From Candidatus Nanoarchaeia archaeon (GTDB lineage: Archaea; Nanobdellota; Nanobdellia; SCGC-AAA011-G17; JACPNG01): a stretch of 62,417 nt of DNA. The position numbers and the translations under genes are program-made. This document shows, one piece after another, positions 1 to 62,417 of the stretch. The stretch is taken from the NCBI GenBank assembly GCA_028713535.1, contig JAQTOC010000004.1, forward strand, positions 1-62,417, written 5' to 3'. The notes beneath the pieces were generated by a model. It saw only the letters and a list, made by a program, of their open reading frames with translations, was not told where the DNA came from and made no database searches. Every line of letters begins with the position of its first letter. Positions within the stretch are counted from its first letter, which is position 1.

Positions 1-2958
1 AAATGGCATGTCTTCCACATCTGAAGCAATGTATGCATTGTCAATCGGGCTTGATCCTCTTATGATTGGTGCTGTCAAGTCAGGCCCAGAACTTATTTTA
101 AACCTGATATAATAATCTCTCTCATTTTTATTCCCTTTTGCATCCTTGCATCTTACATAAACCGTGTATTTTCCCCCATTGCTGAACCTCAATGCAGTTT
201 CTTCTTTTAATTCTCCAGGCAGATTCAAAACAGACTGGTGATCATACCTCAATAATTCATCCTGGAAATAACTAACCATCTCATCAAAATCCTTTCCCTG
301 TTCTACATTAAACTTGCACTGGCTTGGCTCGTTTGTTTTTATTCCGATGTCAACAGGGCTGTATGCAGGCAGCGCATTTTCAATTTCAAATCCGGTTGCT
401 TCTTTCTTTATTTTAATTGTTTTATCTTTTATCGATGGCTCAATGATTGGTGAATCAACATCTTTAGGATTCATATCAACGCATTTTTCCTCAGCAGTTC
501 CTGCATTGATCAAGCTGCACGTTTTTCCCAGGCTCTTGCATTTATACTCAGAGCATCCAAGCTTTTCATCATTGCATTTCTCGCAATCATCTCCTCCTTC
601 AGGAGCCTGCCACATCTGGCAATTAATAGTATATTCTTTTTCTTGATACTCTGATGCAGCAACATCAAACAATTGCACAAGCTGATAATAAGTAAAGAAT
701 GTATTTAATCCTCCAAGAATGTTCCCCCAAGTATCTTCCTTAACAATTTGTCCATCCACAATTGTATAACCTTTTTTCAAAAGTTCATCTTTCTTATCTT
801 TAATAAGAAGATCAGTTGCATACTTATAATTTGATTCAATTCCAGTAGTAGCCATATCTTTTCCTAAAATCTCTTTAGTTAAACTCTGCAATTCCTTATA
901 ATTCAAAGCCGTTCCAAAAGCACTATATCCTCCAAAAACCTGCAAAGGATTTAATCCGCCCAAAGCAGTTTCTCCAATGTCTCCAGATCTTATTCCCCCC
1001 CAGATTGTTGTTACTGACTGGAAACCCAAGGCAATCCAGTTGTCCAAGTCCCATCTCTTGCTGAATTCAGAAACAGTTTCTCTGTTAGAGCTTCCAGAAA
1101 CTAAAGCATTGATATTCCCCAAATCACTTTGTTTTAAATCATAACCATCAAAATACAAGCTGTCTGACTTCTTCTCAGCACTTGCAGTATTAACATAACC
1201 ATCAAAAGTAGCAACCCCATTCACATTAAAGTAAGCTCCGCAATCGCCTAAGCTTTTGCAGTAGTTGTTTCCTGCAACAACCCATTCATCCTCAGTGCAC
1301 TGGCAGTTTTTAACGCATTCATATGCAGTGTCTTTCCCAGAAATAAATCCAACAACTCTTGCAAGTCCTCCTCTGACCCACTCAACTTTACAGGTCTGGC
1401 TTCCTATGCTGCATCCAGTTTTAGATTCACTGTCAACAGAAACATTTCCGTTTTCGTTTTGTTTAGTATAATCAACACTCCAGAACTTCATTCCAGGTGG
1501 AACATTAGGAACACATTTTCCATTAGCGCCTTTCAGCCATTTTTCATAAATTGTTTCTTCATCGCCATTTAAGTTTGTTTCAATTTCATCATCGCTTAAA
1601 AATCCAAATATGCTTCCTGAGTTTTCAGACCAGTAGCAATCTCTTGTGTTAATATCATTGCAGCATTCCTTTGCACTGCATAATATCTGTGCTTCATTAA
1701 TATTTTCTGTGCCCTCAATTTGCACTAATGTTCCAGCGTCGTCAGGAACCGGGTCTTCTACCCCACTGCATTTTCCGCTATACATATTTCTAAGAACGCT
1801 CGGATTATTGCATGTTCCACAATCAGAATATCTGTTCGGAACACATCCAGCCTCAATATACCCTTTTTCTATATTGATAGATTCAAGCAAGCCTGTTGGT
1901 TCTTCACCTTGGATCTGCTGGACACACATTTCTTCTCTGTAGTCTTTGCATTCCTCAATCATTTCCTCTCCGTTAATGCACAAAGCCCTGTAATGCCTGC
2001 TTCCAACAAGATCTAATCCCTCTCCTACAGCGCCCTCATAAATACACCATGACTCTCCAACGTTCCTGCTTTTTCCAGAGCTTGGAGCAGCATCAAATTT
2101 AGTAGTTTCCTTACAGTTTACATCCTTGCATATAAACTCGCCGTATGCTGGTTTTTTAGTTGTATAATTCCCGCAAATAGTTCCAGAAACATAATCGCAG
2201 TTTCCACAATTAGTATCATCTGACTCAGCTTTGCAGTTTATATCTTTTACATATCCCTGGTTGTAACTTACATCCTTGTTTGAAGTATAAACATTCTCTC
2301 TGTTCCCACATGAGTCATACCAGTAAACTTTTCCTTGGTAGCATTCAGTATGATGCTGTTTTGCACAGCCACAGCTTAGCATGTCATTGCTGCACAGCAT
2401 ATCTTTGAAAAATCCCTCAGTGCTTTCATTGCTTCCCTCGCCAGCACTGCATGAATCTCTTGTTGTAAATATGCACGAATCTCCTGAGACACAGCATCCT
2501 GTTTCCTTGCTTTTTGATTTAGCCAAACATGTTTTCTCATCTGTGATTGAAGAGTCAAAAGTTGTTGTTATGTCTGAATATTTTGATCCTGTTTCCTTGC
2601 ATTTAACCTCTGTAACAAAAAATGCCTCTGTACCAATTAAACAACATCCATTAGTACATTGAGAAACTGAACATGAAGCATCAGCACTAAATGTTCCTCC
2701 GCTTTCCTTGCAAAGTGCCTGCGGAGTGTTCTTGAAACATCTACCTTCATCCTGTGAGAAACAGCATCCTAAATTGCAATAACTTGTCTGCTCGCAGGTA
2801 GCATAATTTTTCCTGAAAGCAGAACTGCATTCATTTTCATCAGTATACTGGCAGTAGTCTCCTGAATTAGTTCTCTCGCAGCATGCATCAGTTGCACTGA
2901 CAAAACTAACCAAGCAAATAAAGATAAATACAAAAACAAAAAGTTTTGATAGTTTCAT
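1..2958 (-). CDS. Giant cysteine-rich secreted surface protein, paralog of 3809..7051 (3' end runs off the window)
   Basis: Absent from the ORF track because it is open at the window edge. Manual translation from ATG 2958 gives MKLSKLFVFVFIFICLVSFVSATDACCERTNSGDYCQYTDENECSS (signal peptide, then Cys-rich modules). The frame is open where spot-checked (2340: YQGKVYWYDSCGNRENVYTS; 1500: PPGMKFWSVDYTKQNENGNV). It shares VYWYDSCGN, GESWC, VGSRHYR, WQAP..GD.CEKC and CS.YKC motifs with the 1080-aa neighbour. ATGA start/stop overlap with 2955..3761. Confidence 0.8.
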   Translation of the reverse strand, partial: MKLSKLFVFVFIFICLVSFVSATDACCERTNSGDYCQYTDENECSSAFRKNYATCEQTSYCNLGCCFSQDEGRCFKNTPQALCKESGGTFSADASCSVSQCTNGCCLIGTEAFFVTEVKCKETGSKYSDITTTFDSSITDEKTCLAKSKSKETGCCVSGDSCIFTTRDSCSAGEGSNESTEGFFKDMLCSNDMLSCGCAKQHHTECYQGKVYWYDSCGNRENVYTSNKDVSYNQGYVKDINCKAESDDTNCGNCDYVSGTICGNYTTKKPAYGEFICKDVNCKETTKFDAAPSSGKSRNVGESWCIYEGAVGEGLDLVGSRHYRALCINGEEMIEECKDYREEMCVQQIQGEEPTGLLESINIEKGYIEAGCVPNRYSDCGTCNNPSVLRNMYSGKCSGVEDPVPDDAGTLVQIEGTENINEAQILCSAKECCNDINTRDCYWSENSGSIFGFLSDDEIETNLNGDEETIYEKWLKGANGKCVPNVPPGMKFWSVDYTKQNENGNVSVDSESKTGCSIGSQTCKVEWVRGGLARVVGFISGKDTAYECVKNCQCTEDEWVVAGNNYCKSLGDCGAYFNVNGVATFDGYVNTASAEKKSDSLYFDGYDLKQSDLGNINALVSGSSNRETVSEFSKRWDLDNWIALGFQSVTTIWGGIRSGDIGETALGGLNPLQVFGGYSAFGTALNYKELQSLTKEILGKDMATTGIESNYKYATDLLIKDKKDELLKKGYTIVDGQIVKEDTWGNILGGLNTFFTYYQLVQLFDVAASEYQEKEYTINCQMWQAPEGGDDCEKCNDEKLGCSEYKCKSLGKTCSLINAGTAEEKCVDMNPKDVDSPIIEPSIKDKTIKIKKEATGFEIENALPAYSPVDIGIKTNEPSQCKFNVEQGKDFDEMVSYFQDELLRYDHQSVLNLPGELKEETALRFSNGGKYTVYVRCKDAKGNKNERDYYIRFKISSGPDLTAPIIRGSSPIDNAYIASDVEDMPF

Positions 2959-3761
2959 GCAAACCTGTCCTCTCCCTCAATAGCAAACTGGAAACTATAT
3001 TCATTGCCTTCCTTGACAATGTCATAAACCTTGTCCGGATAAGGTTTTTTTAGATAAATTTTGTATTCTCCTTTCTTTGCAAGCATATACGTTAACGTAT
3101 CAAAGTATCCAGTTACAGCTTCGCCAGCAAAAGCATCCCATCCATTTATTACATCTTGTGAAACATCATAAAGCTGGCCAAGCGGATAATCAAAGTTAAT
3201 CTCAAACTTGTCCTCTGAAACACTGACATCCTTGCTCTTTCCGCTTAATTTAACAGGCCAGTTGACATTCAGAACAACCTGGTCTGGTCTTATGGCAAAT
3301 TCATATTTTGGTGTTCCGGTTGTAATAACATTATATTTTTTAAATCCGCCTGTGTCTTTTACAGACTCCAAACAATCATTCATGAAATAAGCAGCAGCCT
3401 CATTAAGCTGATCTTCCATTTCTTTTATTGTTAACATCCTGTTGCTGCAGCCATTTTTATTGGGGATATCATAACATAGGTAGCTTACCTTGCTGTCAGC
3501 ATATAATCTGTAGCTTCCCTCAGTAGTCTCCAGATAGCCTCCTTGTTTTCCAATTGTTTTCAATAGTTCATTTGGGCTGTTTAGATTTTCATCATAACCG
3601 CATTCAATCATCTTATCCCTTATTAGATCCATCTCAGACTCTAAGCTTTCAGAAGTTATTGGCATGAATATCGTGTTTCTGGCAACCAAAAACAAAGCCA
3701 CCACCACAACAATAACTATTCCAATAATAACAAACAAAGTTACCTGACCTCTTTTTTTCAT
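2955..3761 (-). CDS. Prepilin-like protein (class III signal peptide), paralog of 33241..33939
   Basis: N-terminus MKKRGQVTLFVIIGIVIVVVVALFLV has basic residues, then G|Q, then a long hydrophobic helix, as in archaeal type IV prepilins. The globular remainder aligns by eye with 33241..33939 (KVSY, E.F.F.FD, C-terminal Y.F.FA). Its stop overlaps the start of the downstream giant gene. Confidence 0.65.
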   Translation of the reverse strand: MKKRGQVTLFVIIGIVIVVVVALFLVARNTIFMPITSESLESEMDLIRDKMIECGYDENLNSPNELLKTIGKQGGYLETTEGSYRLYADSKVSYLCYDIPNKNGCSNRMLTIKEMEDQLNEAAAYFMNDCLESVKDTGGFKKYNVITTGTPKYEFAIRPDQVVLNVNWPVKLSGKSKDVSVSEDKFEINFDYPLGQLYDVSQDVINGWDAFAGEAVTGYFDTLTYMLAKKGEYKIYLKKPYPDKVYDIVKEGNEYSFQFAIEGEDRFA

Positions 3762-3808
3762 TTTAACTCTCCTTTATTCTTGTTTTCATTTTTTAAAAAT
3801 CTTACCTT

Positions 3809-6800
3809 TCAAACATTTATGCTGTAAACCGGGCTTAAGTTATTTTCACCATCCTTGCATATTAAATAATACCTGTTATTTTCAACAACAAACATATGTT
3901 CATAATCCACTTTATCTGTATCTTCTCCACTTCCAAATGAAAAATCATCCTCAGTAGAGTACTCGCATTCTGCATCTTCATCCAGTTCAACATGTAACGT
4001 ATCGTCTTTCTTATACAACCTGACAATAACAGGGTAGTTTACATCCTTGGTTACAGCAAATTTAATTTCTTTTGTCGCCTTGTTCCCAGCCACGTCCTCA
4101 CATTCAACCTTAAAGTCATAACTCCCCATCGCAACATCTTTAAATTCCTGGCTGTGTAAATTTGAGTTTGTTTCTTTAAACTTAATTCCGTTATATTCGC
4201 ATTCAGCCTTTCCGTTTTCTGCTCCTCCAGAAGTTGCAACATTCAATGTAAATGTATTTTTATACAAGCTTGTTTCTTTTGGGGTATAATCATCTATTGT
4301 TAATTCGCTTGGAGATTCTTTTAGATTAATCAAATAAGAATCCTGATTTACGTTTCCGCTTGAATCCATGCATTTAAAGTAATAACTAACCTTGTTGTCT
4401 TTAAATTCCAGATCAACATTTATTTTACATATATATTTATCATCGTTTTTGCTGCAGCTTGTTTCAGACAGCATCTCACCGTATTCTTTACCTTCATCAG
4501 AGTATTTACATTTAGTTGGTTCATTTGTGTAAACATTAATACCAATTTGTTTTAAGCTATAAGGAACAAAGCTATTGTCCTTGGGGTCACTTGCCTCAAT
4601 TATCGGAGCAGTCAAATCTGGCCCTTCTTTGGTATTAAACTTAATCGTATAAGGAACTTCATTTGCATTTGAAGATTTTCCTTTGCATCTTACATACAAA
4701 ATATATTTCTTGCCTGGCTCAGCTAAAATGCTTAATGAATGCTTGACATCATAATAGCCCTCTCCAAAGTAATTTACCATTGCATCATATCTTGTGCTTG
4801 GATCCTCAGAGAATTTGCATTGTGCAATTTTGTTTGTTTTAATTCCAACATTCAATCTGGTGTAAGCAGTCACATCCGGAGTTATTTTAAATCCTCTTCC
4901 GTCTTCAGCTAGCTTATATCCTTTGGTTAAATTTTCAGGCCAAGCAGTTATTACTGGAGACGTAATGTCCTTTTGTTCCAATTTGACGCACATTGGCCTG
5001 TCAGTTCCAGCATTCTCCTCGATAAACTCACACTGTGTTCCTAGACTTTCGCATTTGTACTTTGAACACTCTTTGAATTTTCCATACTCTCCGTCAACTA
5101 ATCCGCACTTCTCGCAATTGTCTCCATTGTCTGGAGCCTGCCATGCAGAACAAACTGTAGTAACCATCCTGGATTCATCAGTACTCATGAACCAGTCAAC
5201 AACAGTGAGAACTGCTGCAGCAACAACAACCGCTACAACAACCGGACCCAAAATCGGACCCAGCCCTAACAATTCTCCTATCCCCACCACATTAGAACTC
5301 CCAAAGAAAGCAGGTAATAATTCTACACCATAAACTAGATGAAAAAATGCTGCAGCCAGAGAAACACCTATACCAGCTACTCCTAAAGACCTGACCATAA
5401 CCAATTCAAAATTAACTCCCTCAGATCCAGATGATGATGCAGAAGAAACAAAATCCTCATAGTTAATTTCTCCTAAATACAAACCTTTAACATCTTGGAA
5501 TAATTCAGACGATTCAATAGGAAATAAATTTTCTTTCATGTTTTTCTTGGGCATCTCTTTTAATTCAGGAAAGTTTTCTATAAAATTTGAAAATTCATCT
5601 TCAGGCTGTTCAATAGCTCCTTCCCAATTTCTAACAAATCCGTCACCATTAAATTCACCTTTCCAGTTATACTTAGCTCCGCAATCTCCAGCAGAATTAC
5701 AAATATAATTGCTTAATGCCATCCAATTATCAGAATAAGCACTGCATCCCTCAGCACAATACATTTCTCCTCCAAGAGAATATGCTTCCGATTCCCAAAC
5801 GCTTAAGGCCTGGTTAAACCCGCCCTCACAGTTCTTAGATTCTTCTCCTAAATTTCCAGAAGACACCAGAGGCAGGCATCTCCCTAAAGCCTGATCCATC
5901 TCAATCTGCCTTCTTAAATCTGGAAACTCTGTTACATTTTTATCATTTAAGATTGGGCTGCCCTCTAATTTTTCTGCAATAGTCTCTTCATCCAAACCAG
6001 AGCTTAAACTTAACCAGTAGCAATCCTTGTCAGTTTTCTCGCAGCATTTTTTGTCAGCGATTAATGCATCTGTATAATCTTCAATCTCCTGATTAAAAGC
6101 ATCATCATCGTCATAGGTCTTAGGCAATAATTCGTAAGCAGTATTACAGTCACTCATGCATTTATCATATCTGTTTTCTTTGCAGGCAGCCTCCCTAAAA
6201 GTTTGTCCATTAACATTGACATCAGCATACATGCATATTTCATTTCTGTAATCCTCGCATGGCTCTTCAATCTCAACCCCATCAATACAAATATGCCTGT
6301 AATGCCTCGAACCAACTGCATCTAAACCAGGCCCAGAAGCAGAATCATAAACACACCAGGACTCTCCATTCTTTCTCATAACTCCTGTGTCTTTGGTGTT
6401 TTCATCCTTGTAAGTAGTTTCGCAATCTAAAGTATAACAATCAACCTTTCCATTTTCATCCCTGCATTTTAATCCGCTTGCATAATCGCATTTCTTAACA
6501 ATATTTTCTTTATTGCCACATGAGTCATACCAGTAAACATCCCCATTAGAACATTGCTTATAATTTTCTTTTTTGCATCCGCAAAAGCTCACACCAGAAC
6601 AAAATTGATCATCATAAAATTCTCCAGAACATAAATTCTTGGTCGTATAAGTGCATCCTTCATCTAAACAACAGCCAGTAGCAGAAGCCTCACAAGAAGA
6701 AGTGCATTCAGTTTCAGAGCCACCCTCACTAAATGCATAATCAATTCCTGAATATGATGAAGCAGTGGCTTCGCATTTATACTTGCTTACAAAGCTGCAC

Positions 6801-7051
6801 TGGTCTCCTATCTTGCAACAACCCTTCTGGCATTTTGAATAAGTGCTGCATTCAGGGCTTGAAAAAAACTGTCCGCCTTTATTTGAACACTCGCTCTGGG
6901 ATGTATTGTCTGAACACAGACCTTCACTCTCTAAAAAACAGCATCCTGTATCCTCAGCCCTGACTTCTTTAAGAGAATAAACTGAAAACAAAGCAAAAAT
7001 AAGGATTATGATTTCAAAAATAGCATTAGCTTTAACAAACCCCTTTTTCAT
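3809..7051 (-). CDS. Giant cysteine-rich secreted/membrane-associated surface protein (1080 aa)
   Basis: Signal-anchor N-terminus. The first ~450 aa are Cys-rich (CC, CxxC-like spacing; VYWYDSCGN, VGSRHYR). A central Gly/Ala/Val hydrophobic block follows, then four C-terminal repeats each with a conserved Cys pair (QCKF...YVRCKG; KCKY...YFKCMD; ECEY...KVECED; ECEY...YLICKD). Confidence 0.85.
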   Translation of the reverse strand: MKKGFVKANAIFEIIILIFALFSVYSLKEVRAEDTGCCFLESEGLCSDNTSQSECSNKGGQFFSSPECSTYSKCQKGCCKIGDQCSFVSKYKCEATASSYSGIDYAFSEGGSETECTSSCEASATGCCLDEGCTYTTKNLCSGEFYDDQFCSGVSFCGCKKENYKQCSNGDVYWYDSCGNKENIVKKCDYASGLKCRDENGKVDCYTLDCETTYKDENTKDTGVMRKNGESWCVYDSASGPGLDAVGSRHYRHICIDGVEIEEPCEDYRNEICMYADVNVNGQTFREAACKENRYDKCMSDCNTAYELLPKTYDDDDAFNQEIEDYTDALIADKKCCEKTDKDCYWLSLSSGLDEETIAEKLEGSPILNDKNVTEFPDLRRQIEMDQALGRCLPLVSSGNLGEESKNCEGGFNQALSVWESEAYSLGGEMYCAEGCSAYSDNWMALSNYICNSAGDCGAKYNWKGEFNGDGFVRNWEGAIEQPEDEFSNFIENFPELKEMPKKNMKENLFPIESSELFQDVKGLYLGEINYEDFVSSASSSGSEGVNFELVMVRSLGVAGIGVSLAAAFFHLVYGVELLPAFFGSSNVVGIGELLGLGPILGPVVVAVVVAAAVLTVVDWFMSTDESRMVTTVCSAWQAPDNGDNCEKCGLVDGEYGKFKECSKYKCESLGTQCEFIEENAGTDRPMCVKLEQKDITSPVITAWPENLTKGYKLAEDGRGFKITPDVTAYTRLNVGIKTNKIAQCKFSEDPSTRYDAMVNYFGEGYYDVKHSLSILAEPGKKYILYVRCKGKSSNANEVPYTIKFNTKEGPDLTAPIIEASDPKDNSFVPYSLKQIGINVYTNEPTKCKYSDEGKEYGEMLSETSCSKNDDKYICKINVDLEFKDNKVSYYFKCMDSSGNVNQDSYLINLKESPSELTIDDYTPKETSLYKNTFTLNVATSGGAENGKAECEYNGIKFKETNSNLHSQEFKDVAMGSYDFKVECEDVAGNKATKEIKFAVTKDVNYPVIVRLYKKDDTLHVELDEDAECEYSTEDDFSFGSGEDTDKVDYEHMFVVENNRYYLICKDGENNLSPVYSINV

Positions 7052-7106
7052 ATAAAAACAAGAGTAAAGTTTATTTTAAATAGTTTACTACTCCCAAACT
7101 CAGAAG

Positions 7107-7595
7107 TCACGTATTATATGTTATTATTCCATCCGGGGTTTCATAATCAACATAACCTTTTTCAACATTAAAATAAATTGAGTTTGATTTCATAAATTCT
7201 GGATGGTTAGCCTTCAAAAACTTCCTGTATCCTCTTACAGCCTCAAAGAAATAAAACTTAAACTCGTCCAATTCCAAACTTATGTTTTTAAAATCTTCAG
7301 GTTTAAAACCAAGTTCCAATCCAACTTTTTTAACAAAACCTTCAAATGAACTCAACATAAAATAAGGTGTATCATCCAGCCCCTCTAAACTTCTCCAAAG
7401 AATATCATCAACTCCAATCTCTAGATACTGTTTCCCTCTTTTCTCAGGGATTTTCCCACTAATCATATAAGTCCTAGGTTTGTTGCCATGACGATGTATC
7501 CATATTGGGGGGGTAGACTCAATTTCTGAGAAAAGGTCCTTTTTGAACAGTTTTTCATACTGCTCCTGCGTCAAGGTTTTTAATGAAGATACCAT
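7107..7595 (-). CDS. Hypothetical cytoplasmic protein
   Basis: Clean 162-aa ORF with ATG start and ordinary composition. No motif I recognise. Confidence 0.55.
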   Translation of the reverse strand: MVSSLKTLTQEQYEKLFKKDLFSEIESTPPIWIHRHGNKPRTYMISGKIPEKRGKQYLEIGVDDILWRSLEGLDDTPYFMLSSFEGFVKKVGLELGFKPEDFKNISLELDEFKFYFFEAVRGYRKFLKANHPEFMKSNSIYFNVEKGYVDYETPDGIITYNT

Positions 7596-7701
7596 TAAAA
7601 AAATAAAGAATTACAATTAATATTTAAGCATTATTGCTCTGGAACAGCAAATTATATAAAGATTCAAACCCCCTATTTTATATGTATTTTCTCAAAATAA
7701 G

Positions 7702-8139
7702 ATGAGAGAGTTAGAAATCTTAAAAAAAATCCTTAACCAAGAGTTTGAGGCCGAAAGCAGGTATATTGAGCATATAAACAAAATAAGAACCCCGATAATA
7801 AGAAAAATGCTAAAGGATTTAAAAGCAGAAGAATCAAAACACAAAAGACAATTAATCACTTTAATAAAAAATTTAGATGAAGATTTTAACGAAAAAGAAT
7901 ACGCAGAAACAAAAAAAATCCTTCCAGAAGAGCCAGGAACTGAAAACTTTAAATTAGTTCAGGCCTTGCTTGAGCTTGACAAAGAAGCAGAAGAGGAATC
8001 ATACAAAGAATATACCGAAGCTTCAAATGAACTTGACACCCCAATAAGGGAAATCCTAATAAAATTCAGGAACGATGAAGATATCCATATCAAGAAGATT
8101 AAGAATTTGATAGATCAGCTTGCAATGTTAAACAGATAA
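7702..8139 (+). CDS. Ferritin-like / rubrerythrin-fold four-helix protein (tentative)
   Basis: Helical 145-aa protein with paired E...E..H-type segments (EAESRYIEH, AEESKHKRQ, EAEEESYKEY, NDEDIHIKK), reminiscent of di-iron four-helix bundles. Confidence 0.45.
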   Translation: MRELEILKKILNQEFEAESRYIEHINKIRTPIIRKMLKDLKAEESKHKRQLITLIKNLDEDFNEKEYAETKKILPEEPGTENFKLVQALLELDKEAEEESYKEYTEASNELDTPIREILIKFRNDEDIHIKKIKNLIDQLAMLNR

Positions 8140-8682
8140 TTGCCTGTTAAAACATCCATACATCCCTCTGGTATGCTCTCCAAATTCAACACCATACACC
8201 CGACCCCATGCATCAATATTAATAGACCTTTCATCATCAATCTTTACGTTTAAATATTGGTGTGGAGAAATAACACAAACCATGTTTATTCTTTGTTTTA
8301 TATCTTCTTCATTAAAACAGCCAGATTTAATTAATAAAATTCTCATTATGTAATTGAAAGTCATGCAGTGCATGAACCTGCTGTCCTGGTTCCATATTTT
8401 ATTTAAATCTGAAACAAAAAGCCAGGGAAACCTTGTGTAAGTTTTGTACTTTCCTCCTCTCCATTTACTTGTAACCAAATCATAAGCCTTGTACAGGCAT
8501 TCTTCTTTATCACCAGTATCCTTTAATTCTTTGATCCAGCCATCCATTTCTTCAGGGACTTCTTTTGGCAGTGATTTTTTCCATAAAAAATTTGGAATGC
8601 TTGCAAGAATTAACATAACCAAAATTATAATTGCTAAGATTTTTACTCTGTGCCTTTTTATCTTTAGTATTACTTTTCTCAT
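8128..8682 (-). CDS. Membrane-anchored transglutaminase-like cysteine protease fold protein
   Basis: N-terminal TM helix. Candidate Cys-His-Asp triad in the order HCMTFNYIMRILL ... SPHQYLNV ... NIDAWG. The ATG at 8682 is preferred over the TTG at 8688 used by the ORF track. Confidence 0.5.
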   Translation of the reverse strand: MRKVILKIKRHRVKILAIIILVMLILASIPNFLWKKSLPKEVPEEMDGWIKELKDTGDKEECLYKAYDLVTSKWRGGKYKTYTRFPWLFVSDLNKIWNQDSRFMHCMTFNYIMRILLIKSGCFNEEDIKQRINMVCVISPHQYLNVKIDDERSINIDAWGRVYGVEFGEHTRGMYGCFNRQLSV

Positions 8683-8712
8683 AATCAAAAAAAGACAATA
8701 CTCTATAAAAAA

Positions 8713-9285
8713 TTAACGCTTCTTTCTCACTATAATCAGCGCAGCAGTGATGCTGCCTAACAATCCAAATACCAAATCCAAGGCATTGTTTAAATAATCT
8801 CCAACCTGATTCTTGGCTCCAAGCCACACAGAAGGGACTAATTCCAAAATTTCATAAAATCCTGCAACTCCCAGCGAGAGAGTTATTAAATATAAAAACC
8901 ACGTAGATTTTATTGTAGTCTTTTTTAAATGTGGCCTTATTAGATGGTTAATCATAAAAGTTACTGTGAATATCCCAAGAAAATGAACTGGGTTGTCATA
9001 CTTTAAAACTCCGGGGATAATCCAAAAATCATACAGCCTAACATTCCCGACATCCACATGCCCTCCCAAGATATGCAATGTCAATAAAACAGTCAATCCA
9101 AACATTGACCAAACAGGAAAATTAAATTTTTTATAAAAAATAACAAAAAACAAAATGACAAACAGCATCAGCGCAGTGTAATACAGGAATTCATAGTTTC
9201 CTCTCAATACAAAAAAGATTGTAAACAAACTCATAAATAAAAGAGAATAAATCAGCATCAATCTTAATGCAGTCTTTTTCTCCAT
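8713..9285 (-). CDS. Polytopic membrane protein (tandem paralog A)
   Basis: 190 aa with about 5 TM helices. Clearly homologous to 9346..9921 (LRGNYEFLYYTALM / AKNYEFLFSTALM; NALDLVFGLLGSI / NALDLLFGLLGSI). Confidence 0.7.
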   Translation of the reverse strand: MEKKTALRLMLIYSLLFMSLFTIFFVLRGNYEFLYYTALMLFVILFFVIFYKKFNFPVWSMFGLTVLLTLHILGGHVDVGNVRLYDFWIIPGVLKYDNPVHFLGIFTVTFMINHLIRPHLKKTTIKSTWFLYLITLSLGVAGFYEILELVPSVWLGAKNQVGDYLNNALDLVFGLLGSITAALIIVRKKR

Positions 9286-9345
9286 AAATTTTTTAATTAT
9301 AATAAAAATATAAATCTTTCTAAATAATCGTGTTACAAAAATAAA

Positions 9346-9921
9346 CTATACTTTGTTTTTCTTTCTGAGTATCAGCCAGCTGGCAAAAATGCTTCCCAGC
9401 AACCCAAACAATAAATCCAAAGCATTATTCCAATAATCCCCGACGCCAGTGTCATTGAAAATGATCTTGGCAAACATTTCTAAAACTTCATGGAAAGCAG
9501 ATATCCCAAGGGGAACAAAAACCAAAAAAATAAACAAGATAAATCTCCCAGATTCCTTGCTCATGTAAATATCCAAAAAATGCTTGACTAAGAACGTAAC
9601 AACAAACAATCCAAAGAAGTGAACAACAAAATCATATTTTATGATCCCGTCCAAAATCCAGTAGTCATACAATCTGCCTCCGTTAATGTACACATAGCCT
9701 CCAAGGATGTGCGCCATAAACAAAACCATAAATCCAGCCAATAATAAAACAGAAAATCTAAACTTTTTATAAAGAAGTACAAAAAAAATAATAATTCCTA
9801 TCATCAAGGCAGTGGAAAATAAAAATTCATAATTCTTGGCTATGACAAAAACAACTGTAGAAAAAACCATAAATAAAATAGAAATAAATAATATCAGTTT
9901 TAATGCAAGATTCTTATTCAT
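9346..9921 (-). CDS. Polytopic membrane protein (tandem paralog B)
   Basis: See 8713..9285. Same length, topology and conserved motifs. Confidence 0.7.
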   Translation of the reverse strand: MNKNLALKLILFISILFMVFSTVVFVIAKNYEFLFSTALMIGIIIFFVLLYKKFRFSVLLLAGFMVLFMAHILGGYVYINGGRLYDYWILDGIIKYDFVVHFFGLFVVTFLVKHFLDIYMSKESGRFILFIFLVFVPLGISAFHEVLEMFAKIIFNDTGVGDYWNNALDLLFGLLGSIFASWLILRKKNKV

Positions 9922-9962
9922 AAAATTTGTAATAAAACTTAAAATATAAGTCTTTCGTCAGC

Positions 9963-11531
9963 TTACAGGCCTTTCTCTTGGAATTTCTCAACCTCTGTTT
10001 TTATAAACCCGGGCCAGAACTTTTCATCAATGGGGTAGCTCGCATCCAATGCCTGGAAAGATCCATCTCCAGTCACTCTCTTTATGGCCTCTAAATTATT
10101 ATATCTAACATCATCAACGCCAATTAATTTTGCAACAGCTTCATTAATCTCATCAAGACTTCTGCCATAAGGACTACTATCTTTAAAGGCTCTTTGAACA
10201 GCTAAATCATCAACACATTTTTTGCCTTTCCCCCACTCTTTAAATGAAGGAAAAACCATTGGAGCATAAGAAATCCAGAAAGAAACAGTCTTGGCTCCGG
10301 AGTTATATAAAGCCCATACTGAACCGCCTTCACTGACACTGCCCCTGACAATGCTATCATCCCCAACAAAGATGTTCTTATCCTTAATTATAGAATCAAC
10401 GCCTCCAAACTTTAATCCAACCTCATTAGACCTTTTCTTCTGTTCGCCTTCCTGAAATGTACGAACTGCCTGTGGTTGCTTGACTAGAGGAAGCTGATAT
10501 TCTAGCTGATCCCAAATTTTATATTCATCTCTGTCCTTAATGTCTCCATGGTTATACGAAGAAATATCAAAGACCTTTTCTTTTAATTTTTGTTTGATTG
10601 CTTCAAAAATCCCTATACTGACTCCAGCACCAGAGTCCGGATTTGGGATTACAATTGTATCTCCTTTTACGTCTTCAACTCCATAAATATCAACAAGAGC
10701 ATATCCCAACTTTCTTCTTGTATCATAGATCTGTTGCCCTTTGAATAAAGAACCAGGATGGCCAAAATAAACAGCCTGGAAAATATCAGGCATTGACTTT
10801 TCTTCTCTTAATCTTTTTTCTTCAATTCCATTCTCAGAGCAGATAACCATCTCTGCGCCTTCAAATTCTTTCTCAACAAAATTTTCAAGTCTTCTGTGGG
10901 AACAACTCTCAGAACTGATAATAACAGGATAAGTGTCAAGTCTACCTCTGCACATAGGCTCAAATGCCTTATCATCATTCAAAGAAACCAAGTAAGTTTG
11001 TTTTCCATCATTAACCAGAGCAACAAGAGCAAATGTACCTCTCCCATGCAATTTATCAACAACTTCCCTCCCAGCATCAAAACTAACACCATACCTATTC
11101 ATAGCTTTATGCAATAAAGCCCCAACAATTTCAGTCTGATTTGAATGAAGGTTATAATCTCCTTCAATATCTCTAGCCAGATCATCAAGTTTAACAAAAT
11201 GGCCGTCCATTGTTAAAATAACGCTCAAGGATGAGTTTACTTTAGTGTCTATTCTTATGGGTTCTGCCTCTTTCCCATTAGTCCAGCCTTTAAAATAACC
11301 AATATTGCCGATTGCAGCAGTGGCTCCCTTGCTATTAAAAAGCCTTTTTGTTTCAGGATCAAAAACATCTCCAATCCTGCCAACTCGCTTGTGTATAAAT
11401 ATTTCTCTATCAGTTCCTGCAGCAATCCCAGCAGTTTCTTTGCCTCTGTGTTGCAATGATCCTGTCGCTAAAAAGATTTTATTCACTAAATCCTTGTCGC
11501 CAGGAGAATAAATCCCGCATATTCCATCCAT
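9963..11531 (-). CDS. purF: Amidophosphoribosyltransferase-like protein (class II glutamine amidotransferase + PRTase domain)
   Basis: N-terminal MDGICGIY (Ntn Cys after a short propeptide), LQHRGKETAGIA, and a C-terminal PRTase loop VGDDSIVRGSV. Confidence 0.65.
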   Translation of the reverse strand: MDGICGIYSPGDKDLVNKIFLATGSLQHRGKETAGIAAGTDREIFIHKRVGRIGDVFDPETKRLFNSKGATAAIGNIGYFKGWTNGKEAEPIRIDTKVNSSLSVILTMDGHFVKLDDLARDIEGDYNLHSNQTEIVGALLHKAMNRYGVSFDAGREVVDKLHGRGTFALVALVNDGKQTYLVSLNDDKAFEPMCRGRLDTYPVIISSESCSHRRLENFVEKEFEGAEMVICSENGIEEKRLREEKSMPDIFQAVYFGHPGSLFKGQQIYDTRRKLGYALVDIYGVEDVKGDTIVIPNPDSGAGVSIGIFEAIKQKLKEKVFDISSYNHGDIKDRDEYKIWDQLEYQLPLVKQPQAVRTFQEGEQKKRSNEVGLKFGGVDSIIKDKNIFVGDDSIVRGSVSEGGSVWALYNSGAKTVSFWISYAPMVFPSFKEWGKGKKCVDDLAVQRAFKDSSPYGRSLDEINEAVAKLIGVDDVRYNNLEAIKRVTGDGSFQALDASYPIDEKFWPGFIKTEVEKFQEKGL

Positions 11532-11583
11532 TTAAAAAAAATCACCCCTTAAGAAAAAACTTAACATTTGAATTAAACCTCAT

Positions 11584-12330
11584 TTAGTCACTGCTTACTC
11601 TTGGAGCCAGAATAAAAGACAAATCAAGTTTATCCAGAACTCTGAACTCTGCCTTCAATGGATATTCCTTGTCAAAGTTCAATATTACTTTGTCAGATAA
11701 TTTTCCAGCCTTGGAGATTTTTCTTAGGTATTCAATAGAATACTTTGCCATGATATCTTCATCCTGGGCACGTATTGTTGTATCATCGTCCTTGCTTATC
11801 TCAACTTTTGCATTGCTTAACTTGCTCTCAGACTTGATTGTAAAATTATTTCTGTTGGCGATCAGTGCAACACTTTCAGCAATGACGCTCATGTCCTCTA
11901 TGGCTTCATCAAATAACATTGTTGGCATCTCAACCCTGACACCAAAGTTCAGCTCAGGTATTCTCTGCTCTGTCTCTTCAATGTCAATCAAGCTTAAGTT
12001 AAATGTTCTCGTGGATTCTCCCTTTAACTGGATCTTCAGCCTGTTCTTGCTCTCATCTAATTCGATTTTTAAAGTATCACTTGGCTTTGCTCTTCTTAGT
12101 ACTTGTTTTAAGCTGTCAAGGCTGACGCATAAGCTAACAGGTTTTTTGACATCATACTCAACAAAAGCGCTGCTTAACAACTTGAATATAATCATTGCAA
12201 CGTTTGCAGGATCCATGGCAACAATCTCTATTTTAGTTTCATCAACCTTGAACGTAACTTCATTCACCAATTCAGAAATTATTGAAACACTCTCTTTTAA
12301 GTATCTAGGCTCAGCCAAAACTAATTTCAT
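11584..12330 (-). CDS. pcn: DNA polymerase sliding clamp PCNA
   Basis: 248 aa. Typical archaeal PCNA N-terminus (MKLVLAEPRYLKESVSIISELVNEVTFKVDETKIEIVAMDPANVAMI), length and two-domain pattern. Confidence 0.9.
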   Translation of the reverse strand: MKLVLAEPRYLKESVSIISELVNEVTFKVDETKIEIVAMDPANVAMIIFKLLSSAFVEYDVKKPVSLCVSLDSLKQVLRRAKPSDTLKIELDESKNRLKIQLKGESTRTFNLSLIDIEETEQRIPELNFGVRVEMPTMLFDEAIEDMSVIAESVALIANRNNFTIKSESKLSNAKVEISKDDDTTIRAQDEDIMAKYSIEYLRKISKAGKLSDKVILNFDKEYPLKAEFRVLDKLDLSFILAPRVSSD

Positions 12331-12387
12331 ATTTCTAAAAACTATACTGCATTTATATTATTTTTGGTGGTATAATATATTGTTTTT

Positions 12388-12786
12388 TCATGGGGATACA
12401 ATATATTCTTTTTTAATAAACTCCAGAATGCAGTAACCTCCATAAATCAAGCCCAGAACAGATATAACAACCAGTGGAATCTCAAGAACAAGGTTTACGC
12501 TCAATCCTTTAAGCAAGCCAATCTCGATAAATGTTGGCAGCAAGGCCAAAAGAATAACAACAATGTCAAATAATAATTTTTTCAGGAAGCGGATAAACTT
12601 GAATCTTTTGAATGCAAAAAGAGCGTGGTAAACAGCAACAATTGTTATTAAAACACCCAAAACATAGTTGTTGAATATGAATTCAAACCCCGTTATCTTT
12701 CCAAGGTAAGACAATAAGGATAAAACTGAAACAGCTATTAGAATAATGCCAAATATGATATTACCACCTGTCTTTTTAAAAATCAT
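12388..12786 (-). CDS. Small polytopic membrane protein
   Basis: 132 aa with 4 predicted TM helices. ATGA overlap with the upstream gene. Confidence 0.6.
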   Translation of the reverse strand: MIFKKTGGNIIFGIILIAVSVLSLLSYLGKITGFEFIFNNYVLGVLITIVAVYHALFAFKRFKFIRFLKKLLFDIVVILLALLPTFIEIGLLKGLSVNLVLEIPLVVISVLGLIYGGYCILEFIKKEYIVSP

Positions 12787-13067
12787 CTTACTAGTTCTTT
12801 GATTTTGTTATATAAAACTTTATCGATTTTGCTTATGTCCTGTACAATTAATGCACTAACTTGAATTCCACTCTCATATGGGATAGACCTCCCAAAAACT
12901 TTTACATAATCCCCTTTAATCTCCTTGTCAAAATTAATTTGCATCTGGCCTGTTCCGTCATCAATTACAAAGCTCCCGGGATTCTTTAATATGACCATGC
13001 CAGACACGCATACGTTAGTATCCTTATTAGTTAATTCCCTGATGAATTTCTCTTTATGAGCCTCCAT
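12783..13067 (-). CDS. OB-fold nucleic-acid-binding-like small protein
   Basis: Start placed at ATG 13067, which gives an ATGA overlap with the TFS stop. The beta-rich core VCVSGMVILKNPGSFVIDDGTGQMQINFD...VKVFG resembles tRNA/helicase-type OB folds. Confidence 0.5.
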   Translation of the reverse strand: MEAHKEKFIRELTNKDTNVCVSGMVILKNPGSFVIDDGTGQMQINFDKEIKGDYVKVFGRSIPYESGIQVSALIVQDISKIDKVLYNKIKELVR

Positions 13068-13384
13068 CAGTAAGACCTCCATCTGTGCTTGCACTTTGTG
13101 CATTCAAAAAATCTTGTCTCTGCCTCATCAGATGCCCTTGTTTGCAAAGTCCAGAAAAAAGCAACATTATTTCCGCACTTAGGGCATTCTTCTTTTGTTT
13201 TTGGTAAAGTGTCAACTTTTTTGTCTACAACTTCAATTATATCATCCCTGTCCAGGCTTACCTCTTCTTTTATCATTACATTTTTTCTTGCCCTTGAGCT
13301 GTAACCACAGGTACATTTCATCAAAATTCCATTCTTGTCTCTTGTAGGAACAAGAATAGACCCGCATTTAGCACAAAACATCAT
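13067..13384 (-). CDS. tfs: Transcription factor S (TFS / RpoM family)
   Basis: Two zinc ribbons (CAKCGS...CTCGY and CPKCG...CTKCKHRW) and the acidic hairpin QTRASDEAETRFF. Confidence 0.9.
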   Translation of the reverse strand: MMFCAKCGSILVPTRDKNGILMKCTCGYSSRARKNVMIKEEVSLDRDDIIEVVDKKVDTLPKTKEECPKCGNNVAFFWTLQTRASDEAETRFFECTKCKHRWRSY

Positions 13385-13975
13385 TTAAAACAACCCCCCT
13401 ATGAATTGAACCAAACTTACAAACCATATTTTTAACCACCCAAACAAAGGTATTCTTAAAACTGCCTTTCCAACAATTTGGCTACTATTTATTTCTTTCG
13501 GATCATTAATCTGGTTATTATCCCCTTTAGTTATTAATGGATCTGTATGGACAACCCTGTGTATTATCGGATAATAAACACTTGACGTCTGATAAACAAT
13601 TGTGTCCCCTATATTAACTTTTTTTGCCTTGAAAATAACCATTATATCTCCCTTGTTAAATCCGTTCTTGAATTTAAAATCTGAAAAATATTCTTTGGTA
13701 ATTCCTTTTTCAGTATACCATTCCTTGTTAGCTTCCCACCAGGCATCAAACCCAAGATGATTCCATGAACAAGTGCCTTTTAATTCACTGTGCTCCATGC
13801 TGCATGAAACTACAGCAACAACCGGCAGATTAGTGCCAAAAATCAAGCCCAATCCTGGATAAATAATAAACTTAACAAGTATGAACGCAACAACTAAATT
13901 AGCTAACCAGCTCCATATAGAATTATCCTTCCAAAGAAAGTGCCATACTCTTTTAAGAGTTTGTTTTAACTCCAT
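13385..13975 (-). CDS. Signal peptidase I, archaeal/Sec11 type (S26)
   Basis: N-terminal TM anchor, catalytic-Ser box SCSMEH, IHRVV, and the GDNN..D box (ITKGDNNQINDP). Confidence 0.75.
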   Translation of the reverse strand: MELKQTLKRVWHFLWKDNSIWSWLANLVVAFILVKFIIYPGLGLIFGTNLPVVAVVSCSMEHSELKGTCSWNHLGFDAWWEANKEWYTEKGITKEYFSDFKFKNGFNKGDIMVIFKAKKVNIGDTIVYQTSSVYYPIIHRVVHTDPLITKGDNNQINDPKEINSSQIVGKAVLRIPLFGWLKIWFVSLVQFIGGLF

Positions 13976-14050
13976 TTGAACCTTGGTGTTGTATCTAAAA
14001 ACTTAAAAAGGTTTCTATCAATACATATATATACCCTATAAACAAAAAAC

Positions 14051-14175
14051 AAGGTGCCGGGAAGCATTTCCACTTGAGATTCCCTTTGTATTGGACAACC
14101 GACATGGAGCTCCCTAAAGAGTTATCTCCGGTAGTCTTATTCAACTGTAGTGTTATGCCCCTCCGGATGCACCTT
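14051..14175 (-). ncRNA. Unassigned ~125-nt structured RNA candidate
   Basis: A terminal 7-bp helix (14051-14057 / 14169-14175) closes internal hairpins. Read on the minus strand it is followed immediately by GUUUUUUGUUU (14041-14050). No ORF. G+C visibly above the flanks. Confidence 0.4.
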
Positions 14176-14230
14176 GTCTCTTCTTATAAATCTAAATAAA
14201 AATAGAAAAAATAAAAGAAAATTATAAAAT

Positions 14231-15300
14231 AAGGTGAGGTTGTCCTTGTTGCAAACATATCTGAAAATCTGGATGGACAACCCCACACTCTTGTTGCGTC
14301 TACTAGTCCGTCCCCGTCTTTCTCAAGGGGTTTCATAGATTAGTAAAAGAAAATCGTATGTTCTTATGACGCAGATACTACCAACCCCGTCGTATCGGGG
14401 GTGCCACGACATCCTGAACTGATTATTTGCCAGTAGTCGTGAAACATAGAAAGCTGGTGGTTGTCCACTCTGTCATTCGGGCTGACAGGAAGCGACAACA
14501 CCATAGACGAGAATAGAGCATTCATAACAATGCCCTCCGTTTGGTGTGTAATTTCCACAGATCAAATTACACTGACATTGGAAATTACACACAGTCGATT
14601 TTAGGGTTTGTGTCGGTGCATGGTTTGCCCTAATCTTGCTCTTCCTCCATTAAGGAAAAAAGTTTACAATAAAAAAGGCGGGGCTGACCTTTATAAAAGT
14701 CAAAAGACAAGAGGGGTAACCTCTTTCACCCCGCCATAGTCCAATAACAACTGGGAGCCTCAGGATATAATTATATTTTTATCTCGGCGGTGTTTGTGTA
14801 TAAGGAGGTAATACACTTATTGAGAGACTCCCAGAACCAAATACGATTAAAAAATCCTTGCAGGTCAGGTTCGAAACCAATAGATGATTGTGAAAAAGAT
14901 TATACGAAACCCGACACCTCCTCTCTTAGATGACCGTTTATCGAGAGGTGTCCTAAACCTTTAAACGACTGCAAGGAATTGTGTTAATCAACAATCAAAA
15001 TTTTTGGGAGTGAAAAAGACCTTTTCGAGATTTACGTCCAGAAGAAACTTCGAGACGTAGGATGCAACAGTTCAACTCAAAGCAAAGTAAATTCTTCTGG
15101 ACACGGTGGGGTCACAACTCCTTGGAGTTGTAGTTTGAACATAGAACCAATAGGCACGAAAACAACGAGTTATCCTGAATATCATCGAGGTCTTTGCTCT
15201 GCGCAGATATGCAGATAACGAAATCATTGAAGCTATCCATTGCAGTATTTTTTTGATTATACTCATATGCATGCTCCTACTAGGTCCAATCACTCCCAAA
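14231..15300 (-). ncRNA. Unassigned large (~1 kb) highly structured RNA candidate
   Basis: ORF-free and G+C-enriched. Many perfect local and long-range helices (see the first finding). The helix mismatches are A/C on the plus strand, which become G-U on the minus strand. Exact ends unknown. Confidence 0.45.
14544..14592. repeat. 14-bp perfect inverted repeat whose loop carries a second copy of part of the 3' arm
   Basis: 14544-14557 pairs perfectly with 14579-14592. AAATTACAC occurs in the loop (14564-14572) and again in the 3' arm (14582-14590). Confidence 0.8.
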
Positions 15301-15459
15301 CTTTATTCTAAAATTAGGTTTTCCATCTCTTTCCGCTTTAAGCAGAAAAAAGATAACAGAAAACACTAATATAGATTCCAGTCCAAAGACGAAAATTAAG
15401 CCCAAAGGCTCAATAATTTTTAATAATTAATAAATATGAAAAATCCCTATTTATAAATT

Positions 15460-16029
15460 TTATTCTTCAACAATAGTCTTGTCAGGCATTTCTTTAAAAA
15501 CTTGTGCCTGGAAAGTATAAACCTCGCATCCTTTTTTCTTCCAGTTATCCTCTAACAATCCAGCTTTCAAGCAGGTTTCTCTTAAAAATTCTTCAGTATC
15601 CCATCTATGCTCTTTAGCTACCTGCGGCAATAATAATCCAGAAAATCCTCTGCATCCAACAATTAACCCGTCTCTTCCTATTTTTATTTTTTCAGAATAT
15701 TTCTCAGGTTTTACCTCAAGTAATTCAGGAACAGTCAAAACAGAAATCTCAATCGTTAAATCTTTTAATTCTTTTTCATTCAAAGTTTTAAATCTTGAAT
15801 CATTAAATGCTGCCTCTCTTGCCATGCCAATAACAGCCTTTCCCAGATTTTCATAAGGCAAAACCAATCCGATGCATCCTTTCAGGTTTCCTTTAATATA
15901 AAGTGTAACAAAAACTCCTTTTTTTTCCTTGAACAAGTTAGTGTCAAGTTCTTTTCCTTTAAACCAGAATTCAATAGACTTTCTTGCAATGTCAATTAAT
16001 TGTTTTCCTTGTTCTAAGGTATATCTCAT
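15460..16029 (-). CDS. AMMECR1 domain protein
   Basis: 189 aa. GVFVTLYIKGNLKGCIG and GLLLPQV motifs are characteristic of AMMECR1. Confidence 0.85.
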   Translation of the reverse strand: MRYTLEQGKQLIDIARKSIEFWFKGKELDTNLFKEKKGVFVTLYIKGNLKGCIGLVLPYENLGKAVIGMAREAAFNDSRFKTLNEKELKDLTIEISVLTVPELLEVKPEKYSEKIKIGRDGLIVGCRGFSGLLLPQVAKEHRWDTEEFLRETCLKAGLLEDNWKKKGCEVYTFQAQVFKEMPDKTIVEE

Positions 16030-16295
16030 TTCATTATAGAATCAAACTTATTATTAAATTCTTTTATCCTGTCTTTCAACCTAGAAACAGCATCCTTAAG
16101 TGCCTTTTCAGGATTCTTTGCATCAACTATGAATATCATCTGGTCATCCAGGCTGTGAGGCATGTTATAGCCAGCAAGATCAACTTCCTTGTCGTTCCAA
16201 AGCTCTTTTCTTAATAAATTGCAGAACGTGTGGTTTTCTCCCCTGATCTCAAACTTCAGCCTGTTTCCCTGTTTTTCCAATAGTTTAAGCTCCAT
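16026..16295 (-). CDS. rpoL: DNA-directed RNA polymerase subunit L (Rpb11 homolog)
   Basis: 89 aa. LKFEIRGENHTFCNLLRKEL ... AGYNMPHSL is the typical RpoL core. 4-nt overlap with the AMMECR1 gene. Confidence 0.85.
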   Translation of the reverse strand: MELKLLEKQGNRLKFEIRGENHTFCNLLRKELWNDKEVDLAGYNMPHSLDDQMIFIVDAKNPEKALKDAVSRLKDRIKEFNNKFDSIMK

Positions 16296-16386
16296 AACTC
16301 AATTTTCATAAACAACTGTTTTTAAATGTTTCTATAATACATATACATACAGTATCAAGAAAAGATAGTAATATACGAGTCTAAGT

Positions 16387-16854
16387 CTATTTCTTTAAGC
16401 CTAATAAGTCCCCAATAGTTAACTTTGAATCTCTGAAATTAAGATCGTCCTTGCCAGTTTTCTTTTCTTCTTTGTATTTTTCCTTTAAGCTAATCTGCAA
16501 AAACTGCTCTAATTTCTTAATTAACAAATCAGATGGCCTTAGCTGCCCGCTCTCAATCCTGTGTATTGTCCCTTCCTTCTCAGCCAAAAACAAAGCAAGT
16601 TTATCCTGAGTCAGCCCTTTTCTCTCTCTGGCTTTTCTTATTCTCTCTCCAAAATCAGAAACAAGAACCTCACTGACAGTCTCCTCTTGATTTCCTTCAA
16701 CAAAAGCTTTTTGTTTGATTTCCTCAGCAGGTTCTTTCGGAGTTTCAATAATATCCCCATATTCGCTGCATGACTGACAAACCTCTAACACAGATCCTTC
16801 CACTATAACTTTGTATAATTCAGACTCTCTTCCGCATAAATCACAGACTGCCAT
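16387..16854 (-). CDS. mbf1: Archaeal multiprotein-bridging factor 1 (zinc ribbon + XRE-type HTH)
   Basis: N-terminal CDLCG...CQSC zinc ribbon. C-terminal HTH IRKARERKGLTQDKLALFLAEKEGTIHRIESG. Confidence 0.85.
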   Translation of the reverse strand: MAVCDLCGRESELYKVIVEGSVLEVCQSCSEYGDIIETPKEPAEEIKQKAFVEGNQEETVSEVLVSDFGERIRKARERKGLTQDKLALFLAEKEGTIHRIESGQLRPSDLLIKKLEQFLQISLKEKYKEEKKTGKDDLNFRDSKLTIGDLLGLKK

Positions 16855-16905
16855 GGTTTAATAATAAATTAAAATCTTAAATAATTTGTTATCTTGCTGA
16901 ATATA

Positions 16906-17589
16906 TTAGCAATTCTCGTTTTTTTCCCTGAAATGCTCGCATATTACAGGTTTTAATCCATCTGACTCCATCAAGCCAGGATAGACTTCATTATCCACAA
17001 CCAACGTAGGATACTCTGTAATGTTATATGTGTTGACAACTATGTCAACCAAAGGTTCATTCTTGAATTCAGAATCCATTGAAAAAACAAGTAATTTTTC
17101 CCCAAATAATTTCTTGAGGTAAGTTAATACATATGATTGGGTAGAACATTCGCTACAGTCATCTTCATTTATGTAAAAATACAAAACAGAAACCGAATCC
17201 CTGTCGCAGATTCTCTTGGATTGCTTATCCAGCAGCCAGTACTTAATCTGTGCAAGAAGATAATCCCTTTTCAGTGTTTCATAATCTACTTTAGTAAAGC
17301 TGTCATCTGTGCTGTAATCCTCTATCCTTACCCTCAGCTCTTCAAGATCAGAAACGCTTTTTGACATTGCCTGGCTTATTCCGCTGCATACCCCCTCTGT
17401 TTTCATTGTGTCAACAAAGGCATACTGCAATTGCAAGCTGTCATAATCCATCCTTTGGGCGTCCATTACTCCAGAAAGATAATTTTCTCTCTGCTTGTTA
17501 AATGAAAATCCAACAAGCATTCCTATCACAAACACAAATAACGTTATGAAAAATGCGATTAAGTATCTTCTTTTCTTGAATTCTCTCAT
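16906..17589 (-). CDS. Membrane-anchored thioredoxin-fold protein with CxxC motif
   Basis: N-terminal TM anchor, CSEC active-site-like motif (DDCSECS), and a downstream cis-Pro-like EYPTLVV, as in thioredoxin/DsbA-like proteins. Confidence 0.55.
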   Translation of the reverse strand: MREFKKRRYLIAFFITLFVFVIGMLVGFSFNKQRENYLSGVMDAQRMDYDSLQLQYAFVDTMKTEGVCSGISQAMSKSVSDLEELRVRIEDYSTDDSFTKVDYETLKRDYLLAQIKYWLLDKQSKRICDRDSVSVLYFYINEDDCSECSTQSYVLTYLKKLFGEKLLVFSMDSEFKNEPLVDIVVNTYNITEYPTLVVDNEVYPGLMESDGLKPVICEHFREKNENC

Positions 17590-17594
17590 CTAAA

Positions 17595-18854
17595 TCACCA
17601 TCTCTGGATCTTTCTTCCTGTGGCTATGTCAAAAAACACCCAGGCCCATGAGATTAATATTAAAAAAGCATATATAAAAAAGTATCCTATTAACGGCAAA
17701 TACCCAAAAGCAGATAATTTTTCCTGGTGGCTCTTGTATGAAAAGTAAATTAAGCACAATAATATAAAAAACATTGCAGCAGCAAGAAATATATTCATAA
17801 CATTAAAGTCCATGACTGAAATTCCCTTGAACCACGTTCCCATAACAATCGGGAGGTCATAATTTATCGCTCCGATGTTTTTTAATTCCTGCAATCCTGG
17901 TATTATTAAATAATTATAAACTGAAACAAGCAAAACAGTCAATGAAATGATTGCAGCAAATAAAACAGTTGGCAAATGAAATATTCCAAAATCCCCGTAA
18001 TCCAGATTAAACAGCATCCTCCTGTACTTGATGACATTTAGCAACGCGCCTTTGTACCATCTGTTTCTCTGTTTTAAGAATGCTTTTAGATTAACAGGAA
18101 CCTTTGTGTAAACAACAGTGTTCATAACTTGGACGAGCCTGTAATTTTTCTCTTGGAGCCTCAGGGCCATCTCAAGATCCTCTGTAAGATTATTCTCGCT
18201 GAATCCATGGACTGAAGCAATCACGTCTCTTCTATAAACACTGAATGGTCCCGGTGCAACGTGGCAGCAATCCAAGTAGGTAATTAATTTTTTTGAAAAG
18301 TTGTTCGTTATGTATTCACACCACTGCAGTTTCTGCAAAAAAGTCTTTGTATTTTTTACTCTCATTAATGGAAGTACAACAGCAATTTTTTTATCCTCCC
18401 TGAATACAGGAAGTATTTTTTTAAGAGCATCAGATCTTACCATGCTGTCTGCATCAAGAACAACAAAAAATTTTCCTTTGGCATGTCTCAGCGCATTATT
18501 CAATGCAGCACCCTTCCCGCTGTTTTTCTGGTTGATCAAAACAATGTTGAATTGCTTGTTTTCCTCGATTGTTTTTTCAACGATTGCTTTTGTGTTGTCT
18601 TTTGAACCATCATTAACAACGATAATTTCAATCAATTCTTTAGGATAATCCAGATTTAACAAAGAATCAATTGTGTCTTTGATTGTAATTTCTTCATTGT
18701 ATGCAGGAATAGCAATTGAAACAGAAGGATAATCCCTTATCTTAAGATTTTTATTCTCTATCCCCCTTTCAAAAAAAACAATAAACCAGAACACTAAAAT
18801 AAACAATCCAATAAAATACGTAATCCACAATATGAGGGCAGTAAAAGAGAGCAT
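17595..18854 (-). CDS. Family 2 glycosyltransferase, processive membrane-embedded type (QxxRW)
   Basis: VVNDGSKDNT, VLDADS, TEDLEMA and QRNRWYKG motifs flanked by TM helices. This is the architecture of cellulose/chitin/NodC/PgaC-like synthases. Confidence 0.8.
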   Translation of the reverse strand: MLSFTALILWITYFIGLFILVFWFIVFFERGIENKNLKIRDYPSVSIAIPAYNEEITIKDTIDSLLNLDYPKELIEIIVVNDGSKDNTKAIVEKTIEENKQFNIVLINQKNSGKGAALNNALRHAKGKFFVVLDADSMVRSDALKKILPVFREDKKIAVVLPLMRVKNTKTFLQKLQWCEYITNNFSKKLITYLDCCHVAPGPFSVYRRDVIASVHGFSENNLTEDLEMALRLQEKNYRLVQVMNTVVYTKVPVNLKAFLKQRNRWYKGALLNVIKYRRMLFNLDYGDFGIFHLPTVLFAAIISLTVLLVSVYNYLIIPGLQELKNIGAINYDLPIVMGTWFKGISVMDFNVMNIFLAAAMFFILLCLIYFSYKSHQEKLSAFGYLPLIGYFFIYAFLILISWAWVFFDIATGRKIQRW

Positions 18855-20335
18855 TAATATATAACCTCCCAGACATCCAGGTTATGGGCATTGTAAATTT
18901 TCTTGAATTTCTCGCTGTATTTTAACAAGAAAAGCAGTCCTTCTTCATCCCCTTCCCATAACGTTCCCTCAATTGCCTTGTCAAACAAGATATATTTGAC
19001 ATTGTATTTTTTAAGGGTATTCATTGCAAAGTCTATGTCCCTTGTTTCAAACAAGGCCTCTGAATCCTTGTATCTCTCTTTGACTTTCGGGGCAAATATA
19101 AAATCTCCATCCATGACAACAGCCCTGTTTGCAAGCCCAGAAACCCAGAATCCTCTTGAATAATGGGAGAAAACAACAGCCTCTGGATCAGACATAGTCT
19201 CAAATTCATCCAGTCCTTTTAATAGTTCCTGATCAGGCAATGAATGTTTTAATTCATTGATATATGAAATCCCAGAAAAGAATAATCCCAAGATTAAGAC
19301 AAATATTGAAAATTGCTTGATAAACTTGCTCTGGAATTCAAACTCAAACAAATAAAGGATTCCAAAGAAGACTAAAAATGAAAATAAGAATATAAAGTAA
19401 AACAATGTTCTTATTTCAAATAAAGACAGGATTAAAAGCAAGATTGTAATTGAATAAAAAACCATGTTGTCATACTTTTTCTTCCAAAGCCTTACCAATC
19501 CAAGCAATGCAAGTATAACCGCAAATATCCCAAGCCCAAATCTCCCTCCAAGATCAGAAATAAAGTTCTGGAAGGCATAATTAATTCCTTCATGTCTTAA
19601 GAAGAACTCCAAGCCAAAAGGCAATACTCCTCTGACAAGATAAAGCATTATAGCAAATAGTAATATTAAAGGAACAACAAACCATCTTACTTTTTTATCT
19701 CTGAATATATAAACAAGATATAATAGCAACAGTGCCACTCCAGGGAGTATTCCAAAAAAGAAAGACAATAAAATCATCAATAGTGCATAAATTTTCTTGT
19801 CATATAATAAGAATAAAAACGCAATCAGCGCAAGGAACACAGGAAAGATGTATAAGTTTGAAGTTGAAAATAAGTAAATGAACGTCGGCGAAAATACCAA
19901 GATCAAGCATATCAGCAACGAATTCCTTATCCTCAAGTTAAGTTTTTTTAGTATAATATAAAACAATGCCACGCTTAATAATCCCATGATGAATGGAATC
20001 GCTTTTGATGAAAAAAAGTAAGTTACCCCAAATAAGACGCTAAACGCTTTTATAATTACAGGATAAAAACTAAAGACAAAATTTCTTCCTGCGTAGCTCA
20101 AACTATCATAGCTGCTGAATGGTGCTTCAGCAAGCCTCATGTAATGGTAAGGCTCAGCGCCAATCAAGAGATTGCTGTCTCTCAAGAAGTTCGGGGCCGC
20201 GATAATTACTGCCGAAAAAAATAAAAGCAAAAAAACCAAAATGATTTCAGCAGTTTCTAGTTTTATAGATTTCAGTATCCCCTTCCTGCCATGCTCTCCT
20301 AAAACATCTTTCATCTTTTGTGAATGCAACCTCAT
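18854..20335 (-). CDS. Large polytopic membrane protein with C-terminal soluble domain (GT-C-like glycosyltransferase, tentative)
   Basis: About 11 TM helices, then a ~120-aa soluble tail. No WWDYG motif seen, so not called AglB. TAATG junction with the GT2 gene. Confidence 0.5.
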   Translation of the reverse strand: MRLHSQKMKDVLGEHGRKGILKSIKLETAEIILVFLLLFFSAVIIAAPNFLRDSNLLIGAEPYHYMRLAEAPFSSYDSLSYAGRNFVFSFYPVIIKAFSVLFGVTYFFSSKAIPFIMGLLSVALFYIILKKLNLRIRNSLLICLILVFSPTFIYLFSTSNLYIFPVFLALIAFLFLLYDKKIYALLMILLSFFFGILPGVALLLLYLVYIFRDKKVRWFVVPLILLFAIMLYLVRGVLPFGLEFFLRHEGINYAFQNFISDLGGRFGLGIFAVILALLGLVRLWKKKYDNMVFYSITILLLILSLFEIRTLFYFIFLFSFLVFFGILYLFEFEFQSKFIKQFSIFVLILGLFFSGISYINELKHSLPDQELLKGLDEFETMSDPEAVVFSHYSRGFWVSGLANRAVVMDGDFIFAPKVKERYKDSEALFETRDIDFAMNTLKKYNVKYILFDKAIEGTLWEGDEEGLLFLLKYSEKFKKIYNAHNLDVWEVIY

Positions 20336-21746
20336 CCAAGTTGTAAAGTTCCTTTGTTCTCTTGGTAATATAAATATACTTGATATTATACTTATCGCTT
20401 AAGGTTTTCGCTTCAACTTCTGACTGGGTGGTATAAATCTCCATCAATTCGTCAAATCTCTTGTTTACGTTTGTTCCATACAGGAAGTTGTCATCTATTA
20501 ATGTTCTCCATCCTGCAATTGAAGAGATGTAGTTTCCTTCTTCATGCGAACTTAAAACCTCCCCAACCTTGTCAGCATCATTCCTTAACCACAATAATCC
20601 ATTGTATTCTGAATCTCCGATTGTGCTTGACAAAGTTGAGTTTACCACAACGATGCTTGGTACAACATTTCCAAGTATCAACAAAACAAAAAGCACAATC
20701 TTGATGGTCTTGGCCTGCTCAGAAACCTTGGTCAGTTTCATGTAATCCAAAAAAGTCCCATATCCTAGTGAAGAAATGATTATTAAAGCTAGCCCAAATA
20801 CAGTAAGGCCAAAGTCAAATCTCACCCATCTGATTAATAATAAAACCAAAACAGCAAGGCATATGCTTGAAAACAAGAGTATGTTCTCATTTTTCTTCTT
20901 TAATATCCCATGGTAAATTCCATAAACTCCAAAGAGCAGTGGAATCAAGCCAAGTGCAAAAATAGTTCCAACAATGTCAATGCTGCTGAAGTAAGAATTC
21001 AAGAGTGTTGACGGAGTATTCTGCCAGAACACTGAAAAGCCAAGCTTAAGCAATGGCTTCTTAAACACTATGAAGCTTGCCAATACTCCAAGCAACATTG
21101 TAAAAACAACAACTTCCTTTTTTAATTTTGCAACCTCAAAAGATTCAGACCTTGACAGTAAAAGATAAATCAAAAATATGAAAATAACAACAAAGTAATA
21201 AATGTTAATCAAAGGCAATAAAAACGCCAGGACTATAAACTGGTTGAAATAACTTTTTTCCTTGATCCTGATAAAGCAGTAAAACATGTAGAACATAAGC
21301 AAAATAAAAAGTCCATTCTGTGACAGGTTATTAAAGAACGTGTGAAATAAAAATGGCATGAATCCTGCTGAGAATGCAGCAAGCAACGAAGCTATTTCAT
21401 CATCGCTTATTCTTTTTGCAATTAAGAATACTAAGAATACTAGCAAGCTTGCAATCACTTCCGGAATGAACTTAAGAGTCCATCCTCCCAAAATGATTTT
21501 AAATCCTGCAAATAAGACGTGAAATAACGGCAATGTGTACAATCCATGCCCTGAAAAAGTCAAATCATCTTTAAACAGAAAACTTCCCTGTGTGATTCCC
21601 TCTATGTATCTTTCATTGAGATATGCATCCGAATCTGAAAAATAAGGTGTTTGGTAGGCAAAGAATAGCCTGAAAACTAAAGTGAAAATAAAAATCAAGA
21701 TTAATATCCAGCTAGTTCGCGGTATTTTCCTGAATAGTGCTTTCAT
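20247..21746 (-). CDS. Large polytopic membrane protein with C-terminal soluble domain (GT-C-like glycosyltransferase, tentative)
   Basis: Same overall architecture as 18854..20335, with similar C-terminal tails (KYNIKYIYITK / KYNVKYILFDK). Overlaps the next gene by 89 nt as drawn. Confidence 0.5.
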   Translation of the reverse strand: MKALFRKIPRTSWILILIFIFTLVFRLFFAYQTPYFSDSDAYLNERYIEGITQGSFLFKDDLTFSGHGLYTLPLFHVLFAGFKIILGGWTLKFIPEVIASLLVFLVFLIAKRISDDEIASLLAAFSAGFMPFLFHTFFNNLSQNGLFILLMFYMFYCFIRIKEKSYFNQFIVLAFLLPLINIYYFVVIFIFLIYLLLSRSESFEVAKLKKEVVVFTMLLGVLASFIVFKKPLLKLGFSVFWQNTPSTLLNSYFSSIDIVGTIFALGLIPLLFGVYGIYHGILKKKNENILLFSSICLAVLVLLLIRWVRFDFGLTVFGLALIIISSLGYGTFLDYMKLTKVSEQAKTIKIVLFVLLILGNVVPSIVVVNSTLSSTIGDSEYNGLLWLRNDADKVGEVLSSHEEGNYISSIAGWRTLIDDNFLYGTNVNKRFDELMEIYTTQSEVEAKTLSDKYNIKYIYITKRTKELYNLDEVAFTKDERCFRRAWQEGDTEIYKTRNC

Positions 21747-22248
21747 TCTCCTTGACCTTTTCTAATTCTTTCAATTTTGAAACTAATTGGTCTTCCACAA
21801 TGTCAAAATAGTCATAAAATTTTGGTGCTAGATCAATTATCCTTGTCCTGCCTTTTTTTTCAGTTAAAATAAAATCATTGTCTTTCAAAAACTTGATGTG
21901 GTCATATGCCCCGTTTCCCCTCATCTTGATTATGTCAGACTGCAAAACCGGCTTTTGGTATGCAATCAAAGCTAAAGTGTTCATTGTGGGGTTGTCTATC
22001 TCTGTCTGGTCCAATAGCTTGGTTGTTAAATAGTTAAATTCTTTTTTTATGCTTAACTTGAATTTTCCATTTTCTTCCAGTATTGTTAAAGATCCTTCAT
22101 TGGTTTCATATTTCTTTTTTAGTTCTTCTAAGGCATCTTTAACAAAACCCACGCTTCCTAATTCAGCTAATTTTGCTATTTCTTCTATGTCCATAAACCT
22201 CCCGGTTGTGAATAAAATAGCTTCTATCTTTTTTACATACTCTTCCAT
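21712..22248 (-). CDS. scpB: Segregation and condensation protein B (ScpB)
   Basis: IEAILFTTGRFMDIEEIAKL N-terminus and two winged-helix halves, typical of ScpB. Confidence 0.8.
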   Translation of the reverse strand: MEEYVKKIEAILFTTGRFMDIEEIAKLAELGSVGFVKDALEELKKKYETNEGSLTILEENGKFKLSIKKEFNYLTTKLLDQTEIDNPTMNTLALIAYQKPVLQSDIIKMRGNGAYDHIKFLKDNDFILTEKKGRTRIIDLAPKFYDYFDIVEDQLVSKLKELEKVKENESTIQENTAN

Positions 22249-22363
22249 AGAAACAAAAACAAGAATAGATTATTTAAAGTTTTCTAAGCAAAATGTAATA
22301 CTCCAGAATAACTTTTAAACCTAGTTACGTTGCATCTTCACTTAGCTCGTAGCATTACGAAAA

Positions 22364-22371
22364 TTTATATA
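22364..22371 (+). promoter_or_regulatory. TATA box candidate for a near-leaderless HEPN-gene transcript
   Basis: TTTATATA is centred about 29 nt upstream of ATG 22397, consistent with archaeal TATA-to-start spacing and a very short 5' UTR. Confidence 0.4.
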
Positions 22372-22396
22372 TCTCTATTTGTATTGGTTACTTAAA

Positions 22397-23086
22397 ATGA
22401 CCAGGGTTGATGAATATAAAAAAAGTTTAAGAAAAAAAGAACTAACGTTTGTAAATATTTATATTCCCGAAATTGAAAAATTAATAACCGAATTTGATTC
22501 TAGAAATATCCTTATTAAAATCCATAAAAAAGAGGAGGTTAATCGAATTATCAAATTTGTGAGAACATCAAACGCTCCTATTACACTACTAAACAAATTT
22601 TATAATCTTATCAAGCCAGATAAAAAAGAGACTGAAAAAAATATGAGTAAATTAATTGAGATAGGATTCGAAAAAGAACGATTGGGTGAACAAATTGGTT
22701 CTCTAATGTGCCATGCCTACCAAGTTACTGCTGAAAGATTAAAATTACATTTAATAACGACTGTTGATTTTTCTAAGCTAAATTTAAAAAATGCTGATTC
22801 CATCCCTTTAGGTCCTATAATTAGTTCTTTAAAAAAGCAGTTTAAAGGAAATAGTTTTGTTGATTATTTATCAACAAAAATAAGGAATCCGGTAGCTCAT
22901 TACACATATTTTTTTGAGAACGGCGACTTATTTTTATGTGAAGGATACTTTGATTCTTCTCCTAATAAAATAACTTTAGCAGAATTTATGATACAATCCA
23001 AACAATTTAGTATGTTAACGGAATTATATTTTCTTTCTTATTTAGACAAATTAGTGCCATCCAACGAATTACATTTAGACCAATAA
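22397..23086 (+). CDS. HEPN-domain protein (Rx4H motif), putative RNase toxin / abortive-infection-like
   Basis: STKIRNPVAHYTYFF contains the R-x4-H (RNxxAH) signature of HEPN nucleases, in a helical ~230-aa protein. ATG 22397 is preferred over the TTG at 22379 used by the track. Confidence 0.5.
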   Translation: MTRVDEYKKSLRKKELTFVNIYIPEIEKLITEFDSRNILIKIHKKEEVNRIIKFVRTSNAPITLLNKFYNLIKPDKKETEKNMSKLIEIGFEKERLGEQIGSLMCHAYQVTAERLKLHLITTVDFSKLNLKNADSIPLGPIISSLKKQFKGNSFVDYLSTKIRNPVAHYTYFFENGDLFLCEGYFDSSPNKITLAEFMIQSKQFSMLTELYFLSYLDKLVPSNELHLDQ

Positions 23087-23259
23087 TGCCCCGTCATACT
23101 CTGTGGAAATCTTCAGTTTACCTACCTTGCTAGAAATACCATGGACTTAACAAGTATTATATTTGATTATTAACCCGTAACAACCCATTGAGTGTTACAC
23201 CTTTCGAAAGGTATAACAAAATGGAAAGGTTTAAATACTAATACAATTTTCCTTGGGTC

Positions 23260-24066
23260 ATGGATACAGAAAAATTAAAAGAAAAAGTTGATGCAGCTAA
23301 AGAATCTGTTAAAGATTTGGAAGAACCTCTAAAAAGTAAAGCATTCGAAATGATATTATCTAAGTTATTAAATGAAAAACCGATTATAACAACTCAAAAT
23401 TCAGAGGTTGTAAATTATTCCGAAAAACCTTACGAGGAAGATATTGCAGATAAATTAACAGATATAATCGACAGTACCTCTTACCCCTTAATGTATAAGC
23501 TTAATAGAGCTTTAGATCTGGCTCTCTATATTCTTTATATCGCAAAAAATGAACACGACGAAGATGGGTTGACCCCTTCACAAGTTTCCAAAATTTTATC
23601 CATAAAATTTAGGATACCTGCTTCACCTAATTCTATTAGCATGGCATTAATGAAGGCTGGAAACCTTGTAGATAGGCGCACAGTAAATACGATGGGGGGA
23701 GCAGCTTACAAATACAGGATTATGCATGCTGGTGAAGAATATCTGAAAAATCTTGAACAAAATCCAAATAAAGTTACAATCCATCCCCCTAAAAGAAAGA
23801 ATGTAAAAATCGTTGCCCATAAGAATGAACAACCAAAAAAAGTGAAAGAAGGGCTAAAGCAAAGAGTCTCAGAATTAATTAATGAAGGCTTTTTGGCACA
23901 GCCAAAGGAAGTAAGGGAAATAAGGGAAGAATTAGCAACAAGAGGTTATCCTTACAATATAGATCCAATAAGAACAGCCCTCTTTAGACTAGTAAGAAGT
24001 AAAGCGATAAGAAGAATAAAAGATATTAAAGACGGTCAAGCAATCTATAAATACTGCAATATCTAA
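23260..24066 (+). CDS. Double winged-helix DNA-binding-like protein
   Basis: Two wHTH-like segments (GLTPSQVSKILSIKFRIPASPNSISMALMKAGNLVDRR..YKYRI and KEVREIREELATRGYPYNIDPIRTALFRLVRSKAIRRIKD..AIYKY) are joined by a Lys-rich linker. Confidence 0.45.
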   Translation: MDTEKLKEKVDAAKESVKDLEEPLKSKAFEMILSKLLNEKPIITTQNSEVVNYSEKPYEEDIADKLTDIIDSTSYPLMYKLNRALDLALYILYIAKNEHDEDGLTPSQVSKILSIKFRIPASPNSISMALMKAGNLVDRRTVNTMGGAAYKYRIMHAGEEYLKNLEQNPNKVTIHPPKRKNVKIVAHKNEQPKKVKEGLKQRVSELINEGFLAQPKEVREIREELATRGYPYNIDPIRTALFRLVRSKAIRRIKDIKDGQAIYKYCNI

Positions 24067-24187
24067 TGCTCATTAATGAGGGTGGACCGCAAGCCGAAGG
24101 ACTCCAGACCCTACGGCTTCCACTTTTTCCTTTAATATAATTCTTAATGTAATTTAAGTATTTTTCTAAACAAAAATAATCTAAAAA

Positions 24188-25273
24188 CTAACTCAGGCTA
24201 TACCTTAAAATAGCAACCAGCCCGCCAAAGTCTCTTAACTGAACTCCTTCTCTTGTCTCAGTGGAAATAATAACAACCTCTGTGCCAAGAGCTTCAGCCT
24301 TTTCCTGTAACCTTTCTATTTCAAGTTCATCAAGGCTTTCAGATATTAACAGTTTGTCAACCGCGCCTATCTCCAGGGCTTTGTCAACTTCTTTCTTTCC
24401 GTAAGTTACCTTGTCAGGCTCTTTAACTAGTTTAGTAAAAAATTCTCCAAGTATTTTTTTCTCTTCCATGATTTCTTCTTTTGCAAGTAAATCCTGGCTT
24501 TTGTCAACTAATTCATGCAGTCCAGATTCATCTGTATATGTAATGTCCTTGACTCCAATGACTTTGTTTTTTAATTCCTGGTTAAGGTACAGTAAAAATT
24601 CCTCTTTTGTTGGGCCAGGTCCTCCAATTATAATCCCTTTAAGGTCTTGATTTCCCAAAAACTTTTCCTGAGCTACTTCTGCAATTCTTTTGTAGAATTC
24701 TTTTGCAGCTCCCTCCCTTAATCTTGCAAATCTCTGACTTGATTGGCCGCCCGCACGCGTTTTTCCAGGAACTCCAGAAGTTAAGTGATGTAATGCATCT
24801 ATTCTTGTTCCTCTTAAAAAGCCAATTGTTCCCTCTCTTCTGTCCATGACAATCAGACCAAAGCACTCCTTGGTTTCCATCATATCCCTTAATATGTCCA
24901 AAACAAAAGTCTGGTCGCATCTATACAATCTTGAGTTTAATGGCTCTGGTGGCTCAATGCTCCAAACTTTTATGTCAATCTTGCTTTCGTTGTCAGAAGC
25001 ATTCCCTGCAAAAACAGCAACTCCGTGTTGCGGTGTCTTGTCATATAACCTTAAATGTCTTATCGCTCTTTCAAGTGAATCAATGACATTCTTCCTTGTC
25101 CTTGCATCCTTGATGTTTGCAGCAGTCCCCTGCTCCTGCTGAAGATGATTTATTATTTTATTAAGATCATATCCGGCAGGGACATAAACAGAAACTAATT
25201 CAGTATGCCTCCCTTTTACTTGGCCTAGTTCTCTCAAAAATTTTTTCAATCCGTATCTTTGTTTTGCATTCAT
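24188..25273 (-). CDS. prf1: Peptide chain release factor aRF1
   Basis: GGQ motif (TRAGGQSSQRF) and NIKS-like TAANIKD motif. ATG 25273 with a GGTGA Shine-Dalgarno is preferred over the GTG at 25282. Confidence 0.9.
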   Translation of the reverse strand: MNAKQRYGLKKFLRELGQVKGRHTELVSVYVPAGYDLNKIINHLQQEQGTAANIKDARTRKNVIDSLERAIRHLRLYDKTPQHGVAVFAGNASDNESKIDIKVWSIEPPEPLNSRLYRCDQTFVLDILRDMMETKECFGLIVMDRREGTIGFLRGTRIDALHHLTSGVPGKTRAGGQSSQRFARLREGAAKEFYKRIAEVAQEKFLGNQDLKGIIIGGPGPTKEEFLLYLNQELKNKVIGVKDITYTDESGLHELVDKSQDLLAKEEIMEEKKILGEFFTKLVKEPDKVTYGKKEVDKALEIGAVDKLLISESLDELEIERLQEKAEALGTEVVIISTETREGVQLRDFGGLVAILRYSLS

Positions 25274-25321
25274 AAAATTCACCAGTTGATATTATTTCAT
25301 TTTCTATGTTTAAAAACCTAA

Positions 25322-27700
25322 CTAAAACTCAGTCTTGAATCTGCCTTCTTTGATTTCCTTTGCTTTTGTCACAGCTTTCAAATCCTCAATCATGTTTCCA
25401 AGAGCGTTTAAAGATTTCTTTTCAAGAGTCAAGATAACATGGTCCTTCAATGATTTTTTGCTGTCAGCCTTGGATTTTCTTACTTTGCTCATAACTTCAA
25501 CAAACAATTCTCCTCTTTCTCTCAGCATTCTTTCAGTTATAGCTTCTTCTTTTGGCCATTCAGAAATATGTATTGATTTTATTTTTTCTTTTTTGGCAAA
25601 TTCAACCTGATATATTTCCTCAGTAATGTGCGGGACAACAGGTGCAAACAATTTTAATAATCCATTTAATATTTTATACAGAGTATATTGTGCAGATTTT
25701 TTCCCTTCATTCCCTCTTGAATCAGGATTGTACAATCTGTCCTTGACGATTTCTAAGTAATCATCGCAGAAATCATGCCAGAAAAATAATTCAACCGCTT
25801 TGTTTGCCTCGCTTGAATTATAGATGTCATAATTCTCTGTTGCAATATTAATCACTTCATTTAATTTCAGCAAATAATATTTGTCAATGTCCTCTAATTT
25901 GCTTGGTTTATTATAATCATAATTCTCTAAGTGCATTAAAACAAACTTGGATGCATTCCATAATTTAGTTAAAAATTTCTGCCCAGCCACTAATTCCTCT
26001 TCCTTGAATGGGATGTCAGATCCCCACTTCGCCTTTCCAACCCAATACCTGAATGTGTCGACATTGAATTTTTCAAGCAATATATCAGCCCAAACAACAT
26101 TTCCCTTGCTTTTGTGCATGCCTCTTCCCTTTGCATCCAATACAAAAGTTCCAAGTGCAATGTCCTTCCATGGAACCTGCTTAAAGTGTAAATATGATTT
26201 TAAGATTGTGTAAAATGTCCACGTCCTTATTATGTCCTGTGCCTGCGGCCTCAATGAAACCGGGAATCTTTTGCTAAATTCTTTATTTTCTTCCAGCCAT
26301 TTGACAGATATTTGGGGGCTCATAGAAGAAGTCATCCATGTGTCAAACACATCCTCATCCCCTTTGAAATGACCTCCGCACTTGCATTTCCCTTTGTTAA
26401 TTTCAAGAGGATCTGTAGGCAGTTCTTTTTCATCAGCAACTATAATCTCTCCGCATTTGTCGCAATACCATGCTGGAATTGGAACTCCAAAATGCCTCTG
26501 CCTTGATATGCACCAGTCCCATCCAAGATTTTTTGTCCAGTCCTCATATCTCACTCTGAAAAAATCAGGATACCATTTAATTTTCCTGCCCTGTTTTATT
26601 AATTCGTCTTTGTAAGGTATTGTTTTGATAAACCATTGCTTTGTTACAATGTATTCAACAGGGGTGTTGCATCTCCAGCAGCCTCCAACAGTCTGTTCCA
26701 GATCTTCTTGGTTGACAAGTATTTTTTCTTTTCTTAGTCTTTCAATTATTCTTTCTCTCGCATCATTTAATGTCAGCCCTTTGTATTCCATAGCTAACTC
26801 ATTTAACTTTCCTGCCTTGTCAAGAATTATTTTCAAGGGTAAATTATGTTTTTTCCACCATTCAATGTCTGTGTTGTCTCCAAAAGTGCATATCATAACA
26901 ATTCCTGTCCCAAATTCCATGTCTACTTTTTCATCCTTCATAATTGGAACTTTCTGGTTGAAAATAGGAACAATTGCATTCTTCCCAACTAAATTAGAAT
27001 ATCTTTTATCATTAGGGTTGACAAAAATACCTACGCATGCAGCTAAAAATTCAGGCCTTGTCGTAGCAATATTAATTTTCTTTCCGTCTTCAAGTTTAAA
27101 ATCAATGTAATTTAATTTTGTTTTTCTTTTTATGTCTTCAACTTCTGCCTGAGCCAATGCAGTCTGATGATAAGTGCACCATATAGTTGGTTCCTCTCTT
27201 CTGTAGCAGTCTCCTTGTTTTATTAACCTTAAAAAAGACGTCTGTGAAACTCTCTGCGCTTCTTTCCCAATGGTTGTATACAATAAATCCCAGTCATAAC
27301 TATGCCCCAGTCTTTTGAAAACCTTGTTTTTATAAATCTCCTCAACCTCTTCATTTGCTTCCAAGCATAATTTCCTGAATTCTTTTCTTGAAACAGTGTT
27401 TTTGTTTACTCCAAGTTTTTCCTCAACGTATTTTTCAGTAGGCAATCCATTATCATCAAAGCAGGGAGCAAAATAAACATTAAATCCATTCATTCTCTTG
27501 TATCTTGCAATGATTTCAAACTGTGTGTAATGCAGAGCATGCCCTACATGCAAGTGCCCTGCAGAAGCATAAGGCGGTGGAACATCAATGACATAAATCT
27601 TTTTCTTGCTATTTTTATCAAATTTGTAAATATGTTCTTTTTCCCAGTAATCCTGCCACTTTTTTTCTATTTCAGCAGCATTGTAATCCTTGTCTAGCAT
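25322..27700 (-). CDS. valS: Valine--tRNA ligase (class Ia aaRS)
   Basis: VIDVPPPYASAGHLHVGHALHYT..ARYKRMNGFNVYF..DDNGLPTEKYVE, ISRQRHFGVPIPAW, and the KMSKS-equivalent MHKSKGN. The 792-aa length fits archaeal ValRS. The amino-acid specificity is inferred. Confidence 0.75.
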   Translation of the reverse strand: MLDKDYNAAEIEKKWQDYWEKEHIYKFDKNSKKKIYVIDVPPPYASAGHLHVGHALHYTQFEIIARYKRMNGFNVYFAPCFDDNGLPTEKYVEEKLGVNKNTVSRKEFRKLCLEANEEVEEIYKNKVFKRLGHSYDWDLLYTTIGKEAQRVSQTSFLRLIKQGDCYRREEPTIWCTYHQTALAQAEVEDIKRKTKLNYIDFKLEDGKKINIATTRPEFLAACVGIFVNPNDKRYSNLVGKNAIVPIFNQKVPIMKDEKVDMEFGTGIVMICTFGDNTDIEWWKKHNLPLKIILDKAGKLNELAMEYKGLTLNDARERIIERLRKEKILVNQEDLEQTVGGCWRCNTPVEYIVTKQWFIKTIPYKDELIKQGRKIKWYPDFFRVRYEDWTKNLGWDWCISRQRHFGVPIPAWYCDKCGEIIVADEKELPTDPLEINKGKCKCGGHFKGDEDVFDTWMTSSMSPQISVKWLEENKEFSKRFPVSLRPQAQDIIRTWTFYTILKSYLHFKQVPWKDIALGTFVLDAKGRGMHKSKGNVVWADILLEKFNVDTFRYWVGKAKWGSDIPFKEEELVAGQKFLTKLWNASKFVLMHLENYDYNKPSKLEDIDKYYLLKLNEVINIATENYDIYNSSEANKAVELFFWHDFCDDYLEIVKDRLYNPDSRGNEGKKSAQYTLYKILNGLLKLFAPVVPHITEEIYQVEFAKKEKIKSIHISEWPKEEAITERMLRERGELFVEVMSKVRKSKADSKKSLKDHVILTLEKKSLNALGNMIEDLKAVTKAKEIKEGRFKTEF

Positions 27701-27752
27701 TCTTCCAAGTTAAAATGTAAAAGTTTATATACCTTTTTATTACCACATTTTT

Positions 27753-27826
27753 GGGGCTGTAGTTCAACCTGGGAGAACACCAGACTGAAGCTCTGGACGT
27801 TGGGGGTTCAAATCCCCCCGGCCCCA
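27753..27826 (+). tRNA. tRNA-Phe (anticodon GAA)
   Basis: Hand-folded cloverleaf. Acceptor GGGGCUG/CGGCCCC, D arm GUUC..GAAC, anticodon arm CCAGA-CUGAAGC-UCUGG, T arm GGGGG-UUCAAAU-CCCCC, discriminator A. No encoded CCA. Confidence 0.9.
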
Positions 27827-27876
27827 TCAAAATGTTTATATAAACCAGATTCTTTGTTTATTCAGAGGTGAATCTT

Positions 27877-28521
27877 ATGAAAAAGAATAATTCCAAGTAT
27901 CTCCTGTGGATTCTTGTTGTTCTTGCTATAATTGTTGTTTGTGCTTTGGTGTTGTTTTTTACTAATCAACCAATAATTTCAGAAGAGACTGTAGATGAAG
28001 GAATCCTTGGGGATGCAACAAAAGAACTCCCAAAAAAAGCATACCAGCTTGACATGGAGATAGGATCAAAAATTAATATTAACAAGAAAAGAATAACTCT
28101 TAGTGGCATAAGCTCAGATAACTCAGTAAGTGTAAACGTAGACAGCAAGATAGACAAGATAAGATTAGGAAGCTCAAGAACAGTAAATGACGTAAAAATA
28201 AAAAATATGTATTCAAATCCAGAAGGGAATGTGACAGAAGCTTATGCAATCTTGGGTGTCCAAGCCGCATCAATAACCTGCAAGGATTTAGATAATGGAA
28301 TCAATTACTTCACAAAAGAGAGTGCATCCGGACCACTATCCTCAGAAAATCCTCAAAAGATAATGGTAAGGACAGATAAATGTTTAAACTCCATAAAATT
28401 AATTGAGTATTGGTGCAATAACAACGGTTATTTAAAATCCGAAACATATTCCTGCCCAAATGGCTGCAGATATGGAGCATGCATTAAGGATTCAAGGGAT
28501 ATAGTAACCCAAACAAGCTAA
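27877..28521 (+). CDS. Membrane-anchored secreted protein with Cys-rich C-terminal module
   Basis: ATG 27877 sits 6 nt after GAGGTGA. N-terminal signal anchor. C-terminal CKDLDNG...EYWCNNNG...CPNGCRYGAC module. Confidence 0.6.
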   Translation: MKKNNSKYLLWILVVLAIIVVCALVLFFTNQPIISEETVDEGILGDATKELPKKAYQLDMEIGSKININKKRITLSGISSDNSVSVNVDSKIDKIRLGSSRTVNDVKIKNMYSNPEGNVTEAYAILGVQAASITCKDLDNGINYFTKESASGPLSSENPQKIMVRTDKCLNSIKLIEYWCNNNGYLKSETYSCPNGCRYGACIKDSRDIVTQTS

Positions 28522-28571
28522 TTAAAAAAGCTTATATAGTTAATTTATTTACAACTTAAAGAGGTGATTTC

Positions 28572-29078
28572 ATGGATAAAAAAGGTGCAGTTGAACTTTC
28601 AATTTCTACAATAGTTGTTGTTATCATAGGTGTAACATTATTGGTGTTAGGCCTTACATTTGTAAGAGGGATATTTAAAAAAGTTGGTAGTTTGTCAGAC
28701 CAGTCCTTCCAGGTAGGGGAAAAAATGATACAAGATCAGATGTCCTCAGAGCAGAAATTCTGGATATCAGGAGTAACATTTGAAATTGAATCTGGAGAAT
28801 CAATAACAGTCCATACAGGAATACAAAACTTTGGTGACCCCGGAGTCTCAAATACGTTTGAGCTTAAGGTAGAACCCGGCCAAGGTGTTGGAAAAGATTG
28901 GTTTACTTTGCCCCCTAGCATGAAAGTCAGTGTAGGCGAGAAAAAAGCATTTCCATTCGTCATTAATGTTCCTAAAGGGACTGAGCCAGGAAAAGTATTT
29001 ACATTTAATATTATCGCATCAAAAGACAGCAAAGAATACGACAGCCAGGCAATAATCATAAAAATAGCAAAGGAATAA
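28572..29078 (+). CDS. Archaeal type IV pilin-like protein (class III signal peptide)
   Basis: MDKKGAVELSISTIVVVIIGVTLLVLGL is a textbook KKG|A prepilin signal. The remainder is a beta-rich domain. GAGGTGA Shine-Dalgarno upstream. Confidence 0.7.
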   Translation: MDKKGAVELSISTIVVVIIGVTLLVLGLTFVRGIFKKVGSLSDQSFQVGEKMIQDQMSSEQKFWISGVTFEIESGESITVHTGIQNFGDPGVSNTFELKVEPGQGVGKDWFTLPPSMKVSVGEKKAFPFVINVPKGTEPGKVFTFNIIASKDSKEYDSQAIIIKIAKE

Positions 29079-29149
29079 ACTTCCTTTTTCTTTCCTTGTT
29101 TTGGTAATAGAAACCTTTTTAAATCAATTATTTTCTATCTTGCTATAAA

Positions 29150-29611
29150 ATGGTAATGTACAACACTAAACCAGAAATCATAGTAGAAAAGACTGCTTTA
29201 GAACTAAAGAAAACAATAAAGGCACCTGAATGGTCTAAGTTCGTAAAAACCGGAGTTGCAAAAGAAAGGCCTCCAGAGGACTTGGATTGGTGGTACAAAA
29301 GAGCAGCCTCAATTCTAAGAAAAATCTATATGTATGGCCCGATTGGTGTTTCAAAATTAAGGGTAAAATACGGCTCTAAGAAAAACCGTAAAACCAAACC
29401 AGAGAAATTTTACAGAGCATCTGGAAAAGTTATAAGGACAATCCTGCAGCAATTAGAAGAGCAAAAACTTATTGAAAAGGCTGCCAAAGGCGTTCATAAA
29501 GGAAGGATTATTACAAATAAAGGAAAGAGTCTATTAGATAAGATAGGTAAAGATGGCAATAAAGTGGTTAGCAAAGAAGAAAAGACTGGCAAAGAAGCTA
29601 GATCAAACTAA
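29150..29611 (+). CDS. rps19e: 30S ribosomal protein S19e
   Basis: APEWSKFVKTGVAKERPPEDLDWWYKRAASILRKIY and RKILQ-like QQLE motifs are typical of S19e. Confidence 0.9.
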   Translation: MVMYNTKPEIIVEKTALELKKTIKAPEWSKFVKTGVAKERPPEDLDWWYKRAASILRKIYMYGPIGVSKLRVKYGSKKNRKTKPEKFYRASGKVIRTILQQLEEQKLIEKAAKGVHKGRIITNKGKSLLDKIGKDGNKVVSKEEKTGKEARSN

Positions 29612-29723
29612 ATGGGCTCCATTCTGGACAGTTCCAAAAAAGTATGGCCCTGGAAAAAAGATTCACCCAGGTAGGCATACAACCATTAAAAGAAGCTGGA
29701 AAAGAACAAGGACAAGAGCATAA
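29553..29723 (+). CDS. rpl39e: 50S ribosomal protein L39e
   Basis: Below the ORF-track length cutoff. Manual translation gives MAIKWLAKKKRLAKKLDQTKWAPFWTVPKKYGPGKKIHPGRHTTIKRSWKRTRTRA (56 aa), a typical L39e. It overlaps the S19e 3' end in another frame. Confidence 0.8.
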   Translation: MAIKWLAKKKRLAKKLDQTKWAPFWTVPKKYGPGKKIHPGRHTTIKRSWKRTRTRA

Positions 29724-29725
29724 AC

Positions 29726-30229
29726 ATGGCAGATCTAAAACGTGATTATATCATTAACTTAAGAAAGGAAATAGAAAAAGTTCCTAGGTATAAAAAGACA
29801 TCCAAGGCAATGAAAGGCCTGAGAAAATTCATTCTGAAAAATATGAAAGTTGATGAAGTCAAGATTCTTCCAGAGCTAAATGAGTTTATTTTTTCACAAG
29901 GAAGGAAAAACCCTCCAACAAGGGTTGAAGTCACATGCTTAAAAATCGAGGATAAAGATAAGTCAATTGCAAGGGCAAATTTGAAAGGACATAAGGTAGA
30001 GCCTGAAGAGAAAAAGGAAAAGAAAGGCCTTGAAAAACTAAAAGACAAGATAACAGGAAAGGACAAAGAGGAAAAAACAAAAGAAGATGTTCTTGAGCAC
30101 AAAGAAACAAAGGAAATAAAGGAAAAAGAAATTAAGAAATTCCATCTGGATAAAGAAACAAAAGAGACTGAAAAACCTCATGCTCACAGAAAGCAGGAAA
30201 AAGTCATTGGAACTAAGGCTGATAAGTAA
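29726..30229 (+). CDS. rpl31e: 50S ribosomal protein L31e with long Lys/Glu-rich C-terminal extension
   Basis: The core (YIINLRKEIEKVPRYKKTSKAMKGLRKFILKNMKV..VKILPELNEFIFSQGRKNPPTRVEV) matches L31e. About 80 extra K/E-rich residues follow. Confidence 0.85.
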   Translation: MADLKRDYIINLRKEIEKVPRYKKTSKAMKGLRKFILKNMKVDEVKILPELNEFIFSQGRKNPPTRVEVTCLKIEDKDKSIARANLKGHKVEPEEKKEKKGLEKLKDKITGKDKEEKTKEDVLEHKETKEIKEKEIKKFHLDKETKETEKPHAHRKQEKVIGTKADK

Positions 30230-33200
30230 TTATTTTGTTGTAGCTATTTTAACTTCTGGCATAGTATCTTCATCATTAGACCATAAGACATTTCCTTCTT
30301 TATCAGAAACACTAAGTCTGGCTCTCAATGCCACAACATAATTATCATCCTTTTCTCCAAGATCAGTTCTTAATTTTAAGCAACTATTAGAAGCCTCATC
30401 TCCATCAACCCCATTAACATAAACTCTGAATGGTTCTGAAATCGAATATAAGCTTTCGCCAAGATTAAATCCTATGTGAGTATCATAAAATACAGTAGTA
30501 CCCATAACCTCTTCTTTACCAATTTTAACTTCAACAGTATATCCGCTGCAATCTCCTTTGTATGGAACAACTAATCCAAATTTATTATCATAACAGTTCA
30601 AGGTCTTCCCAACCGCACTTTGTTTCTTGCTATTCTTATCTATATACTTCCAAGTGATTTTGCCATAATCAACCTGGCAAATCTTATAAGTAGGACTTAA
30701 ACATTTTCCATTAGTACATCTCTCATTTGCTTTACAATGAGTTTCAACCCATACTTTATTTTCACATTTCCAAACAGAGTTTTCAGTCTTATCACAAACA
30801 GGACCAGGATAGTTAGCTATATCACAATAAGTATTTGTGTCAGGGGCAAAGGAAGTAGCACATCTTGCCTTTCCATTTTCTTCCACGCAAATCTTTTTTT
30901 CATCAGCACAGTACCCATTTGTAACCATAGATTGTTTTAATAAATCTAACAAGTCTGCCTCCTCGCTGGTAACTGTATCACCTAAAACTCCTTCAATTTC
31001 CTGAGAACCAAGAGGAATCCAATAATTGCCTGTTTTGTACTGACTCAAAATAGGTTTATCTTTGCAGGTTTTATCATTTTTAGAATCATACCCACACAAA
31101 TGCATGCAAGCAAGCAAAACATTACTGTCGCTTCCTCCGCACTTGGTGGTTCCCAATGTATCATAACAAATACTATTCACAAACTTCAGAGAAGATATAA
31201 CCTTCTCCTCTTTACTAACAGATCCAGCTCCAAGATTACAAATAGCTCCTTTATTAGCATCTGAAACACATCCATTAGCGCAACTACAAAATTCTTTTTT
31301 GGTTTTGTCACAATTCATGCCTTCTGTGTAAAGGATATTCTCCCAAGCAAGGGTCTTTCCAGATCCCACACATTTAACCAATATCTGCTGGGTGTCTGAG
31401 TATTCAACACATGCAAATTTATCACGATTAATCTCATTGCACAACTCTCCAATGTGTACAAACTTAGCATTAGATTTAACACCTTTTTTGGTAAGAGGTT
31501 GTTTAGCATCTGTTTGTTTACCAACTATTGTTGCTTTAATCTCATCTTTTTCTTTAGCTTCAATCTTAGATTTGACTTCACATCCTCTTGGAAGGACGAT
31601 TTCTTTTCCAACATCAATGCTGTTTACATTTTCAATTTTATTTTTATCCTTAACACATTTATTAACAAAATCAAGCAAGAGAGCAGACTCAGAAATTCCC
31701 TCCTCTTTTCCAGTTACTTTTTTAAGAAGGGGTTTATTCTCTTTGATGTGACCAATTAATTTATCACAATTATCCCTGACGATTGTTGTAAGCCAATCCC
31801 CAGACTTGACAGTATATTTAATTTCTTCAGAATAATCACAAAATTCATTTGCAGAAAGGGATTTTTCAGTGGATGTTTTTGCATCTTTTGTTTCTTGTGC
31901 AACTTTAGCCTTTGCAGCCTCGACTTCAGAAACAGTCTTTTCAACAAAAGTAGCACACTTTAATTTAATTTCATCATAGGCCTGCTTGGTGTTAAACTCC
32001 TGAGCAGATTCAAAGACATTGCTGTCAACCAGATCTCCAAAATGACTCTCAGTTATGGCACAAACCTTTTTTGTCTTGGGTATATAATAAAAATTATAGC
32101 CAGCACGGCCCGTAGGAACTTCCTCGCTTATAATAAAATCCTTTCCACTGAACAAATTTGAAAATTCAGCCGTCCCTTTAATCTTTAATTGCTTATTAGT
32201 TTCATAAGCTTTGGTATCAATCTCAATATCATTTTCCATAACAGAAATTTTCTCATCTTTCAAAAATGTTCCTTTTATTTTAATCTCTCCGGTTAAATCT
32301 GTAAATTTAATTGGGTTACTTACAGAAACCTCCTCAAAAACAGAATCTTCAGTAGTTACAAAATTATTATCTTCATAGCCTGTTAGAGACTGGCCAGAAG
32401 GGCCTATAAAGTTTAATTTTCCCTTGGAAAGCTCTATCTCCTTAAAATCATCATACTTGATTTCAACCCACTTGTTCCCTCCGGAAAACTCAAATCTGAA
32501 ATTCCCTGGCTGGACCTCATCTGAAGCAACAATTGTTGTTGATTCATCCCCTACAATAAATGAACATTTTTTATCCTTAAGTGAGACAGATATCGAATTT
32601 TCAAACTGGATTAAATTGCCGCATACATCTGCCGGAGAATCTTTTGAAGTTGAAACCTTCATGTCCTTCTTAAGAGAACTATAGTAAAAACTTAGTTTTT
32701 CATCAGGCTGAATGTTATTTTCATCAAATCCAAAGTCCTGCCCCTTAAACTTAAATATGGGGGTGGATGTATCCGCCTGTTTCAAAAAGAATTTAATAAC
32801 TGGATTATTAATTTTAAGTCCAACTGCTCCTGAATCTTGGGTAGGAACTCCTGTAATCTCTGAAAGAATATCTGAAGAAACAGAACAGTCTCCAGATATA
32901 ACAACATAAGAAACATCCAACAGATTATTTCCTTCCCCTTCACTTAGCCTAAGAGTATATTTCTCAAAAGGTCCATTTTTATATTTAATCTGCTCCCCAA
33001 CAACATCAAAATTAAAGACTAAGTCGTTTTTAGAAAATCCAAATAACTTCTCATAATTATTAAATGCAGCATCAGTTGCTTCAACCCTAAAGGTATCACA
33101 ACCAAGATTAGCTAAAGCTTTAGGAGTAGTGATATACAAAACTTCCTTGCCATCGATAGTATCAAGATTAAATAAAATTTCCTCAGCACTGACAAATCCA

Positions 33201-33244
33201 CTAACCAAAACTGCAAGCATAATCAATAAAATAAATTTCCTCAT
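30230..33244 (-). CDS. Giant secreted surface protein (1004 aa) with LysM-like segment and Cys-rich C-terminal half
   Basis: Signal peptide MRKFILLIMLAVLVSGFVSAEE. LysM-like YTVKSGDWLTTIVRDNC...VGKEIVLP. The C-terminal ~450 aa are Cys-rich. ATGA overlap with the upstream prepilin-like gene. Confidence 0.8.
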   Translation of the reverse strand: MRKFILLIMLAVLVSGFVSAEEILFNLDTIDGKEVLYITTPKALANLGCDTFRVEATDAAFNNYEKLFGFSKNDLVFNFDVVGEQIKYKNGPFEKYTLRLSEGEGNNLLDVSYVVISGDCSVSSDILSEITGVPTQDSGAVGLKINNPVIKFFLKQADTSTPIFKFKGQDFGFDENNIQPDEKLSFYYSSLKKDMKVSTSKDSPADVCGNLIQFENSISVSLKDKKCSFIVGDESTTIVASDEVQPGNFRFEFSGGNKWVEIKYDDFKEIELSKGKLNFIGPSGQSLTGYEDNNFVTTEDSVFEEVSVSNPIKFTDLTGEIKIKGTFLKDEKISVMENDIEIDTKAYETNKQLKIKGTAEFSNLFSGKDFIISEEVPTGRAGYNFYYIPKTKKVCAITESHFGDLVDSNVFESAQEFNTKQAYDEIKLKCATFVEKTVSEVEAAKAKVAQETKDAKTSTEKSLSANEFCDYSEEIKYTVKSGDWLTTIVRDNCDKLIGHIKENKPLLKKVTGKEEGISESALLLDFVNKCVKDKNKIENVNSIDVGKEIVLPRGCEVKSKIEAKEKDEIKATIVGKQTDAKQPLTKKGVKSNAKFVHIGELCNEINRDKFACVEYSDTQQILVKCVGSGKTLAWENILYTEGMNCDKTKKEFCSCANGCVSDANKGAICNLGAGSVSKEEKVISSLKFVNSICYDTLGTTKCGGSDSNVLLACMHLCGYDSKNDKTCKDKPILSQYKTGNYWIPLGSQEIEGVLGDTVTSEEADLLDLLKQSMVTNGYCADEKKICVEENGKARCATSFAPDTNTYCDIANYPGPVCDKTENSVWKCENKVWVETHCKANERCTNGKCLSPTYKICQVDYGKITWKYIDKNSKKQSAVGKTLNCYDNKFGLVVPYKGDCSGYTVEVKIGKEEVMGTTVFYDTHIGFNLGESLYSISEPFRVYVNGVDGDEASNSCLKLRTDLGEKDDNYVVALRARLSVSDKEGNVLWSNDEDTMPEVKIATTK

Positions 33245-33939
33245 TTTTCCACCCTGTTTGCAAATACTAATTCATAATCTGAATTGACATCTCCAACCAT
33301 ATAAACCATTGATTTTTCCTCGTCAAAAGAAGAATAAGTTACATCATAACCAATGTCTTTTAAAAACTCAGGATAAACATACCCAGGATCTTTTTCAGTT
33401 TTTTCAATAATGCTTAAAGCAGCACCATAGCATCCCTTGACATCAAAGTTAAACTCAGCCTCAGAGCTATCTTCAATTTTATATTCCTTGTCTCCTTTTT
33501 TCAGGTTTAAGTAATAATCCACATTGGTAGTTACAGTGTCTCCAATCTCAACCAAAACCTCGTTGCTCTTATCCAAAACCTCATACTCAGAAAGGTCAAC
33601 GCAGTCAAATAAGTTATTAGAAACATAATTTGAAACTTCAGTCTCCATTATGTCTAAATCAGGCAGGTAATTTTTCCCCAAATAATAACCATAACTGACC
33701 TTGATGCCCTGTACATCTAGGTAATTCTCAGAGTTAAGACTCCCTCCAGATAATCCAACAAGCAGCAACGATTCTCTGCTCAAATCATTGAAACAGCCCT
33801 CGATTTGCTCTCTGACTTCAGGGGCTTCTCCAGTAAAAATCCCTTGATTTATGCTTGGGATCAAGAAGATTAAGCCAACAACAATAACAACTATAATTCC
33901 AATAATAACAAACAAAGCAACCTGTCCCCTTTTTTGCAT
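33241..33939 (-). CDS. Prepilin-like protein (class III signal peptide), paralog of 2955..3761
   Basis: Start moved to ATG 33939, giving MQKRGQVALFVIIGIIVVIVVGLIFLI, nearly identical in pattern to the N-terminus of 2955..3761. The rest aligns by eye. Confidence 0.65.
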   Translation of the reverse strand: MQKRGQVALFVIIGIIVVIVVGLIFLIPSINQGIFTGEAPEVREQIEGCFNDLSRESLLLVGLSGGSLNSENYLDVQGIKVSYGYYLGKNYLPDLDIMETEVSNYVSNNLFDCVDLSEYEVLDKSNEVLVEIGDTVTTNVDYYLNLKKGDKEYKIEDSSEAEFNFDVKGCYGAALSIIEKTEKDPGYVYPEFLKDIGYDVTYSSFDEEKSMVYMVGDVNSDYELVFANRVEK

Positions 33940-34085
33940 ATTATTCCTAGCTTTAAATCCTATAAAAACTTTTCTGTAAAAGAAGAGGGTTAAATCCTTG
34001 TAGAATATACTTACTCTCAAGTAACAACAAAACAAAAGGTTTATAAATCTGTTAATGTCTACAAATAGCGATTAAAAATAATTAT

Positions 34086-34183
34086 TTCGTAGCAAACAAG
34101 GCTATATTCCAAAGGCGGAAAACCTTGTTTAGGACTTGTGTCCTTATAAATTCTATTTCTAGAATTTTCTTAAAAGCTACGGA
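34086..34183 (+). promoter_or_regulatory. Compact four-way-junction RNA structure in the 5' leader of 34233..35426
   Basis: Closing helix 34086-34093 / 34176-34183 (includes a plus-strand G-U pair at 34087/34182). It encloses three hairpins: 34094-34101/34123-34130, 34131-34135/34140-34144 and 34149-34155/34160-34166. TATA-like TTTATAAA near 34039-34046. AGGAGG at 34222-34227. Confidence 0.35.
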
Positions 34184-34232
34184 ATAAGTCGGAATGTTTA
34201 ATTTTCTTAACCATTAGTCATAGGAGGATAAA

Positions 34233-35426
34233 ATGGCTAAAAAAGATAAAAAAAAGGAAGAAACATCCAAGGGACCACAAAAACCATTCAATGGTATAAC
34301 AATCCCGGCAATTCCTGTCACCAAATCCGAATCTGCTGAGGTTCAACCTGCCCCTACCCCAAAACCGAAGGCTAAGGCCAAGACCTTGAAACCAACAACT
34401 CCGAAACTCAAATCAAAGAAAACTCAATCAGTGAAAGCTGAAGCCCAAAAACCAGAAGCCCAAAAGGCCACACCTGCCGTCACCCCGACTGCTGAAGAAA
34501 TTTCTGAATCTATTCATCATCAGTTTGTTCAACAAATTATCAAGCCCGATTCCGAGCAATCACCAACCATAACTATAAACATCCCGGACATACCTGCTCC
34601 TGCTCCAAAACCCAATCCGAAACCAGAAGTCAAACAACCAGTTCAGGAAAAGGCCAAAGATTTTCCATGGAAATTCGGAGGGGAATCCGTTCCTGAAGCA
34701 GCAGAAATTCAACCAGAACAACCCACAACCCCGAAGAAAAATGGTTTTCATTTCCCACATTTGCCAATATTGGCATGGAGCGGAATCTTCGCAGCAGTAA
34801 CTGTTCTCATCCTGATAATCCTCTTCCCCGGCATAAACAACAAGGTCATTACCTCAACGACCACTACCACTAAACCAATCGACAAGATGGACATACAATC
34901 TGTCAGCGATCCATCGCACATCGAAGGAATCCTTGGGCCTTTCAACTTCTCGTTTAAAACCGAGAAGTCATTCGAAACAACTGGGCCAGTAGGAAACCTT
35001 GGAAACGAAGAAATTCGCACCTATCTCGACGAGCTCAAAAAGCTCAAAGAGGTAACTTCCGAAACAAACCGCCATATAGTAAATTGTATCTACTACAAAG
35101 GCGGCGGGATGGATTGGTTAGCAGGATTATGTCCTTCCCAAAAACCAGTCGCAAAGGCCCTCATTGCTCTTCTCGAAAAAGAGAATCAAATGAGGAAAGA
35201 ACTCGGCCGCAAGGCCAATGTTCTAAACCTTCTGGGCGGCCATGCAATAACCATCCCTTACTCTTGGATTCCAAAACCGATTGAGCCCATTAAAGAGGAG
35301 CTCTTAGGGATTCTCAAGGAAGGGGTCAGCAATGGAGACAAGGATAGTTTCAAATTCGCATTAGAGGCTTGGGAAACCAAGGTCCTCAAGGAGGTAGTAA
35401 TATCCCAGCCTCCTCGGTTGAGATAA
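34233..35426 (+). CDS. Pro/Lys/Ala-rich single-pass membrane protein with globular C-terminal domain
   Basis: 397 aa. Low-complexity PKPKAKAKTLKPTTPKLK... N-terminal half, one TM (WSGIFAAVTVLILIILFPGI), then an ordered ~180-aa C-terminus. Visibly G+C-richer than its neighbours. Confidence 0.65.
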   Translation: MAKKDKKKEETSKGPQKPFNGITIPAIPVTKSESAEVQPAPTPKPKAKAKTLKPTTPKLKSKKTQSVKAEAQKPEAQKATPAVTPTAEEISESIHHQFVQQIIKPDSEQSPTITINIPDIPAPAPKPNPKPEVKQPVQEKAKDFPWKFGGESVPEAAEIQPEQPTTPKKNGFHFPHLPILAWSGIFAAVTVLILIILFPGINNKVITSTTTTTKPIDKMDIQSVSDPSHIEGILGPFNFSFKTEKSFETTGPVGNLGNEEIRTYLDELKKLKEVTSETNRHIVNCIYYKGGGMDWLAGLCPSQKPVAKALIALLEKENQMRKELGRKANVLNLLGGHAITIPYSWIPKPIEPIKEELLGILKEGVSNGDKDSFKFALEAWETKVLKEVVISQPPRLR

Positions 35427-35472
35427 TCCGTCTCGGCACATACAGCTTGTGCCATGCCTCGTACTCGCACAA

Positions 35473-35510
35473 GGAAAGGGAAAACATCTCCCTTTCCTTT
35501 TTTTATTTTG
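35473..35510 (+). terminator. Intrinsic-type terminator (9-bp hairpin + T-tract)
   Basis: GGAAAGGGA (35473-35481) pairs with TCCCTTTCC (35489-35497) and is followed by TTTTTTTATTTT. Confidence 0.6.
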
Positions 35511-35566
35511 TTATATATACATCCATATCCAGAAACATTCATAAACTCTCTCTTTTATTCAATAAA

Positions 35567-36538
35567 ATGAATCAAAGAACTTTCAAGTTGTTAACAAAAA
35601 AACAAGCTGAAACAAATAAAGTCTATGGGATTAATCCAGACAAGAGGCCTTTAAAGGATTTAATCAATAATGGAATCGTGATAATTAATAAACCTCAGGG
35701 GCCAACCTCTCACCAAGTATCAGATTATGTTAAAAAAATATTAAATATAAGCAAAGCAGGTCACTCAGGTACATTAGATCCAAACGTAACAGGTGTTTTG
35801 CCAGTAGCATTAGCAAAATCAACAAAGATTCTTGAGTATTTTTTTAGGTTTAAAAAAGAATACATTGCCTTAATGTACGTTCATAAGGACTTTGACAGAA
35901 AAGAACTTGAAAAAATAATTGAAAAATTCAAAGGCAAAATAAAACAAATCCCTCCTCTAAAATCAGCAGTCAAAAGAGTTGAAAGAACAAGGGAAATTTA
36001 TTACCTTGATATTCTTGAGACAGAGGGAAGAAATGTTTTGTTAAGAGTTGGCTGCGAAGCAGGGACATACATCAGGACATTATGTCATGGTATTGGAAAA
36101 GAGCTGAAAACAGGCGCTCACATGTCTCAGTTGATAAGGACAAAATCAGGGCCTTTTACAGACAAGGATTGGCATTCATTATATGACTTAAAAGATGCAC
36201 TGGAATTTTCAAAGGAGAATGAATCAGAAATAAGAAAAATAATCATTCCGGTTGAAAAAGCAATTGATTTTATTCCAAAGATTTATGTTTTGGATTCTGC
36301 AGTAGATCCTTTGTGCCATGGCTCAGAGCTTTATTCAGGAGGCATTTCAAAATTAGATTCTGATATAAAAGAGAAAGATGATGTGGCAATTTTAACTCTG
36401 AAAGGAGAATTAGTTGCAGTCGGCAAGTCCTTATTTAGCTCTGAAGATTTAATGAATCAGCTTTCAGGTACTTCTGTAAAAACAAACAAAGTTTTTATGG
36501 AACAAGGAACATATCCAAAATATGAAAAAGAATCTTAA
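35567..36538 (+). CDS. cbf5: H/ACA RNP pseudouridine synthase Cbf5 (TruB family with PUA domain)
   Basis: Start moved to ATG 35567 (MNQRTFKLL...). GHSGTLDPNVTGVLPV catalytic motif. C-terminal PUA-like domain. Confidence 0.9.
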   Translation: MNQRTFKLLTKKQAETNKVYGINPDKRPLKDLINNGIVIINKPQGPTSHQVSDYVKKILNISKAGHSGTLDPNVTGVLPVALAKSTKILEYFFRFKKEYIALMYVHKDFDRKELEKIIEKFKGKIKQIPPLKSAVKRVERTREIYYLDILETEGRNVLLRVGCEAGTYIRTLCHGIGKELKTGAHMSQLIRTKSGPFTDKDWHSLYDLKDALEFSKENESEIRKIIIPVEKAIDFIPKIYVLDSAVDPLCHGSELYSGGISKLDSDIKEKDDVAILTLKGELVAVGKSLFSSEDLMNQLSGTSVKTNKVFMEQGTYPKYEKES

Positions 36539-36569
36539 ATAATTTTATAGAATCTAATTCTCAACAAGA

Positions 36570-37442
36570 TTATTTTTCACAAGAATCTACATAAAACTTT
36601 AGCATTCCTTCAAGATGTCTCGCACTAATTCCCCGTGCATAATTTTTTTTGTCAGGAAGAATCTCTACGCCAACCACCAAAATACCAGCAAGTTGATCAT
36701 TAACTAAGATAGGACTTCCACTATACCCTCTCATCTCTGAGGCATCCATATCTAAATAAGAATCATTAAAATCAACCAAGTCCCCTTCTACTATTTCTCT
36801 TTGTGTTTCTTTTAATGAGGAACTGGGCACAATTGTGGCTGTATCCCATAGTTCATGATCCCTTGAGATGGAAATGTTCTTAACATTTATTTTATCAGCA
36901 CTAACTGCCCATCCAAAGGCTAAATCACAGTCATTTGAATAAACCAGAATATCTATAGGCAATATTAATGAATCTTTATCAAAATAAAAATGTGGTCTAT
37001 TTTTATAAAAATCTCTTACGCAGTGGTTTGCGGTTGCAAAAAAATATCGTTTCTTTTCTGAATCAAACGGAAGCAACAAAGCCTGTCCTATTCTGCTTTT
37101 AATCTGACATTGACCATTATCAATAAGTTTAATATCATATTCATTCTCTAAAAAAACAACCTGATCTGCAAGAGCATCCTCATCAATCGGATTGTACGCA
37201 GAAAAACCATTCAGTACTGATTTAAGATAAGGAACAAAAAAAGGTTTGATTTTATCATTTAAGAATTCTCCAAAGTTATATTTAGGGTTCTTGATAACAG
37301 GAGGCAATTTTGGGATTAATACTGGATCATCTATCCATCTTGAGACCTGTTTGACTAAACCAGTACCTCCGCTTAATTCAAAGGCAACATCTGCTACAAC
37401 AGCAGTTCCCAACTCTAAAAACGCCCTTCTTGATATCTTCAT
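36570..37442 (-). CDS. Trypsin-fold serine protease with twin-arginine-like signal
   Basis: ATG 37442 gives MKISRRAFLELGTAVVA (RR motif). His box ATANHCV. Ser box RGYSGSPILV. Confidence 0.6.
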   Translation of the reverse strand: MKISRRAFLELGTAVVADVAFELSGGTGLVKQVSRWIDDPVLIPKLPPVIKNPKYNFGEFLNDKIKPFFVPYLKSVLNGFSAYNPIDEDALADQVVFLENEYDIKLIDNGQCQIKSRIGQALLLPFDSEKKRYFFATANHCVRDFYKNRPHFYFDKDSLILPIDILVYSNDCDLAFGWAVSADKINVKNISISRDHELWDTATIVPSSSLKETQREIVEGDLVDFNDSYLDMDASEMRGYSGSPILVNDQLAGILVVGVEILPDKKNYARGISARHLEGMLKFYVDSCEK

Positions 37443-37514
37443 TTTTGACAATATACCCCTCCGAAAGTAGGGTTATGGAAAGGGAAATACTATGATATAT
37501 AAACCTTATCTTAA

Positions 37515-39515
37515 TCAGTTCCCATAAACAACAAGATTGCATTCCTGCATTTCCTTAATGTCTAAAAAGTCTCCAAGAATCTCTTTTACTCTCTCCTTGT
37601 TAAAGCTGGCATTTAATTTTTCATCATAATTTAAATTAGAATAATCAATTCCTTCATAAACCCTGTATTTTTCAATATTAGTGATGAAACTAAATCTGTC
37701 AGAAACCCTGTAACCCTCCCCGCTCTTGACAAAAACACCTTTGTTAGTTAATAAATTAATCATGTCATAAACTTCAGAAAACTGCATTCCTGATTTTGAG
37801 AATAACTCAGCTGCCCTGAACTCTTTCAACAATAAAGCATAACCTAAAAATTTCCTTTCTCTTGAAGATAAACTAACAGCGTTAATATCAATCCTTGTTC
37901 CCCTTCCAGTTTCAATATTGTCAATCAATTCACCAGAGTTCAAGTTAACAACCAAGTTAATTTCCTCGTTTCCATATTTGACTCTTAAGTACAAGCAGGG
38001 AACTAAAAATGTTTTAATGTTTACTTTTCCATACATTAACCTTAAGTCCTTAAGTGAAATTTTTTGTTTTATCAAAGGCAATAATTCTCCTTCCTTAAAG
38101 TCTTCAACCTGTTTAACAACATTAATTTCTTCCTTCACATCTTCATCAAAAATCTTGACAGCATCTCCCCCATGCTTGCTCTTTCTCGGCCTAATATCAA
38201 CAAACAAAGGCCTGTCAACCACTCCTGTAACTAACGCAGTTCCAATAGGCAGATTTTGAATTTCTTTTTCAGTCTCCAAAGTAATTCCCTCTACAGAATT
38301 TGAAATTGACTTGATGTCATTTGGATTGGTAACCTTTAATATAATCTGTGTAGTTATTTGCGACAAAGCATTTTTCTCAACTCTTGAAGGCCTCTGAGTT
38401 ATTAAGCAGCACCCTAATCCAAACTTTCTCCCTTCTGCAAAAACCTGCCTTAAAATATTGCTTGATTTTGCCTCTCCATAGCCTCTTTCAGGAATGTAAT
38501 TATGAGCTTCCTCCAAAACTAATAAAAACGGAGAAATCTTTCCTGTTTTTCTTGCCTCAAATAAATCCTTGACTAATTTGTAAACAACAACTTCCTGAAC
38601 CTCAGTATTGACTCCTTTGAGGTTTATTATTGTTGCCTGTCCTGGTTTTATTAATTCATCAAGTCCTGTTGGCAGATCAGAAAACAAGCTGAGGTTTTTT
38701 ACATATTCAACTATGTTTAACAATGTCCACTTAACACTTGAATCATCCTGTTCTAATGCCAAAATTAAAGCATTAAAATCAATCCTGTCTCCAATGTCTT
38801 TTAATGCAGAATATAAAACTCCTAACTGCGCATTTGATAATTTAGCAGGCAATAAATGAATTAATTCAGAAGAACTTAAATTCCTTGAATTTAATTTCAA
38901 TGGATTAGCAGAAGGATTCTCCTTTATATTAATTGAAAATTCTTTTATATTTTCTTTGTATCCCTTGGCTTCTAAACCAAAACCAATTAGTCTTTCTTTT
39001 TCCTCAAGATTAGGAAACTTTAAGCTTGAATACTCTCCATGAGGATCAATAACCAAGACTGGAACTTTTTTATCCAAGAATTCTTCTAACAAGACTCCAA
39101 CAGTGTAGCTTTTTCCGCTTCCTGATTTAGCTAAAACAGAAATATGTTTTGTCAGTACTTTATTTACATCCAGATAAGTCTTGATATCCTTTCCATTTAA
39201 CCTTCCAATGTAAACTCCTTTTTCCTTTTCCAACCCCAATGTTTCTTTAATGAATTCATCTTCAGCTCTTAAGACCTCGCTTCCAGGGTCTAAAGGAGTA
39301 GATAAAACCTTTAAGTTCCCGTTTTCTCTGTAGCCTATTATATTGCAGGAAGCTATTTCCTTCTCAGAGTCTTTTTCTAGTTCTATAATCTGGCCTAAAA
39401 CATAATAACCATCTTTGTGCATCAATTGTATGTATTCAAATTTTCTAGCATCGTTTTTAACCAGGAACTGAAACTCTTTTGTTGTCACCTTTCCTGTTAT
39501 GTTTCCTAGAAGCAT
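37515..39515 (-). CDS. HerA/DUF87-family P-loop ATPase with C-terminal winged-helix-like extension
   Basis: Walker A VLAKSGSGKSYTVGVLLEE. Walker B LLVLEEAHNY. HerA-like N-terminal barrel (MLLGNITGKVTTKEFQFLV). ATG 39515 is preferred; the track starts at TTG 39560. Confidence 0.7.
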   Translation of the reverse strand: MLLGNITGKVTTKEFQFLVKNDARKFEYIQLMHKDGYYVLGQIIELEKDSEKEIASCNIIGYRENGNLKVLSTPLDPGSEVLRAEDEFIKETLGLEKEKGVYIGRLNGKDIKTYLDVNKVLTKHISVLAKSGSGKSYTVGVLLEEFLDKKVPVLVIDPHGEYSSLKFPNLEEKERLIGFGLEAKGYKENIKEFSINIKENPSANPLKLNSRNLSSSELIHLLPAKLSNAQLGVLYSALKDIGDRIDFNALILALEQDDSSVKWTLLNIVEYVKNLSLFSDLPTGLDELIKPGQATIINLKGVNTEVQEVVVYKLVKDLFEARKTGKISPFLLVLEEAHNYIPERGYGEAKSSNILRQVFAEGRKFGLGCCLITQRPSRVEKNALSQITTQIILKVTNPNDIKSISNSVEGITLETEKEIQNLPIGTALVTGVVDRPLFVDIRPRKSKHGGDAVKIFDEDVKEEINVVKQVEDFKEGELLPLIKQKISLKDLRLMYGKVNIKTFLVPCLYLRVKYGNEEINLVVNLNSGELIDNIETGRGTRIDINAVSLSSRERKFLGYALLLKEFRAAELFSKSGMQFSEVYDMINLLTNKGVFVKSGEGYRVSDRFSFITNIEKYRVYEGIDYSNLNYDEKLNASFNKERVKEILGDFLDIKEMQECNLVVYGN

Positions 39516-39699
39516 AGCCTTAGAATAAAATATTCGCTTATTAAGATTATAATACTTCAAAATATATGATAAACAGGATACAAAGATTTATAAATAAGTT
39601 TTCCAAAAAGCAATTATCAGTTTTAGTGTTTTTAAGAGGTGAGTCCTTTAGCTTGGACTCTAAATATTATTTCCAAATTCATGGAAAAGGAGAAAAACC

Positions 39700-40098
39700 A
39701 TGAAAAAAAATTCTAAAAAACTAAACAAGTGGTACGTGGCTCTTATTTTTCTTGCTTTAGGAGTCCTATCAGGTTATTGGATACCAAGGCTTATTGAAAA
39801 ATCAACCCCGAACAATACCCAGATTACACAAAAACTTAAACTTTCACTCGATTACCTCGCCGCTCAAAAAAACATCAGAGTATCAGAAGTAGTAAATATG
39901 ATTGAATACCAATGGAAAAAAGAGGACATGCAACGGCAGTTCTCCAGCATCAGGGCAGAGGTAGAAAAGAAAAAACATGAATTAAAACAGATCGAGAGTG
40001 AAACTAAAGAAGCTCAAACAAAATTTAAAGAAGCTCAAACCGAATTAAGAAAAATACAATATAAAATAAACAGGGTAAATAAGTTACTCCAAGAATAA
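39700..40098 (+). CDS. Membrane-anchored coiled-coil protein
   Basis: N-terminal TM (WYVALIFLALGVLSGYWI), then a heptad-rich K/E/Q helix. Confidence 0.55.
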   Translation: MKKNSKKLNKWYVALIFLALGVLSGYWIPRLIEKSTPNNTQITQKLKLSLDYLAAQKNIRVSEVVNMIEYQWKKEDMQRQFSSIRAEVEKKKHELKQIESETKEAQTKFKEAQTELRKIQYKINRVNKLLQE

Positions 40099-40131
40099 TC
40101 GCTAAAAAAACCAAAATAACTGAGGTGTGTT

Positions 40132-40755
40132 ATGGTTAAAAAAATCGTTTCTTTAATTTTCATCTTTGTTCTTTTCCTCCAGTTCGTCAGCAATGGAGAG
40201 GAAAATTCCTCAAATATCCGTCTAGGGATGAGCCTAGATGAAGTTAGAATAATTAGAAATAGACTGGAATATATACCCGAAAACAACGTATGGATAACAG
40301 ACATTCAAACCGGCATATGGATAAGAGGTATTCAACTCAATTCCAAAAAAGCATACGCCTCCTTAGCATTTGATGACAACAAACTGTCTTTCATCTTATA
40401 TTACTTTGTGGATGAGTATGAATCCCCTGCAGACTACATCGACCACATCGTCCAAGATTTTAAGGATTTAAATAAGACTATGGAAAAAGCATTTGGGAGC
40501 AAGAGTGAAGACTACTCCGATATCAAGGAGTGGATGTCTAAATCTAAAGACCCAGATGCCGGTCTTGCCACCGCAATCGGGTTAGGCGCAGCAAAACTCA
40601 TGTATGGTTGGACTTTCGAAGATGGAACAGAAGTTGATCACTATCTCTTCGGAAAAGATTTATATTATAATCATGGAATTGTTTACAAATCTCCAGACTT
40701 CAAAGAAAAAAACCATCCTAGAAATCCTGAAAAAAATCTCAATGAAGAACCCTAA
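40132..40755 (+). CDS. Secreted hypothetical protein
   Basis: Signal peptide MVKKIVSLIFIFVLFLQFVSNGEE. GAGGTG Shine-Dalgarno upstream. No recognisable domain. Confidence 0.55.
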   Translation: MVKKIVSLIFIFVLFLQFVSNGEENSSNIRLGMSLDEVRIIRNRLEYIPENNVWITDIQTGIWIRGIQLNSKKAYASLAFDDNKLSFILYYFVDEYESPADYIDHIVQDFKDLNKTMEKAFGSKSEDYSDIKEWMSKSKDPDAGLATAIGLGAAKLMYGWTFEDGTEVDHYLFGKDLYYNHGIVYKSPDFKEKNHPRNPEKNLNEEP

Positions 40756-40780
40756 TCCCATGCTATCTGTCAAATTAATC

Positions 40781-40808
40781 GCAAGAGCCTAGAAACTCTT
40801 GCTTTTTT
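40781..40808 (+). terminator. Intrinsic-type terminator (7-bp hairpin + T6)
   Basis: GCAAGAG (40781-40787) pairs with CTCTTGC (40796-40802) and is followed by TTTTTT. Confidence 0.55.
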
Positions 40809-40858
40809 CGTGTCTAAAGTATCTACATATATAATGGTAGATACTAAAATGATAAAAA

Positions 40859-42229
40859 CTATTTTATTTTTCTCACAATTCCTTTTATTGCATCAACTTC
40901 AACAAAATCATTGTCCTTCAGAACTTTTGTTGCAGTTTTAGTTCCAATAATGCATGGTTTCTTCATTTCTCTTGAAACTATAGCAGCGTGGCATAATATG
41001 CCCCCCTCATCAGTCACAAAAGCAACAGCCCTTTCCATAGCGCCAATGTAATCAGGAATCGTCATGCTTGTAACCAAAACATCTCCTTTCTTAACTTTAT
41101 ACAAATCTCTTTTGTCATAAACAACCTTAACTCTGCCTCTAACATTTCCCTTAAACGCAACCGTGCCCTTTACATTTTCAGAAAGCTCTCCCTGCTGCTC
41201 TCTAAGTTCTTTCTTATATCCTTCTAATTCATTCCCTGTAACAACTTTAGTAGTTCCTGCATAAAAAATAAATCCAAAGCCCTTTCTCCTCTCATTTAGT
41301 TCAGAACTAAAATCCTTGTTTTCAAGCAGAGCCTGCCTTACTTCATCAACAGTCAAACTGAAAAAATCACTCAAATCTAGGTTTAGTCTTTTAGCCATTT
41401 CAGAAAAAAGATTCCTTACCATATACCCAGATTTATTATAAAGATCCATCCTGTCAGTCCTGAATGCAACAAATTTCTTAGTAATTTCAACTAAATCTCT
41501 TAGATCAGGATCAGCATCCATTTGATTTAGAATCTCTTGTGTTCTCTTACTATTAACTTTAACATTATCTCTTAATTCAAGATATTTTTTCTCACAATCC
41601 TCTTCCATAATCTGTTTTAATCTTGAAAAAATTTCTTCTTCAGTCCAAGAATCTCCATAAAACCCTCTTGTGTTTATCCAGCCATATTTATTTAGATGAT
41701 CTCTAATCAAACTTCTTAGTTTATTATTCTTTAAATCTAAAGGAACCTCTCCTTTCTTAACTTTAGAAGCAATCCTGTAAAAATTTATCACCTCTTCAGT
41801 GCCAGCAGTTTCTTTATCAGGATAAATCAAGATACTATAATACTCATCAACAATAGACATGTCTTTAAAAAATTCTTCTAGTCTTCCTTTTATTTCTCTG
41901 TCTGCAATGGGTTCAATGGCCATAGGCAAGTTTAGACTGGTAGAAAACAATTTATATCTGGCAACCAAATCATCAAACTCTTTAATCAAATCCTTATTAG
42001 AATAAGAAGAAAACTCTTTTTTTCTTATTTCATCCACCTTACCCCAAACAAGTTTAGCATAACCCCCCCATTTATCCAGTAAGTACTTAAAAAAATTAAC
42101 GCCTTCTTCCTTAAATTTTTGCTCAACTTTCATAAAAACATGATTAACTTCTTCTTGGCTATAAACAACATCTTGATCGATACTTCTGTAATGGTCATAA
42201 CCAAAATCCAGCCCTAAATTTTTCTTCAT
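40859..42229 (-). CDS. PEP-utilizing-enzyme mobile-domain protein (PEP synthase / phosphotransferase-related)
   Basis: C-terminal swivel domain with phospho-His motif (TDEGGILCHAAIVSREMKKPCIIGT). Start placed at ATG 42229, because the track start 42367 would overlap the divergent acylphosphatase gene. Confidence 0.6.
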   Translation of the reverse strand: MKKNLGLDFGYDHYRSIDQDVVYSQEEVNHVFMKVEQKFKEEGVNFFKYLLDKWGGYAKLVWGKVDEIRKKEFSSYSNKDLIKEFDDLVARYKLFSTSLNLPMAIEPIADREIKGRLEEFFKDMSIVDEYYSILIYPDKETAGTEEVINFYRIASKVKKGEVPLDLKNNKLRSLIRDHLNKYGWINTRGFYGDSWTEEEIFSRLKQIMEEDCEKKYLELRDNVKVNSKRTQEILNQMDADPDLRDLVEITKKFVAFRTDRMDLYNKSGYMVRNLFSEMAKRLNLDLSDFFSLTVDEVRQALLENKDFSSELNERRKGFGFIFYAGTTKVVTGNELEGYKKELREQQGELSENVKGTVAFKGNVRGRVKVVYDKRDLYKVKKGDVLVTSMTIPDYIGAMERAVAFVTDEGGILCHAAIVSREMKKPCIIGTKTATKVLKDNDFVEVDAIKGIVRKIK

Positions 42230-42355
42230 GCCTTTCTTGTCCTGACCAAAGCAGATAACATTCGTAAATAGAATAACAATCCTTCTCCTAACAAAAAATT
42301 CCCATTTCATATAAACCATAAATGTTTTAAACTTAAATAGATTATTGTACCTAAA

Positions 42356-42625
42356 ATGAAAATTCATATTTTAATTTCAGGCAGGGTGCAAATGGTCGGC
42401 TTTAGGTTTTTCACCAGAATGCACGCTAAAAAATTAAACCTTAGCGGGTTTATTAAAAATCTATCTAACGGAAAGGTAGAAGCATTATTCATAGGAAAAA
42501 AAGAAAATATAAACAAGATACTAGAACTATGCAAAAAAGGCCCTTTATTTGCCAAGGTAACAAATATAGAAATACTTAAGGATAATCCTGAATTTGATAA
42601 TGAGGAATTCGAGGTTTTATTCTAA
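42356..42625 (+). CDS. acyP: Acylphosphatase
   Basis: 89 aa. ISGRVQMVGFRFFT ... GFIKNLSNGKVE matches the two acylphosphatase signatures. Confidence 0.85.
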   Translation: MKIHILISGRVQMVGFRFFTRMHAKKLNLSGFIKNLSNGKVEALFIGKKENINKILELCKKGPLFAKVTNIEILKDNPEFDNEEFEVLF

Positions 42626-43503
42626 TGTACATCCTAGAAACCTTGCCAGGACTTGAAGAATCCTTAATTAATGAAGTAAAAGGAGTTCAGATTCTCCCTA
42701 CTTTAGTTGAGTCTAATACAAAAAAGTCAGATATAGCCTATGTAATCTCAAAATTAATTGCAAAAATAAAATTCAAAAACGAAAAAGATCTCTTGTATCA
42801 AATAAGTAACTTAGAATTGGACATTGACAATAATTTTTTTGTTAAATGCAAGAACAAAGAGCTTGAAAAAGAAATAGCAAAAACATTAATACAAAAAGGA
42901 TTCGTTCCAGATCCAAAAACAAATAATCCGTTAAAAGTTTACTTAGGCAATGGATTAGCAATAATAACCCAAACAATAGTTATTAATAATGAAAAAAGAG
43001 CATACAGGTTTAAGCGCCACAACCAGTCAATAGATTCATGCATAGCCAACGCATTGATTCTTGAATCAGGAATAAAAAAAACAAATTCTGTCCTTGATCC
43101 GTTCTGCAAGGATTCAGTTATTCTAATTGAAGCATTCAAAAAAGGAATTACAAAACTGTATGGCTTTGACACCTACAATAACATAAGAAATTCAACAATA
43201 AACGCAAAACTTGCAAAGGCAAGTATTATATTTGAAGAAACAAAATTCGATGACATCATTAAAAAAACAGATTTTTGCCTGACAACTCTTCCAATCATGA
43301 CAAAAAACAACTTTGCCTCAAAATTAATAGACAAATTTTTCAAGAAAATATTCACGCTATGTAAAACCATTGGAATCATTACATACAATCCAGATGAAAT
43401 CAAAGAAATAATAAAATTAAACAAACTTTCAATAAAAAAAGAGTTTAACATAAAAAAAGGCTCGCAAAATATTTCTATTTTTATATTTAAATCAAAAAAA
43501 TAA
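42625..43503 (+). CDS. Putative RNA methyltransferase-like protein (UPF0020-like, degenerate motifs)
   Basis: VLDPFCKDSVILIEA resembles SAM-binding motif I of N2-G/N6-A RNA methylases. No clear DPPY-type motif IV. Confidence 0.35.
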   Translation: MYILETLPGLEESLINEVKGVQILPTLVESNTKKSDIAYVISKLIAKIKFKNEKDLLYQISNLELDIDNNFFVKCKNKELEKEIAKTLIQKGFVPDPKTNNPLKVYLGNGLAIITQTIVINNEKRAYRFKRHNQSIDSCIANALILESGIKKTNSVLDPFCKDSVILIEAFKKGITKLYGFDTYNNIRNSTINAKLAKASIIFEETKFDDIIKKTDFCLTTLPIMTKNNFASKLIDKFFKKIFTLCKTIGIITYNPDEIKEIIKLNKLSIKKEFNIKKGSQNISIFIFKSKK

Positions 43504-43618
43504 TCATAATTTCCAATTTCCACCAAAAAGCTTATAAACTTCTAGTAAACACTAATCTTGAAAATTCAAGGGATACAAGCCTTGTAATGCTAAAATTCAA
43601 TGAAAGGAGGAAATAAAA

Positions 43619-43789
43619 ATGGCTGAACTTTTAGTTGTAAGAAGTAAAATAAAAGATGTAGCAAAAGGCATGAATGTTGCTGGTGACTTTGCTGAAGCTT
43701 TAAGCAAAGAAGTTGAAGTTCTAATCAAAAAAGCTGCTGAAAGAGCAAAAGCTAACGGCAGAAGCACAGTTAAACCAAGAGATTTATAA
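43619..43789 (+). CDS. Small histone-fold-like protein (DUF1931-like)
   Basis: Below the track cutoff. MAELLVVRSKIKDVAKGMNVAGDFAEALSKEVEVLIKKAAERAKANGRSTVKPRDL (56 aa). AAGGAGG Shine-Dalgarno 8 nt upstream. Confidence 0.55.
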   Translation: MAELLVVRSKIKDVAKGMNVAGDFAEALSKEVEVLIKKAAERAKANGRSTVKPRDL

Positions 43790-43813
43790 ATCTCTTCTTC
43801 TTTCTTTATTTTT

Positions 43814-44197
43814 ATGAAATCAAAAGGTTCCAGGACAGAAAGAGAACTGTTTCATTTATTCTGGGAAAAGAACATAGGTACTATAAGGGTTGCAGGTTCG
43901 GGTTCAACTTCCATGCCAGCCCCAGATCTATTAGTTGGATTAAAAAATAAAGTTTTAGCTATTGAATGCAAGTCAGGAAAAAGCTCAAGATATGTTACTA
44001 AATCCCAAATTGAAGAATTAAAACAATTTGCAGAAGCGTTTGGTGCAACTCCAATTGTTGCAGTTCGTTTCAATAATACTGAATGGAGGTTCTTGGAATT
44101 AAAAGACCTAAAAGAATCAAGAACAAAAAATAATTATGTTTTAGAAAAAGAGCATTCAAGAACGTTTGGTAAAGTTTTTGAAGATATGATAAAATGA
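43814..44197 (+). CDS. hjc: Holliday junction resolvase Hjc
   Basis: KGSRTERELFHLFWEKN..IRVAGSG....PDLLVG..NKVLAIECKSGK is the archaeal Hjc nuclease core. Confidence 0.85.
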   Translation: MKSKGSRTERELFHLFWEKNIGTIRVAGSGSTSMPAPDLLVGLKNKVLAIECKSGKSSRYVTKSQIEELKQFAEAFGATPIVAVRFNNTEWRFLELKDLKESRTKNNYVLEKEHSRTFGKVFEDMIK

Positions 44198-45066
44198 AAC
44201 AAGCATTGTTTTACACAAAAAAAGAAAATAATAAAGTTCAATGTAATCTCTGCCCCAATAACTGCTTAATTCCAGAAAACAAGATAGGTTCTTGCAGAGC
44301 AAGAAAAAACATCAAAGGGGTATTGTACTCTCTGGTTTACGGAAAACCAGCATCAATCAACATAGATCCGATAGAGAAAAAGCCATTGTACCATTTTCTT
44401 CCAGGAACTCAGGTTTTATCTTTTGGAACTTTTGGCTGTAATCTTCATTGTTTATTCTGCCAGAACTGGGAAATCTCCCAGGCAATGAATGAAGACATCG
44501 AGATTTTAGAACCAAAAAGGATTGTAGAGCTTGCAAAAGAATACAAAACTCCCTCAATAGCATACACATACACGGAACCCGCAATATTTTTTGAATATGT
44601 TTTAGAAACAGCAAAACTTGCAAAAAAAGAAAAAATAAAAAACGTGATGGTCTCTAATGGTTACATCAACGAAAAGCCATTAAAAGAATTGATAAAATAC
44701 ATCGATGCGTTTAATATTGACCTTAAAGCATTTGATGAGGATTTCTACAAAAAAATCTGCTTTGGCAAGTTAAAACCTATCCTAGAAACATTAAAACTAA
44801 TTAAAAAATACAAAAAACATTTGGAAATAACAAATTTGATAATCCCAACTAAAAACGATAACCTAAAAGAAATAGAAAAAATGTGCGTTTGGATTTCAAA
44901 AAATCTTGGAAAAGACACTCCATTGCATTTCTCAAGATTCTTTCCATGTTATAAGCTAACAAACTTAGAACCGACTCCAATTGAAACTTTAGTAAAAGCA
45001 AAAGAAATAGCCAAAAAATACCTGAAATACGTCTATATCGGAAATGTTCCGGCTAGTTTTGAATAA
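44194..45066 (+). CDS. amrS: AmmeMemoRadiSam-system radical SAM enzyme
   Basis: CNLHCLFCQNW (CxxxCxxC). N-terminal Cys cluster CNLCPNNC...C. Length and motifs are typical of this pyruvate-formate-lyase-activase-like family. Confidence 0.8.
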   Translation: MKQALFYTKKENNKVQCNLCPNNCLIPENKIGSCRARKNIKGVLYSLVYGKPASINIDPIEKKPLYHFLPGTQVLSFGTFGCNLHCLFCQNWEISQAMNEDIEILEPKRIVELAKEYKTPSIAYTYTEPAIFFEYVLETAKLAKKEKIKNVMVSNGYINEKPLKELIKYIDAFNIDLKAFDEDFYKKICFGKLKPILETLKLIKKYKKHLEITNLIIPTKNDNLKEIEKMCVWISKNLGKDTPLHFSRFFPCYKLTNLEPTPIETLVKAKEIAKKYLKYVYIGNVPASFE

Positions 45067-45097
45067 TTCTTATTTAACTTTCTATGTTCTTAAGTTT

Positions 45098-46036
45098 ATG
45101 AAAAAACTAATAATTTTAATGCTAATTATCCCTTTAGTTTCAGCCTTGGAGATTTCAGAGATACTTCCAGACCCAGATGATGAAACTGAGTTTGTTGAAA
45201 TATACAATCCTTCAAATAAAATAATCAACTTAGAAAGTTATTTGTTAAAAGACAAATCCAATTCAACAAAGTACTTCACAGAAATCTCAGGCGGTTCAGC
45301 TATAAAACCAAATGATTACTTGATTTTAAAAACAAAATCCTTTCTTAATAATGATTTTGAGATAATAAGGTTATACGATAACACAACTCTGATTAACCAA
45401 GTTTCCTATGATTATTCAAAAAAAGGTCTCTCCTTTTCAAAAATAAACAACGAATGGATTTTAACTAAGCCAACTCCAGGCAAAGAAAACAAGCAAAAGC
45501 AGATTAAACTAGAATCAGAACTAACCATAGAATCAATCTCAAAGGAAAACATCTCTTTTGGTGATTTAATTCAGATAAAGCTAAAAATATACAGGGCAGA
45601 TACAAGTAAAAAAGAAATAAAAATATCGCTAGAAAAAAACAATGAAAAAGTTTCTCCTGTAATCTCAGCTCTTGTTAATAATAAATATGAGCCAATCACC
45701 TTAGAAATTCCGTTCCAGATTCCGATAAACTGCAAGAACAATTCTGAAGAAGGAAATTATACCTTAGCAATTAATGGTTTAGACACAGAAATAGCTTATG
45801 ATTTAGAAATTAAAGGCCAAAATCCAGAAAACTGTGTAAAGGAAACAATAACAAAGGAAAAAGAAGTAATAAAATACAAAGAATGCACCACCGAAACCAT
45901 TTTAAACTCAAAATCAAACTCAACCTCTGAAGTAGTATACGAGTCTAAACAGGAAAAATCAAAGAGGTACGCATTATTTATGTTTTCAGGACTCTTGATA
46001 TTGCTTTTAATCAAAAAATGGAACAAAAAATCATAA
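45098..46036 (+). CDS. Lamin-tail-domain (LTD) surface protein with C-terminal TM anchor
   Basis: Start at ATG 45098 (MKKLIILMLIIPLVSA). LEISEILPDPDDETEFVEIYNPSNKIINLESYLLKD is an LTD signature. C-terminal anchor YALFMFSGLLILLLIKKW. Confidence 0.65.
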   Translation: MKKLIILMLIIPLVSALEISEILPDPDDETEFVEIYNPSNKIINLESYLLKDKSNSTKYFTEISGGSAIKPNDYLILKTKSFLNNDFEIIRLYDNTTLINQVSYDYSKKGLSFSKINNEWILTKPTPGKENKQKQIKLESELTIESISKENISFGDLIQIKLKIYRADTSKKEIKISLEKNNEKVSPVISALVNNKYEPITLEIPFQIPINCKNNSEEGNYTLAINGLDTEIAYDLEIKGQNPENCVKETITKEKEVIKYKECTTETILNSKSNSTSEVVYESKQEKSKRYALFMFSGLLILLLIKKWNKKS

Positions 46037-46446
46037 TAAAAACAGTAATCGAAATACTTGGGGCTCCAAAAGAACATGTAGAGGAAACACTGAAAAAAGT
46101 TGTTGAAAAACTAAAAGAAGGTTTTAAGGTAAGAAATGCAAAAACCTATGAGGCCCAGGAAACAGAACTGGAAAAACACAAGCTATGGACTGCATTCACA
46201 GAAGCAGAAATCCAGATGGAAAATATTTCTAAAATAACCGATTTCTGTTTTGATTTTATGCCTTCTTCAATAGAAATCATAGAGCCAGATGAGCTAAGGA
46301 TAAAATCACCAGAATACGCTGAATTAATAAATGAGCTGTTAGCCAGGCTGCATCAGTACGATATGATCGTTAAAAAGTTAAACGCAGAAAACATATTATT
46401 AAAAAAGCAGATTATTTCTTCTTCAAAGAAGCAGCATATTCAGTAA
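46018..46446 (+). CDS. Hypothetical cytoplasmic protein
   Basis: 142-aa ORF with ordinary composition and a coiled-coil C-terminus. No motif recognised. Confidence 0.5.
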   Translation: MEQKIIIKTVIEILGAPKEHVEETLKKVVEKLKEGFKVRNAKTYEAQETELEKHKLWTAFTEAEIQMENISKITDFCFDFMPSSIEIIEPDELRIKSPEYAELINELLARLHQYDMIVKKLNAENILLKKQIISSSKKQHIQ

Positions 46447-47635
46447 GTGTAGCTCCTTTCTTTTTCTTGTTGAATAATTTATAAACAACAAAGATAATAA
46501 CAAATAAAACTAAAGCAAGCCAAATCCAGCTCATCGCACTCATTCTTTCCTGGATAATTTCCTGCTCCTCTTCAGTCTCGTTTGTTTCATCAAAAGTTAT
46601 GAATTCCTCAGTTATGTTTCCAACATCTGAACTCTCTTCAATTGGAGCAGAGCCTTCCTCGATTGCTTCCTTATCATTAACATCTATAAAAAGATTAAAC
46701 TCGTCGCTGTATCCTTCCTTTGTACTAACCATAATATTCCCGCTGTAACTTCCAGGCTTATAATCTCCATCCTGGTTTATGTAGAAATTAAGATTAATTT
46801 TTTCATTTTCATCAATAAAACTATAACGATCTTTTTCCAGTTCAACCAAATCCTTAATAGAATTACTGACAGTAAAAACCACCTCATGCAAACTAAAATT
46901 AAACGTATTCAATACGTTCAGTGTGCCTTCATATCCTTCATCAAAGTCTATGTTGACACTAGCCTGTTTCAAGCCATCAAATCCAAAAGAACCCAAAATA
47001 ATTTCCTCATTAACGCTTTCATTGGCAGGTTCCTCTGCAATGTTATACAATGCAAAAACCGAGTAATTTCCAATTAAGATCTCATAAATACTCTTATCAA
47101 ATTTGCTTCCATAAACATAAAAAGTCCTTGTCTCAGAAAAAGGTATTTCCAAACCAGTCTTTGATGAACTTAAATCCCCGCTGTAAATATCAAAACTAGA
47201 AGTATTAGCATTATTGTTCTTGACATAAATCTTATTGTATTTTTCCAATCCTAATTTAAAAACCCCGGGTTTATAGCTTATCCCATAACAATCATCAATA
47301 TTAAATAGCAATGAACTCTCAACAAGCTCTGTTCTAGTTCCAGTAGCATAAGGTAATTTTAATTTCAATTTGCATTCTTTATTTAGATTAGGTAAGTCAA
47401 AATAAACAAAATAATTATTTCCTTTGACTAAAAAAGGGGAAATCTCAATGTTCTCTCCGCAATTCAAAGAAAAATCTTTTGGTAAAATCTCCCTGTCAGG
47501 TACATTTATTAATTTAATCTCAGCTATGAACGTATCCTTCTTGCAATAGTTTTCCCTAAAATCATCGATTGTAAACTGCGCAAAAGAAAAACCACTAAAT
47601 AAGATTATAAATAAAATAATTAAAAACAGTTTCAT
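46412..47635 (-). CDS. Secreted beta-rich surface protein with acidic stalk and C-terminal TM anchor
   Basis: Signal peptide MKLFLIILFIILFSGFSFAQ, an acidic E-rich linker, then the anchor WIWLALVLFVIIFVVYKLF followed by KKKK. Confidence 0.6.
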   Translation of the reverse strand: MKLFLIILFIILFSGFSFAQFTIDDFRENYCKKDTFIAEIKLINVPDREILPKDFSLNCGENIEISPFLVKGNNYFVYFDLPNLNKECKLKLKLPYATGTRTELVESSLLFNIDDCYGISYKPGVFKLGLEKYNKIYVKNNNANTSSFDIYSGDLSSSKTGLEIPFSETRTFYVYGSKFDKSIYEILIGNYSVFALYNIAEEPANESVNEEIILGSFGFDGLKQASVNIDFDEGYEGTLNVLNTFNFSLHEVVFTVSNSIKDLVELEKDRYSFIDENEKINLNFYINQDGDYKPGSYSGNIMVSTKEGYSDEFNLFIDVNDKEAIEEGSAPIEESSDVGNITEEFITFDETNETEEEQEIIQERMSAMSWIWLALVLFVIIFVVYKLFNKKKKGATLTEYAASLKKK

Positions 47636-47638
47636 GAC

Positions 47639-49423
47639 TCACTTCTTTCCTCCAATAAGCTTCTGGGCCTCTTCAAGGGATTTTTCAAGTTCTTTGTCCA
47701 GTGCAGATTTCCTGTCATAAAACATTCTGTCTTCTTCATCCTCTTTTGGAGCATGGAATGCAGGATGGTTTTTCCCCTCAAGAATAGGTTTATTATCAAC
47801 AACTTTCTTCTTTTTGGCAAACAACGAACCAAACAAACCCGGCTTCTTTTCTTTTCCTGTTTTTTCTTTCTTCTCAGATTTCTTGTAAAATTTAGTATAA
47901 TAAATGTAGATTCCCCCAGCAAGGATTAAGATAAATATTATAATCCACCAAGGGAATCCACCACCTTCTTCTTCCCCAGCGATAGGAGTAGTATCTTCTT
48001 CAGTTTCTTCCTCTGTTTCTTCAGTTTCACAATCCTCAGAGCATGTTGATGAATCTTCATCAAAGTCACAGATTCCATCCCCGCATACAGACTCAGAGGT
48101 TTCTTCCTCTTCTTCATTATATTCTTTGGCCTCGCAATCATCATCGTCATCATCAATCAAGCCATCGCAGTCATTATCCAATTTGTCAGAGCAACTGCTT
48201 TCAGAACTTTCATAATTCTTAACAGCATCATAATCACATCCGCTCCATGCACCATCTGTGCATGTTTCAGTAATCTTGGTGTTTACACAAACCCCTTTGG
48301 TTGAGCAGCTTCTTATGCTTCCCTCAACGCATCCAAACCCGCCTTCTTCAGCCAAACTGATTGCATAAACAGCCAATCCAGTTTCATAAACGCTTCCAAA
48401 GCTTCCATCGCTTTTTTGTTTTCCAGACAGCCAGTCCATTGCTTCCTGGAAGCTTTCATCCTGGTTATTAGCTAAAGCCATTACAGCAAAAGCAGTATCC
48501 TCTATATTTCCGTTAAAGCTTCCATCTGATTTCTGTTGTGCTTTTAAATCTTCAAAATAAGTCAAATCCCCGTCTACTAATGCCAAAACAGCTGAATCCA
48601 TTTCATTCGTCTTAGAATATCCTGAATAAAGATAAAACAATGTTAAATCCGGGTTTCCAATATTCTTTAAAACCCAGTTGGCATACAGACTTGTTGAATA
48701 ATCACAAGTAGACTTTGATGAAGTTCCATAGCATGTATTTCTCACAGTCAACTCAGCCTCACTTGTAAATTGATCATCAAACAAATAATAATTATCTCCA
48801 GACTGGAATATTGTTGAAATTATTGGAGTTCCTCCAAGTTCAGAGCAGTCAACATTCAAAGTTAATTTTCCCTTTCCAAGCAAACCAGAAACAATGCAAT
48901 TCCCAATGTCAAGCCATCGCTTGTTGCTGCATCCTGGAAATTTTCCATCCTTTATTTCAAACTCCTTGTTGCCAGATCTGTTTCCTACAGTGTACTTCAC
49001 GGTGCAGTTTCCAGATCCTTCTGTAGCAATTTGGAGCCACCATGTTCCAATTCCTGTAGAAGATGTACTCTGGGCATCAACAAGCCAGTTAAGTTCCTCG
49101 TCTATATCCCTCCCAGAACTTTCCAATGCCAAGATTGAAAATGCAGTATCCTTTATTTTACATGAATTTTTTGGCCAGCATCCATCCCCATCCTCTTTTG
49201 ATTTTATATAAGTAATTGTTTGTTCAAATTCAGTATCATACCCCAGGGATTTCAGTGCCAATCCAGCAACCGAAGAATCAACAATATCGCTGTTAAAGTT
49301 CCCATTGTTTGACTTGTCTATAAGATAAGTTCCTGCTTTTGTAGAATCATAGCTGGCAAAAGAAAAAGGAATGCACATCAATAAAATTAAAACTCCTAAA
49401 AAAAACAGCTTCTTTGTTCTCAT
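47639..49423 (-). CDS. Surface protein with prenyltransferase/terpene-cyclase-like alpha-alpha repeats, Cys/Asp-rich modules and C-terminal TM anchor
   Basis: Repeats DGCWPKNSCKIKDTAFSILAL, SDGSFNGNIEDTAFAVMALA and SDGSFGSVYETGLAVYAISL. CSDKLDNDCDGLIDDDDDDC and CGDGICDFDEDSSTCSEDC modules. TM WWIIIFILILAGGIYIYY, then a Lys-rich tail. Confidence 0.6.
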   Translation of the reverse strand: MRTKKLFFLGVLILLMCIPFSFASYDSTKAGTYLIDKSNNGNFNSDIVDSSVAGLALKSLGYDTEFEQTITYIKSKEDGDGCWPKNSCKIKDTAFSILALESSGRDIDEELNWLVDAQSTSSTGIGTWWLQIATEGSGNCTVKYTVGNRSGNKEFEIKDGKFPGCSNKRWLDIGNCIVSGLLGKGKLTLNVDCSELGGTPIISTIFQSGDNYYLFDDQFTSEAELTVRNTCYGTSSKSTCDYSTSLYANWVLKNIGNPDLTLFYLYSGYSKTNEMDSAVLALVDGDLTYFEDLKAQQKSDGSFNGNIEDTAFAVMALANNQDESFQEAMDWLSGKQKSDGSFGSVYETGLAVYAISLAEEGGFGCVEGSIRSCSTKGVCVNTKITETCTDGAWSGCDYDAVKNYESSESSCSDKLDNDCDGLIDDDDDDCEAKEYNEEEEETSESVCGDGICDFDEDSSTCSEDCETEETEEETEEDTTPIAGEEEGGGFPWWIIIFILILAGGIYIYYTKFYKKSEKKEKTGKEKKPGLFGSLFAKKKKVVDNKPILEGKNHPAFHAPKEDEEDRMFYDRKSALDKELEKSLEEAQKLIGGKK

Positions 49424-49488
49424 CTTGCCTCTTTTATCAAAACAGATAGAGCAGAAAGTATTTAAAAATGTTTCTGTAACCTATAAGC

Positions 49489-50088
49489 ATGTTAAACAAA
49501 ATTAAGAGCAAAAAACCATTCTCAAAAGGAAAGCGTTCAGTGATTTATATTGGTTATTTAAAAAATAAAAAAATAGCAATAAAAAAATTAAACAAACGAA
49601 AAGATATAAAACACATAATAAACAACGAAGCAAATTACCTTAAGATTCTGAACAAACAGAATATTGGCCCTAGTTTGATATACTCAACTAAAACCTATAT
49701 GGTATATGAATTCATAGAAGGAATCAGGATAGAAACATTTCTTGAAAAAGAAACCGGGGAAAAAATAAAAAACGTTATCAAAAAAGTTTTGGACCAGTGT
49801 TATATCCTGGATAGGTTAGGCATAAACAAGCTTGAGATGAATAATCCATACAAACATATTCTCATTAATAAAAATAAAGTCAAGATGATAGACTTTGAAA
49901 GATGCTACCAAACAGAAAAACCAAAGAACCTAACCCAGTTTATTAGTTACCTGACTTCAAAGAGGATTTCTGGAATGCTAAAAGACAAAAAAATAAGAAT
50001 AAACACTAAAAAACTAATTAGCTTATGTAAAAAATACAAAAAAGATTATTCAAAAATAAGCTTTAATAAAATAAAAGATTTATGGTAA
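49489..50088 (+). CDS. Small protein-kinase-like fold protein (Bud32/RIO-like, degenerate catalytic loop)
   Basis: Gly-rich loop FSKGKRSVIYIG, KIAIKK (beta-3 Lys) and MIDFERC (DFG-like). The catalytic-loop Asp is not evident. Confidence 0.4.
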   Translation: MLNKIKSKKPFSKGKRSVIYIGYLKNKKIAIKKLNKRKDIKHIINNEANYLKILNKQNIGPSLIYSTKTYMVYEFIEGIRIETFLEKETGEKIKNVIKKVLDQCYILDRLGINKLEMNNPYKHILINKNKVKMIDFERCYQTEKPKNLTQFISYLTSKRISGMLKDKKIRINTKKLISLCKKYKKDYSKISFNKIKDLW

Positions 50089-51012
50089 AGTCCTGAACTT
50101 TGTGTTCATTAATGCCCATTCAAAGAACAACAAGATCAATGCTATTGCCATTAATATTGGGTCCAAATCCAGGCCAATTCTTTCCCTGTTTGCCTTGGAA
50201 ATCTCAGAATATGCCTCTGCCAATCCTTCCTTGTCCTCTACTCTGTAATACTTCCCGCCAGTATTCTCAGCAATGGTAGTTAATTCAGGATCATTAATCT
50301 TAGAAAGGATTTCCAGTCCAAGTATTTTTCCTCCTTCCTCGCTTGCAACTCCGATTGGGTACACTATAACCTCATTTTCAACTGCATAAGTTATTGCATC
50401 TTTTACATCAACTCCGACATTGCTCTGCCCATCTGTCAGCAAAACAATAACCTTGCTTTTCTCTTCGCTTCTAAGCATATTGACAGCAGTTATGATTGCT
50501 TCCCCCAAGTCAGTTCCACCAACATCACTGATTCCAATCTCTTTTATGGTTTCTTTTACATCTCCAAGATTGTTTGTCATGTCCAACTGGACAAAACTGC
50601 TTCCTGAAAATGACAAAACCCCAACTCTTGTGTCAGAAGTCAATCCGTCTATGAAATCAATCGCTTCTGTCTTCGAAGCCTCTAACCTATTTGGAGTAAA
50701 ATCATCAGCAGTCATGCTTGATGAAGCATCAATCGCAACAACAAAACTAAAGTCATTGCTGTCTCCAAGATAATAAAGCGTTGTCTGCGCCAATGAAAAT
50801 GAAAAGAATATCAGGACTATCGCCCTTAAAAAAACCAAGATTGTGTTGCTTGTCAATAATGGCTTTCCAGTAACCCTTGAGATTGCATCAAAGTTAGCAA
50901 ACTTCAATGCTTTTCTCTTAACTGTTTTCAGAGTAAAAAAATGTACGACTATCAAGATTGCCACACTAAGCAAAAACCATAAGTACATTGGCCTTGAAAA
51001 AACTACTTCCAT
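50080..51012 (-). CDS. VWA-domain membrane protein (BatA-like)
   Basis: Two N-terminal TM helices, MIDAS motif VVAIDASSSM, and a C-terminal TM. Confidence 0.8.
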   Translation of the reverse strand: MEVVFSRPMYLWFLLSVAILIVVHFFTLKTVKRKALKFANFDAISRVTGKPLLTSNTILVFLRAIVLIFFSFSLAQTTLYYLGDSNDFSFVVAIDASSSMTADDFTPNRLEASKTEAIDFIDGLTSDTRVGVLSFSGSSFVQLDMTNNLGDVKETIKEIGISDVGGTDLGEAIITAVNMLRSEEKSKVIVLLTDGQSNVGVDVKDAITYAVENEVIVYPIGVASEEGGKILGLEILSKINDPELTTIAENTGGKYYRVEDKEGLAEAYSEISKANRERIGLDLDPILMAIALILLFFEWALMNTKFRTLP

Positions 51013-51908
51013 CTTGCTTTTCTTCTCCTGAACATTGCAATAACCGGCTCAACAAAAGATTCATTCGTCTTTAAAAAAAGATAGTCTATTCCAAGAACAT
51101 CCAGCTTGGATTTTAATAATTCTTCCTGTTGTTTTGTATAAGTTGAATATCTTTCTCTTATTTCAGCCGGACTAACAACCAGTTGCTCTCCTGTCTTGGG
51201 ATCTTCAACAACAACTTGGTAGGATTTTTCAGGCATCTCATAATCCCTTGGGTCTCTCACAGATACAAAAACCAGGTCATATTTTTGGGAAGCCATTTTC
51301 AATGGAGCATCCCATCCAGCATCCAGGTCCAAAAAATCAGAAACAACAAAAATTATGCTCCTTTTTTTAAGAAATTTTGACAAAAAATTCATAGCATCTG
51401 CAAAATTAAAACTTCCTCCATAAAAATTAGGGTTAACCAAAGCCTTGGTTATTGCATAAAACTGGTCTTTTTTTCTTGAAGGGGTAATTTTTTCAACAAG
51501 GTTATTTGCATACAATGCCATCCCTGCTTTATCCCCACTGGTTAAAATAACATGAACAAAACTTGCAACCAGCTCAGCAGCATACTCGTTCTTTAGTTTG
51601 TCTATGCTCCCAAAGACCATATTGTCGCTTACATCAACAAGAAAAAACACTTCAAGGTTTCTCTCCTCAGAATACTGCTTGACTAAAAGTGAATCCGATC
51701 TTAAACTCGCTTTCCAGTCAATCTTTGAAGCATCATCATCCTGGTTGTAAAGTCTGTAATCTTCAAACTCCAGGCCAACTCCTTTGAAAAAACTTCTGTA
51801 ACCTCCCATAATCTCAGTGCTGACCGTCATCCTTGTTACAATTTCTAGTTTTTTTATTAACGGAGTTAAATCAACCTTTAACTCACGCCTTATTTTTTCT
51901 TCAGTCAT
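51003..51908 (-). CDS. DUF58-family protein
   Basis: GGYRSFFKGVGLEFEDYRLYNQDDDASKIDWKASLRSDSLLVKQY is the DUF58 signature. It sits between the MoxR and VWA genes, as usual for this family. Confidence 0.75.
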   Translation of the reverse strand: MTEEKIRRELKVDLTPLIKKLEIVTRMTVSTEIMGGYRSFFKGVGLEFEDYRLYNQDDDASKIDWKASLRSDSLLVKQYSEERNLEVFFLVDVSDNMVFGSIDKLKNEYAAELVASFVHVILTSGDKAGMALYANNLVEKITPSRKKDQFYAITKALVNPNFYGGSFNFADAMNFLSKFLKKRSIIFVVSDFLDLDAGWDAPLKMASQKYDLVFVSVRDPRDYEMPEKSYQVVVEDPKTGEQLVVSPAEIRERYSTYTKQQEELLKSKLDVLGIDYLFLKTNESFVEPVIAMFRRRKARWK

Positions 51909-52933
51909 GGTATTGGTACCTTAGAAAGAATCTCCTCGATAATCTGGTCTGTGGTTATGTTTTCAGCCTGTCCCTCATAATTTAATAATATTCTGTGCCT
52001 TAAAACAGGCTTGACAATATCCTTGATGTGTTGCGGTGTGACAAAACTATTTCCTTTTAATAATGCCTGTGCCTTTGCTGCAATAAACAATCCGATTGAT
52101 GCTCTTGGTGAAGCACCGTAAGCTATGTATCTTCCTGTCTTGAACTTGTCGCTTTTTCTTGTTGCGCCTACAAGCCTTATGATATATTCTTCAAGCTCAG
52201 GGCTCAGGTAAATATTTTTAATAAAATCCTGGATTTCAATTATCTTTTTCGGATTAAGAACAGGCTTGACATCAAATGATTCAAAAGAATTTATTGTGAT
52301 GTTTTGTTTTAATATCTTCTTCTCTTCATCTGCTGTTGGAAGATCCATGTTTAGCTTGAACAAGAATCTGTCTATCTGGGCTTCTGGCAAGGGGTAAACT
52401 CCCTCTGACTCCAATGGGTTCATTGTAGCCATTACAAAAAATGGCAAAGGGACTTTATACGTGACTTTATTTATTGTAACCTGTTTCTCCTGCATTGACT
52501 CAAGCAAGGCAGACTGGGTTTTTGGAGAGCTTCTGTTTATTTCATCAGCAAGGATAAAATTACTGAATATCGGGCCCTTTTCAGTTCTGAATTCTCTTTT
52601 TACAGGATCATAAGATGTAATTCCGATTATGTCTGTTGGCAACAAGTCAATCGTAAACTGGATTCTTTTGAAATCACAGCCAGTTGCCTTTGCCAGTGTT
52701 CTGATTAACAAAGTCTTTGCAACTCCAGGTACACCCTCAACAAGCGCATGTCCATTCGCTACTAAGCACCTCAGCATGGAATTAACAACTTCATCCTGCC
52801 CGACAATGACTTTTGCTATCTCTTTTCTTACCTCATCAAATAATTTGGCATATTCCTTGCTTTTAAGATCCCAGGTTTCCTTTCTGATTCCGTTGACTTT
52901 AGAACTCTTAAATAAAAACCTCTTTTTATGCAT
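51905..52933 (-). CDS. moxR: MoxR-family AAA+ ATPase
   Basis: Walker A EGVPGVAKT, Walker B ILADEINR, and MoxR-typical length and C-terminal domain. Confidence 0.9.
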   Translation of the reverse strand: MHKKRFLFKSSKVNGIRKETWDLKSKEYAKLFDEVRKEIAKVIVGQDEVVNSMLRCLVANGHALVEGVPGVAKTLLIRTLAKATGCDFKRIQFTIDLLPTDIIGITSYDPVKREFRTEKGPIFSNFILADEINRSSPKTQSALLESMQEKQVTINKVTYKVPLPFFVMATMNPLESEGVYPLPEAQIDRFLFKLNMDLPTADEEKKILKQNITINSFESFDVKPVLNPKKIIEIQDFIKNIYLSPELEEYIIRLVGATRKSDKFKTGRYIAYGASPRASIGLFIAAKAQALLKGNSFVTPQHIKDIVKPVLRHRILLNYEGQAENITTDQIIEEILSKVPIP

Positions 52934-52968
52934 ATAAAAATTTAGAAGAATTCAATTTATATAATTTA

Positions 52969-54198
52969 CTATATAATAACTTTCTTCCTTAGCCACTCAA
53001 TTTCCTCTTCCTCAAGTCCAATTTCTCCAAAATCAAATCCTCTTGAAATAATTGAATAATAAGGAATCTCTGTTAAGGCTCTCCATGCAGAAATATGAGA
53101 ATGCGTTGCAACCTTGTCTGCAACCCCCCACCTTCTCCTGTTTACAAGGCTCCAAAGCTTAAAGTTATTTTTTGGGCTTCTTTTTGTCGAATGATATTTT
53201 ACATTTGCAATATTTCGATTATCCTTGACCAATGAGATGCATGAATACAAGTCTCTTACATAAACTAGGTATCTCCAGTGCTGGTTCCTGATGATTCTCC
53301 CTCTGAAAACATCTGCTCTGCTCATTAAGTCAAATGCTTCATTAATATTATCATACTCTCTTGGAATATTTTCCTCAAGATAATAGCTTAGGCAGTTTTC
53401 ATTCCCAAAAACAACAGAGCTTATGCTTGGCTTGGTCATGTCAATCAAAGGTATATTTAATCTGTCAATGTCTTCCTGTATTAATTTTAATTCTTTTGTC
53501 TTGAATATCTTGACAAGCAGATTATAAATCTCTTCCTGATGATATCTTACATCTAAGTTGTTAACCTCGCTGGTTTTTAATTCCTTATCATTCTCGGTTA
53601 AAGTTTGTAAATCTATAATTGCAGCCCTTAAATCTCCTCCTGCAAGCCTTGACAAACTTCTTAAATCATTTTCATTGTATTTTATTTTTTCCTTGTGGCA
53701 AATCTCTTTTAAAAATTCAAATATATCTAATAAGGGAATTGGTTTAAATTCAAAATACTCGACAACGTTCTTAAGGCAGCTCATTTTTTCCAGGTCAACA
53801 TCATTAGCAGTCATCAGGATAGGAAACCTGCTTTCTTTTATTAATTCAGAAACAGCTTTTAATCCACCCCTATCTCCGGAAGAAAATGCATCAACATCAT
53901 CAATCAGAATTAATTTTTTATTTCCAAATAAAGAACCCTGATTTAATGTATTTCCCAAGACAGAAACAATTTCTTCCTTGCCTCTGTTATCAGAAGAATT
54001 AATTTCTCTTAGCTCATAGCCAAGTTCTTTTGCAAGTACATTTGCAATTAATGTTTTTCCTGTTCCTGTTGGCCCATGGATAAGAATCGCCTTGTGTTTT
54101 TCTCTGTTATAATTTAACACAAAACTGCATATCCTTTCAACATCCTGGCCCCTGATTTGTTTTACTGCAGAAGGCCGATATTTTTCTGTCCATAGCAT
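52969..54198 (-). CDS. rfcL: Replication factor C large subunit
   Basis: MLWTEKYRP, HGPTGTGKT, LILIDDVD, and a C-terminal extension typical of RFC-L. Confidence 0.85.
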   Translation of the reverse strand: MLWTEKYRPSAVKQIRGQDVERICSFVLNYNREKHKAILIHGPTGTGKTLIANVLAKELGYELREINSSDNRGKEEIVSVLGNTLNQGSLFGNKKLILIDDVDAFSSGDRGGLKAVSELIKESRFPILMTANDVDLEKMSCLKNVVEYFEFKPIPLLDIFEFLKEICHKEKIKYNENDLRSLSRLAGGDLRAAIIDLQTLTENDKELKTSEVNNLDVRYHQEEIYNLLVKIFKTKELKLIQEDIDRLNIPLIDMTKPSISSVVFGNENCLSYYLEENIPREYDNINEAFDLMSRADVFRGRIIRNQHWRYLVYVRDLYSCISLVKDNRNIANVKYHSTKRSPKNNFKLWSLVNRRRWGVADKVATHSHISAWRALTEIPYYSIISRGFDFGEIGLEEEEIEWLRKKVII

Positions 54199-54770
54199 TT
54201 TCCTAAGAAACTAAGAACATCACTATTAAAGCTTTTATATACTTTATTTGCCTCTTTCCAGACATAATCCAGTTCATCAGAATGCCTGTCCATCTCAAGA
54301 ACCTTCTTCATGAACTTGTCTCCATAAATGCTTTCTATGACTTTTCTTTCAACAAGCAATAACGGGAAATGAGCCCTGAAAACCATATCCTGCCCTGGAA
54401 ACATTTCATTGAGAAGCCTAAGCATCTTTTCACCCTTGTTTTTGTTCTGGACAAATAGAACATGTATTAGCTCATGGATTAAAATTGCCTTTGACTTGTC
54501 AAAATCATCTTCTTTTTTTATTGTCATTGGATGAGATAAAGCAGTGTAAAACATGTCCTTGACCAAGTAGCAGTCAGCATCGCCTTTAAATCTCATTCCA
54601 GCTATTTTTTCAATTTGGTTTATGATACTGTTTTGTTCTTTTTTCCAGAACTCTTCAACATCATGGAGATAACCCCTCATCTCAAGGATCTGCTCATCAC
54701 AAAATCTCTCGCCAAGAACTAACGTTAACATTCTGTCATAGTCAAAAGCATAGACAAAATTTATTTTCAT
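54162..54770 (-). CDS. Putative zinc metallopeptidase-like protein (HExxH)
   Basis: ILIHELIHVLF carries an HExxH motif. ATG 54770 is preferred over the GTG at 54791, because the TATA-like TTTATATAAAT lies immediately upstream. Overlaps the rfcL start by 37 nt. Confidence 0.45.
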   Translation of the reverse strand: MKINFVYAFDYDRMLTLVLGERFCDEQILEMRGYLHDVEEFWKKEQNSIINQIEKIAGMRFKGDADCYLVKDMFYTALSHPMTIKKEDDFDKSKAILIHELIHVLFVQNKNKGEKMLRLLNEMFPGQDMVFRAHFPLLLVERKVIESIYGDKFMKKVLEMDRHSDELDYVWKEANKVYKSFNSDVLSFLGKCYGQKNIGLLQ

Positions 54771-54840
54771 ACCTACCTTAGGTAAATCCACATTTATATA
54801 AATTTAGGTTTTATCAGATAGATACATCCATATACTATAT

Positions 54841-54884
54841 TAATTAAAAAGAATGCCCCTCCTTCACAAGAAGGAAAGGGCATT
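54841..54884 (-). terminator. Intrinsic-type terminator on the minus strand
   Basis: AATGCCC..CCTTC / GAAGG..GGGCATT hairpin (54852-54884) followed on the minus strand by CUUUUUAAUU (54841-54851). Confidence 0.5.
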
Positions 54885-54897
54885 GCAAATCGAAAAC

Positions 54898-55146
54898 TTA
54901 ACTCCCGCCGCAACCGTGCCGCATTTTATCCCATCCATTCGGACCTTCATTCATCCCATGGATAAGAATATCTGCCTCAAGCATATCATGAAGCCCTGGG
55001 CTCAATACTAGCGGAGTTACAAACTTCTTCAAAAAAAACGGCAAGATCCTCAAGAAACGTTCCAACACTTTACACCTCTCAGGTTTATTCACTTTCTCCT
55101 CCAGAAAAAAATCCGGAAAGGAGAATACAACTAGAAACAACAACAT
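54898..55146 (-). CDS. Doubtful small ORF (82 aa from the first ATG)
   Basis: The track ORF starts at TTG 55230; the first ATG is at 55146. One hydrophobic segment, no recognisable motif, no Shine-Dalgarno. The G+C-rich 3' part contains long hairpins, so it may be non-coding. Confidence 0.25.
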   Translation of the reverse strand: MLLFLVVFSFPDFFLEEKVNKPERCKVLERFLRILPFFLKKFVTPLVLSPGLHDMLEADILIHGMNEGPNGWDKMRHGCGGS

Positions 55147-55230
55147 ACAAAGTAGATTTACAAAGTAAGAGTTTACTCCATTCTTCTTGTTTAAATAATT
55201 AACTATTATACATGTACATATAAAAAACAA

Positions 55231-55700
55231 AATAAAAAACCTGCATTTTATTATAAAAAAGCAGGTGTGCTATTGTTTATAGCTTTAGGAAGCTAAGAGA
55301 CGGAAGAGGGGGGACAATATCCGTACAATACACACACCTGCCGCCGGAGCATTCTGTAGAGGATAATAATAAATAAACGTCCGGCATTGTTTGGGGGGAC
55401 GTAGCCAAAAAAGAGAAGGAGTAAAATTGCGCCTGGTACCCATAGGTTGTATATTAATCTTGAATACTCGGGGTACCAGGGTTAAGCATACTGATAATCT
55501 CGAGCAGGTTTAAACGACGCCCAGAAGAAATCATCTAACCTTAATATCCTTGGACCCTGCCTTGGGGGTAATCTTGACTAAAAAGTAGGATGCCTCACCC
55601 CACCAAATCTAAACCAAAAATAAAAGGGACTAGATAATTCTGGCTCTTCCGGGTTTTCCTAACTCTCCCTGATTAAGAGAGAGAAAAGAAATAAAAGAAC
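55231..55700 (-). ncRNA. Unassigned structured RNA (weak RNase P RNA-like motifs)
   Basis: ORF-free and G+C-enriched. Helices 55261-55269/55333-55341 (enclosing 55271-55276/55325-55330 and two hairpins) and 55432-55441/55471-55480. On the minus strand: AGGAAAACCCGG (55649-55660) after a hairpin, and ACAGAAUGCUCCGG (55344-55357) about 300 nt downstream. Ends with hairpins followed by U-tracts (55231-55260). Confidence 0.35.

Positions 55701-62417: not shown

What the first reader, a model, noticed from the sequence alone, without database searches (positions are those of the whole stretch)
1..7051. Tandem giant Cys-rich paralogs flanking a prepilin-like gene, with ATGA translational coupling
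Two very large secreted proteins (1080 aa, and more than 985 aa truncated by the window edge) are clear paralogs. They share VYWYDSCGN, GESWC.Y, VGSRHYR, WQAP..GD.CEKC and CS.YKC.SLG blocks. A 268-aa protein with a class III (prepilin) signal peptide lies between them, and its stop overlaps the start of the downstream giant gene (ATGA at 2955-2958). In a reduced genome, about 7 kb spent on one cassette suggests a major surface structure. One possibility is a pilus-tip or filament-associated adhesin for host or partner attachment. I cannot place either family.
Basis: partly seen in the sequence, partly recalled or inferred. Interest (0 to 1): 0.7.

Follow-up and report, generated by a model that had tools for sequence, protein, structure and literature searches.

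The report
Giant surface proteins with pilin-like partners
Two huge cysteine-rich secreted paralogs and the pilin-like protein between them form the start of an uncharacterised cell-surface gene cluster that is widely conserved in Woesearchaeota-type (DPANN) archaea, continues with more pilin-like genes and usually the S-layer gene, and most likely builds a pilin-anchored surface or attachment structure.

Summary
All three genes lie on the minus strand. giantA (7051..3809, 1080 aa) and giantB (2958..1, cut by the contig end) are paralogs (BLASTP E=3e-102). The 268-aa gene between them has a near-invariant K-R-G-Q plus hydrophobic-helix N-terminus, and its stop overlaps the giantB start (ATGA).

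The pairing is not local. In 78 species-level loci of Woesearchaeota/Nanoarchaeota, a giant sits directly downstream of the 268-aa gene in 57 of 60 testable cases and directly upstream in 35 of 54. Beyond the window edge, relatives continue with three or four further pilin-like genes (39/45). An S-layer gene (PF05124) follows in 31/40.

The giant family is large, with 2,459 clusters (50% identity) at E<=1e-30. It has no Pfam, NCBIfam or PDB match. High-confidence AlphaFold models (pLDDT 86 and 92) have no structural relative apart from the Ig-like tail domains.

My best reading (about 0.5) is a pilin-anchored, type-IV-filament-like surface assembly that displays the two giants. It resembles minor-pilin/PilY1 modules and the archaeal clade-1 pilus loci, but it is built from new families, and no assembly ATPase is linked to it. 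An adhesin role is inferred, not shown. I classify it as a new variant of a known kind, of moderately high interest.

The parts
3809..7051 (-). giantA: complete 1080-aa secreted Cys-rich protein (short or 'A' type, with a central hydrophobic segment)
   Evidence: ORF. 772 homologs, all unnamed and all from Nanoarchaeota/Woesearchaeota. AF2 model of residues 33-812 has pLDDT 86 and pTM 0.76.
6956..7051 (-). giantA N-terminal signal region (residues 1-32). It has a hydrophobic core and VRA|ED before the first CC, and also carries the conserved K-A-x-F-E-I motif.
   Evidence: Read from the sequence. N-terminal comparison. The motif is present in 48/71 short-type and 5/23 long-type giants. Cleavage is inferred, not predicted by a tool.
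6596..6946 (-). Three ~40-aa 'GCC...C...C' Cys-rich repeats (residues 36-152). Most homologs have four.
   Evidence: Consensus and invariant Cys columns. Beta-hairpin plus helix units at pLDDT >90.
6146..6595 (-). Most conserved core domain (residues 153-302: VYWYDSCGN.E, GESWC.Y, VGSRHYRH.C)
   Evidence: Majority-residue identity is 0.51-0.75 per 30-aa block, except 0.43 for the last block (residues 273-302), across 95 sequences of both paralog types. No Pfam, NCBIfam, PDB or Foldseek match.
5177..5404 (-). Central Gly-rich hydrophobic stretch of giantA (residues ~550-625; two helices, 559-573 and 602-622)
   Evidence: Maximum 19-aa hydropathy is 2.86. 83% of short-type giants reach >=2.0 against 10.5% of long-type. 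AF2 shows helices flanked by low-pLDDT segments.
4976..5155 (-). Cys-knot-like module C..WQAP..GD.CEKC ... CS.YKC.SLG..C (residues 633-692)
   Evidence: Shared with giantB. Cys invariant. pLDDT >90.
3812..4969 (-). Four tandem Ig-like beta-sandwich domains (residues ~695-1080), each with a conserved Cys pair and a C.D..GN motif
   Evidence: Sub-threshold Big_13, DUF4625 and Y_Y_Y hits. Weak HMM hits to SiiE BIg and KIAA0319L PKD domains. Foldseek gives PKD, FN3, Rib and Ig hits. Internal repeat matches appear.
7071..7082 (-). TATA-box-like TATTTAAAATAA, centred about 26 nt upstream of the giantA ATG (possible leaderless transcript)
   Evidence: Read from the sequence. Inference only.
2955..3761 (-). 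small268: 268-aa type-IV-pilin-like protein (class-III-type N-terminus plus a globular alpha/beta domain with four conserved Cys)
   Evidence: ORF. Family alignment. AF2 pLDDT 91.7 and pTM 0.82. No PDB fold match. 374 confirmed relatives among GTDB species genomes.
3669..3761 (-). Class-III-type signal: M-K-K-R-G|Q-V-T-L-F followed by a hydrophobic helix (residues 1-31)
   Evidence: K-3 93%, R/K-2 98%, G-1 95%, Q+1 95%, T+3 87%, F+5 92%, G+9 95% in 66 orthologs. AF2 helix at residues 4-31.
3767..3772 (-). Shine-Dalgarno-like GGAGAG, 7 nt (from the GGAG core) before the small268 ATG, inside the 47-nt gap after giantA
   Evidence: Sequence.
2955..2958 (-). ATGA stop/start overlap between small268 and giantB
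   Evidence: Sequence. The same overlap is present in the closest relatives L003 and L004.
1..2958 (-). giantB: long or 'B' type paralog without a hydrophobic centre. The first 986 of about 1250 aa are present; the C-terminus is lost at the contig end.
   Evidence: Translation. 66% identity to the 1250-aa P0076. Maximum central hydropathy is 0.75.

Best explanation
The window holds the first three genes of a conserved Woesearchaeal cell-surface operon. The full gene order, seen in relatives, is: giant (short type, with a central hydrophobic Gly-rich hairpin) - pilin-like 268 - giant (long type, no hydrophobic centre) - [pilin-like ~160] - pilin-like ~328 - pilin-like ~179 - pilin-like ~150. 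An S-layer protein gene usually follows.

Proposed mechanism:
- The two giants are exported by Sec signal peptides and fold outside the cell into disulfide-rich proteins. Each has an N-terminal Cys-repeat region, a conserved core domain, and four Ig-like domains at the tail.
- The four or five small proteins are made with class-III (prepilin-type) signal peptides. After cleavage at K/R-G|Q, they assemble through their shared hydrophobic N-terminal helices into a short type-IV-filament-like stem or tip complex.
- This complex holds the giant A/B pair at or beyond the S-layer. It does so in the way minor pilins carry PilY1 in bacteria, or the way the minor pilins plus two large proteins are modelled in archaeal clade-1 pili.
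- The displayed giants then mediate contact with a partner cell, a surface or a conserved ligand.

Shown: paralogy, secretion-type N-termini, conserved class-III motifs, conserved gene order and tight coupling, the Ig-like tail, confidently predicted models (pLDDT 86 and 92) without a detectable structural relative, and genomic linkage to the S-layer gene.

Inferred: prepilin processing, assembly into a filament or stem, physical association of pilin-like proteins with the giants, an A/B heterodimer, and any adhesive role.
For: Paralogy: E=3e-102.

Synteny in 78 species-level loci, all on the same strand:
- giant directly downstream of small268 in 57/60;
- giant directly upstream in 35/54, plus 10 farther up;
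- d328 and d179 present in 39/45;
- S-layer homolog present in 31/40.
The full operon, with overlapping stops and starts, is seen in L001. A fifth pilin-like gene (d160) is present in 44 loci.

Class-III motifs are conserved in every small family:
- small268: K-R-G|Q-V-T-x-F (87-95%);
- d179: K-K-G/A|Q with Glu+6 at 89%;
- d150: Q+1 at 90% and Glu+3 at 81%.
The families resemble each other only in their first 30-55 residues (hhalign), as type IV pilins do. d179 gives sub-threshold hits to GspH, PilA, ComGC and GspG N-termini.

Only 3 such N-termini occur in the 62-kb window. One belongs to a canonical-looking small pilin at 28572-29078.

Short-type and long-type giants occur as pairs on the same contigs (contig lengths combined). 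The hydrophobic centre is largely restricted to the short type (83% against 10.5%).

The Ig-like tail is typical of surface proteins and adhesins.

Precedent: archaeal clade-1 T4P loci with two large PilY-like proteins, at least 5 minor pilins and an S-layer-like protein (PMC4858521).
Against: - No T4P assembly ATPase signature (GxxGSGK[ST]T) occurs in the window or in any of the 80 loci. No T2SSE, T2SSF or Peptidase_A24 appears among the 25 most frequent families in 132 neighbouring ORFs from 22 loci.
- One preprint states that type IV pilus components are missing from DPANN genomes (10.1101/2020.05.14.094862).
- No small major-pilin gene lies in the cluster.
- The confident small268 model matches no solved pilin (best Foldseek E=0.012, TM about 0.12). 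Pfam and NCBIfam do not call any of the small proteins a pilin.
- The giants have their own Sec-type signals, and the short type may anchor itself in the membrane.
- The giants' most conserved region is an N-terminal core with invariant polar residues, which is unusual for partner-specific adhesins.
- The loci were collected through small268, so the co-occurrence figures are conditional on its presence.
Confidence: 0.5

Rival explanations
1. S-layer-associated envelope scaffold. The giants and pilin-like proteins are structural parts of the cell wall, for example membrane anchors, stalks or a second sheet for an S-layer protein that lacks a membrane anchor. This would be analogous to SlaB anchoring SlaA. 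They would not form a filament or an adhesin.
For: - An S-layer gene (PF05124, E=1e-10) follows the cluster in 31/40 loci.
- The L001 S-layer protein has no C-terminal hydrophobic anchor (sequence).
- Short-type giants carry a hydrophobic hairpin that could serve as an anchor.
- The cluster sits in a conserved housekeeping neighbourhood, with PCNA in 14 of 22 loci.
- The core domain is strongly conserved.
- The family is large and apparently universal in the clade.
- No pilus machinery is linked.
Against: - It does not explain why four or five different proteins keep strict prepilin-type cleavage motifs.
- In 9/40 loci with enough flanking sequence, no S-layer homolog was detected.
- S-layer-like genes are also found beside genuine archaeal T4P loci (PMC4858521), so linkage to the S-layer gene does not discriminate between the two readings.
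Confidence: 0.22
2. The pilin-like N-termini are only uncleaved signal anchors. small268-family proteins would be membrane-tethered, dedicated maturation, chaperone or export helpers for the large secreted protein translated right after them, for example assisting disulfide-rich folding. No multi-pilin assembly would form.
For: - A distant small268 paralog at 33939..33241 (hhalign probability 99.5%) is ATGA-coupled to an unrelated 1004-aa secreted protein. This suggests a generic 'partner of a big secreted protein' role.
- small268 has a fold unlike known pilins.
- Four Cys are conserved.
- No assembly ATPase is nearby.
Against: - G-1 and Q+1 are 95% conserved, and F+5 and G+9 are also conserved. 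This is more than membrane anchoring needs.
- Three or four additional, unrelated class-III-type proteins lie in the same operon.
- The second cassette has no detectable homologs elsewhere, so the generalisation rests on one case.
Confidence: 0.15
3. Host-contact device that acts on the partner's envelope. The short-type giant's Gly-rich hydrophobic segment would insert into a host membrane, like a fusion peptide or pore former. Alternatively, the conserved core would be an enzyme that opens the host cell wall, helping this DPANN cell reach a host's cytoplasm.
For: - The hydrophobic hairpin has no basic residues in its loop and is predicted with low confidence.
- The core has invariant D, E, R and H residues.
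- A DPANN lifestyle is indicated by the taxonomy of all homologs.
Against: - No structural similarity to any viral or cellular fusogen, or to any enzyme, in PDB or BFVD.
- No catalytic domain in Pfam or NCBIfam.
- The hydrophobic segment is the least conserved part of the protein.
- This reading is pure inference.
Confidence: 0.08

Closest known systems
Archaeal clade-1 type IV pilus loci (Methanococci, Methanobacteria, Thermococci; Epd-type), as modelled by Makarova, Koonin and Albers 2016 (PMC4858521)
   Same: One locus combines two large secreted non-pilin proteins, five or so different class-III-signal 'minor pilins', and an S-layer-like protein. The large proteins are proposed to sit on the filament as adhesins.
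   Different: Those loci contain the secretion ATPase, TadC-type platform proteins and the EppA peptidase, and their large proteins carry DUF2341. Here no ATPase, platform or peptidase is linked. The giants have no DUF2341 or any other Pfam domain above threshold. The lineage is DPANN, which that census did not mention (0 occurrences).
Bacterial minor-pilin/PilY1 priming and tip complex (fimU-pilVWXY1E) and the T2SS GspH-I-J-K tip
   Same: Four or five dissimilar pilin-like proteins share only the N-terminal helix and are encoded together with a non-pilin protein of about 1100 aa. One family (d179) keeps a Glu near the mature N-terminus (Glu+6, 89%) and has faint GspH/PilA/ComGC-like N-terminal scores. 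The comparison with the bacterial operons rests on established knowledge of those systems.
   Different: There is no sequence or fold relationship to PilY1 or to any solved pilin. There are two paralogous giants rather than one. The organism is an archaeon with an S-layer and no outer membrane.
Sulfolobus bindosome (Bas system): surface proteins with class III signal peptides integrated in the envelope without a long pilus (PMC3047682, listed)
   Same: Class-III-signal proteins are used to build a cell-envelope-associated, non-motility structure next to the S-layer.
   Different: In the bindosome the large functional proteins (sugar-binding proteins) themselves carry the class III signal and serve ABC transporters. 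Here the giants have Sec-type signals and no transporter is nearby.
Giant non-fimbrial adhesins with tandem bacterial Ig-like domains (for example Salmonella SiiE BIg domains, PDB 2yn3)
   Same: The C-terminal tandem beta-sandwich domains carry a D.AGN-type motif (weak HMM match; sub-threshold Big_13).
   Different: Only four such domains are present. The bulk of the protein (about 650 aa of Cys-rich N-terminal region) has no counterpart.

Membership tests
Type IV pilin / class III signal peptide protein (small268 and the downstream d160, d328, d179, d150) | Short basic leader ending in [KR]-[GA], followed directly by a hydrophobic helix of about 20 residues | tested here: met
   The motif is conserved in all families. 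AF2 predicts a helix at residues 4-31 of small268.
Type IV pilin / class III signal peptide protein | Families share the N-terminal segment but have unrelated globular parts | tested here: met
   hhalign matches are confined to the first 31-56 aligned residues.
Type IV pilin / class III signal peptide protein | Pilin fold (alpha1-C packed on an antiparallel sheet) recognisable against solved pilins or pilin HMMs | tested here: not met
   No pilin appears among the Foldseek PDB hits (best E=0.012). There are no Pfam or NCBIfam pilin models above cut-off. The canonical-looking pilin at 28572-29078 is also missed by Pfam, so this test is weak for archaeal pilins.
Type IV pilin / class III signal peptide protein | Cleavage by a prepilin peptidase | not testable with these tools
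   This needs N-terminal proteomics or an in vitro PibD/EppA assay.
Type IV filament system | Dedicated FlaI/PilB-type ATPase and TadC/FlaJ-type platform in the locus or the genome | tested here: not met
   Locus level only. There is no GxxGSGK[ST]T ORF in the window or the 80 loci, and no T2SSE, T2SSF or Peptidase_A24 among the 25 most frequent families in 132 neighbouring ORFs. Presence elsewhere in the genome could not be tested.
PilY1 / DUF2341 pilus-associated adhesins | DUF2341 domain or PilY1 beta-propeller | tested here: not met
   No Pfam hit, no PDB sequence hit and no Foldseek hit.
Archaeal S-layer protein, S_layer_C type (for the giants) | PF05124 or related S-layer domains | tested here: not met
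   The giants have none. The separate downstream 726-aa protein in relatives does (E=1e-10).
Multihaem cytochromes (alternative reading of 'Cys-rich') | CxxCH haem-binding motifs | tested here: not met
   Zero CxxCH motifs in giantA, giantB or P0076.
Cytochrome/quinol oxidase subunit 2 (a source's name for P0121, which is 94% identical to small268) | COX2 domains | tested here: not met
   small268 has no Pfam family. The JGI name is most likely a transmembrane-helix artefact.
Viral or cellular membrane fusogens (class I/II, fusexin-like) | Structural similarity of the ectodomain to known fusogens | tested here: not met
   Foldseek against PDB and BFVD returns only Ig/FN3/PKD-type hits with E>1e-3.

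The most novel reading that the evidence does not exclude
The cluster encodes a previously undescribed, lineage-defining surface organelle of Woesearchaeota-type DPANN archaea. A short stem of four or five processed pilin-like proteins would be assembled without a locally encoded pilus motor and capped by a heterodimer of two giant disulfide-rich proteins with no detectable structural relative. The short-type giant's Gly-rich hydrophobic hairpin would engage a membrane, either the cell's own or the host's. This would be the physical host-contact apparatus of these episymbionts.
Probability: 0.12. Interest if true: 0.85.

Novelty: new variant of a known kind. Interest (0 to 1): 0.6.

Why it matters
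How Woesearchaeota and related DPANN archaea attach to and exchange material with partners is unknown, and none of them is well studied in culture. This cluster is very common in the clade. There are 374 confirmed relatives of the pilin-like gene among species-representative genomes, and at least 2,459 clusters of the giant family at 50% identity. It takes up about 1% of a sub-megabase genome (about 10-12 kb of, for example, the 829-kb AR20 genome), it lies next to the S-layer gene, and every member is annotated as hypothetical.

Recognising it as a pilin-linked surface module has three uses:
- It gives concrete targets for cryo-ET, metaproteomics and heterologous expression.
- It supplies two confidently predicted models without detectable structural relatives.
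- It shows conserved prepilin-type proteins in this DPANN clade, which sits uneasily with one preprint's statement (10.1101/2020.05.14.094862) that DPANN genomes lack type IV pilus components; the assembly machinery itself was not found here.

It also yields a testable rule: small268-family genes are translationally coupled to large secreted proteins.

Tried and rejected
- Pfam and NCBIfam scans of all cluster proteins gave nothing above cut-off except S_layer_C in the neighbouring gene.
- Profile searches of both families against PDB sequences gave only marginal Ig-domain hits. Single-sequence PDB searches of the window's small pilin and of d179 gave nothing.
- Foldseek of both AF2 models against PDB, and of the giant model against viral BFVD, found no relative for small268. 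For the giant there were only weak Ig/FN3/PKD hits. Fusogen, enzyme and S-layer readings therefore gain no structural support.
- Multihaem cytochrome reading: no CxxCH motifs.
- The 'cytochrome oxidase subunit 2' name for a close homolog is rejected.
- Linkage to pilus machinery: a regex for the T2SSE Walker A motif and a Pfam census of 132 flanking ORFs were both negative.
- A homolog search with the second-cassette paralog found only the query itself. The 1004-aa partner is not a giant-family member (hhalign probability 0.6%).
- The first search for related loci attempt, with the 39-sequence alignment, failed for lack of a conserved stretch. It worked with 13 sequences.
- No tandem DNA repeats in 1-8000. 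Rfam finds only tRNA-Phe.
- Six literature searches found no description of this cluster.
- Classifying upstream giants as 'A' by summed tblastn score was unreliable. The hydrophobic centre and the length are the better markers.

Full report
**1. What is in the sequence**

The three genes lie on the minus strand. giantA is 7051..3809 (1080 aa), the small gene is 3761..2955 (268 aa), and giantB is 2958..1, giving 986 codons that run off the window. The window equals an entire 62,417-bp contig, so giantB is truncated by the assembly. Its ortholog P0076 is 1250 aa and 66% identical.

The stop of the small gene overlaps the giantB start in ATGA at 2955-2958. A 47-nt spacer containing GGAGAG separates giantA from the small gene. 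A TATA-like TATTTAAAATAA lies about 26 nt upstream of the giantA ATG; its role is inferred only.

They contain 5.4% and 6.2% Cys and no CxxCH motif.

**2. Organism and setting**

The rest of the window encodes PCNA, aRF1, two class I aminoacyl-tRNA synthetases, ScpB, RFC subunits, Cbf5/TruB-like pseudouridine synthase and tRNA-Phe. All named homologs of the three proteins come from Candidatus Woesearchaeota, Nanoarchaeota or Nanoarchaeia MAGs. This is a chromosomal segment of a DPANN archaeon, not a mobile element. In 14 of 22 related loci the cluster lies near PCNA, as it does here.

**3. Architecture of the giants**

Reading the alignment of 95 homologs together with the AlphaFold2 model of residues 33-812 (pLDDT 86, pTM 0.76), giantA has these parts:
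- a Sec-type signal;
- three 'GCC...C...C' repeats of about 40 aa (four in most homologs);
- a strongly conserved core at residues 153-302, with invariant D-S-C-G-N-x-E, G-E-S-W-C and V-G-S-R-H-Y-R. This is the most conserved part of the family (majority identity up to 0.75);
- a more variable Cys-containing middle region;
- a Gly-rich, very hydrophobic stretch at about residues 550-625 (maximum hydropathy 2.86);
- a Cys-knot-like W-Q-A-P..G-D-x-C-E-K-C module;
- four Ig-like beta-sandwich domains.

The hydrophobic centre distinguishes two paralog types. It is present in 83% of the 1000-1200-aa proteins and in only 10.5% of proteins of 1200 aa or more. The two types occur as pairs on the same contigs.

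Sequence profiles found nothing beyond the Ig-like tail in Pfam, NCBIfam or PDB. Foldseek against PDB and BFVD returned only weak PKD/FN3/Ig matches. The N-terminal region of about 650 residues therefore has no detectable relative.

The family is large: 10,023, 4,869 and 2,459 clusters at 50% identity, at E<=1e-3, 1e-10 and 1e-30 respectively.

**4. The 268-aa protein**

Its N-terminus M-x-K-R-G-Q-V-T-x-F-V-I-x-G is nearly invariant. In 66 orthologs, K-3 is 93%, R/K-2 98%, G-1 95%, Q+1 95%, T+3 87%, F+5 92% and G+9 95%. That is a class-III (prepilin-type) pattern, conserved well beyond what a signal anchor needs.

The AF2 model is confident (pLDDT 91.7). It shows a long N-terminal helix, a second helix and an alpha/beta domain with four conserved Cys. 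No solved structure resembles it, pilins included.

Only three ORFs in the window have such an N-terminus.

**5. The cluster extends beyond the window**

In the closest relative (L001, a 509-kb contig), giantB is followed by three more genes of 328, 179 and 150 aa with overlapping stops and starts. After a short gap comes a 726-aa protein with the S-layer domain PF05124.

All three of these small proteins begin with K-K/R-G/A followed by a hydrophobic helix. The 179-aa family keeps Glu+6 (89%) and the 150-aa family keeps Glu+3 (81%). Most other lineages have a fifth such gene of about 160 aa just before the 328-aa gene (44 loci). Profile comparison shows that the families resemble each other only in the first 30-55 residues. 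That is the hallmark of type IV pilin families.

**6. Co-occurrence**

A scan of species-representative genomes with the small protein confirmed 374 relatives, and 78 loci were fetched. Results from tblastn, all on the same strand:
- a giant lies within 400 bp downstream in 57 of 60 loci with enough sequence;
- a giant lies within 400 bp upstream in 35 of 54, plus 10 farther up;
- the 328-aa and 179-aa genes are present in 39 of 45;
- the S-layer homolog is present in 31 of 40.

The caveat is that these loci were found through the small gene.

**7. What it most likely is**

The cluster combines four features:
- four or five unrelated pilin-like proteins that share only a prepilin-type N-terminus;
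- two large secreted non-pilin proteins;
- tight translational coupling;
- an adjacent S-layer gene.

Minor-pilin/large-protein modules of type IV filaments show the first three: the bacterial fimU-pilVWXY1E and GspHIJK systems (established knowledge) and, most closely, the archaeal clade-1 pilus loci. For those loci, Makarova et al. describe two large PilY-like proteins, at least five minor pilins and an S-layer-like protein (PMC4858521).

I therefore favour a pilin-based stem or tip complex that holds an A/B pair of giants at or beyond the S-layer, probably for contact with a partner or a surface (confidence about 0.5).

The weak points are these:
- No ATPase, platform protein or peptidase is linked.
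- One preprint asserts that DPANN genomes lack type IV pilus components, although another paper reports type-IV-pilin-like genes in ultra-small genomes (PMC9938205).
- The cluster contains no major pilin.
- small268 shows no recognisable pilin fold.
- The giants' core is highly conserved, which is atypical of specific adhesins.

**8. Rivals**

(a) An S-layer-associated scaffold or anchor. This is favoured by the S-layer linkage, the hydrophobic hairpin and the lack of a C-terminal anchor in the S-layer protein.

(b) small268-type proteins as uncleaved, membrane-tethered helpers for the large protein translated after them. This is favoured by a second cassette in this same window. A distant small268 paralog at 33939..33241 (hhalign probability 99.5%) is also ATGA-coupled to an unrelated 1004-aa secreted protein.

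(c) A host-membrane or host-wall-acting device. No structural or domain evidence supports this.

**9. Novelty**

No paper in the searchable library describes the cluster, and every database name is 'hypothetical'. In kind it resembles known pilin/adhesin modules. However, the protein families, the paired giants, the absence of a linked motor and the lineage are all new. I classify it as a new variant of a known kind, with interest 0.6.

Noticed in passing
window 30230-33939 (minus strand): Second cassette. A 232-aa distant paralog of small268 (MQKRGQVALFVIIG...; hhalign probability 99.5%, E=1e-22) has a stop that overlaps, again as ATGA, the start of a 1004-aa secreted protein with a Cys-rich C-terminal half. 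That protein is unrelated to the giant family and has no Pfam domain. The paralog has no other homolog in the 5.8-billion-protein search.
   Followed up: partly
window 28572-29078 (+): A 168-aa ORF has a canonical-looking archaeal type IV pilin N-terminus (MDKKG|AVELSISTIVVVIIG). This suggests the organism has a prepilin-processing system. Pfam and PDB sequence searches do not recognise it.
   Followed up: partly
L016:14632-15111, L027:14473-14967, L060:14709-15194 and 41 other loci: A fifth pilin-like gene of about 160 aa (MKKRGQLLGQP...) lies between the long-type giant and the 328-aa gene in most lineages. It is absent from the window's closest relatives (L003, L004).
   Followed up: yes
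L035:14760-15347, L038:14384-14905, L046:15315-15893, L055:16350-16931: Nucleotidyltransferase (Polbeta/NTP_transf_2) genes occur near the cluster; seven of the 132 ORFs scanned in 22 loci match. By position, ORFs in these four loci lie between the long-type giant and the pilin-like genes and look like such small insertions, but their individual Pfam assignments were not listed.
   Followed up: no
L054, L055, L057, L062 (upstream of the small gene); L045 (downstream): Some genomes carry three or more tandem giant-family genes, so the family has expanded locally beyond the A/B pair.
   Followed up: no
window 6956-7051 and homologs P0002-P0101: Short-type giants keep a K-[AS]-x-[FL]-[EQM]-I motif ahead of the signal-peptide core (48/71 against 5/23 in the long type). 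It could be a second, class-III-like site or just a conserved n-region.
   Followed up: partly
P0121: A 94%-identical homolog of small268 on a 926-bp JGI contig is named 'heme/copper-type cytochrome/quinol oxidase subunit 2'. No COX2 domain is detectable, so this is probably a misannotation.
   Followed up: yes
window 50080-52933 (minus strand): A MoxR-type AAA+ ATPase (AAA_3), a DUF58 protein and a VWA/BatA-like protein sit in a row, preceded by two large proteins without firm domains (46412-49423). This is another envelope-related module.
   Followed up: no
L079 (CAYLMH010000012.1): One locus with a diverged copy of the cluster is labelled 'uncultured Methanosarcinales archaeon'. This is either a binning error or a rare occurrence outside Nanoarchaeota.
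   Followed up: no
window 7107-7595 (minus strand): The 162-aa gene just upstream of giantA is only 26% identical to its positional counterpart in L001. tblastn with the L001 counterpart found nothing in the other loci, so it is not a conserved cluster member.
   Followed up: yes

Follow-up and report, generated by a model that had tools for sequence, protein, structure and literature searches.

OLE, GOLLD and ROOL are bacterial RNAs of hundreds to more than 1,000 nt that are ORF-free, enriched in G+C relative to AT-rich intergenic DNA and encoded by stand-alone genes, and they have multi-domain predicted folds, compensated helices and strongly conserved nucleotide cores that recur in many species (PMC12286853, PMC9723947). 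A non-coding gap between the AMMECR1 gene and the signal peptidase operon of a Candidatus Nanoarchaeia archaeon (positions 13976–15459 of the window, by which we mean the whole 62,417-nt stretch of DNA that was analysed) resembles them in length, absence of ORFs, base composition, predicted domain structure, helix compensation and stand-alone arrangement. It differs from them in being archaeal, in having almost no conserved primary sequence, in its occurrence in three genomes at lengths of 949–1484 nt, in the gain and loss of modules and in matching no Rfam family. The conserved core, shared architecture and occurrence in many species that together define an ornate class of the OLE, GOLLD or ROOL kind were not found for the gap, and our search of the literature found no report of a large structured RNA in DPANN archaea other than the universal ones.

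Helices that are kept while their sequence is not are familiar from rRNA spacer processing stems, telomerase RNA and modules of eukaryotic lncRNAs. With these fast-evolving RNAs the gap shares compensated long-range closing stems, variable loops and insertions, and alignment at short islands only. Unlike the rRNA spacer stems and their counterparts, the stems of the gap flank no rRNA or other mature product, and neither an associated protein nor a processing motif was identified. We favour, at slightly better than even confidence, the reading of the gap as a non-coding transcription unit, modular, fast-evolving and self-contained, that lies on the minus strand.

An ORF-free gap in three genomes

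The longest ORF between position 13976 and position 15459 is 75 aa, as a first-pass annotation made from the sequence alone had claimed, and each frame holds 15–35 stops of all three types, which rules out recoding. A six-frame Pfam search of the gap gave one marginal match only (Carla_C4, E 6e-4, under the gathering score), which we judged to be due to chance, and tblastx among the gaps of the three genomes revealed no coding-like signal. We also rejected a small conserved protein, as a 41-aa TM-like ORF at 15280–15405 is disrupted by non-triplet indels in a related genome (L007). The G+C content is 0.385 overall and 0.40–0.447 in the interior, compared with 0.30–0.39 in the coding flanks, a GC3 of 0.33 and 0.10–0.27 in ordinary short spacers. 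The annotation had called the stretch richer in G+C than its flanks; this is true, but the excess is modest relative to coding DNA and large relative to normal intergenic DNA. The rest of the window is densely coding, with spacers of 41–310 nt. Two other apparent gaps were discarded: 1–2954 is a long gene running past the window edge, and 61517–62416 is TBP. Direct repeats in the gap are two-copy only, 9–19 nt long and irregularly spaced, which is not the pattern of a CRISPR or tandem array, and a self-comparison found nothing in the remainder of the 62-kb window that resembles the gap.

At gathering thresholds, the sole match of Rfam 15 in the whole window was a tRNA (27753–27826). At E ≤ 10 the best matches within the gap scored 12–18 bits against thresholds of 50–70, and the same was true of the corresponding gaps of the two relatives described below, searched at E ≤ 5. 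The Rfam 15 families without a match include RNase P, SRP, group I/II introns, OLE, GOLLD, ROOL, HEARO and CRISPR repeats; the annotation, which had proposed such a search, had called its candidate RNA one of unknown class. It had also reported no reverse transcriptase (RT), TnpB or recombinase gene nearby, and we found none within ~10 kb in the annotated loci of the relatives. The missing RT domain over that distance, together with the lack of similarity to the rest of the window, provides no sign of the template of a diversity-generating retroelement.

Two related Nanoarchaeia MAGs, L007 and L009, with AMMECR1 proteins 78–81% identical, carry an ORF-free and equally structured gap in the same place, of 1305 and 949 nt, respectively, against 1484 nt in the window. 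The next-nearest lineage (L011/L012) lacks the gap and has a 71-nt spacer; in L005 and L011 the same two genes lie 46–71 nt apart. The three genomes with the gap (GCA_028714095.1, GCA_028714375.1 and that of the window) are MAGs that all trace to a single sample; they have diverged by ~20–30% at the protein level, and the retention of 0.95–1.5 kb in three lineages amid otherwise dense coding argues for function. The flanking genes are 70–82% identical in DNA sequence, whereas the gap interior is unalignable save for islands of 9–21 nt in collinear order. Between close relatives, a housekeeping RNA is expected to conserve its primary sequence at least as well as the neighbouring protein genes do, and we therefore rejected a divergent RNase P RNA or SRP RNA.

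Predicted base pairing along the minus strand

The annotation had described the stretch as helix-dense, and a repeat finder or direct reading recovered the main pairings that it listed: 14544–14557/14579–14592 (14 bp, perfect), 15036–15046/15092–15102 (11 bp, perfect), 14234–14245/14275–14286 (12 nt, with one A/C on the plus strand), 14852–14863/14969–14980, 14751–14761/14824–14834, 14677–14683/14729–14735 and 15114–15120/15125–15131. An additional long-range pair, 15003–15013/15290–15300, is a perfect 11 bp. Relative to dinucleotide shuffles, a comparison that the annotation had suggested, the MFE of the whole gap had a z-score of −9.55 on the minus strand and −6.30 on the plus strand. Block shuffles of 50 nt, which keep local composition, gave −5.68 and rule out a compositional artefact, and the gap is far more structured than length-matched coding controls (−1.15 to +1.52 and −1.1 to −2.2). 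Across all three genomes the sense-strand z-scores of the whole gap ranged from −5.5 to −9.6, or from −5.7 to −7.6 with local-composition shuffles. The gap thus combines the generic features of a structured non-coding RNA gene, namely no coding capacity and structure beyond that of shuffled sequence.

A/C mismatches on the plus strand had been taken to argue for a minus-strand transcript. The window agrees: read as minus strand, its nine stems of at least 11 bp contain 9 internal G·U and no A·C; L007 does not, with G·U and A·C at 5 versus 4, no strand bias, and the lower z-score on the antisense strand. T-runs on the sense strand are 2.6–3.7 times denser than in genes (2.6 times denser than in coding sense strands for runs of 5 or more) and stand directly after several stem-closed modules; internal T-runs lie at 14854, 14676 and 14211. 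A sigma-70/terminator scan, narrowly defined, detected no significant enrichment.

Reading along the minus strand, a TATA-like box (TTTATAAA, 15450–15457) lies 3 nt past the stop codon of AMMECR1 and is a candidate promoter of the non-coding unit. Boxes of this kind, one of them TTTATTAA, occur 3–16 nt past the upstream stop in six of six gaps (two loci in each of three genomes). Within 30 nt past the stop they are found for only 3 of 54 window genes, two of which are the genes upstream of the two gaps. In L004 and L002 a position homologous to that of the box is taken by the promoter of a ~660-aa gene; we infer that the box acts as a promoter. A scan for terminator-like sites identified a short hairpin at 15395–15414, whose core is GAGCC..GGCUU and whose tail is T-rich; L007 retains the hairpin as AAGCC..GGCUU, with a G·U replaced by A-U. 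The long, imperfect 5' hairpin at 15296–15386, ~90 nt and rich in G·U on the minus strand, is 81–87% identical between the window and L007, and all 32 of its pairs are paired in both genomes; 4 of them have changed in both partners and 2 in one, and none is broken. Slid controls were 40–62% paired, with 0–1 double changes, and the covariance model of this hairpin (R1) recovered the window and L007 copies only.

The next two domains are closed by long-range helices. Helix B (15300–15290/15013–15003, 11 bp, perfect) bounds a domain at 15003–15300 that holds an inner 11-bp helix (15102–15092/15046–15036) and a hairpin (15131–15114). L007 has a collinear helix of partly different sequence (TGGACTGT/ACAGTCCA), and a shuffle test gave 0 of 5,000 for the window and 141 of 5,000 for L007; helices B and D are both collinear in the two genomes (p = 0.0002–0.03). 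A helix at gap positions 160–170, with its L007 partner at ~884–897, was dropped as non-collinear. Helix C (14977–14969, TCCTTGCAG, paired with 14863–14855, CTGCAAGGA) closes a domain at 14849–14977 that is followed by T6 and includes an island (14870–14850) matching L007 at 21 of 21 nt inside unalignable DNA. The arms of helix C are exact islands in L007, again amid unalignable DNA, and make a 13-bp perfect helix around a loop of 234 nt in L007 compared with 105 nt in the window. GCCTTGC-TTCG-GCAAGGC in L009 may, tentatively, be a collapsed version of this helix.

Beyond helix C the structures are largely those of the window. A stem-closed module at 14751–14834, whose 11-nt arms contain one G·U and enclose a GTGTAT..ATACAC hairpin, has no counterpart that we could find in L007. 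Sequence reading and the T-run map identified a window-specific module at 14671–14735, closed by GGCGGGG/CCCCGCC, with two inner hairpins, inner terminator-like sites and T6 directly after it. A perfect 14-bp hairpin with a 21-nt loop at 14544–14592, where the surrounding 150 nt have a z-score of −3.7, is absent from L007. Logan contigs of the sample break at 14604–14642. The multi-hairpin segment at 14290–14540 has only weak homology to L007, to which nhmmer aligned it at low posterior probability, and its predicted hairpins show no obvious correspondence between genomes; no conserved fold was found in the middle ~550 nt of the gap. Conservation resumes with a hairpin at 14234–14286 (GGGGUUGUCC..GGACAACCUC; z-score of −3.5 in the window and −2.8 in L007), which L007 keeps with a G·U replaced by G-C, and which belongs to a cluster of GGTTGTCCA motifs and is followed by an AT-rich spacer (14183–14233).

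The locus has a terminator-like end in the 3' unit (14044–14182; z-score of −4.0), a predicted three-way-junction RNA of ~140 nt with a 14-bp closing stem (14182–14169/14057–14044) and a final U6. A covariance model built from this single sequence had the collinear L007 copy as its sole other match in 191 kb. Over 145 nt of the window and L007, 92.5% of 48 pairs are paired and 22 of 48 have changed on both sides while being kept, compared with 3–6 double changes in slid controls and 0 of 500 shuffles reaching the observed count; like every covariation count here, this one compares two sequences and is formally weak, and the alignment was fitted to the model structure. The closing stems read ACAAGGUGC/GCACCUUGU in the window and CGCCCCCGU/ACGGGGGCG in L007, and compensation is spread over several separate helices, inner ones included. 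Such compensatory change, seen between two sequences, is consistent with the earlier suggestion that the structure is under selection. Searches with covariance models of the two end units, the 5' hairpin and the 3' unit, were negative in L009, in outgroups and at the second locus described below. L009 has almost no sequence in common with the other two gaps, lacks both modelled units and has a plain 12-bp hairpin with T6 aligned to the position of the 3' unit; a hairpin followed by a T-run closes six of six gaps at the two loci. The downstream boundary, outside the RNA, is the promoter of the signal peptidase operon (GTATATATATGTATTGATAGAAACCTTTTTAAG, 14002–14034), which is conserved to 88% in both L007 and L009. 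An element resembling it stands upstream of RpoL and other genes, and the promoter core (AAACCTTTTTA) is found in outgroups L011 and L002 too.

A candidate transcription unit and its alternatives

Transcription of the proposed unit would start near 15425, driven by the TATA-like box right after the AMMECR1 stop codon, and would run on the strand of the flanking genes. The RNA would be a string of independently closed stem domains, in the order 5' hairpin, B, C, several window-specific modules, the conserved hairpin and the 140-nt 3' unit, and would finish, a short way before the signal peptidase promoter, in a long stem and U-run. Selection would target pairing and a few short islands and leave most primary sequence free, so that stems are compensated while loops gain and lose structured inserts. 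What the data show is the missing coding capacity, the excess of structure in three genomes, collinear homology and compensated helices between the window and L007, the G·U strand bias of the window and the shared boundary architecture. Transcription of the gap and its two ends are inferred, from a TATA-like box at the start and a hairpin with a U-run at the finish, and any function would likewise be conjecture. The T-run density speaks against this reading, as it would hinder a long transcript. The annotation had proposed a large structured RNA. The data do not sustain the idea of one conserved RNA of ~1.4 kb belonging to a widespread class: the interior is unalignable, lengths vary between the three genomes, whole modules are missing in L007, no core is conserved, T-runs are dense and the element is known from three MAGs of one sample only. 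The internal U-runs probably give rise to several RNAs, nested or separate, in place of a single clean 1.4-kb species. Our best guess is that a stable structured RNA would serve as a scaffold, either binding protein or acting as a double strand, and that its terminal hairpins would in addition insulate the two neighbouring operons.

An unlikely alternative is that the gap is non-functional hairpin-rich DNA, marking the slot of a lost gene or an insertion hotspot, with inverted repeats made by replication template switching, which is documented to create and maintain hairpins and, with no selection at work, can yield perfect hairpins and what looks like compensation (PMC8794818). The junction is labile, holding a ~660-aa surface-protein gene in L002–L004 and nothing in L005 and L011. 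Its sequence turnover is extreme, with two-fold length differences between anchors (an inter-anchor segment of 324 nt in the window versus 128 nt in L007); many stems are perfect, L007 shows no strand bias and similar gaps exist at a second locus. However, such DNA would have had to persist at 0.95–1.5 kb in three compact genomes through ~20–30% protein divergence, with a G+C content above GC3 and far above that of ordinary spacers. It would also have to account for a conserved TATA box and terminator, the 21-nt island, the compensated changes that the 3' unit shows in several distinct helices and the 9-to-0 excess of G·U in the window.

We consider it rather improbable that the gap is a cis-acting boundary only, that is, a long structured 3' UTR or terminator-insulator separating the RpoL–AMMECR1 operon from the signal peptidase–TFS–PCNA operon, with end terminators as its best-conserved structures and no trans-acting RNA. 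Terminator stems evolve by compensation. The clearest compensation in the gap sits in the two end units, and likenesses to intrinsic terminators are found in the stem of the 3' unit (A-rich 5' flank, stem and U6, like the plain terminator hairpin of L009 at that position), the hairpin at 15414–15395 and the 12-bp L009 hairpin with its T6; T-runs follow several modules, and the L007 spacer 9258–9734 also finishes in a hairpin and T-run. Unlike intrinsic terminators, the 3' units of the window and L007 hold a conserved three-way-junction insert of 111–125 nt in the 'loop', and ~1.2 kb of further structured sequence is left unexplained. The conserved starting TATA box and internal helices B and C would be superfluous for termination, and boundaries elsewhere take far less space, both at other operon boundaries in the window (41–310 nt) and between the same two genes in L005 and L011 (46–71 nt).

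It is very improbable that the gap is a graveyard in which miniature mobile elements, palindromic units of the MITE or PATE kind, nested at a hotspot. Discrete modules bounded by inverted repeats, their varying presence between genomes and inserts within the loops of conserved stems all recall such elements, but no module recurred in ~100 kb sampled from three genomes, none had a second copy in 62 kb plus two 20-kb and two 11-kb loci, and no nearby transposase gene was found. Phage, plasmid, viral and metagenome collections gave nothing above chance: the first three produced a single AT-rich match, and a metagenome scan with a 20-nt island produced one, in a bacterial coding sequence of 56% G+C. 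Moreover, the 3' unit has a conserved interior and variable, compensated terminal stems, the opposite of terminal inverted repeats.

Descent by decay from the ~660-aa surface-protein gene, or from another gene, scarcely merits credence. The annotation had noted that an intact protein gene here in related genomes would point to a decayed pseudogene; such a gene does occupy the slot in the more distant L002–L004, and slot and promoter are positionally homologous to those of L004 and L002, but no sequence relic was found. A profile HMM of three orthologs reached a best E of 0.75, with negative bits, across the three gaps, and tblastn a best E of 0.06 on the wrong strand, whereas a control copy with 30% substitutions per site and 15 indels was still detected at E ≤ 1e-8. 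In addition to the lack of a coding-like tblastx signal, coding DNA of the window has z-scores near 0 compared with −6 to −9 for the gap, and its structure, G+C content, TATA box and terminator are unlike the outcome of neutral decay.

An element acting as DNA, such as a replication origin with an AT-rich unwinding stretch (14183–14233) and inverted GGTTGTCCA protein-binding repeats, is just as remote. Archaeal origins (ORB repeats and an AT-rich element) likewise are long and intergenic, carry inverted motif copies to either side of an AT-rich stretch and diverge rapidly except at the motifs, and here GGTTGTCCA occurs three times exactly and once with one mismatch within ~400 nt of the gap (five exact copies in the 62-kb window; two copies conserved in L007), next to a very AT-rich spacer and with PCNA four genes downstream. 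Against this, no Orc1/Cdc6 (or whiP) gene was found within ~10 kb, cumulative skew is monotonic across the site without an inflection, with same-strand genes on both sides, G+C is raised rather than lowered, GGTTGTCCA is absent from L009, a similar locus lies 40 kb away, and fully compensated rather than sequence-conserved stems, together with the G·U asymmetry, indicate RNA pairing and not protein-binding sites.

A second locus and what the gaps may mean

The second similar locus, at 54792–55777, lies downstream of RFC and ~40 kb from the first. Together with the candidate transcription unit described above, it raises the prospect, which we regard as possible but on balance doubtful, of an unrecorded class of long, modular, fast-evolving structured RNAs at two or more syntenic loci, each with a TATA box and a hairpin terminator and with helices and islands under selection, one of them in the slot of a surface-protein gene.

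The genomes of DPANN archaea are among the most compact known, and a kilobase of kept non-coding DNA calls for explanation. If the loci are silent, they would be a clear example of hairpin-rich, fast-turnover DNA that mimics covariation, and a caution for RNA discovery pipelines relying on G+C, z-scores and few sequences. If they are expressed, even minimal, symbiont-type archaea would maintain long RNAs in which structure rather than sequence is selected. Such RNAs would escape homology-based annotation such as Rfam, and the gaps would offer a tractable case of stems that persist while their loops expand and collapse.

Coding capacity and folding of the gap

Between the signal peptidase gene (13385–13975) and AMMECR1 (15460–16029), both on the minus strand, the longest open reading frame is 75 aa, as the first-pass annotation had claimed. 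All six frames of this gap (13976–15459) carry 15–35 stop codons of all three kinds, so that it is neither a hidden gene nor a case of stop-codon recoding, and the sole Pfam match in the six frames was marginal, falling under its gathering score. The G+C enrichment reported alongside was likewise recovered: G+C is 0.385 overall and 0.40–0.447 in the interior, compared with 0.30–0.39 in the coding flanks, a GC3 of 0.33 and 0.10–0.27 in ordinary spacers of the window. A 41-aa frame at 15280–15405 (minus strand, TTG start) overlaps the 5′ hairpin of the gap and would encode a hydrophobic helix with a charged tail; it is probably not a gene because non-triplet indels disrupt it in L007, the syntenic locus of a related Nanoarchaeia MAG. 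Elsewhere, a minus-strand frame free of stop codons at 1–2954 indicates a long gene running past the window start rather than a gap, and 61832–62290 encodes a TATA-binding protein with EQFPGLV repeats.

The main helices proposed from the sequence by eye were recovered at the coordinates given for them, together with a further perfect long-range pair of 11 bp (15003–15013/15290–15300). Against dinucleotide shuffles, the minus strand of the gap folds with z = −9.55 and the plus strand with z = −6.30, whereas three length-matched coding controls gave −1.15 to +1.52. Confining the shuffling to 50-nt blocks, which removes the artefact of compositional patchiness, left the minus strand at z = −5.68 (two of the three coding controls: −1.1 and −2.2). 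In the nine window stems of at least 11 bp, the internal mismatches read on the minus strand as nine G·U and no A·C, which bears out the earlier strand argument for the window. The absence of a known class also held: Rfam 15 matched only a tRNA outside the gap across the window, and permissive Rfam searches returned chance-level matches only, both for the gap and for its homologues in two relatives. The window is matched at 100% identity by independent Logan contigs of the same sample, which have an end at 14643 and a start at 14603 and leave ~39 nt (14604–14642) within the gap unbridged; strain-level variation is one possible cause of the break, and a branching of the graph at the TTAGGG..CCCTAA hairpin is another.

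Sequence turnover and helix conservation

The sole close relatives, L007 and a second MAG locus, L009 (AMMECR1 identity 81% and 78%), have ORF-free gaps of 1305 and 949 nt that are equally structured (sense z of −5.5 and −8.5; block-shuffle z of −6.1 and −7.6). Flanking genes of the window and relatives align continuously at 70–82% DNA identity, and the gap interiors gave no blastn alignment between genomes. Anchors shared by the window and L007 run collinear, from the first ~160 nt of the gap (81% identity) through TCCTTGCAG, a 21-nt island, TATGAATGC, a hairpin GGGGTTGTCC..GGACAACC and parts of a 3′ unit to the peptidase promoter; the lengths of the intervening stretches vary by as much as two-fold. 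L009 has little in common with the window gap except the promoter. Within ~400 nt, the 9-mer GGTTGTCCA is present, in this form or as its complement, in three exact copies and one single-mismatch copy (14092–14100, 14238–14246, 14274–14282 and 14459–14467), with only five exact copies in the entire 62-kb window; two copies make up the conserved hairpin.

Where homology is traceable between the window and L007, helices survive; all counts that follow compare two sequences, and the helices were selected after inspection. In the 5′ hairpin (15386–15296), all 32 pairs are intact in both genomes: four carry changes in both partners and two in one partner, and no pair is broken; slid controls were 40–62% paired. 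For the 3′ unit (14182–14044), a single-sequence covariance model of the window copy retrieved the collinear L007 copy as its sole other match in 191 kb. In the resulting alignment, which was fitted to the structure, 22 of 48 pairs had changed on both sides yet remained paired and 92.5% of cells were paired, compared with three to six double-changed pairs in slid controls; none of 500 shuffles attained the observed values. The closing stem reads ACAAGGUGC/GCACCUUGU in the window and CGCCCCCGU/ACGGGGGCG in L007, with p of about 0.002–0.003 for each closing stem within collinear windows; L009 has a plain 12-bp hairpin followed by T6 at the aligned position. The long-range pair of 15300–15290 with 15013–15003 (helix B) lies at collinear positions with partly different sequence, enclosing a domain of 276 nt in the window and ~125 nt in L007. 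Both arms of helix C (14977–14969 with 14863–14855) are exact sequence islands, and the helix encloses 105 nt in the window and 234 nt in L007.

Boundaries and putative transcription units

Downstream of the RFC small-subunit gene is a second ORF-poor syntenic gap (window 54792–55777; L014:5943–7663 and L015:5937–6863 in relatives; 986, 1721 and 927 nt). It contains patches rich in G+C, folds with a block-shuffle z of −5.4 to −6.9, gives no Rfam match, aligns between genomes only at a common promoter element, and has the same boundaries, with a TATA box first and a hairpin and T-run last. Across both loci in three genomes each, all six gaps start with TTTATAAA (in one, the variant TTTATTAA) 3–16 nt past the upstream stop codon, and all six end in a strong hairpin with T5–7 followed by the promoter of the downstream gene. 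Such a box just past a stop codon occurs in only 3 of 54 window genes, and two of these three precede the two gaps; the usual promoter position in this genome is ~30 nt ahead of start codons. The initial box, its rarity and the terminal hairpin with T-run support the inference of transcription into the gap on the gene strand.

A promoter-like element of ~45 nt (TAGTATATAT.TGTAT..ATAGAAACCTTTTTAAG) precedes the signal peptidase gene, RpoL, a 209-aa gene and another gene (14007–14049, 16324–16363, 54822–54866 and 29105–29122). It is kept in L007 and L009, and the peptidase promoter of the outgroups L011 and L002 has the same core, AAACCTTTTTA. In this clade, the ends of transcription units commonly combine an A-rich flank with a stem that contains GC and with T5–7 (all six gap ends; L007:9640–9700); bacterial-style intrinsic terminator shapes at such ends are notable in an archaeon.

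Oligo-T tracts terminate archaeal RNA polymerase. T-runs of at least five occur at 8.1 per kb on the sense strand of the gap versus 3.1 per kb in genes, and those of at least six at 4.0 versus 1.1 per kb; four T6 runs sit immediately after stem-closed modules. L007 lacks a counterpart of modules such as the 14-bp hairpin, and no shared fold was recognisable in the middle ~550 nt of the gap between the two genomes. These observations argue against one conserved 1.4-kb RNA. Of the large structured RNA first proposed, the non-coding character, structure and kept pairing are supported and the single conserved molecule is not supported; the best description of the gap is a series of stem-closed domains that may give rise to several RNAs.

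Alternative origins and the nature of the locus

The main alternative is that template switching (PMC8794818) produced neutral DNA rich in hairpins. This accounts for the perfect stems and the sequence turnover but leaves several features unexplained: retention in compact genomes, a G+C that exceeds GC3, conservation of the TATA box and terminator, the island of 21 nt, compensation in several inner helices and the 9:0 G·U bias. A pure terminator or insulator is plausible for the two ends, but more than 1 kb is then not accounted for, other boundaries taking 41–310 nt.

Another alternative is the decay of a protein gene. The products of the flanking genes of this DPANN archaeon are RpoL, AMMECR1, an archaeal signal peptidase, TFS and PCNA, and the nearest database proteins come from 'Candidatus Nanoarchaeia' MAGs. 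The order RpoL–AMMECR1–signal peptidase–TFS...PCNA is widely kept, with a labile AMMECR1/peptidase junction: these two genes are 46–71 nt apart in the more distant L005, L011 and L012 (AMMECR1 identity 49–55%), and in L002, L003 and L004 (52–55%) the slot (L002:10580–17584, L003:10553–12517, L004:5484–7469) carries a conserved protein of ~660 aa that looks like a membrane-anchored surface protein (40–76% identity among its three copies), joined in L002 by two additional large paralogous genes. The junction is therefore a gain/loss hotspot. The first-pass annotation had held that an intact gene here in relatives would indicate a pseudogene, and the slot and promoter do match the ~660-aa gene of L004 and L002 in position. 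However, tblastn, tblastx and profile HMM searches found no relic in the gap, although an in-silico ortholog with 30% substitutions per site and 15 indels still scored E of 1e-8 or better, and z of −6 to −9 is unexpected of coding-derived DNA. Nearby, an MTS-type methyltransferase gene between an HTH regulator and RpoL is present in relatives (L007:8631–9257, L009:8015–8650, L011:5090–5725) and absent from the window genome (16296–16386); between the HTH regulator and RpoL, L007 also has a 477-nt structured spacer (z = −3.6) ending in a hairpin and T-run.

A replication origin would fit the GGTTGTCCA cluster adjoining an AT-rich stretch, but the evidence is mostly against it: there is no orc1/cdc6 gene within ~10 kb and no skew change at the site, G+C is raised, the motif is not conserved in L009 and the compensation is of RNA type. 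MITEs appear unlikely, since no module repeats within the ~100 kb sampled or matches phage, plasmid, viral or metagenome collections.

The locus is alike in kind to large structured ncRNAs. Unlike them, it has no conserved core, gains and loses modules, is narrowly distributed and has a sister locus (54792–55777). It belongs to no known RNA family. Together, our results identify the gap as a minus-strand non-coding locus that is specific to its clade, evolves fast and is under selection for structure; with moderate confidence, we read it as most probably a transcription unit for non-coding RNA.

Follow-up and report, generated by a model that had tools for sequence, protein, structure and literature searches.

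The gene pair at positions 30,230–33,939 of the window (the whole 62,417-nucleotide, or 62-kb, stretch of DNA analyzed) is one copy of a two-gene module that has been seen only in DPANN archaea so far, is widespread among them and was undescribed before. Its genes, sm2 and big2, encode a small prepilin-like protein and a very large secreted one, and the module is evident from homology of the small proteins, synteny, gene overlap, natural fusions, the diversity of the partner giants and the hypervariability of the site. Such modules probably display fast-changing attachment proteins on the cell surface; our preferred reading, to which we assign a probability of roughly 0.55, is a surface-display module in which a cognate pilin-like adaptor or anchor carries a hypervariable surface adhesin. 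It is an open question how DPANN archaea find their hosts and attach to them, and functions have not been predicted for most of their lineage-specific proteins. The small-protein family is new and large, with thousands of clusters, no database model and no structure match in the PDB or BFVD. Overlap, synteny and fusion link it to giants that stand out as candidates for contact with the host, and between genomes with 80%-identical housekeeping proteins at least one such site has turned over completely; the small gene also offers a simple marker for cataloguing the DPANN surface-protein repertoire.

The list of open reading frames placed the start of sm2 at a TTG at 34035, but the alignment to the family profile begins with the Met at 33939. 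The junction of the two genes reads, on the minus strand, ...GTGGAAAAATGAGGAAA..., where the big2 ATG overlaps the sm2 TGA, and the ATGA fusion to a secreted reading frame of ~1000 residues described in the first-pass annotation was thereby confirmed, with a Sec-type signal on big2. It is likely that sm2 and big2 form an operon with translational coupling. The TATA-like box upstream of sm2, partly kept in the syntenic locus L069, is a candidate promoter of the unit. Farther upstream, beside the variable cassette, a 31-nt block is 100% conserved in L069 (copy at 7902–7932), occurs once in the window, belongs to no Rfam family and is the sole stretch beyond 30229 matched by the contig of a co-occurring relative. 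An independent Logan contig from a landfill-metagenome run covers 29558–34049 with zero differences, and no repeats suggesting site-specific insertion flank the cassette. The window comes from a landfill metagenome and is chromosomal DNA of an archaeon of the Woesearchaeota/Nanoarchaeota type.

Table 1. Positions of the features of both cassettes and of nearby elements in the window
Feature	Positions	Strand	Basis
sm2, 232 aa, divergent member of an undescribed DPANN prepilin-like family	33241–33939	−	ORF, start codon, family HMM, AF2 model
sm2 class-III-signal-like N-terminus, residues 1–27	33859–33939	−	pattern match
big2, 1004-aa secreted protein, sequence orphan	30230–33244	−	ORF
big2 predicted Sec-type signal peptide, MRKFILLIMLAVLVSGFVSA-EE boundary	33185–33244	−	sequence and hydropathy
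big2 Cys-rich C-terminal half, residues 493–955	30380–31768	−	Cys positions
big2 segment once called LysM-like, residues 477–552	31589–31816	−	Pfam LysM, sub-threshold
ATGA overlap, sm2 stop and big2 start sharing bases	33241–33244	−	sequence
TATA-like box GTTTTTATAGG, ~27–35 nt upstream of the sm2 ATG	33965–33975	−	sequence
31-nt block AGATTTATAAACCTTTTGTTTTGTTGTTACT	34020–34050	−	identical in L069
sm1, canonical family member of cassette 1, 268 aa	2955–3761	−	family HMM
big1, Cys-rich giant partner of sm1, at least 986 aa, cut by the window edge	1–2958	−	translation
big0, 1080-aa Cys-rich paralogue of big1, upstream of sm1	3809–7051	−	phmmer
Separate conserved class-III-signal-like protein, 168 aa	28572–29078	+	N-terminus MDKKGAVELSISTIVVVIIGV

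Comparison of sm2 with sm1 by full-length BLASTP gave 27% identity over 206 residues (E 0.002), and significance was lost when the first 30 residues were removed (E 2.3) or when the mature parts were compared by phmmer (E 1–2). A family HMM of 58 members, from which both window proteins were left out, matched sm2 along its full length (E 1.4e-35) and over residues 29–232 (E 2.3e-22, 74 bits), and matched sm1 with E 1.8e-82 for the whole protein and E 2.9e-64 for the mature part. Because the family HMM matches both mature domains, the homology spans the whole protein and, judged by these profile scores, sm2 is a true but divergent homologue of sm1. The first-pass annotation, which had called the two genes paralogs, had also named a likeness limited to the N-terminus as grounds for abandoning its proposal; the pairwise searches did return such a likeness, but the family profile overturns it and bears out the paralogy. 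The canonical sm1 carries all family motifs and sm2 is without several of them (the LCxNIP..C loop and PYPD); the two are the only family members in the window.

An exhaustive HMMER profile search retrieved 4,695 representative clusters at 50% identity, mostly of ~250 residues and matched along their full length. The family was revealed only by this search; a word-index search of 5.8 billion proteins with sm2 returned only the query itself. None of 60 members matched Pfam, pilin and class-III models included, NCBIfam holds no model for the family, and sm1 had only a weak N-terminal match to DUF7287 (E 0.16). An alignment of 60 sequences shows five invariant positions (G5, Q6, C49, G65 and C113), and the absence of any conserved polar catalytic residue from the family alignment argues for a structural, non-enzymatic domain. 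All genome records found to carry the family are from DPANN archaea, by label or by neighboring genes. A viral or mobile origin was considered and dropped, the family being absent from IMG/VR viral contigs.

The label prepilin-like, applied to the small gene at the outset, agrees with its N-terminus. The sm2 protein starts MQKRG/QVALFVIIGIIVVIVVGLIFL, which matches the FlaFind-type class III pattern with a short basic leader (MQKRG), a predicted cut between G5 and Q6, and a hydrophobic helix of ~21 residues. This N-terminal motif is that of archaeal type IV pilin-like proteins, and of the real reading frames in the window sm1 and sm2 alone conform to its strict form. The pattern recurs in 158 of 185 relatives, where position −2 is Arg or Lys, position −1 is Gly (146) or Ala (12), and position +1 is Gln in 157.

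Pilins are recognized by a long continuous N-terminal helix, the C-terminal half of which packs on a β-sheet. The AF2 model of sm2 (39-sequence alignment, pLDDT 86.5, pTM 0.76) predicts a 23-residue helix (residues 4–26), a low-confidence or disordered linker (residues 28–35) and then an α/β domain, an arrangement that, as modeled, is not the pilin fold. Foldseek searches with the model produced nothing in the PDB at E ≤ 1e-3 (TM ≤ 0.17, no pilin in the top 50) and no credible match in the viral set BFVD (TM ≤ 0.24), suggesting that the extracellular domain has an α/β fold that is novel among PDB and BFVD structures.

The giant partner, big2, has hydrophobic segments at residues 1–27 only by its hydropathy profile, and signal-peptide cleavage is predicted at the boundary given in Table 1. 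The word-index search of 5.8 billion proteins recovered only the query, and no relatives were found in 160 related loci or in a JGI metagenome scan; a PDB sequence search gave no match, no Pfam domain was identified, and a single-sequence AF2 model reached a pLDDT of 34. No similarity to the giants of cassette 1 (big1 and big0) was detected, consistent with the earlier statement that the cargo differs between the cassettes, and the C-terminal half is indeed Cys-rich, with 28 of the 36 Cys residues at 493–955. The LysM-like segment did not stand: residues 477–552 scored 15.0 bits (E 0.025) against Pfam LysM (PF01476), where the cut-off is 20.9, the alignment covers only profile positions 1–12 of 43 with ~30 extra residues inside the segment, and a Pfam scan of the whole protein returned no LysM match. 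A likeness of Cys motifs between big2 and the 217-aa protein at 27868–28521 was not significant.

Cataloguing the genes downstream of the paralogs revealed a consistent giant partner. With linkage defined as a reading frame of ≥300 residues with a hydrophobic N-terminus on the same strand and within ±40 nt, a giant directly follows the family gene in 78 of 90 cases in genome contigs and 48 of 57 in metagenome contigs, or 126/147 (86%) in total, as compared with 62/471 (13%) for control genes in the same loci. The overlap is exactly ATGA in 61 pairs (30 of the 78 and 31 of the 48, respectively). Natural fusions of the small protein and the giant were found in 20 of the top 150 representatives, with the small domain followed by a linker of 15–25 residues and a Cys-rich giant without a signal peptide of its own. 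By sequence, the partner giants form at least 25 clusters unrelated to each other, so that the pattern of a conserved small partner and a variable giant, first proposed from the two cassettes of the window, is real and general.

The variability of the giants therefore upholds one part of the modular system originally envisaged; the other part, a single common anchor with freely exchangeable cargo, is not upheld, since in 59 of 65 cases a small protein and its nearest relative in the family have partners belonging to one and the same cluster (random expectation, 12.4). This correspondence indicates that, at the sequence level, small proteins and giants are cognate pairs diversifying together. 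A recognition segment common to all cargoes, for which the first-pass annotation had proposed a test, was sought and not found; one N-terminal module of ~200 residues is common to several partner clusters and is absent from big2 and the Cys-rich type. The suggestion that the giants are effectors gains little support, as only 1 of 35 partners has an enzymatic Pfam domain (SLT). Pfam, NCBIfam and PDB sequence searches with the small family, big2 and 32 other partners yielded essentially no matches. A hydrophobic anchor at the C terminus is absent from all 69 complete partners, and 51 of them have no internal one either. Many canonical Cys-rich giants do have internal hydrophobic segments, such as residues 550–625 in the hydropathy profile of big0; these giants may be embedded in the membrane instead of acting as adhesins at a tip.

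The locus L069 is syntenic with the site of cassette 2 and its flanking proteins are well conserved (HerA 80%, Cbf5 80%, L31e 71%, and S19e 81% identity). The small gene found there at the position of sm2 is 34% identical over the first 119 residues only, and the giant at the position of big2 is unrelated to it. In relatives from other landfill samples the flanks are covered and the sm2–big2 cassette is not. On these comparisons the site is hypervariable, the pair apparently having been replaced or diversified very quickly. No reverse transcriptase, as in a diversity-generating retroelement, was found in the window.

The window contains three giants and two cassettes. In cassette 1, sm1 overlaps the next gene by ATGA at 2955–2958; big1 homologues lie downstream of family genes in ~27 related loci, big0 matches big1 with E 6e-92 by phmmer, and the order giant–small–giant after PCNA recurs in L083. 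Four distant relatives (L021, L033, L083, and L084) have four more genes with class-III-like N-termini after the canonical cassette, giving a canonical locus of five prepilin-like genes and one giant Sec protein, which in L083 and L084 ends with a Pfam S_layer_C gene. The four additional prepilin-like genes are missing from cassette 2, which consists of the pair by itself. Searches of the window for a type IV pilus ATPase, a platform protein or a prepilin peptidase found none, and no pilus machinery appeared among the 25 listed of 108 families matched by the 149 nearest cassette neighbors. The separate class-III-signal-like protein at 28572–29078, which is 77% identical in L069, is a candidate structural pilin of the same organism, with a link to the cassette that is conjectural.

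On the preferred reading, sm2 would be exported with a class III (prepilin-type) signal, probably cut at G5/Q6 by the prepilin peptidase of the cell, and its N-terminal hydrophobic helix would stay in the membrane or enter a type-IV-filament. The α/β, disulfide-braced extracellular domain would bind the N-terminal part of the giant co-translated from the same mRNA. Exported by Sec and without an anchor of its own, big2 would in this way remain attached to the cell surface or to the tip of a pilus and could serve there as an adhesin or recognition protein for host or substrate, and the pair would evolve as a cognate unit. The term adhesin is applied to big2 by analogy, the protein having no recognizable domain. 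More tentatively, a novel-fold prepilin-like adaptor, co-translated with or fused to its giant, might plug the giant into the tip of a type-IV-filament; stand-alone cassettes such as the present one would then occupy hypervariable islands between housekeeping genes, and swaps would change host or substrate, amounting to an unrecognized DPANN host-recognition apparatus. We consider this extended version possible, short of probable.

A plain membrane tether, in which an uncleaved signal-anchor would keep the giant on the cell surface and no filament would be involved, is the rival that survives best, if a rather unlikely one. It accords with the short transmembrane helix, flexible linker and non-pilin fold of the sm2 model, with the lack of pilus machinery nearby and of anchors in the partners, and with the fusions, in which the small domain would serve as the N-terminal anchor. 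However, Gly and Gln at −1/+1 and Lys or Arg at −2 are essentially invariant in ~160 diverged sequences; such invariance is typical of class III cleavage sites and would hardly be expected of an anchor alone, and the four further prepilin-like genes of the canonical locus also speak against it. It is improbable that the small protein acts only as a transient helper in export or folding (disulfide-rich folding or release) and has no place in the final structure. Translational coupling would give matched synthesis, and a Cys pair is conserved where many partners are Cys-rich, but there is no conserved redox motif (CxxC) or catalytic residue, the Cys content of many other partners is 0–1%, and the existence of stable natural fusions points to the two proteins being permanently associated 1:1.

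We regard as very improbable an S-layer-type pair, with the giant as outer lattice and the small protein as membrane stalk, like SlaA/SlaB of Sulfolobales. A large secreted and a small membrane-bound protein do share one operon, and the S_layer_C gene ends the canonical locus in two relatives, but that same gene means that a separate S-layer-like gene is already present; in addition, genomes carry several cassettes with unrelated giants, close relatives differ extremely at the site, S-layer domains are absent from the giants, and the transmembrane segment is N-terminal where that of SlaB is C-terminal. A chance association of neighbors with convergent N-termini, to which the non-significant pairwise similarity of sm1 and sm2 outside the N-terminus and the frequency of 4-nt overlaps in compact genomes might point, is refuted by the mature-domain profile match, the adjacency of giants relative to controls and the 20 fusions.

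The closest known parallel to the cognate adaptor and adhesin is found in bacterial type IVa pili, where PilC/PilY1 is a tip protein kept in place by one minor pilin, PilK, and a PilK-PLUG fusion of both partners is functional in Neisseria (bioRxiv 10.64898/2026.09.18.752573). There too a small prepilin-type protein (PilK, of the PilX/PilW class) is paired with a very large non-pilin with a Sec signal, the canonical locus of the relatives, with its five prepilin-like genes and one giant, matches the layout of fimU-pilVWXY1E, and the functional fusion has a counterpart in the natural fusions of the DPANN family. However, PilK, PilX, and PilY1 have no sequence or fold similarity to the sm2–big2 family and are bacterial, whereas the organisms that carry the latter are archaea with one membrane; cassette 2 consists of the pair only, with no adjacent pilus machinery, and in the DPANN fusions it is the N terminus of the giant, not the C terminus, that adjoins the small domain, unlike PilK/PilY1. 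No Neisseria_PilC or DUF2341 Pfam matches were found in big2, big1, big0, and 32 other partners, and PDB sequence searches with the giants revealed no likeness to PilY1/PilC. The fusion junctions are at most suggestive of docking to a minor-pilin-like partner via a short terminal segment, by β-strand augmentation. The modular pilins PilB and PilC of Streptococcus sanguinis (PMC8179133, PMC9934059) join a pilin-type module to an adhesive module, as do the fused family members; in contrast, sm2 and big2 are encoded by two genes, the module that is carried has ~1000 residues and no known domain, and sm2 is without the pilin fold.

Among archaea, the sugar-binding proteins of the Sulfolobus bindosome likewise have a class III N-terminus on a globular domain of another kind than the classical pilin, and a role as tip components has been suggested for large secreted adhesin-like proteins encoded at type IV pilus loci (Makarova et al. 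2016, PMC4858521; bioRxiv 10.64898/2026.04.22.720090); a text search of these two sources found no description of the small family. Unlike these class-III-signal proteins, the small family is linked, through gene overlap or fusion, to a giant partner and is so far confined to DPANN. Large extracellular proteins with murein transglycosylase domains are suspected of host attachment in Woesearchaeota and Pacearchaeota (Castelle et al. 2021, PMC8204110). They come from the lineages that also have the partner giants and are likewise very large secreted proteins, but an SLT domain is absent from big2 and from most partners, and the small partner gene is unmentioned there. Two cassette neighbors do contain an SLT domain.

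Cassette 2 is a stand-alone pair, in which the small prepilin-like gene sm2 is followed by the giant gene big2 with an overlap of the sm2 TGA and the big2 ATG at 33241–33244. It lies on a segment of archaeal chromosome (∼35% G+C, landfill metagenome source) that carries the genes for S19e, L31e, Cbf5, HerA, PCNA, Hjc, RFC, and TBP, together with an eRF1-family (aRF1/Pelota-type) protein, two class I tRNA synthetases, and one tRNA-Phe. An independent Logan contig from the same landfill run spans 29558–34049 with zero differences. The N terminus of big2 is a typical Sec signal (MRKFILLIMLAVLVSGFVSA/EE), which is its only hydrophobic segment, and 28 of its 36 Cys fall within residues 493–955, in agreement with the Cys-rich C-terminal half described in the first-pass annotation. 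The LysM-like segment also proposed there falls below the cut-off, scoring 15 bits against a threshold of 20.9 and covering 12 of 43 profile positions. No relatives of big2 were found in any protein, related-locus, or metagenome set searched. The stop codons of the convergent L31e (+) and big2 (−) genes abut at 30229/30230 with zero bases between them, so that the transcripts must overlap or end within each other's coding sequence.

Coordinates of features in the window and in related loci, with the comparison to the syntenic locus L069
Feature	Position	Strand	Size	Window versus L069
HerA				80% identity
Cbf5				80% identity
397-aa gene	34233–35426	+	397 aa	not conserved
31-nt block (palindromic TATA box)	34020–34050	−	31 nt	100% identical
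sm2 (small family gene)	33241–33939	−	232 aa	34% identity, first 119 residues only
big2 (giant)	30230–33244	−	1004 aa	924 aa in L069, ATGA-joined; no detectable similarity
L31e		+		71% identity
S19e				81% identity
Prepilin-like protein	28572–29078	+	168 aa	77% identity
big0	3809–7051	−		
sm1	2955–3761	−		
big1 (cut by window edge)	1–2958	−		
MoxR operon	46412–52933	−		
Lamin-tail-domain protein	45044–46036			
Conserved locus, L083	1–14713			
Conserved locus, L084	7955–20885			
Conserved locus, L033	8001–14703			
Conserved locus, L021	3895–10955			

The window is syntenic around cassette 2 with L069, a locus from a Nanoarchaeia MAG. In landfill-sample contigs of relatives, the flanks and the 31-nt block (AGATTTATAAACCTTTTGTTTTGTTGTTACT) were matched and the cassette was not; on sequence comparison, the cassette 2 site, between S19e/L31e and Cbf5, is hypervariable. 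The 31-nt block is conserved in L069 although the genes on either side are not, occurs once in the window, has no Rfam match, and may act as the promoter of one or the other divergent gene or be a small RNA. Since the 397-aa gene, divergently transcribed from cassette 2, is not conserved in L069, the variable island reaches past the two-gene cassette. The 397-aa protein, for which Pfam gave no match, is rich in Lys, Pro, and Ala in its N-terminal half; it also has a single transmembrane segment and a C-terminal domain. The 168-aa protein encoded ∼1.2 kb from the cassette, a candidate for the organism's structural pilin, has a class-III-signal-like N terminus (MDKKGAVELSISTIVVVIIGV).

The first-pass annotation took sm2 to be a paralog of sm1, the small gene of cassette 1. 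The full proteins match by BLASTP with an E value of 0.002, but significance is lost without the first 30 residues (E = 2.3) and for the mature parts in phmmer (E = 1–2); thus, pairwise comparison is by itself no proof of paralogy. An HMM of the small family, built from 58 members among HMMER matches with both sm1 and sm2 left out, matched residues 29–232 of sm2 (E = 2.3e-22) and the mature part of sm1 (E = 2.9e-64), and nothing else in the window. These 58 members were picked with a profile containing sm2, but the 74-bit score of sm2 is beyond what such selection could explain. Paralogy is therefore upheld by the family HMM and not by the direct comparison of the two proteins. The family itself, as found by an exhaustive HMMER search with a profile of sm1 and sm2, comprises 4,695 representative clusters at E ≤ 1e-3, of which 1,457 also pass E ≤ 1e-10, with matches mostly of ∼250 aa aligned end to end. 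All family motifs are present in sm1 (KRGQVTxFxIxGI, the conserved Cys, GxQGG, VxYLCxNIP..C, PLGxLY, PYPDxIY, and FQFAIEGE), with sm2 a divergent member that keeps the invariant Cys pair and GG motif and lacks the disulfide loop and PYPD. Pfam and NCBIfam models gave zero matches among 60 family members, the family was not found in viral contigs, and literature text searches turned up no account of the family or of its link with giant genes; large adhesins associated with pilins are, as a general concept, already known.

A class III (prepilin) N-terminal pattern is present in sm2 and in 158 of 185 family relatives, in the latter with leaders of 4–8 residues, R/K at −2, G (146) or A (12) at −1, and Q at +1 in 157. 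The positions conserved in the globular part are Cys, Gly, Pro, and aromatic only, which points to a structural rather than a catalytic domain. Built on 39 aligned sequences, the AF2 model of sm2 has high confidence (pLDDT 86.5, pTM 0.76) and consists of a helix (residues 4–26), a disordered linker (28–35), and an α/β domain. Foldseek searches with this model gave nothing in the PDB at E ≤ 1e-3 (TM ≤ 0.17) and no credible match in BFVD. Together with the N-terminal pattern, this makes the signal pilin-like and the predicted fold unlike that of known pilins.

Linkage of the small gene to a giant was counted in 80 loci from GTDB genomes and 80 from JGI metagenomes. The family genes considered had 900 nt or more of sequence beyond them, and a partner was scored when an ORF of 300 aa or longer followed within ±40 nt on the same strand. 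Such an ORF follows 78 of 90 family genes in the GTDB loci (partner of at least 500 aa in 70, exact ATGA overlap in 30, hydrophobic N terminus in 70) and 48 of 57 in the JGI loci (42, 31, and 48, respectively). Among 471 non-family genes of 150–400 aa from these loci, the share with a following ORF of 300 aa or longer is 13%, and it is 6.6% for ORFs of 500 aa or longer. Moreover, 20 of the top 150 family representatives are fusions, in which the small domain is joined by a 15–25-residue linker to a Cys-rich giant from its GCC motif, without an internal signal peptide; the fused representatives include ones of 1081 and 1097 aa. Chance adjacency of the two genes is excluded by this linkage and the fusions. 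The GTDB loci are all labeled Woesearchaeota, Pacearchaeota, or Nanoarchaeota, bar some doubtful labels: many family-bearing MAGs are titled "uncultured Methanosarcinales," one "Patescibacteria group bacterium," and one "bacterium" (L015, L017, L023, L026, L028, L030, L034, L037, L063, and others). In other loci, the genes surrounding the cassettes are DPANN-like.

Clustering by sequence divides the 79 adjacent partners into 25 or more groups. Their Cys content is 0–8% and their length 250–2,200 aa, which bears out the proposed pattern of a conserved small protein with a variable giant. Pfam domains in 35 scanned partners were three Big_13 and one each of Big_6, fn3, and SLT, the last fitting the large SLT proteins reported earlier in Woese- and Pacearchaeota (PMC8204110). 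The biggest cluster is the Cys-rich big1/big0 type, paired with canonical ∼250-aa small genes, and extended small genes of 613–676 aa pair with giants of ∼1,300–2,200 aa where complete. In 59 of 65 cases, the partners of a small protein and of its nearest relative belong to one cluster, where 12.4 such cases would be expected at random; shared ancestry contributes to the observed figure. Even so, these statistics show cognate pairs, not a universal anchor, which corrects the earlier idea of a common anchor with freely exchangeable cargo. No recognition segment common to all cargoes was found: an N-terminal module of ∼200 aa is common to several otherwise distinct clusters and is absent from big2 and the Cys-rich giants, and C termini are not shared. 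The extended subfamily (613–710 aa; L004, L006, L012, L014, and others) carries ∼400 residues beyond the family domain. Its regular neighbor is a conserved multi-pass membrane protein, represented by 18 ORFs of 129–322 aa, mostly of ∼215–320 aa.

Cassette 1 consists of big0, sm1, and big1 and lies downstream of PCNA; it is the canonical locus, inherited vertically. PCNA has the same upstream position in 12 related loci. Behind the giant, L021, L033, L083, and L084 have four further genes whose products start with class-III-like N termini (∼165, ∼315, ∼150–170, and ∼140 aa), and in L083 and L084 an S_layer_C-domain protein comes next. The conserved order in relatives is PCNA, (giant), small, giant, four prepilin-like genes, and S_layer_C protein; cassette 1 is the left part, with the remainder beyond coordinate 1. 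In big0 (residues 550–625) and in its relatives, there is a Gly-rich, strongly hydrophobic internal region between a Cys-rich N-terminal part and an Ig-like C-terminal part. This region is probably two or more membrane spans, and giants described as secreted may thus be integral membrane proteins.

The canonical locus resembles bacterial minor-pilin/PilY1 operons in having five prepilin-like genes and one giant Sec protein, in that a single, specific small protein goes with the giant, and in the existence of fusions of the two. In the bacterial system the minor pilin PilK holds PilC/PilY1 at the pilus tip, and a PilK-plug fusion works (bioRxiv 10.64898/2026.09.18.752573); in archaeal type IV pilus loci, large adhesin-like proteins have been proposed as tip components (PMC4858521; bioRxiv 10.64898/2026.04.22.720090). 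These likenesses favor a reading, to which we give a probability of roughly 0.55, in which sm2 would be a cognate prepilin-like adaptor or anchor displaying a co-translated, fast-evolving surface protein. The giant may be displayed on a filament or simply at the membrane, the membrane-only version being given a low probability. A filament ATPase, platform protein, and prepilin peptidase were found neither in the window nor, for the 149 nearest cassette neighbors, in the 25 listed families out of 108 matched. Less likely than adaptor or anchor display are a transient chaperone role for the small protein and an S-layer pair formed by the small protein and the giant.

Peptidoglycan-related domains among the same 149 neighbors (L001–L080) are SLT (two), YkuD (two), and AnmK (one), which, like the SLT giant, agrees with the large SLT proteins known from Woese- and Pacearchaeota. 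Elsewhere in the window, a MoxR (AAA_3)-DUF58-BatA/VWA operon lies beside genes whose secreted products have 594 and 407 aa, and with the lamin-tail-domain protein nearby this makes another surface-related cluster.

Follow-up and report, generated by a model that had tools for sequence, protein, structure and literature searches.

To our knowledge, almost no regulatory RNAs are known in DPANN archaea, and a literature search for RNAs of the kind considered here found none in this group. For A+T-rich archaea, an approach to the non-coding RNAs of GC-rich islands was reportedly introduced by Klein, Misulovin and Eddy in 2002. RsaE/RoxS of the Firmicutes are regulatory sRNAs with C-rich loops. 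Termination of transcription in archaea depends on short U-rich tracts and does not need a hairpin (PMC7515710), and consecutive termination sites are known in this domain (PMC7515710 and references therein). The locus described here, positions 55231-55700 of the window (the whole 62,417-nt stretch of DNA that was analysed), had been read by eye as a structured RNA, either a divergent RNase P RNA or another novel RNA. Our analysis securely identifies it as the non-coding interior of a genus-specific, single-copy insert with conserved edges, to which no Rfam family matches.

The window corresponds to contig C4 of a 0.87-Mb genome (hereafter G000; 28 contigs, 90.6% complete) derived from a landfill metagenome, and about 92% of this genome is covered by open reading frames of at least 90 aa. 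The nearest proteins to its RFC small subunit are named Candidatus Nanoarchaeia or Woesearchaeota, and none of the 5.8 billion proteins searched belongs to a relative nearer than G001 (84% RFC small-subunit identity), which together with G002 provides two sister species of the same genus for comparison. The genes of interest lie on the minus strand in the order rfcS, gene X, rfcL and MoxR ATPase, and the flagged stretch forms an interior part of an insert between the first two (Table 1). This insert measures 987 nt to the annotated GTG start of gene X and 1007 nt to its likely ATG, and the same junction holds 1722 nt in G001 and 913 nt in G002. Of 39 other genomes of the order (12 from other genera of the family and 27 from other families), 38 have a tight junction, with the next same-strand gene starting at an offset of -20 to +32 nt relative to the stop of rfcS, most commonly as a 4-nt overlap. 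An insert between rfcS and the conserved middle gene is hence a feature of all three species of the genus, against none or one of the 39 other genomes. Gene X was probably drawn over-long by the open-reading-frame rule, with an ATG at 54770-54768 giving 202 rather than 209 aa; its start is probably 54770, because the conserved TATA box at 54792-54811 is downstream of the GTG at 54791 and because the sister genes start with an ATG preceded by AAGGTAGGT.

An independent Logan assembly of the same sequencing run covers the flagged stretch with 0 differences, and the stretch is therefore not a mis-join of the metagenome-assembled genome. An assembly artefact is ruled out by this result together with a co-occurring relative, represented by a second contig of the source sample, which bridges the same junction with 1728 nt (versus 1011 nt here). 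The flanking genes of this relative are about 82% identical to those of G000, and its 1728-nt insert matches the G001 type, so that two species of the genus coexist in the landfill sample. Coverage of the flagged stretch came solely from contigs of that sample, among which no strain variants were found, and no RNA run turned up that lists this DNA.

Table 1. Features of the rfcS/gene X junction and the insert it contains (window coordinates; hairpins, promoters and termination signals are predictions).
Feature	Position	Strand	Remarks
rfcS	55778-56716	minus	Rep_fac_C and AAA domains
Promoter AGAAAAGTTTATTAAC, BRE/TATA-like	55754-55769	minus	directly after rfcS stop; predicted TSS ~55733-55730
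Two T5 tracts, likely rfcS termination signal	55737-55748	minus	
Genus-specific insert, ~1 kb	54771-55777	minus	rfcS stop (55778) to likely gene X ATG (54770)
8-bp hairpin CUCUCUCU/AGGGAGAG	55663-55683	minus	
Motif GGAAAACCCGGAAGA, earlier read as "CR-I"	55645-55659	minus	similar offset in G002 insert; collinear match marginal (p ~0.01)
Hairpin GGUGGGGUGAGGCAUCCUACU then U5, terminator-like module	55580-55604	minus	hairpin 55604-55584
Perfect 10-bp stem, 29-nt loop	55432-55480	minus	surrounding 200-nt windows at background
6-bp hairpin ACGUCC/GGACGU, C-rich loop GUCCCCCC	55377-55402	minus	U6 at 55412-55407 precedes
Y-shaped three-way hairpin, 81 nt	55261-55341	minus	closing stem 11+6 bp
U6 (55260-55255), weak alternative hairpin CCUGC/GCAGG, second U6 (55239-55234)	55234-55260	minus	first U6 directly after Y hairpin
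Doubtful 64-aa ORF (GGAGG, 5-nt spacer, GTG) within 110-aa frame	54898-55091	minus	T8 tract inside frame
Terminator hairpin and T-run closing the insert	54846-54879	minus	position kept in all three species
Conserved TATA promoter AAACCTAAATTTATATAAAT of gene X	54792-54811	minus	only part of insert aligning among three species
Gene X, 202/209 aa, family unassigned	3' of rfcS	minus	weak zincin/SprT-like hints

The description of the flagged stretch as free of open reading frames holds on closer analysis: its longest frame spans 52 aa, no long or convincing frame appears under code 4 (TGA=W) or with TAG read as Q, and its period-3 signal (0.32) falls below the 5th percentile of the genome (0.87). 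The 110-aa frame elsewhere in the G000 insert (Table 1) has no homologue among the 5.8 billion proteins, and the G000 and G001 interiors are essentially non-coding. The G002 interior encodes three ORFan peptides of 126, 46 and 26 aa (L041 4292-4959), preceded at correct spacing by Shine-Dalgarno (SD) sites (GGAGG for the first two, AAGGA for the third); the 126-aa protein has no relative among the same 5.8 billion proteins. Pfam returned no match for the G000 frame taken from its 64-aa GTG start, for a 48-aa frame of G001, or for the 126- and 46-aa frames of G002, and none of the small open reading frames in the three inserts has a relative within the G000 genome. A decayed gene was rejected as an explanation on the same grounds, there being no tblastx or nhmmer match to the sister inserts and no relatives of the small frames.

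The base composition of the stretch is indeed enriched in G+C, as first noted, at 0.411 versus 0.347 for the genome; the flanking genes range from 0.34 to 0.36, GC3 is 0.317 and ordinary ORF-free gaps in G000 range from 0.21 to 0.34. The Y-shaped hairpin of Table 1 (hereafter Y hairpin) reaches 0.469, and the G001 insert is also rich in G+C (0.40-0.46 versus 0.33-0.34 in its flanks). The stable RNAs of G000 lie above the stretch, at 0.47-0.61. Six of the 30 longest ORF-free gaps have a G+C of at least 0.38, and three of these six contain rRNA, SRP RNA or tRNAs. Since an old neutral spacer should drift to A+T, values of 0.41-0.47, well above the near-neutral level, imply that the interior is either recent or under selection, which speaks against the reading preferred below and favours a functional RNA. 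The window contains one other long ORF-free gap (13976-15459; 1484 nt, G+C 0.385), presumably the first of the two orphan RNAs implied by the original prediction, which has no Rfam match and, unlike 55231-55700, is partly conserved in syntenic G001, with 81% identity over its last 160 nt, 88% over its first 59 nt and short inner matches.

The landmarks that suggested an RNase P RNA, arranged in a CR-I/CR-V/P4-like geometry, did not withstand comparison with covariance models. Short look-alikes of CR-I (AGGAAAACCCGG) and CR-V (ACAGAA..CCGG) with 5-6 possible pairs are present, but the two do not pair with each other in the MFE or centroid fold, and the P1/P2 pairing that the original prediction had already reported as lacking was not found on re-examination either. 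A cmscan search of the whole window at gathering score returned one tRNA match and nothing else. A permissive search of 54780-55800 (E ≤ 10) yielded nothing but noise (its top match, to a plant miRNA model, reached 21 bits versus a gathering score of 73) and included no match to the archaeal, nuclear, bacterial A, bacterial B or type T models of RNase P RNA, nor to the archaeal SRP model (RF01857). G000 has its canonical archaeal RNase P RNA elsewhere, at C5:7010-7318, where it scores 136 bits (gathering score of RF00373, 84 bits) and has a strong consensus promoter in front, as well as genes for the RNase P proteins Rpp29 and Pop5. This RNA serves as a positive control for conservation, since it is 87-88% identical over its full length in G001 and G002. 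With a canonical RNA elsewhere and no conservation at the locus itself, the RNase P reading is refuted on the terms that the original prediction had set for it and can for practical purposes be dismissed, whereas the other half of the original alternative, another novel RNA, persists in a weakened form. An archaeal SRP RNA was rejected as well, the real one lying at C15:22219-22490 (134.6 bits). The locus should accordingly be annotated as neither RNase P nor SRP RNA, and the RNase P-like landmarks recognised by eye proved to be non-diagnostic.

The helices on which a structured RNA had been proposed are all present. The paired segments GCAGGTGTG (55261-55269) and CACACCTGC (55333-55341) enclose TATTGT/ACAATA, ACGGA/TCCGT and TAGCTT/AAGCTA, and the 10-bp stem 55432-55441/55471-55480 is a perfect inverted repeat; on the minus strand the hairpin CUCUCUCU/AGGGAGAG (55683-55663) is followed by UUAGGAAAACCCGGAAGAG, with ACAGAAUGCUCCGG about 300 nt downstream. 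The first set forms the Y hairpin; one of its two arms, ACGGA/UCCGU, carries a 15-nt loop that includes GUCCCCCC, and the other is UAGCUU/AAGCUA. This element folds with a predicted dG of -31.8 kcal/mol (z = -5.3; 0 of 200 shuffled sequences fold as well), and two of its pairs are G.U pairs that form solely on the minus strand. The 10-bp stem is marginal with respect to chance, since about 0.04 perfect 10-bp inverted repeats within 50 nt are expected per 1 kb.

Fold signal across the whole stretch (456 nt) is stronger on the minus (z = -4.6) than on the plus strand (z = -2.2), these shuffling z-scores being read on a region picked because it looked structured. Among 200-nt windows, set against a genome background with mean -0.09 and sd 1.13, the signal concentrates in 55200-55399 (z = -4.7) and, to a lesser extent, 55500-55799 (-2.2 to -2.5), while the middle of the stretch (55400-55650) sits at background (z of about -0.3 to -0.5). 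The G001 insert likewise shows sense-biased fold minima (z down to -5.5), and in both species folding is better in the sense than in the antisense direction. Two randomly drawn background windows of G000 also fold strongly (C10:10332-10531, z = -5.2/-4.0, and C6:9198-9397, z = -3.8). The fold signal is local, residing in a few hairpins and mainly in the 81-nt Y hairpin with its U6 tract, and is not that of one large conserved structured RNA. Three C5+ runs occur within 470 nt, whereas base composition predicts about 0.2, and the rare 8-mer GGGGGGAC, with 4 copies in the G000 genome, occurs twice in the stretch, 85 nt apart; in the minus-strand RNA both copies read GUCCCCCC and fall within hairpin loops. 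G001 also has 4 copies of this 8-mer, one of them in its insert on the opposite strand relative to the genes.

Searches for relatives of the interior were uniformly negative. The stretch gave only short A/T-rich matches among 60 relatives, no match at E ≤ 1e-5 among 400 genomes of the class, no match in phage and plasmid collections, and no second copy in its own genome. The interiors of the three inserts cannot be aligned with one another by blastn, tblastx or nhmmer, and searching 17 genomes of the family and the syntenic inserts with a covariance model of the Y hairpin revealed no further copy. Viral contigs scanned for exact patterns yielded 7 chance-level stem matches and no homologue; a viral origin was rejected on the absence of homologues in these contigs and in the phage collection. 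The motif GGAAAAMCCGGAAGA, common to the G000 and G002 inserts, is collinear but marginal (p of about 0.01-0.1), and is also present elsewhere in both genomes. ARAGORN found no split or otherwise odd tRNA in 54700-55800. A mobile element was rejected given the single-copy locus; the 27-nt direct repeats at 55222 and 55694 are A/T-rich oligo-U tracts and for that reason are not credible att sites or target duplications.

The edges of the insert, in contrast to its interior, are conserved. On the gene X side, all three species share a terminator hairpin with T-run, an AT-rich box and a TATA element about 30 nt before the ATG. On the rfcS side, a matrix derived from 29 promoters of tRNA, RNase P and SRP genes in G000 identified the BRE/TATA-like promoter at 55769-55754 as the sole site of at least 8 bits on either strand of 54700-55830; its score of 11.8 bits is not significant by itself, with about 0.36 matches of that score expected in the scanned region. 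The site at this position in G001 scores 14.6 bits, that in G002 6.4 bits. The conserved edges, with a predicted promoter at the rfcS stop, point to a separate minus-strand transcription unit that would start near 55730. The same scan found no canonical promoter ahead of the Y hairpin or of any other inner hairpin and no promoter-like site on the plus strand of the insert. The RNA genes of G000 share a sharp promoter consensus, (A/C)(A/G)AAAC(C/A)TTTA(A/T)AAA; in 29 of the 36 genes for tRNAs, RNase P RNA and SRP RNA its last base lies 19-27 nt upstream of the mature 5' terminus, and it could serve to annotate transcription units in the lineage.

Oligo-U tracts follow the same strand. The 987-nt insert contains 11 T5+ tracts on the minus strand and none on the plus strand, and a terminal helix is directly followed by oligo-T at both the Y hairpin (55341-55261, T6 at 55260-55255) and the hairpin 55604-55584 (T5). 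Hairpin/T5 modules number two in the sense direction of the G000 insert, in addition to the Y hairpin, and four in that of G001, against zero and one in the respective antisense directions, whereas the genome as a whole has 0.16 per kb per strand. Such sites are not enriched at the gene ends of G000 (5 of 547 in sense and 5 of 547 in antisense orientation). Since hairpins are not needed for archaeal termination and are not enriched at gene ends here, a plain terminator role leaves the Y hairpin unexplained.

A minus-strand non-coding unit is plausible in view of the promoter after rfcS, the hairpin/oligo-U ends, the raised G+C and the better fold of the sense strand. The reading we prefer, at a probability of about one half, is that the insert constitutes its own minus-strand transcription unit, with an interior of transcribed spacer or cargo that has no conserved role. 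Judging from sequence features, it is likely transcribed on the minus strand with ends at the hairpin/oligo-U sites; we infer strand, RNA ends and role alike. The insert may have entered the clamp-loader operon between rfcS and gene X in the ancestor of the genus, within the Nanoarchaeia/Woesearchaeales-type DPANN. Transcription from the BRE/TATA promoter would start at about 55730, and the RNA would then meet a succession of modules combining a hairpin with oligo-U (55604-55580, the U6 of 55412-55407, the Y hairpin 55341-55261 with its U6, and 54879-54846), giving nested short RNAs with ends at hairpins. Gene X, which would have gained its own conserved promoter, would thereby be shielded from read-through. 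The interior may be species-specific cargo, foreign or very fast evolving, marked by structural traits rather than conservation. The most probable role of such an insert would be that of a terminator or insulator spacer, not of a housekeeping RNA.

A tentative alternative, which we consider possible without favouring it, is that the interior produces one or more functional species-specific sRNAs, either the 81-nt Y-shaped hairpin RNA or a longer species of about 110 to 480 nt, whose C-rich loops (GUCCCCCC twice, UACCCCC once) would pair with SD-type G-rich sequences or bind a protein, and whose structure would be selected while the sequence evolves too fast for cross-species alignment. It would account for a G+C content that, in G000 and G001 alike, exceeds that of genes and the neutral level by 6-12 points, for the minus-strand fold signal (z = -4.6 overall, -5.3 for the Y hairpin) and the sense bias found in both species, for the perfect nested helices, and for the concentration of C5+ runs and of the rare GGGGGGAC, once also in the G001 insert. 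An oligo-U end behind a closing stem is how stable archaeal RNA genes are laid out, and the predicted promoter at the 5' edge of the insert is conserved in position. Yet neither sequence nor covariance-model searches found a homologue even within the genus, in which RNase P RNA remains 87-88% identical. The Y hairpin and inner hairpins lack a canonical promoter and are separated from the sole promoter, in the case of the Y hairpin, by three U5-U6 tracts; the middle 250 nt fold at background level, the G-run of G001 lies on the opposite strand relative to its genes, and the G002 insert encodes peptides instead. The stronger form of this idea, in which a fast-evolving structured ncRNA gene would be resident at the rfcS/gene X junction, keeping position, promoter, G+C content and hairpin/oligo-U architecture but not sequence, with C-rich loops acting in trans on SD regions or a protein, appears rather doubtful to us; such a gene would be a regulator specific to the lineage, lodged in the clamp-loader operon of a minimal archaeon.

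The interior might instead be a neutral remnant, either recent foreign DNA or a decayed cassette of small genes, with hairpins left over from the donor, such as bacterial-type intrinsic terminators. The three mutually unrelated interiors, the ORFan peptides of G002 with their good SD sites, an unameliorated G+C compatible with recent arrival, and terminators of a hairpin/U-tract style that is not the norm at G000 gene ends and so suggests a foreign source all fit this origin, which we nevertheless regard as unlikely: phage, plasmid and viral collections and 400 genomes of the class contain no donor, the sequence retains neither coding periodicity nor a tblastx signal, and a compact 0.87-Mb genome should tend to lose junk, yet all three species have retained 0.9-1.7 kb at this junction. 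A plus-strand element, be it an antisense RNA into the rfcS 3' end or a DNA-level replication origin or recombination site, seems very improbable. The plus strand is free of T5+ tracts over 987 nt and purine-rich, as sense strands are, nearly all helices are Watson-Crick and could form equally in DNA or plus-strand RNA, and the G-runs are reminiscent of ORB "G-strings"; but there is no promoter-like site on this strand, its fold is weaker (z = -2.2), and the stretch, at 41% G+C, has no AT-rich unwinding region and no motif shared around the G-runs or between species. An origin of the type with ORB repeats beside orc1/cdc6 was rejected on these grounds and on the location of that gene, on contig C3. 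There, a 500-nt ORF-free gap of 26% G+C (G000:C3:5619-6118) directly upstream of the single orc1/cdc6 (C3:4452-5680) is the best and far better origin candidate.

The preferred reading of a separate transcription unit places a 1-kb, G+C-rich non-coding unit inside an almost invariably coupled replication operon of a 0.87-Mb genome, and all three known species of the genus keep the insert at the junction with an interior that differs in each. Should the interior be a functional RNA, it would represent a DPANN ncRNA that keeps architecture but not sequence; should it be foreign cargo, the junction would mark an insertion-tolerant site within an essential operon. The clamp-loader small subunit itself appears interrupted in several genomes of the order (G012:C69, G019:C52, G032:C3, G052:C28 and G056:C31), where the open frame containing rfcS spans 888-971 aa and its RFC-S match is split in two by what looks like an intein.

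Compared with described systems, the stretch resembles archaeal RNase P RNA (RF00373) in its size range of 300-450 nt, in its raised G+C within an A+T-rich genome and in two CR-I/CR-V-like motifs, but differs in the lack of a model match, of the P1/P2/P4 architecture and of conservation. Like the ncRNAs of GC-rich islands it is free of open reading frames and exceeds the intergenic background in G+C, although at 0.41 it stays below the stable RNAs (0.47-0.61) and is not conserved in relatives. The repeated C-runs in its hairpin loops could pair with G-rich ribosome-binding sites in the manner of RsaE/RoxS; those RNAs belong to another domain of life and share no homology with the stretch, and they offer a working analogy for the sRNA alternative rather than a family to which it might belong. 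Archaeal oligo-U and bacterial hairpin-plus-U terminators share with this locus G+C-rich hairpins followed by U5-U6 on the strand of the flanking genes, whereas the main hairpin of the stretch, a branched 81-nt three-way junction, is far more elaborate.
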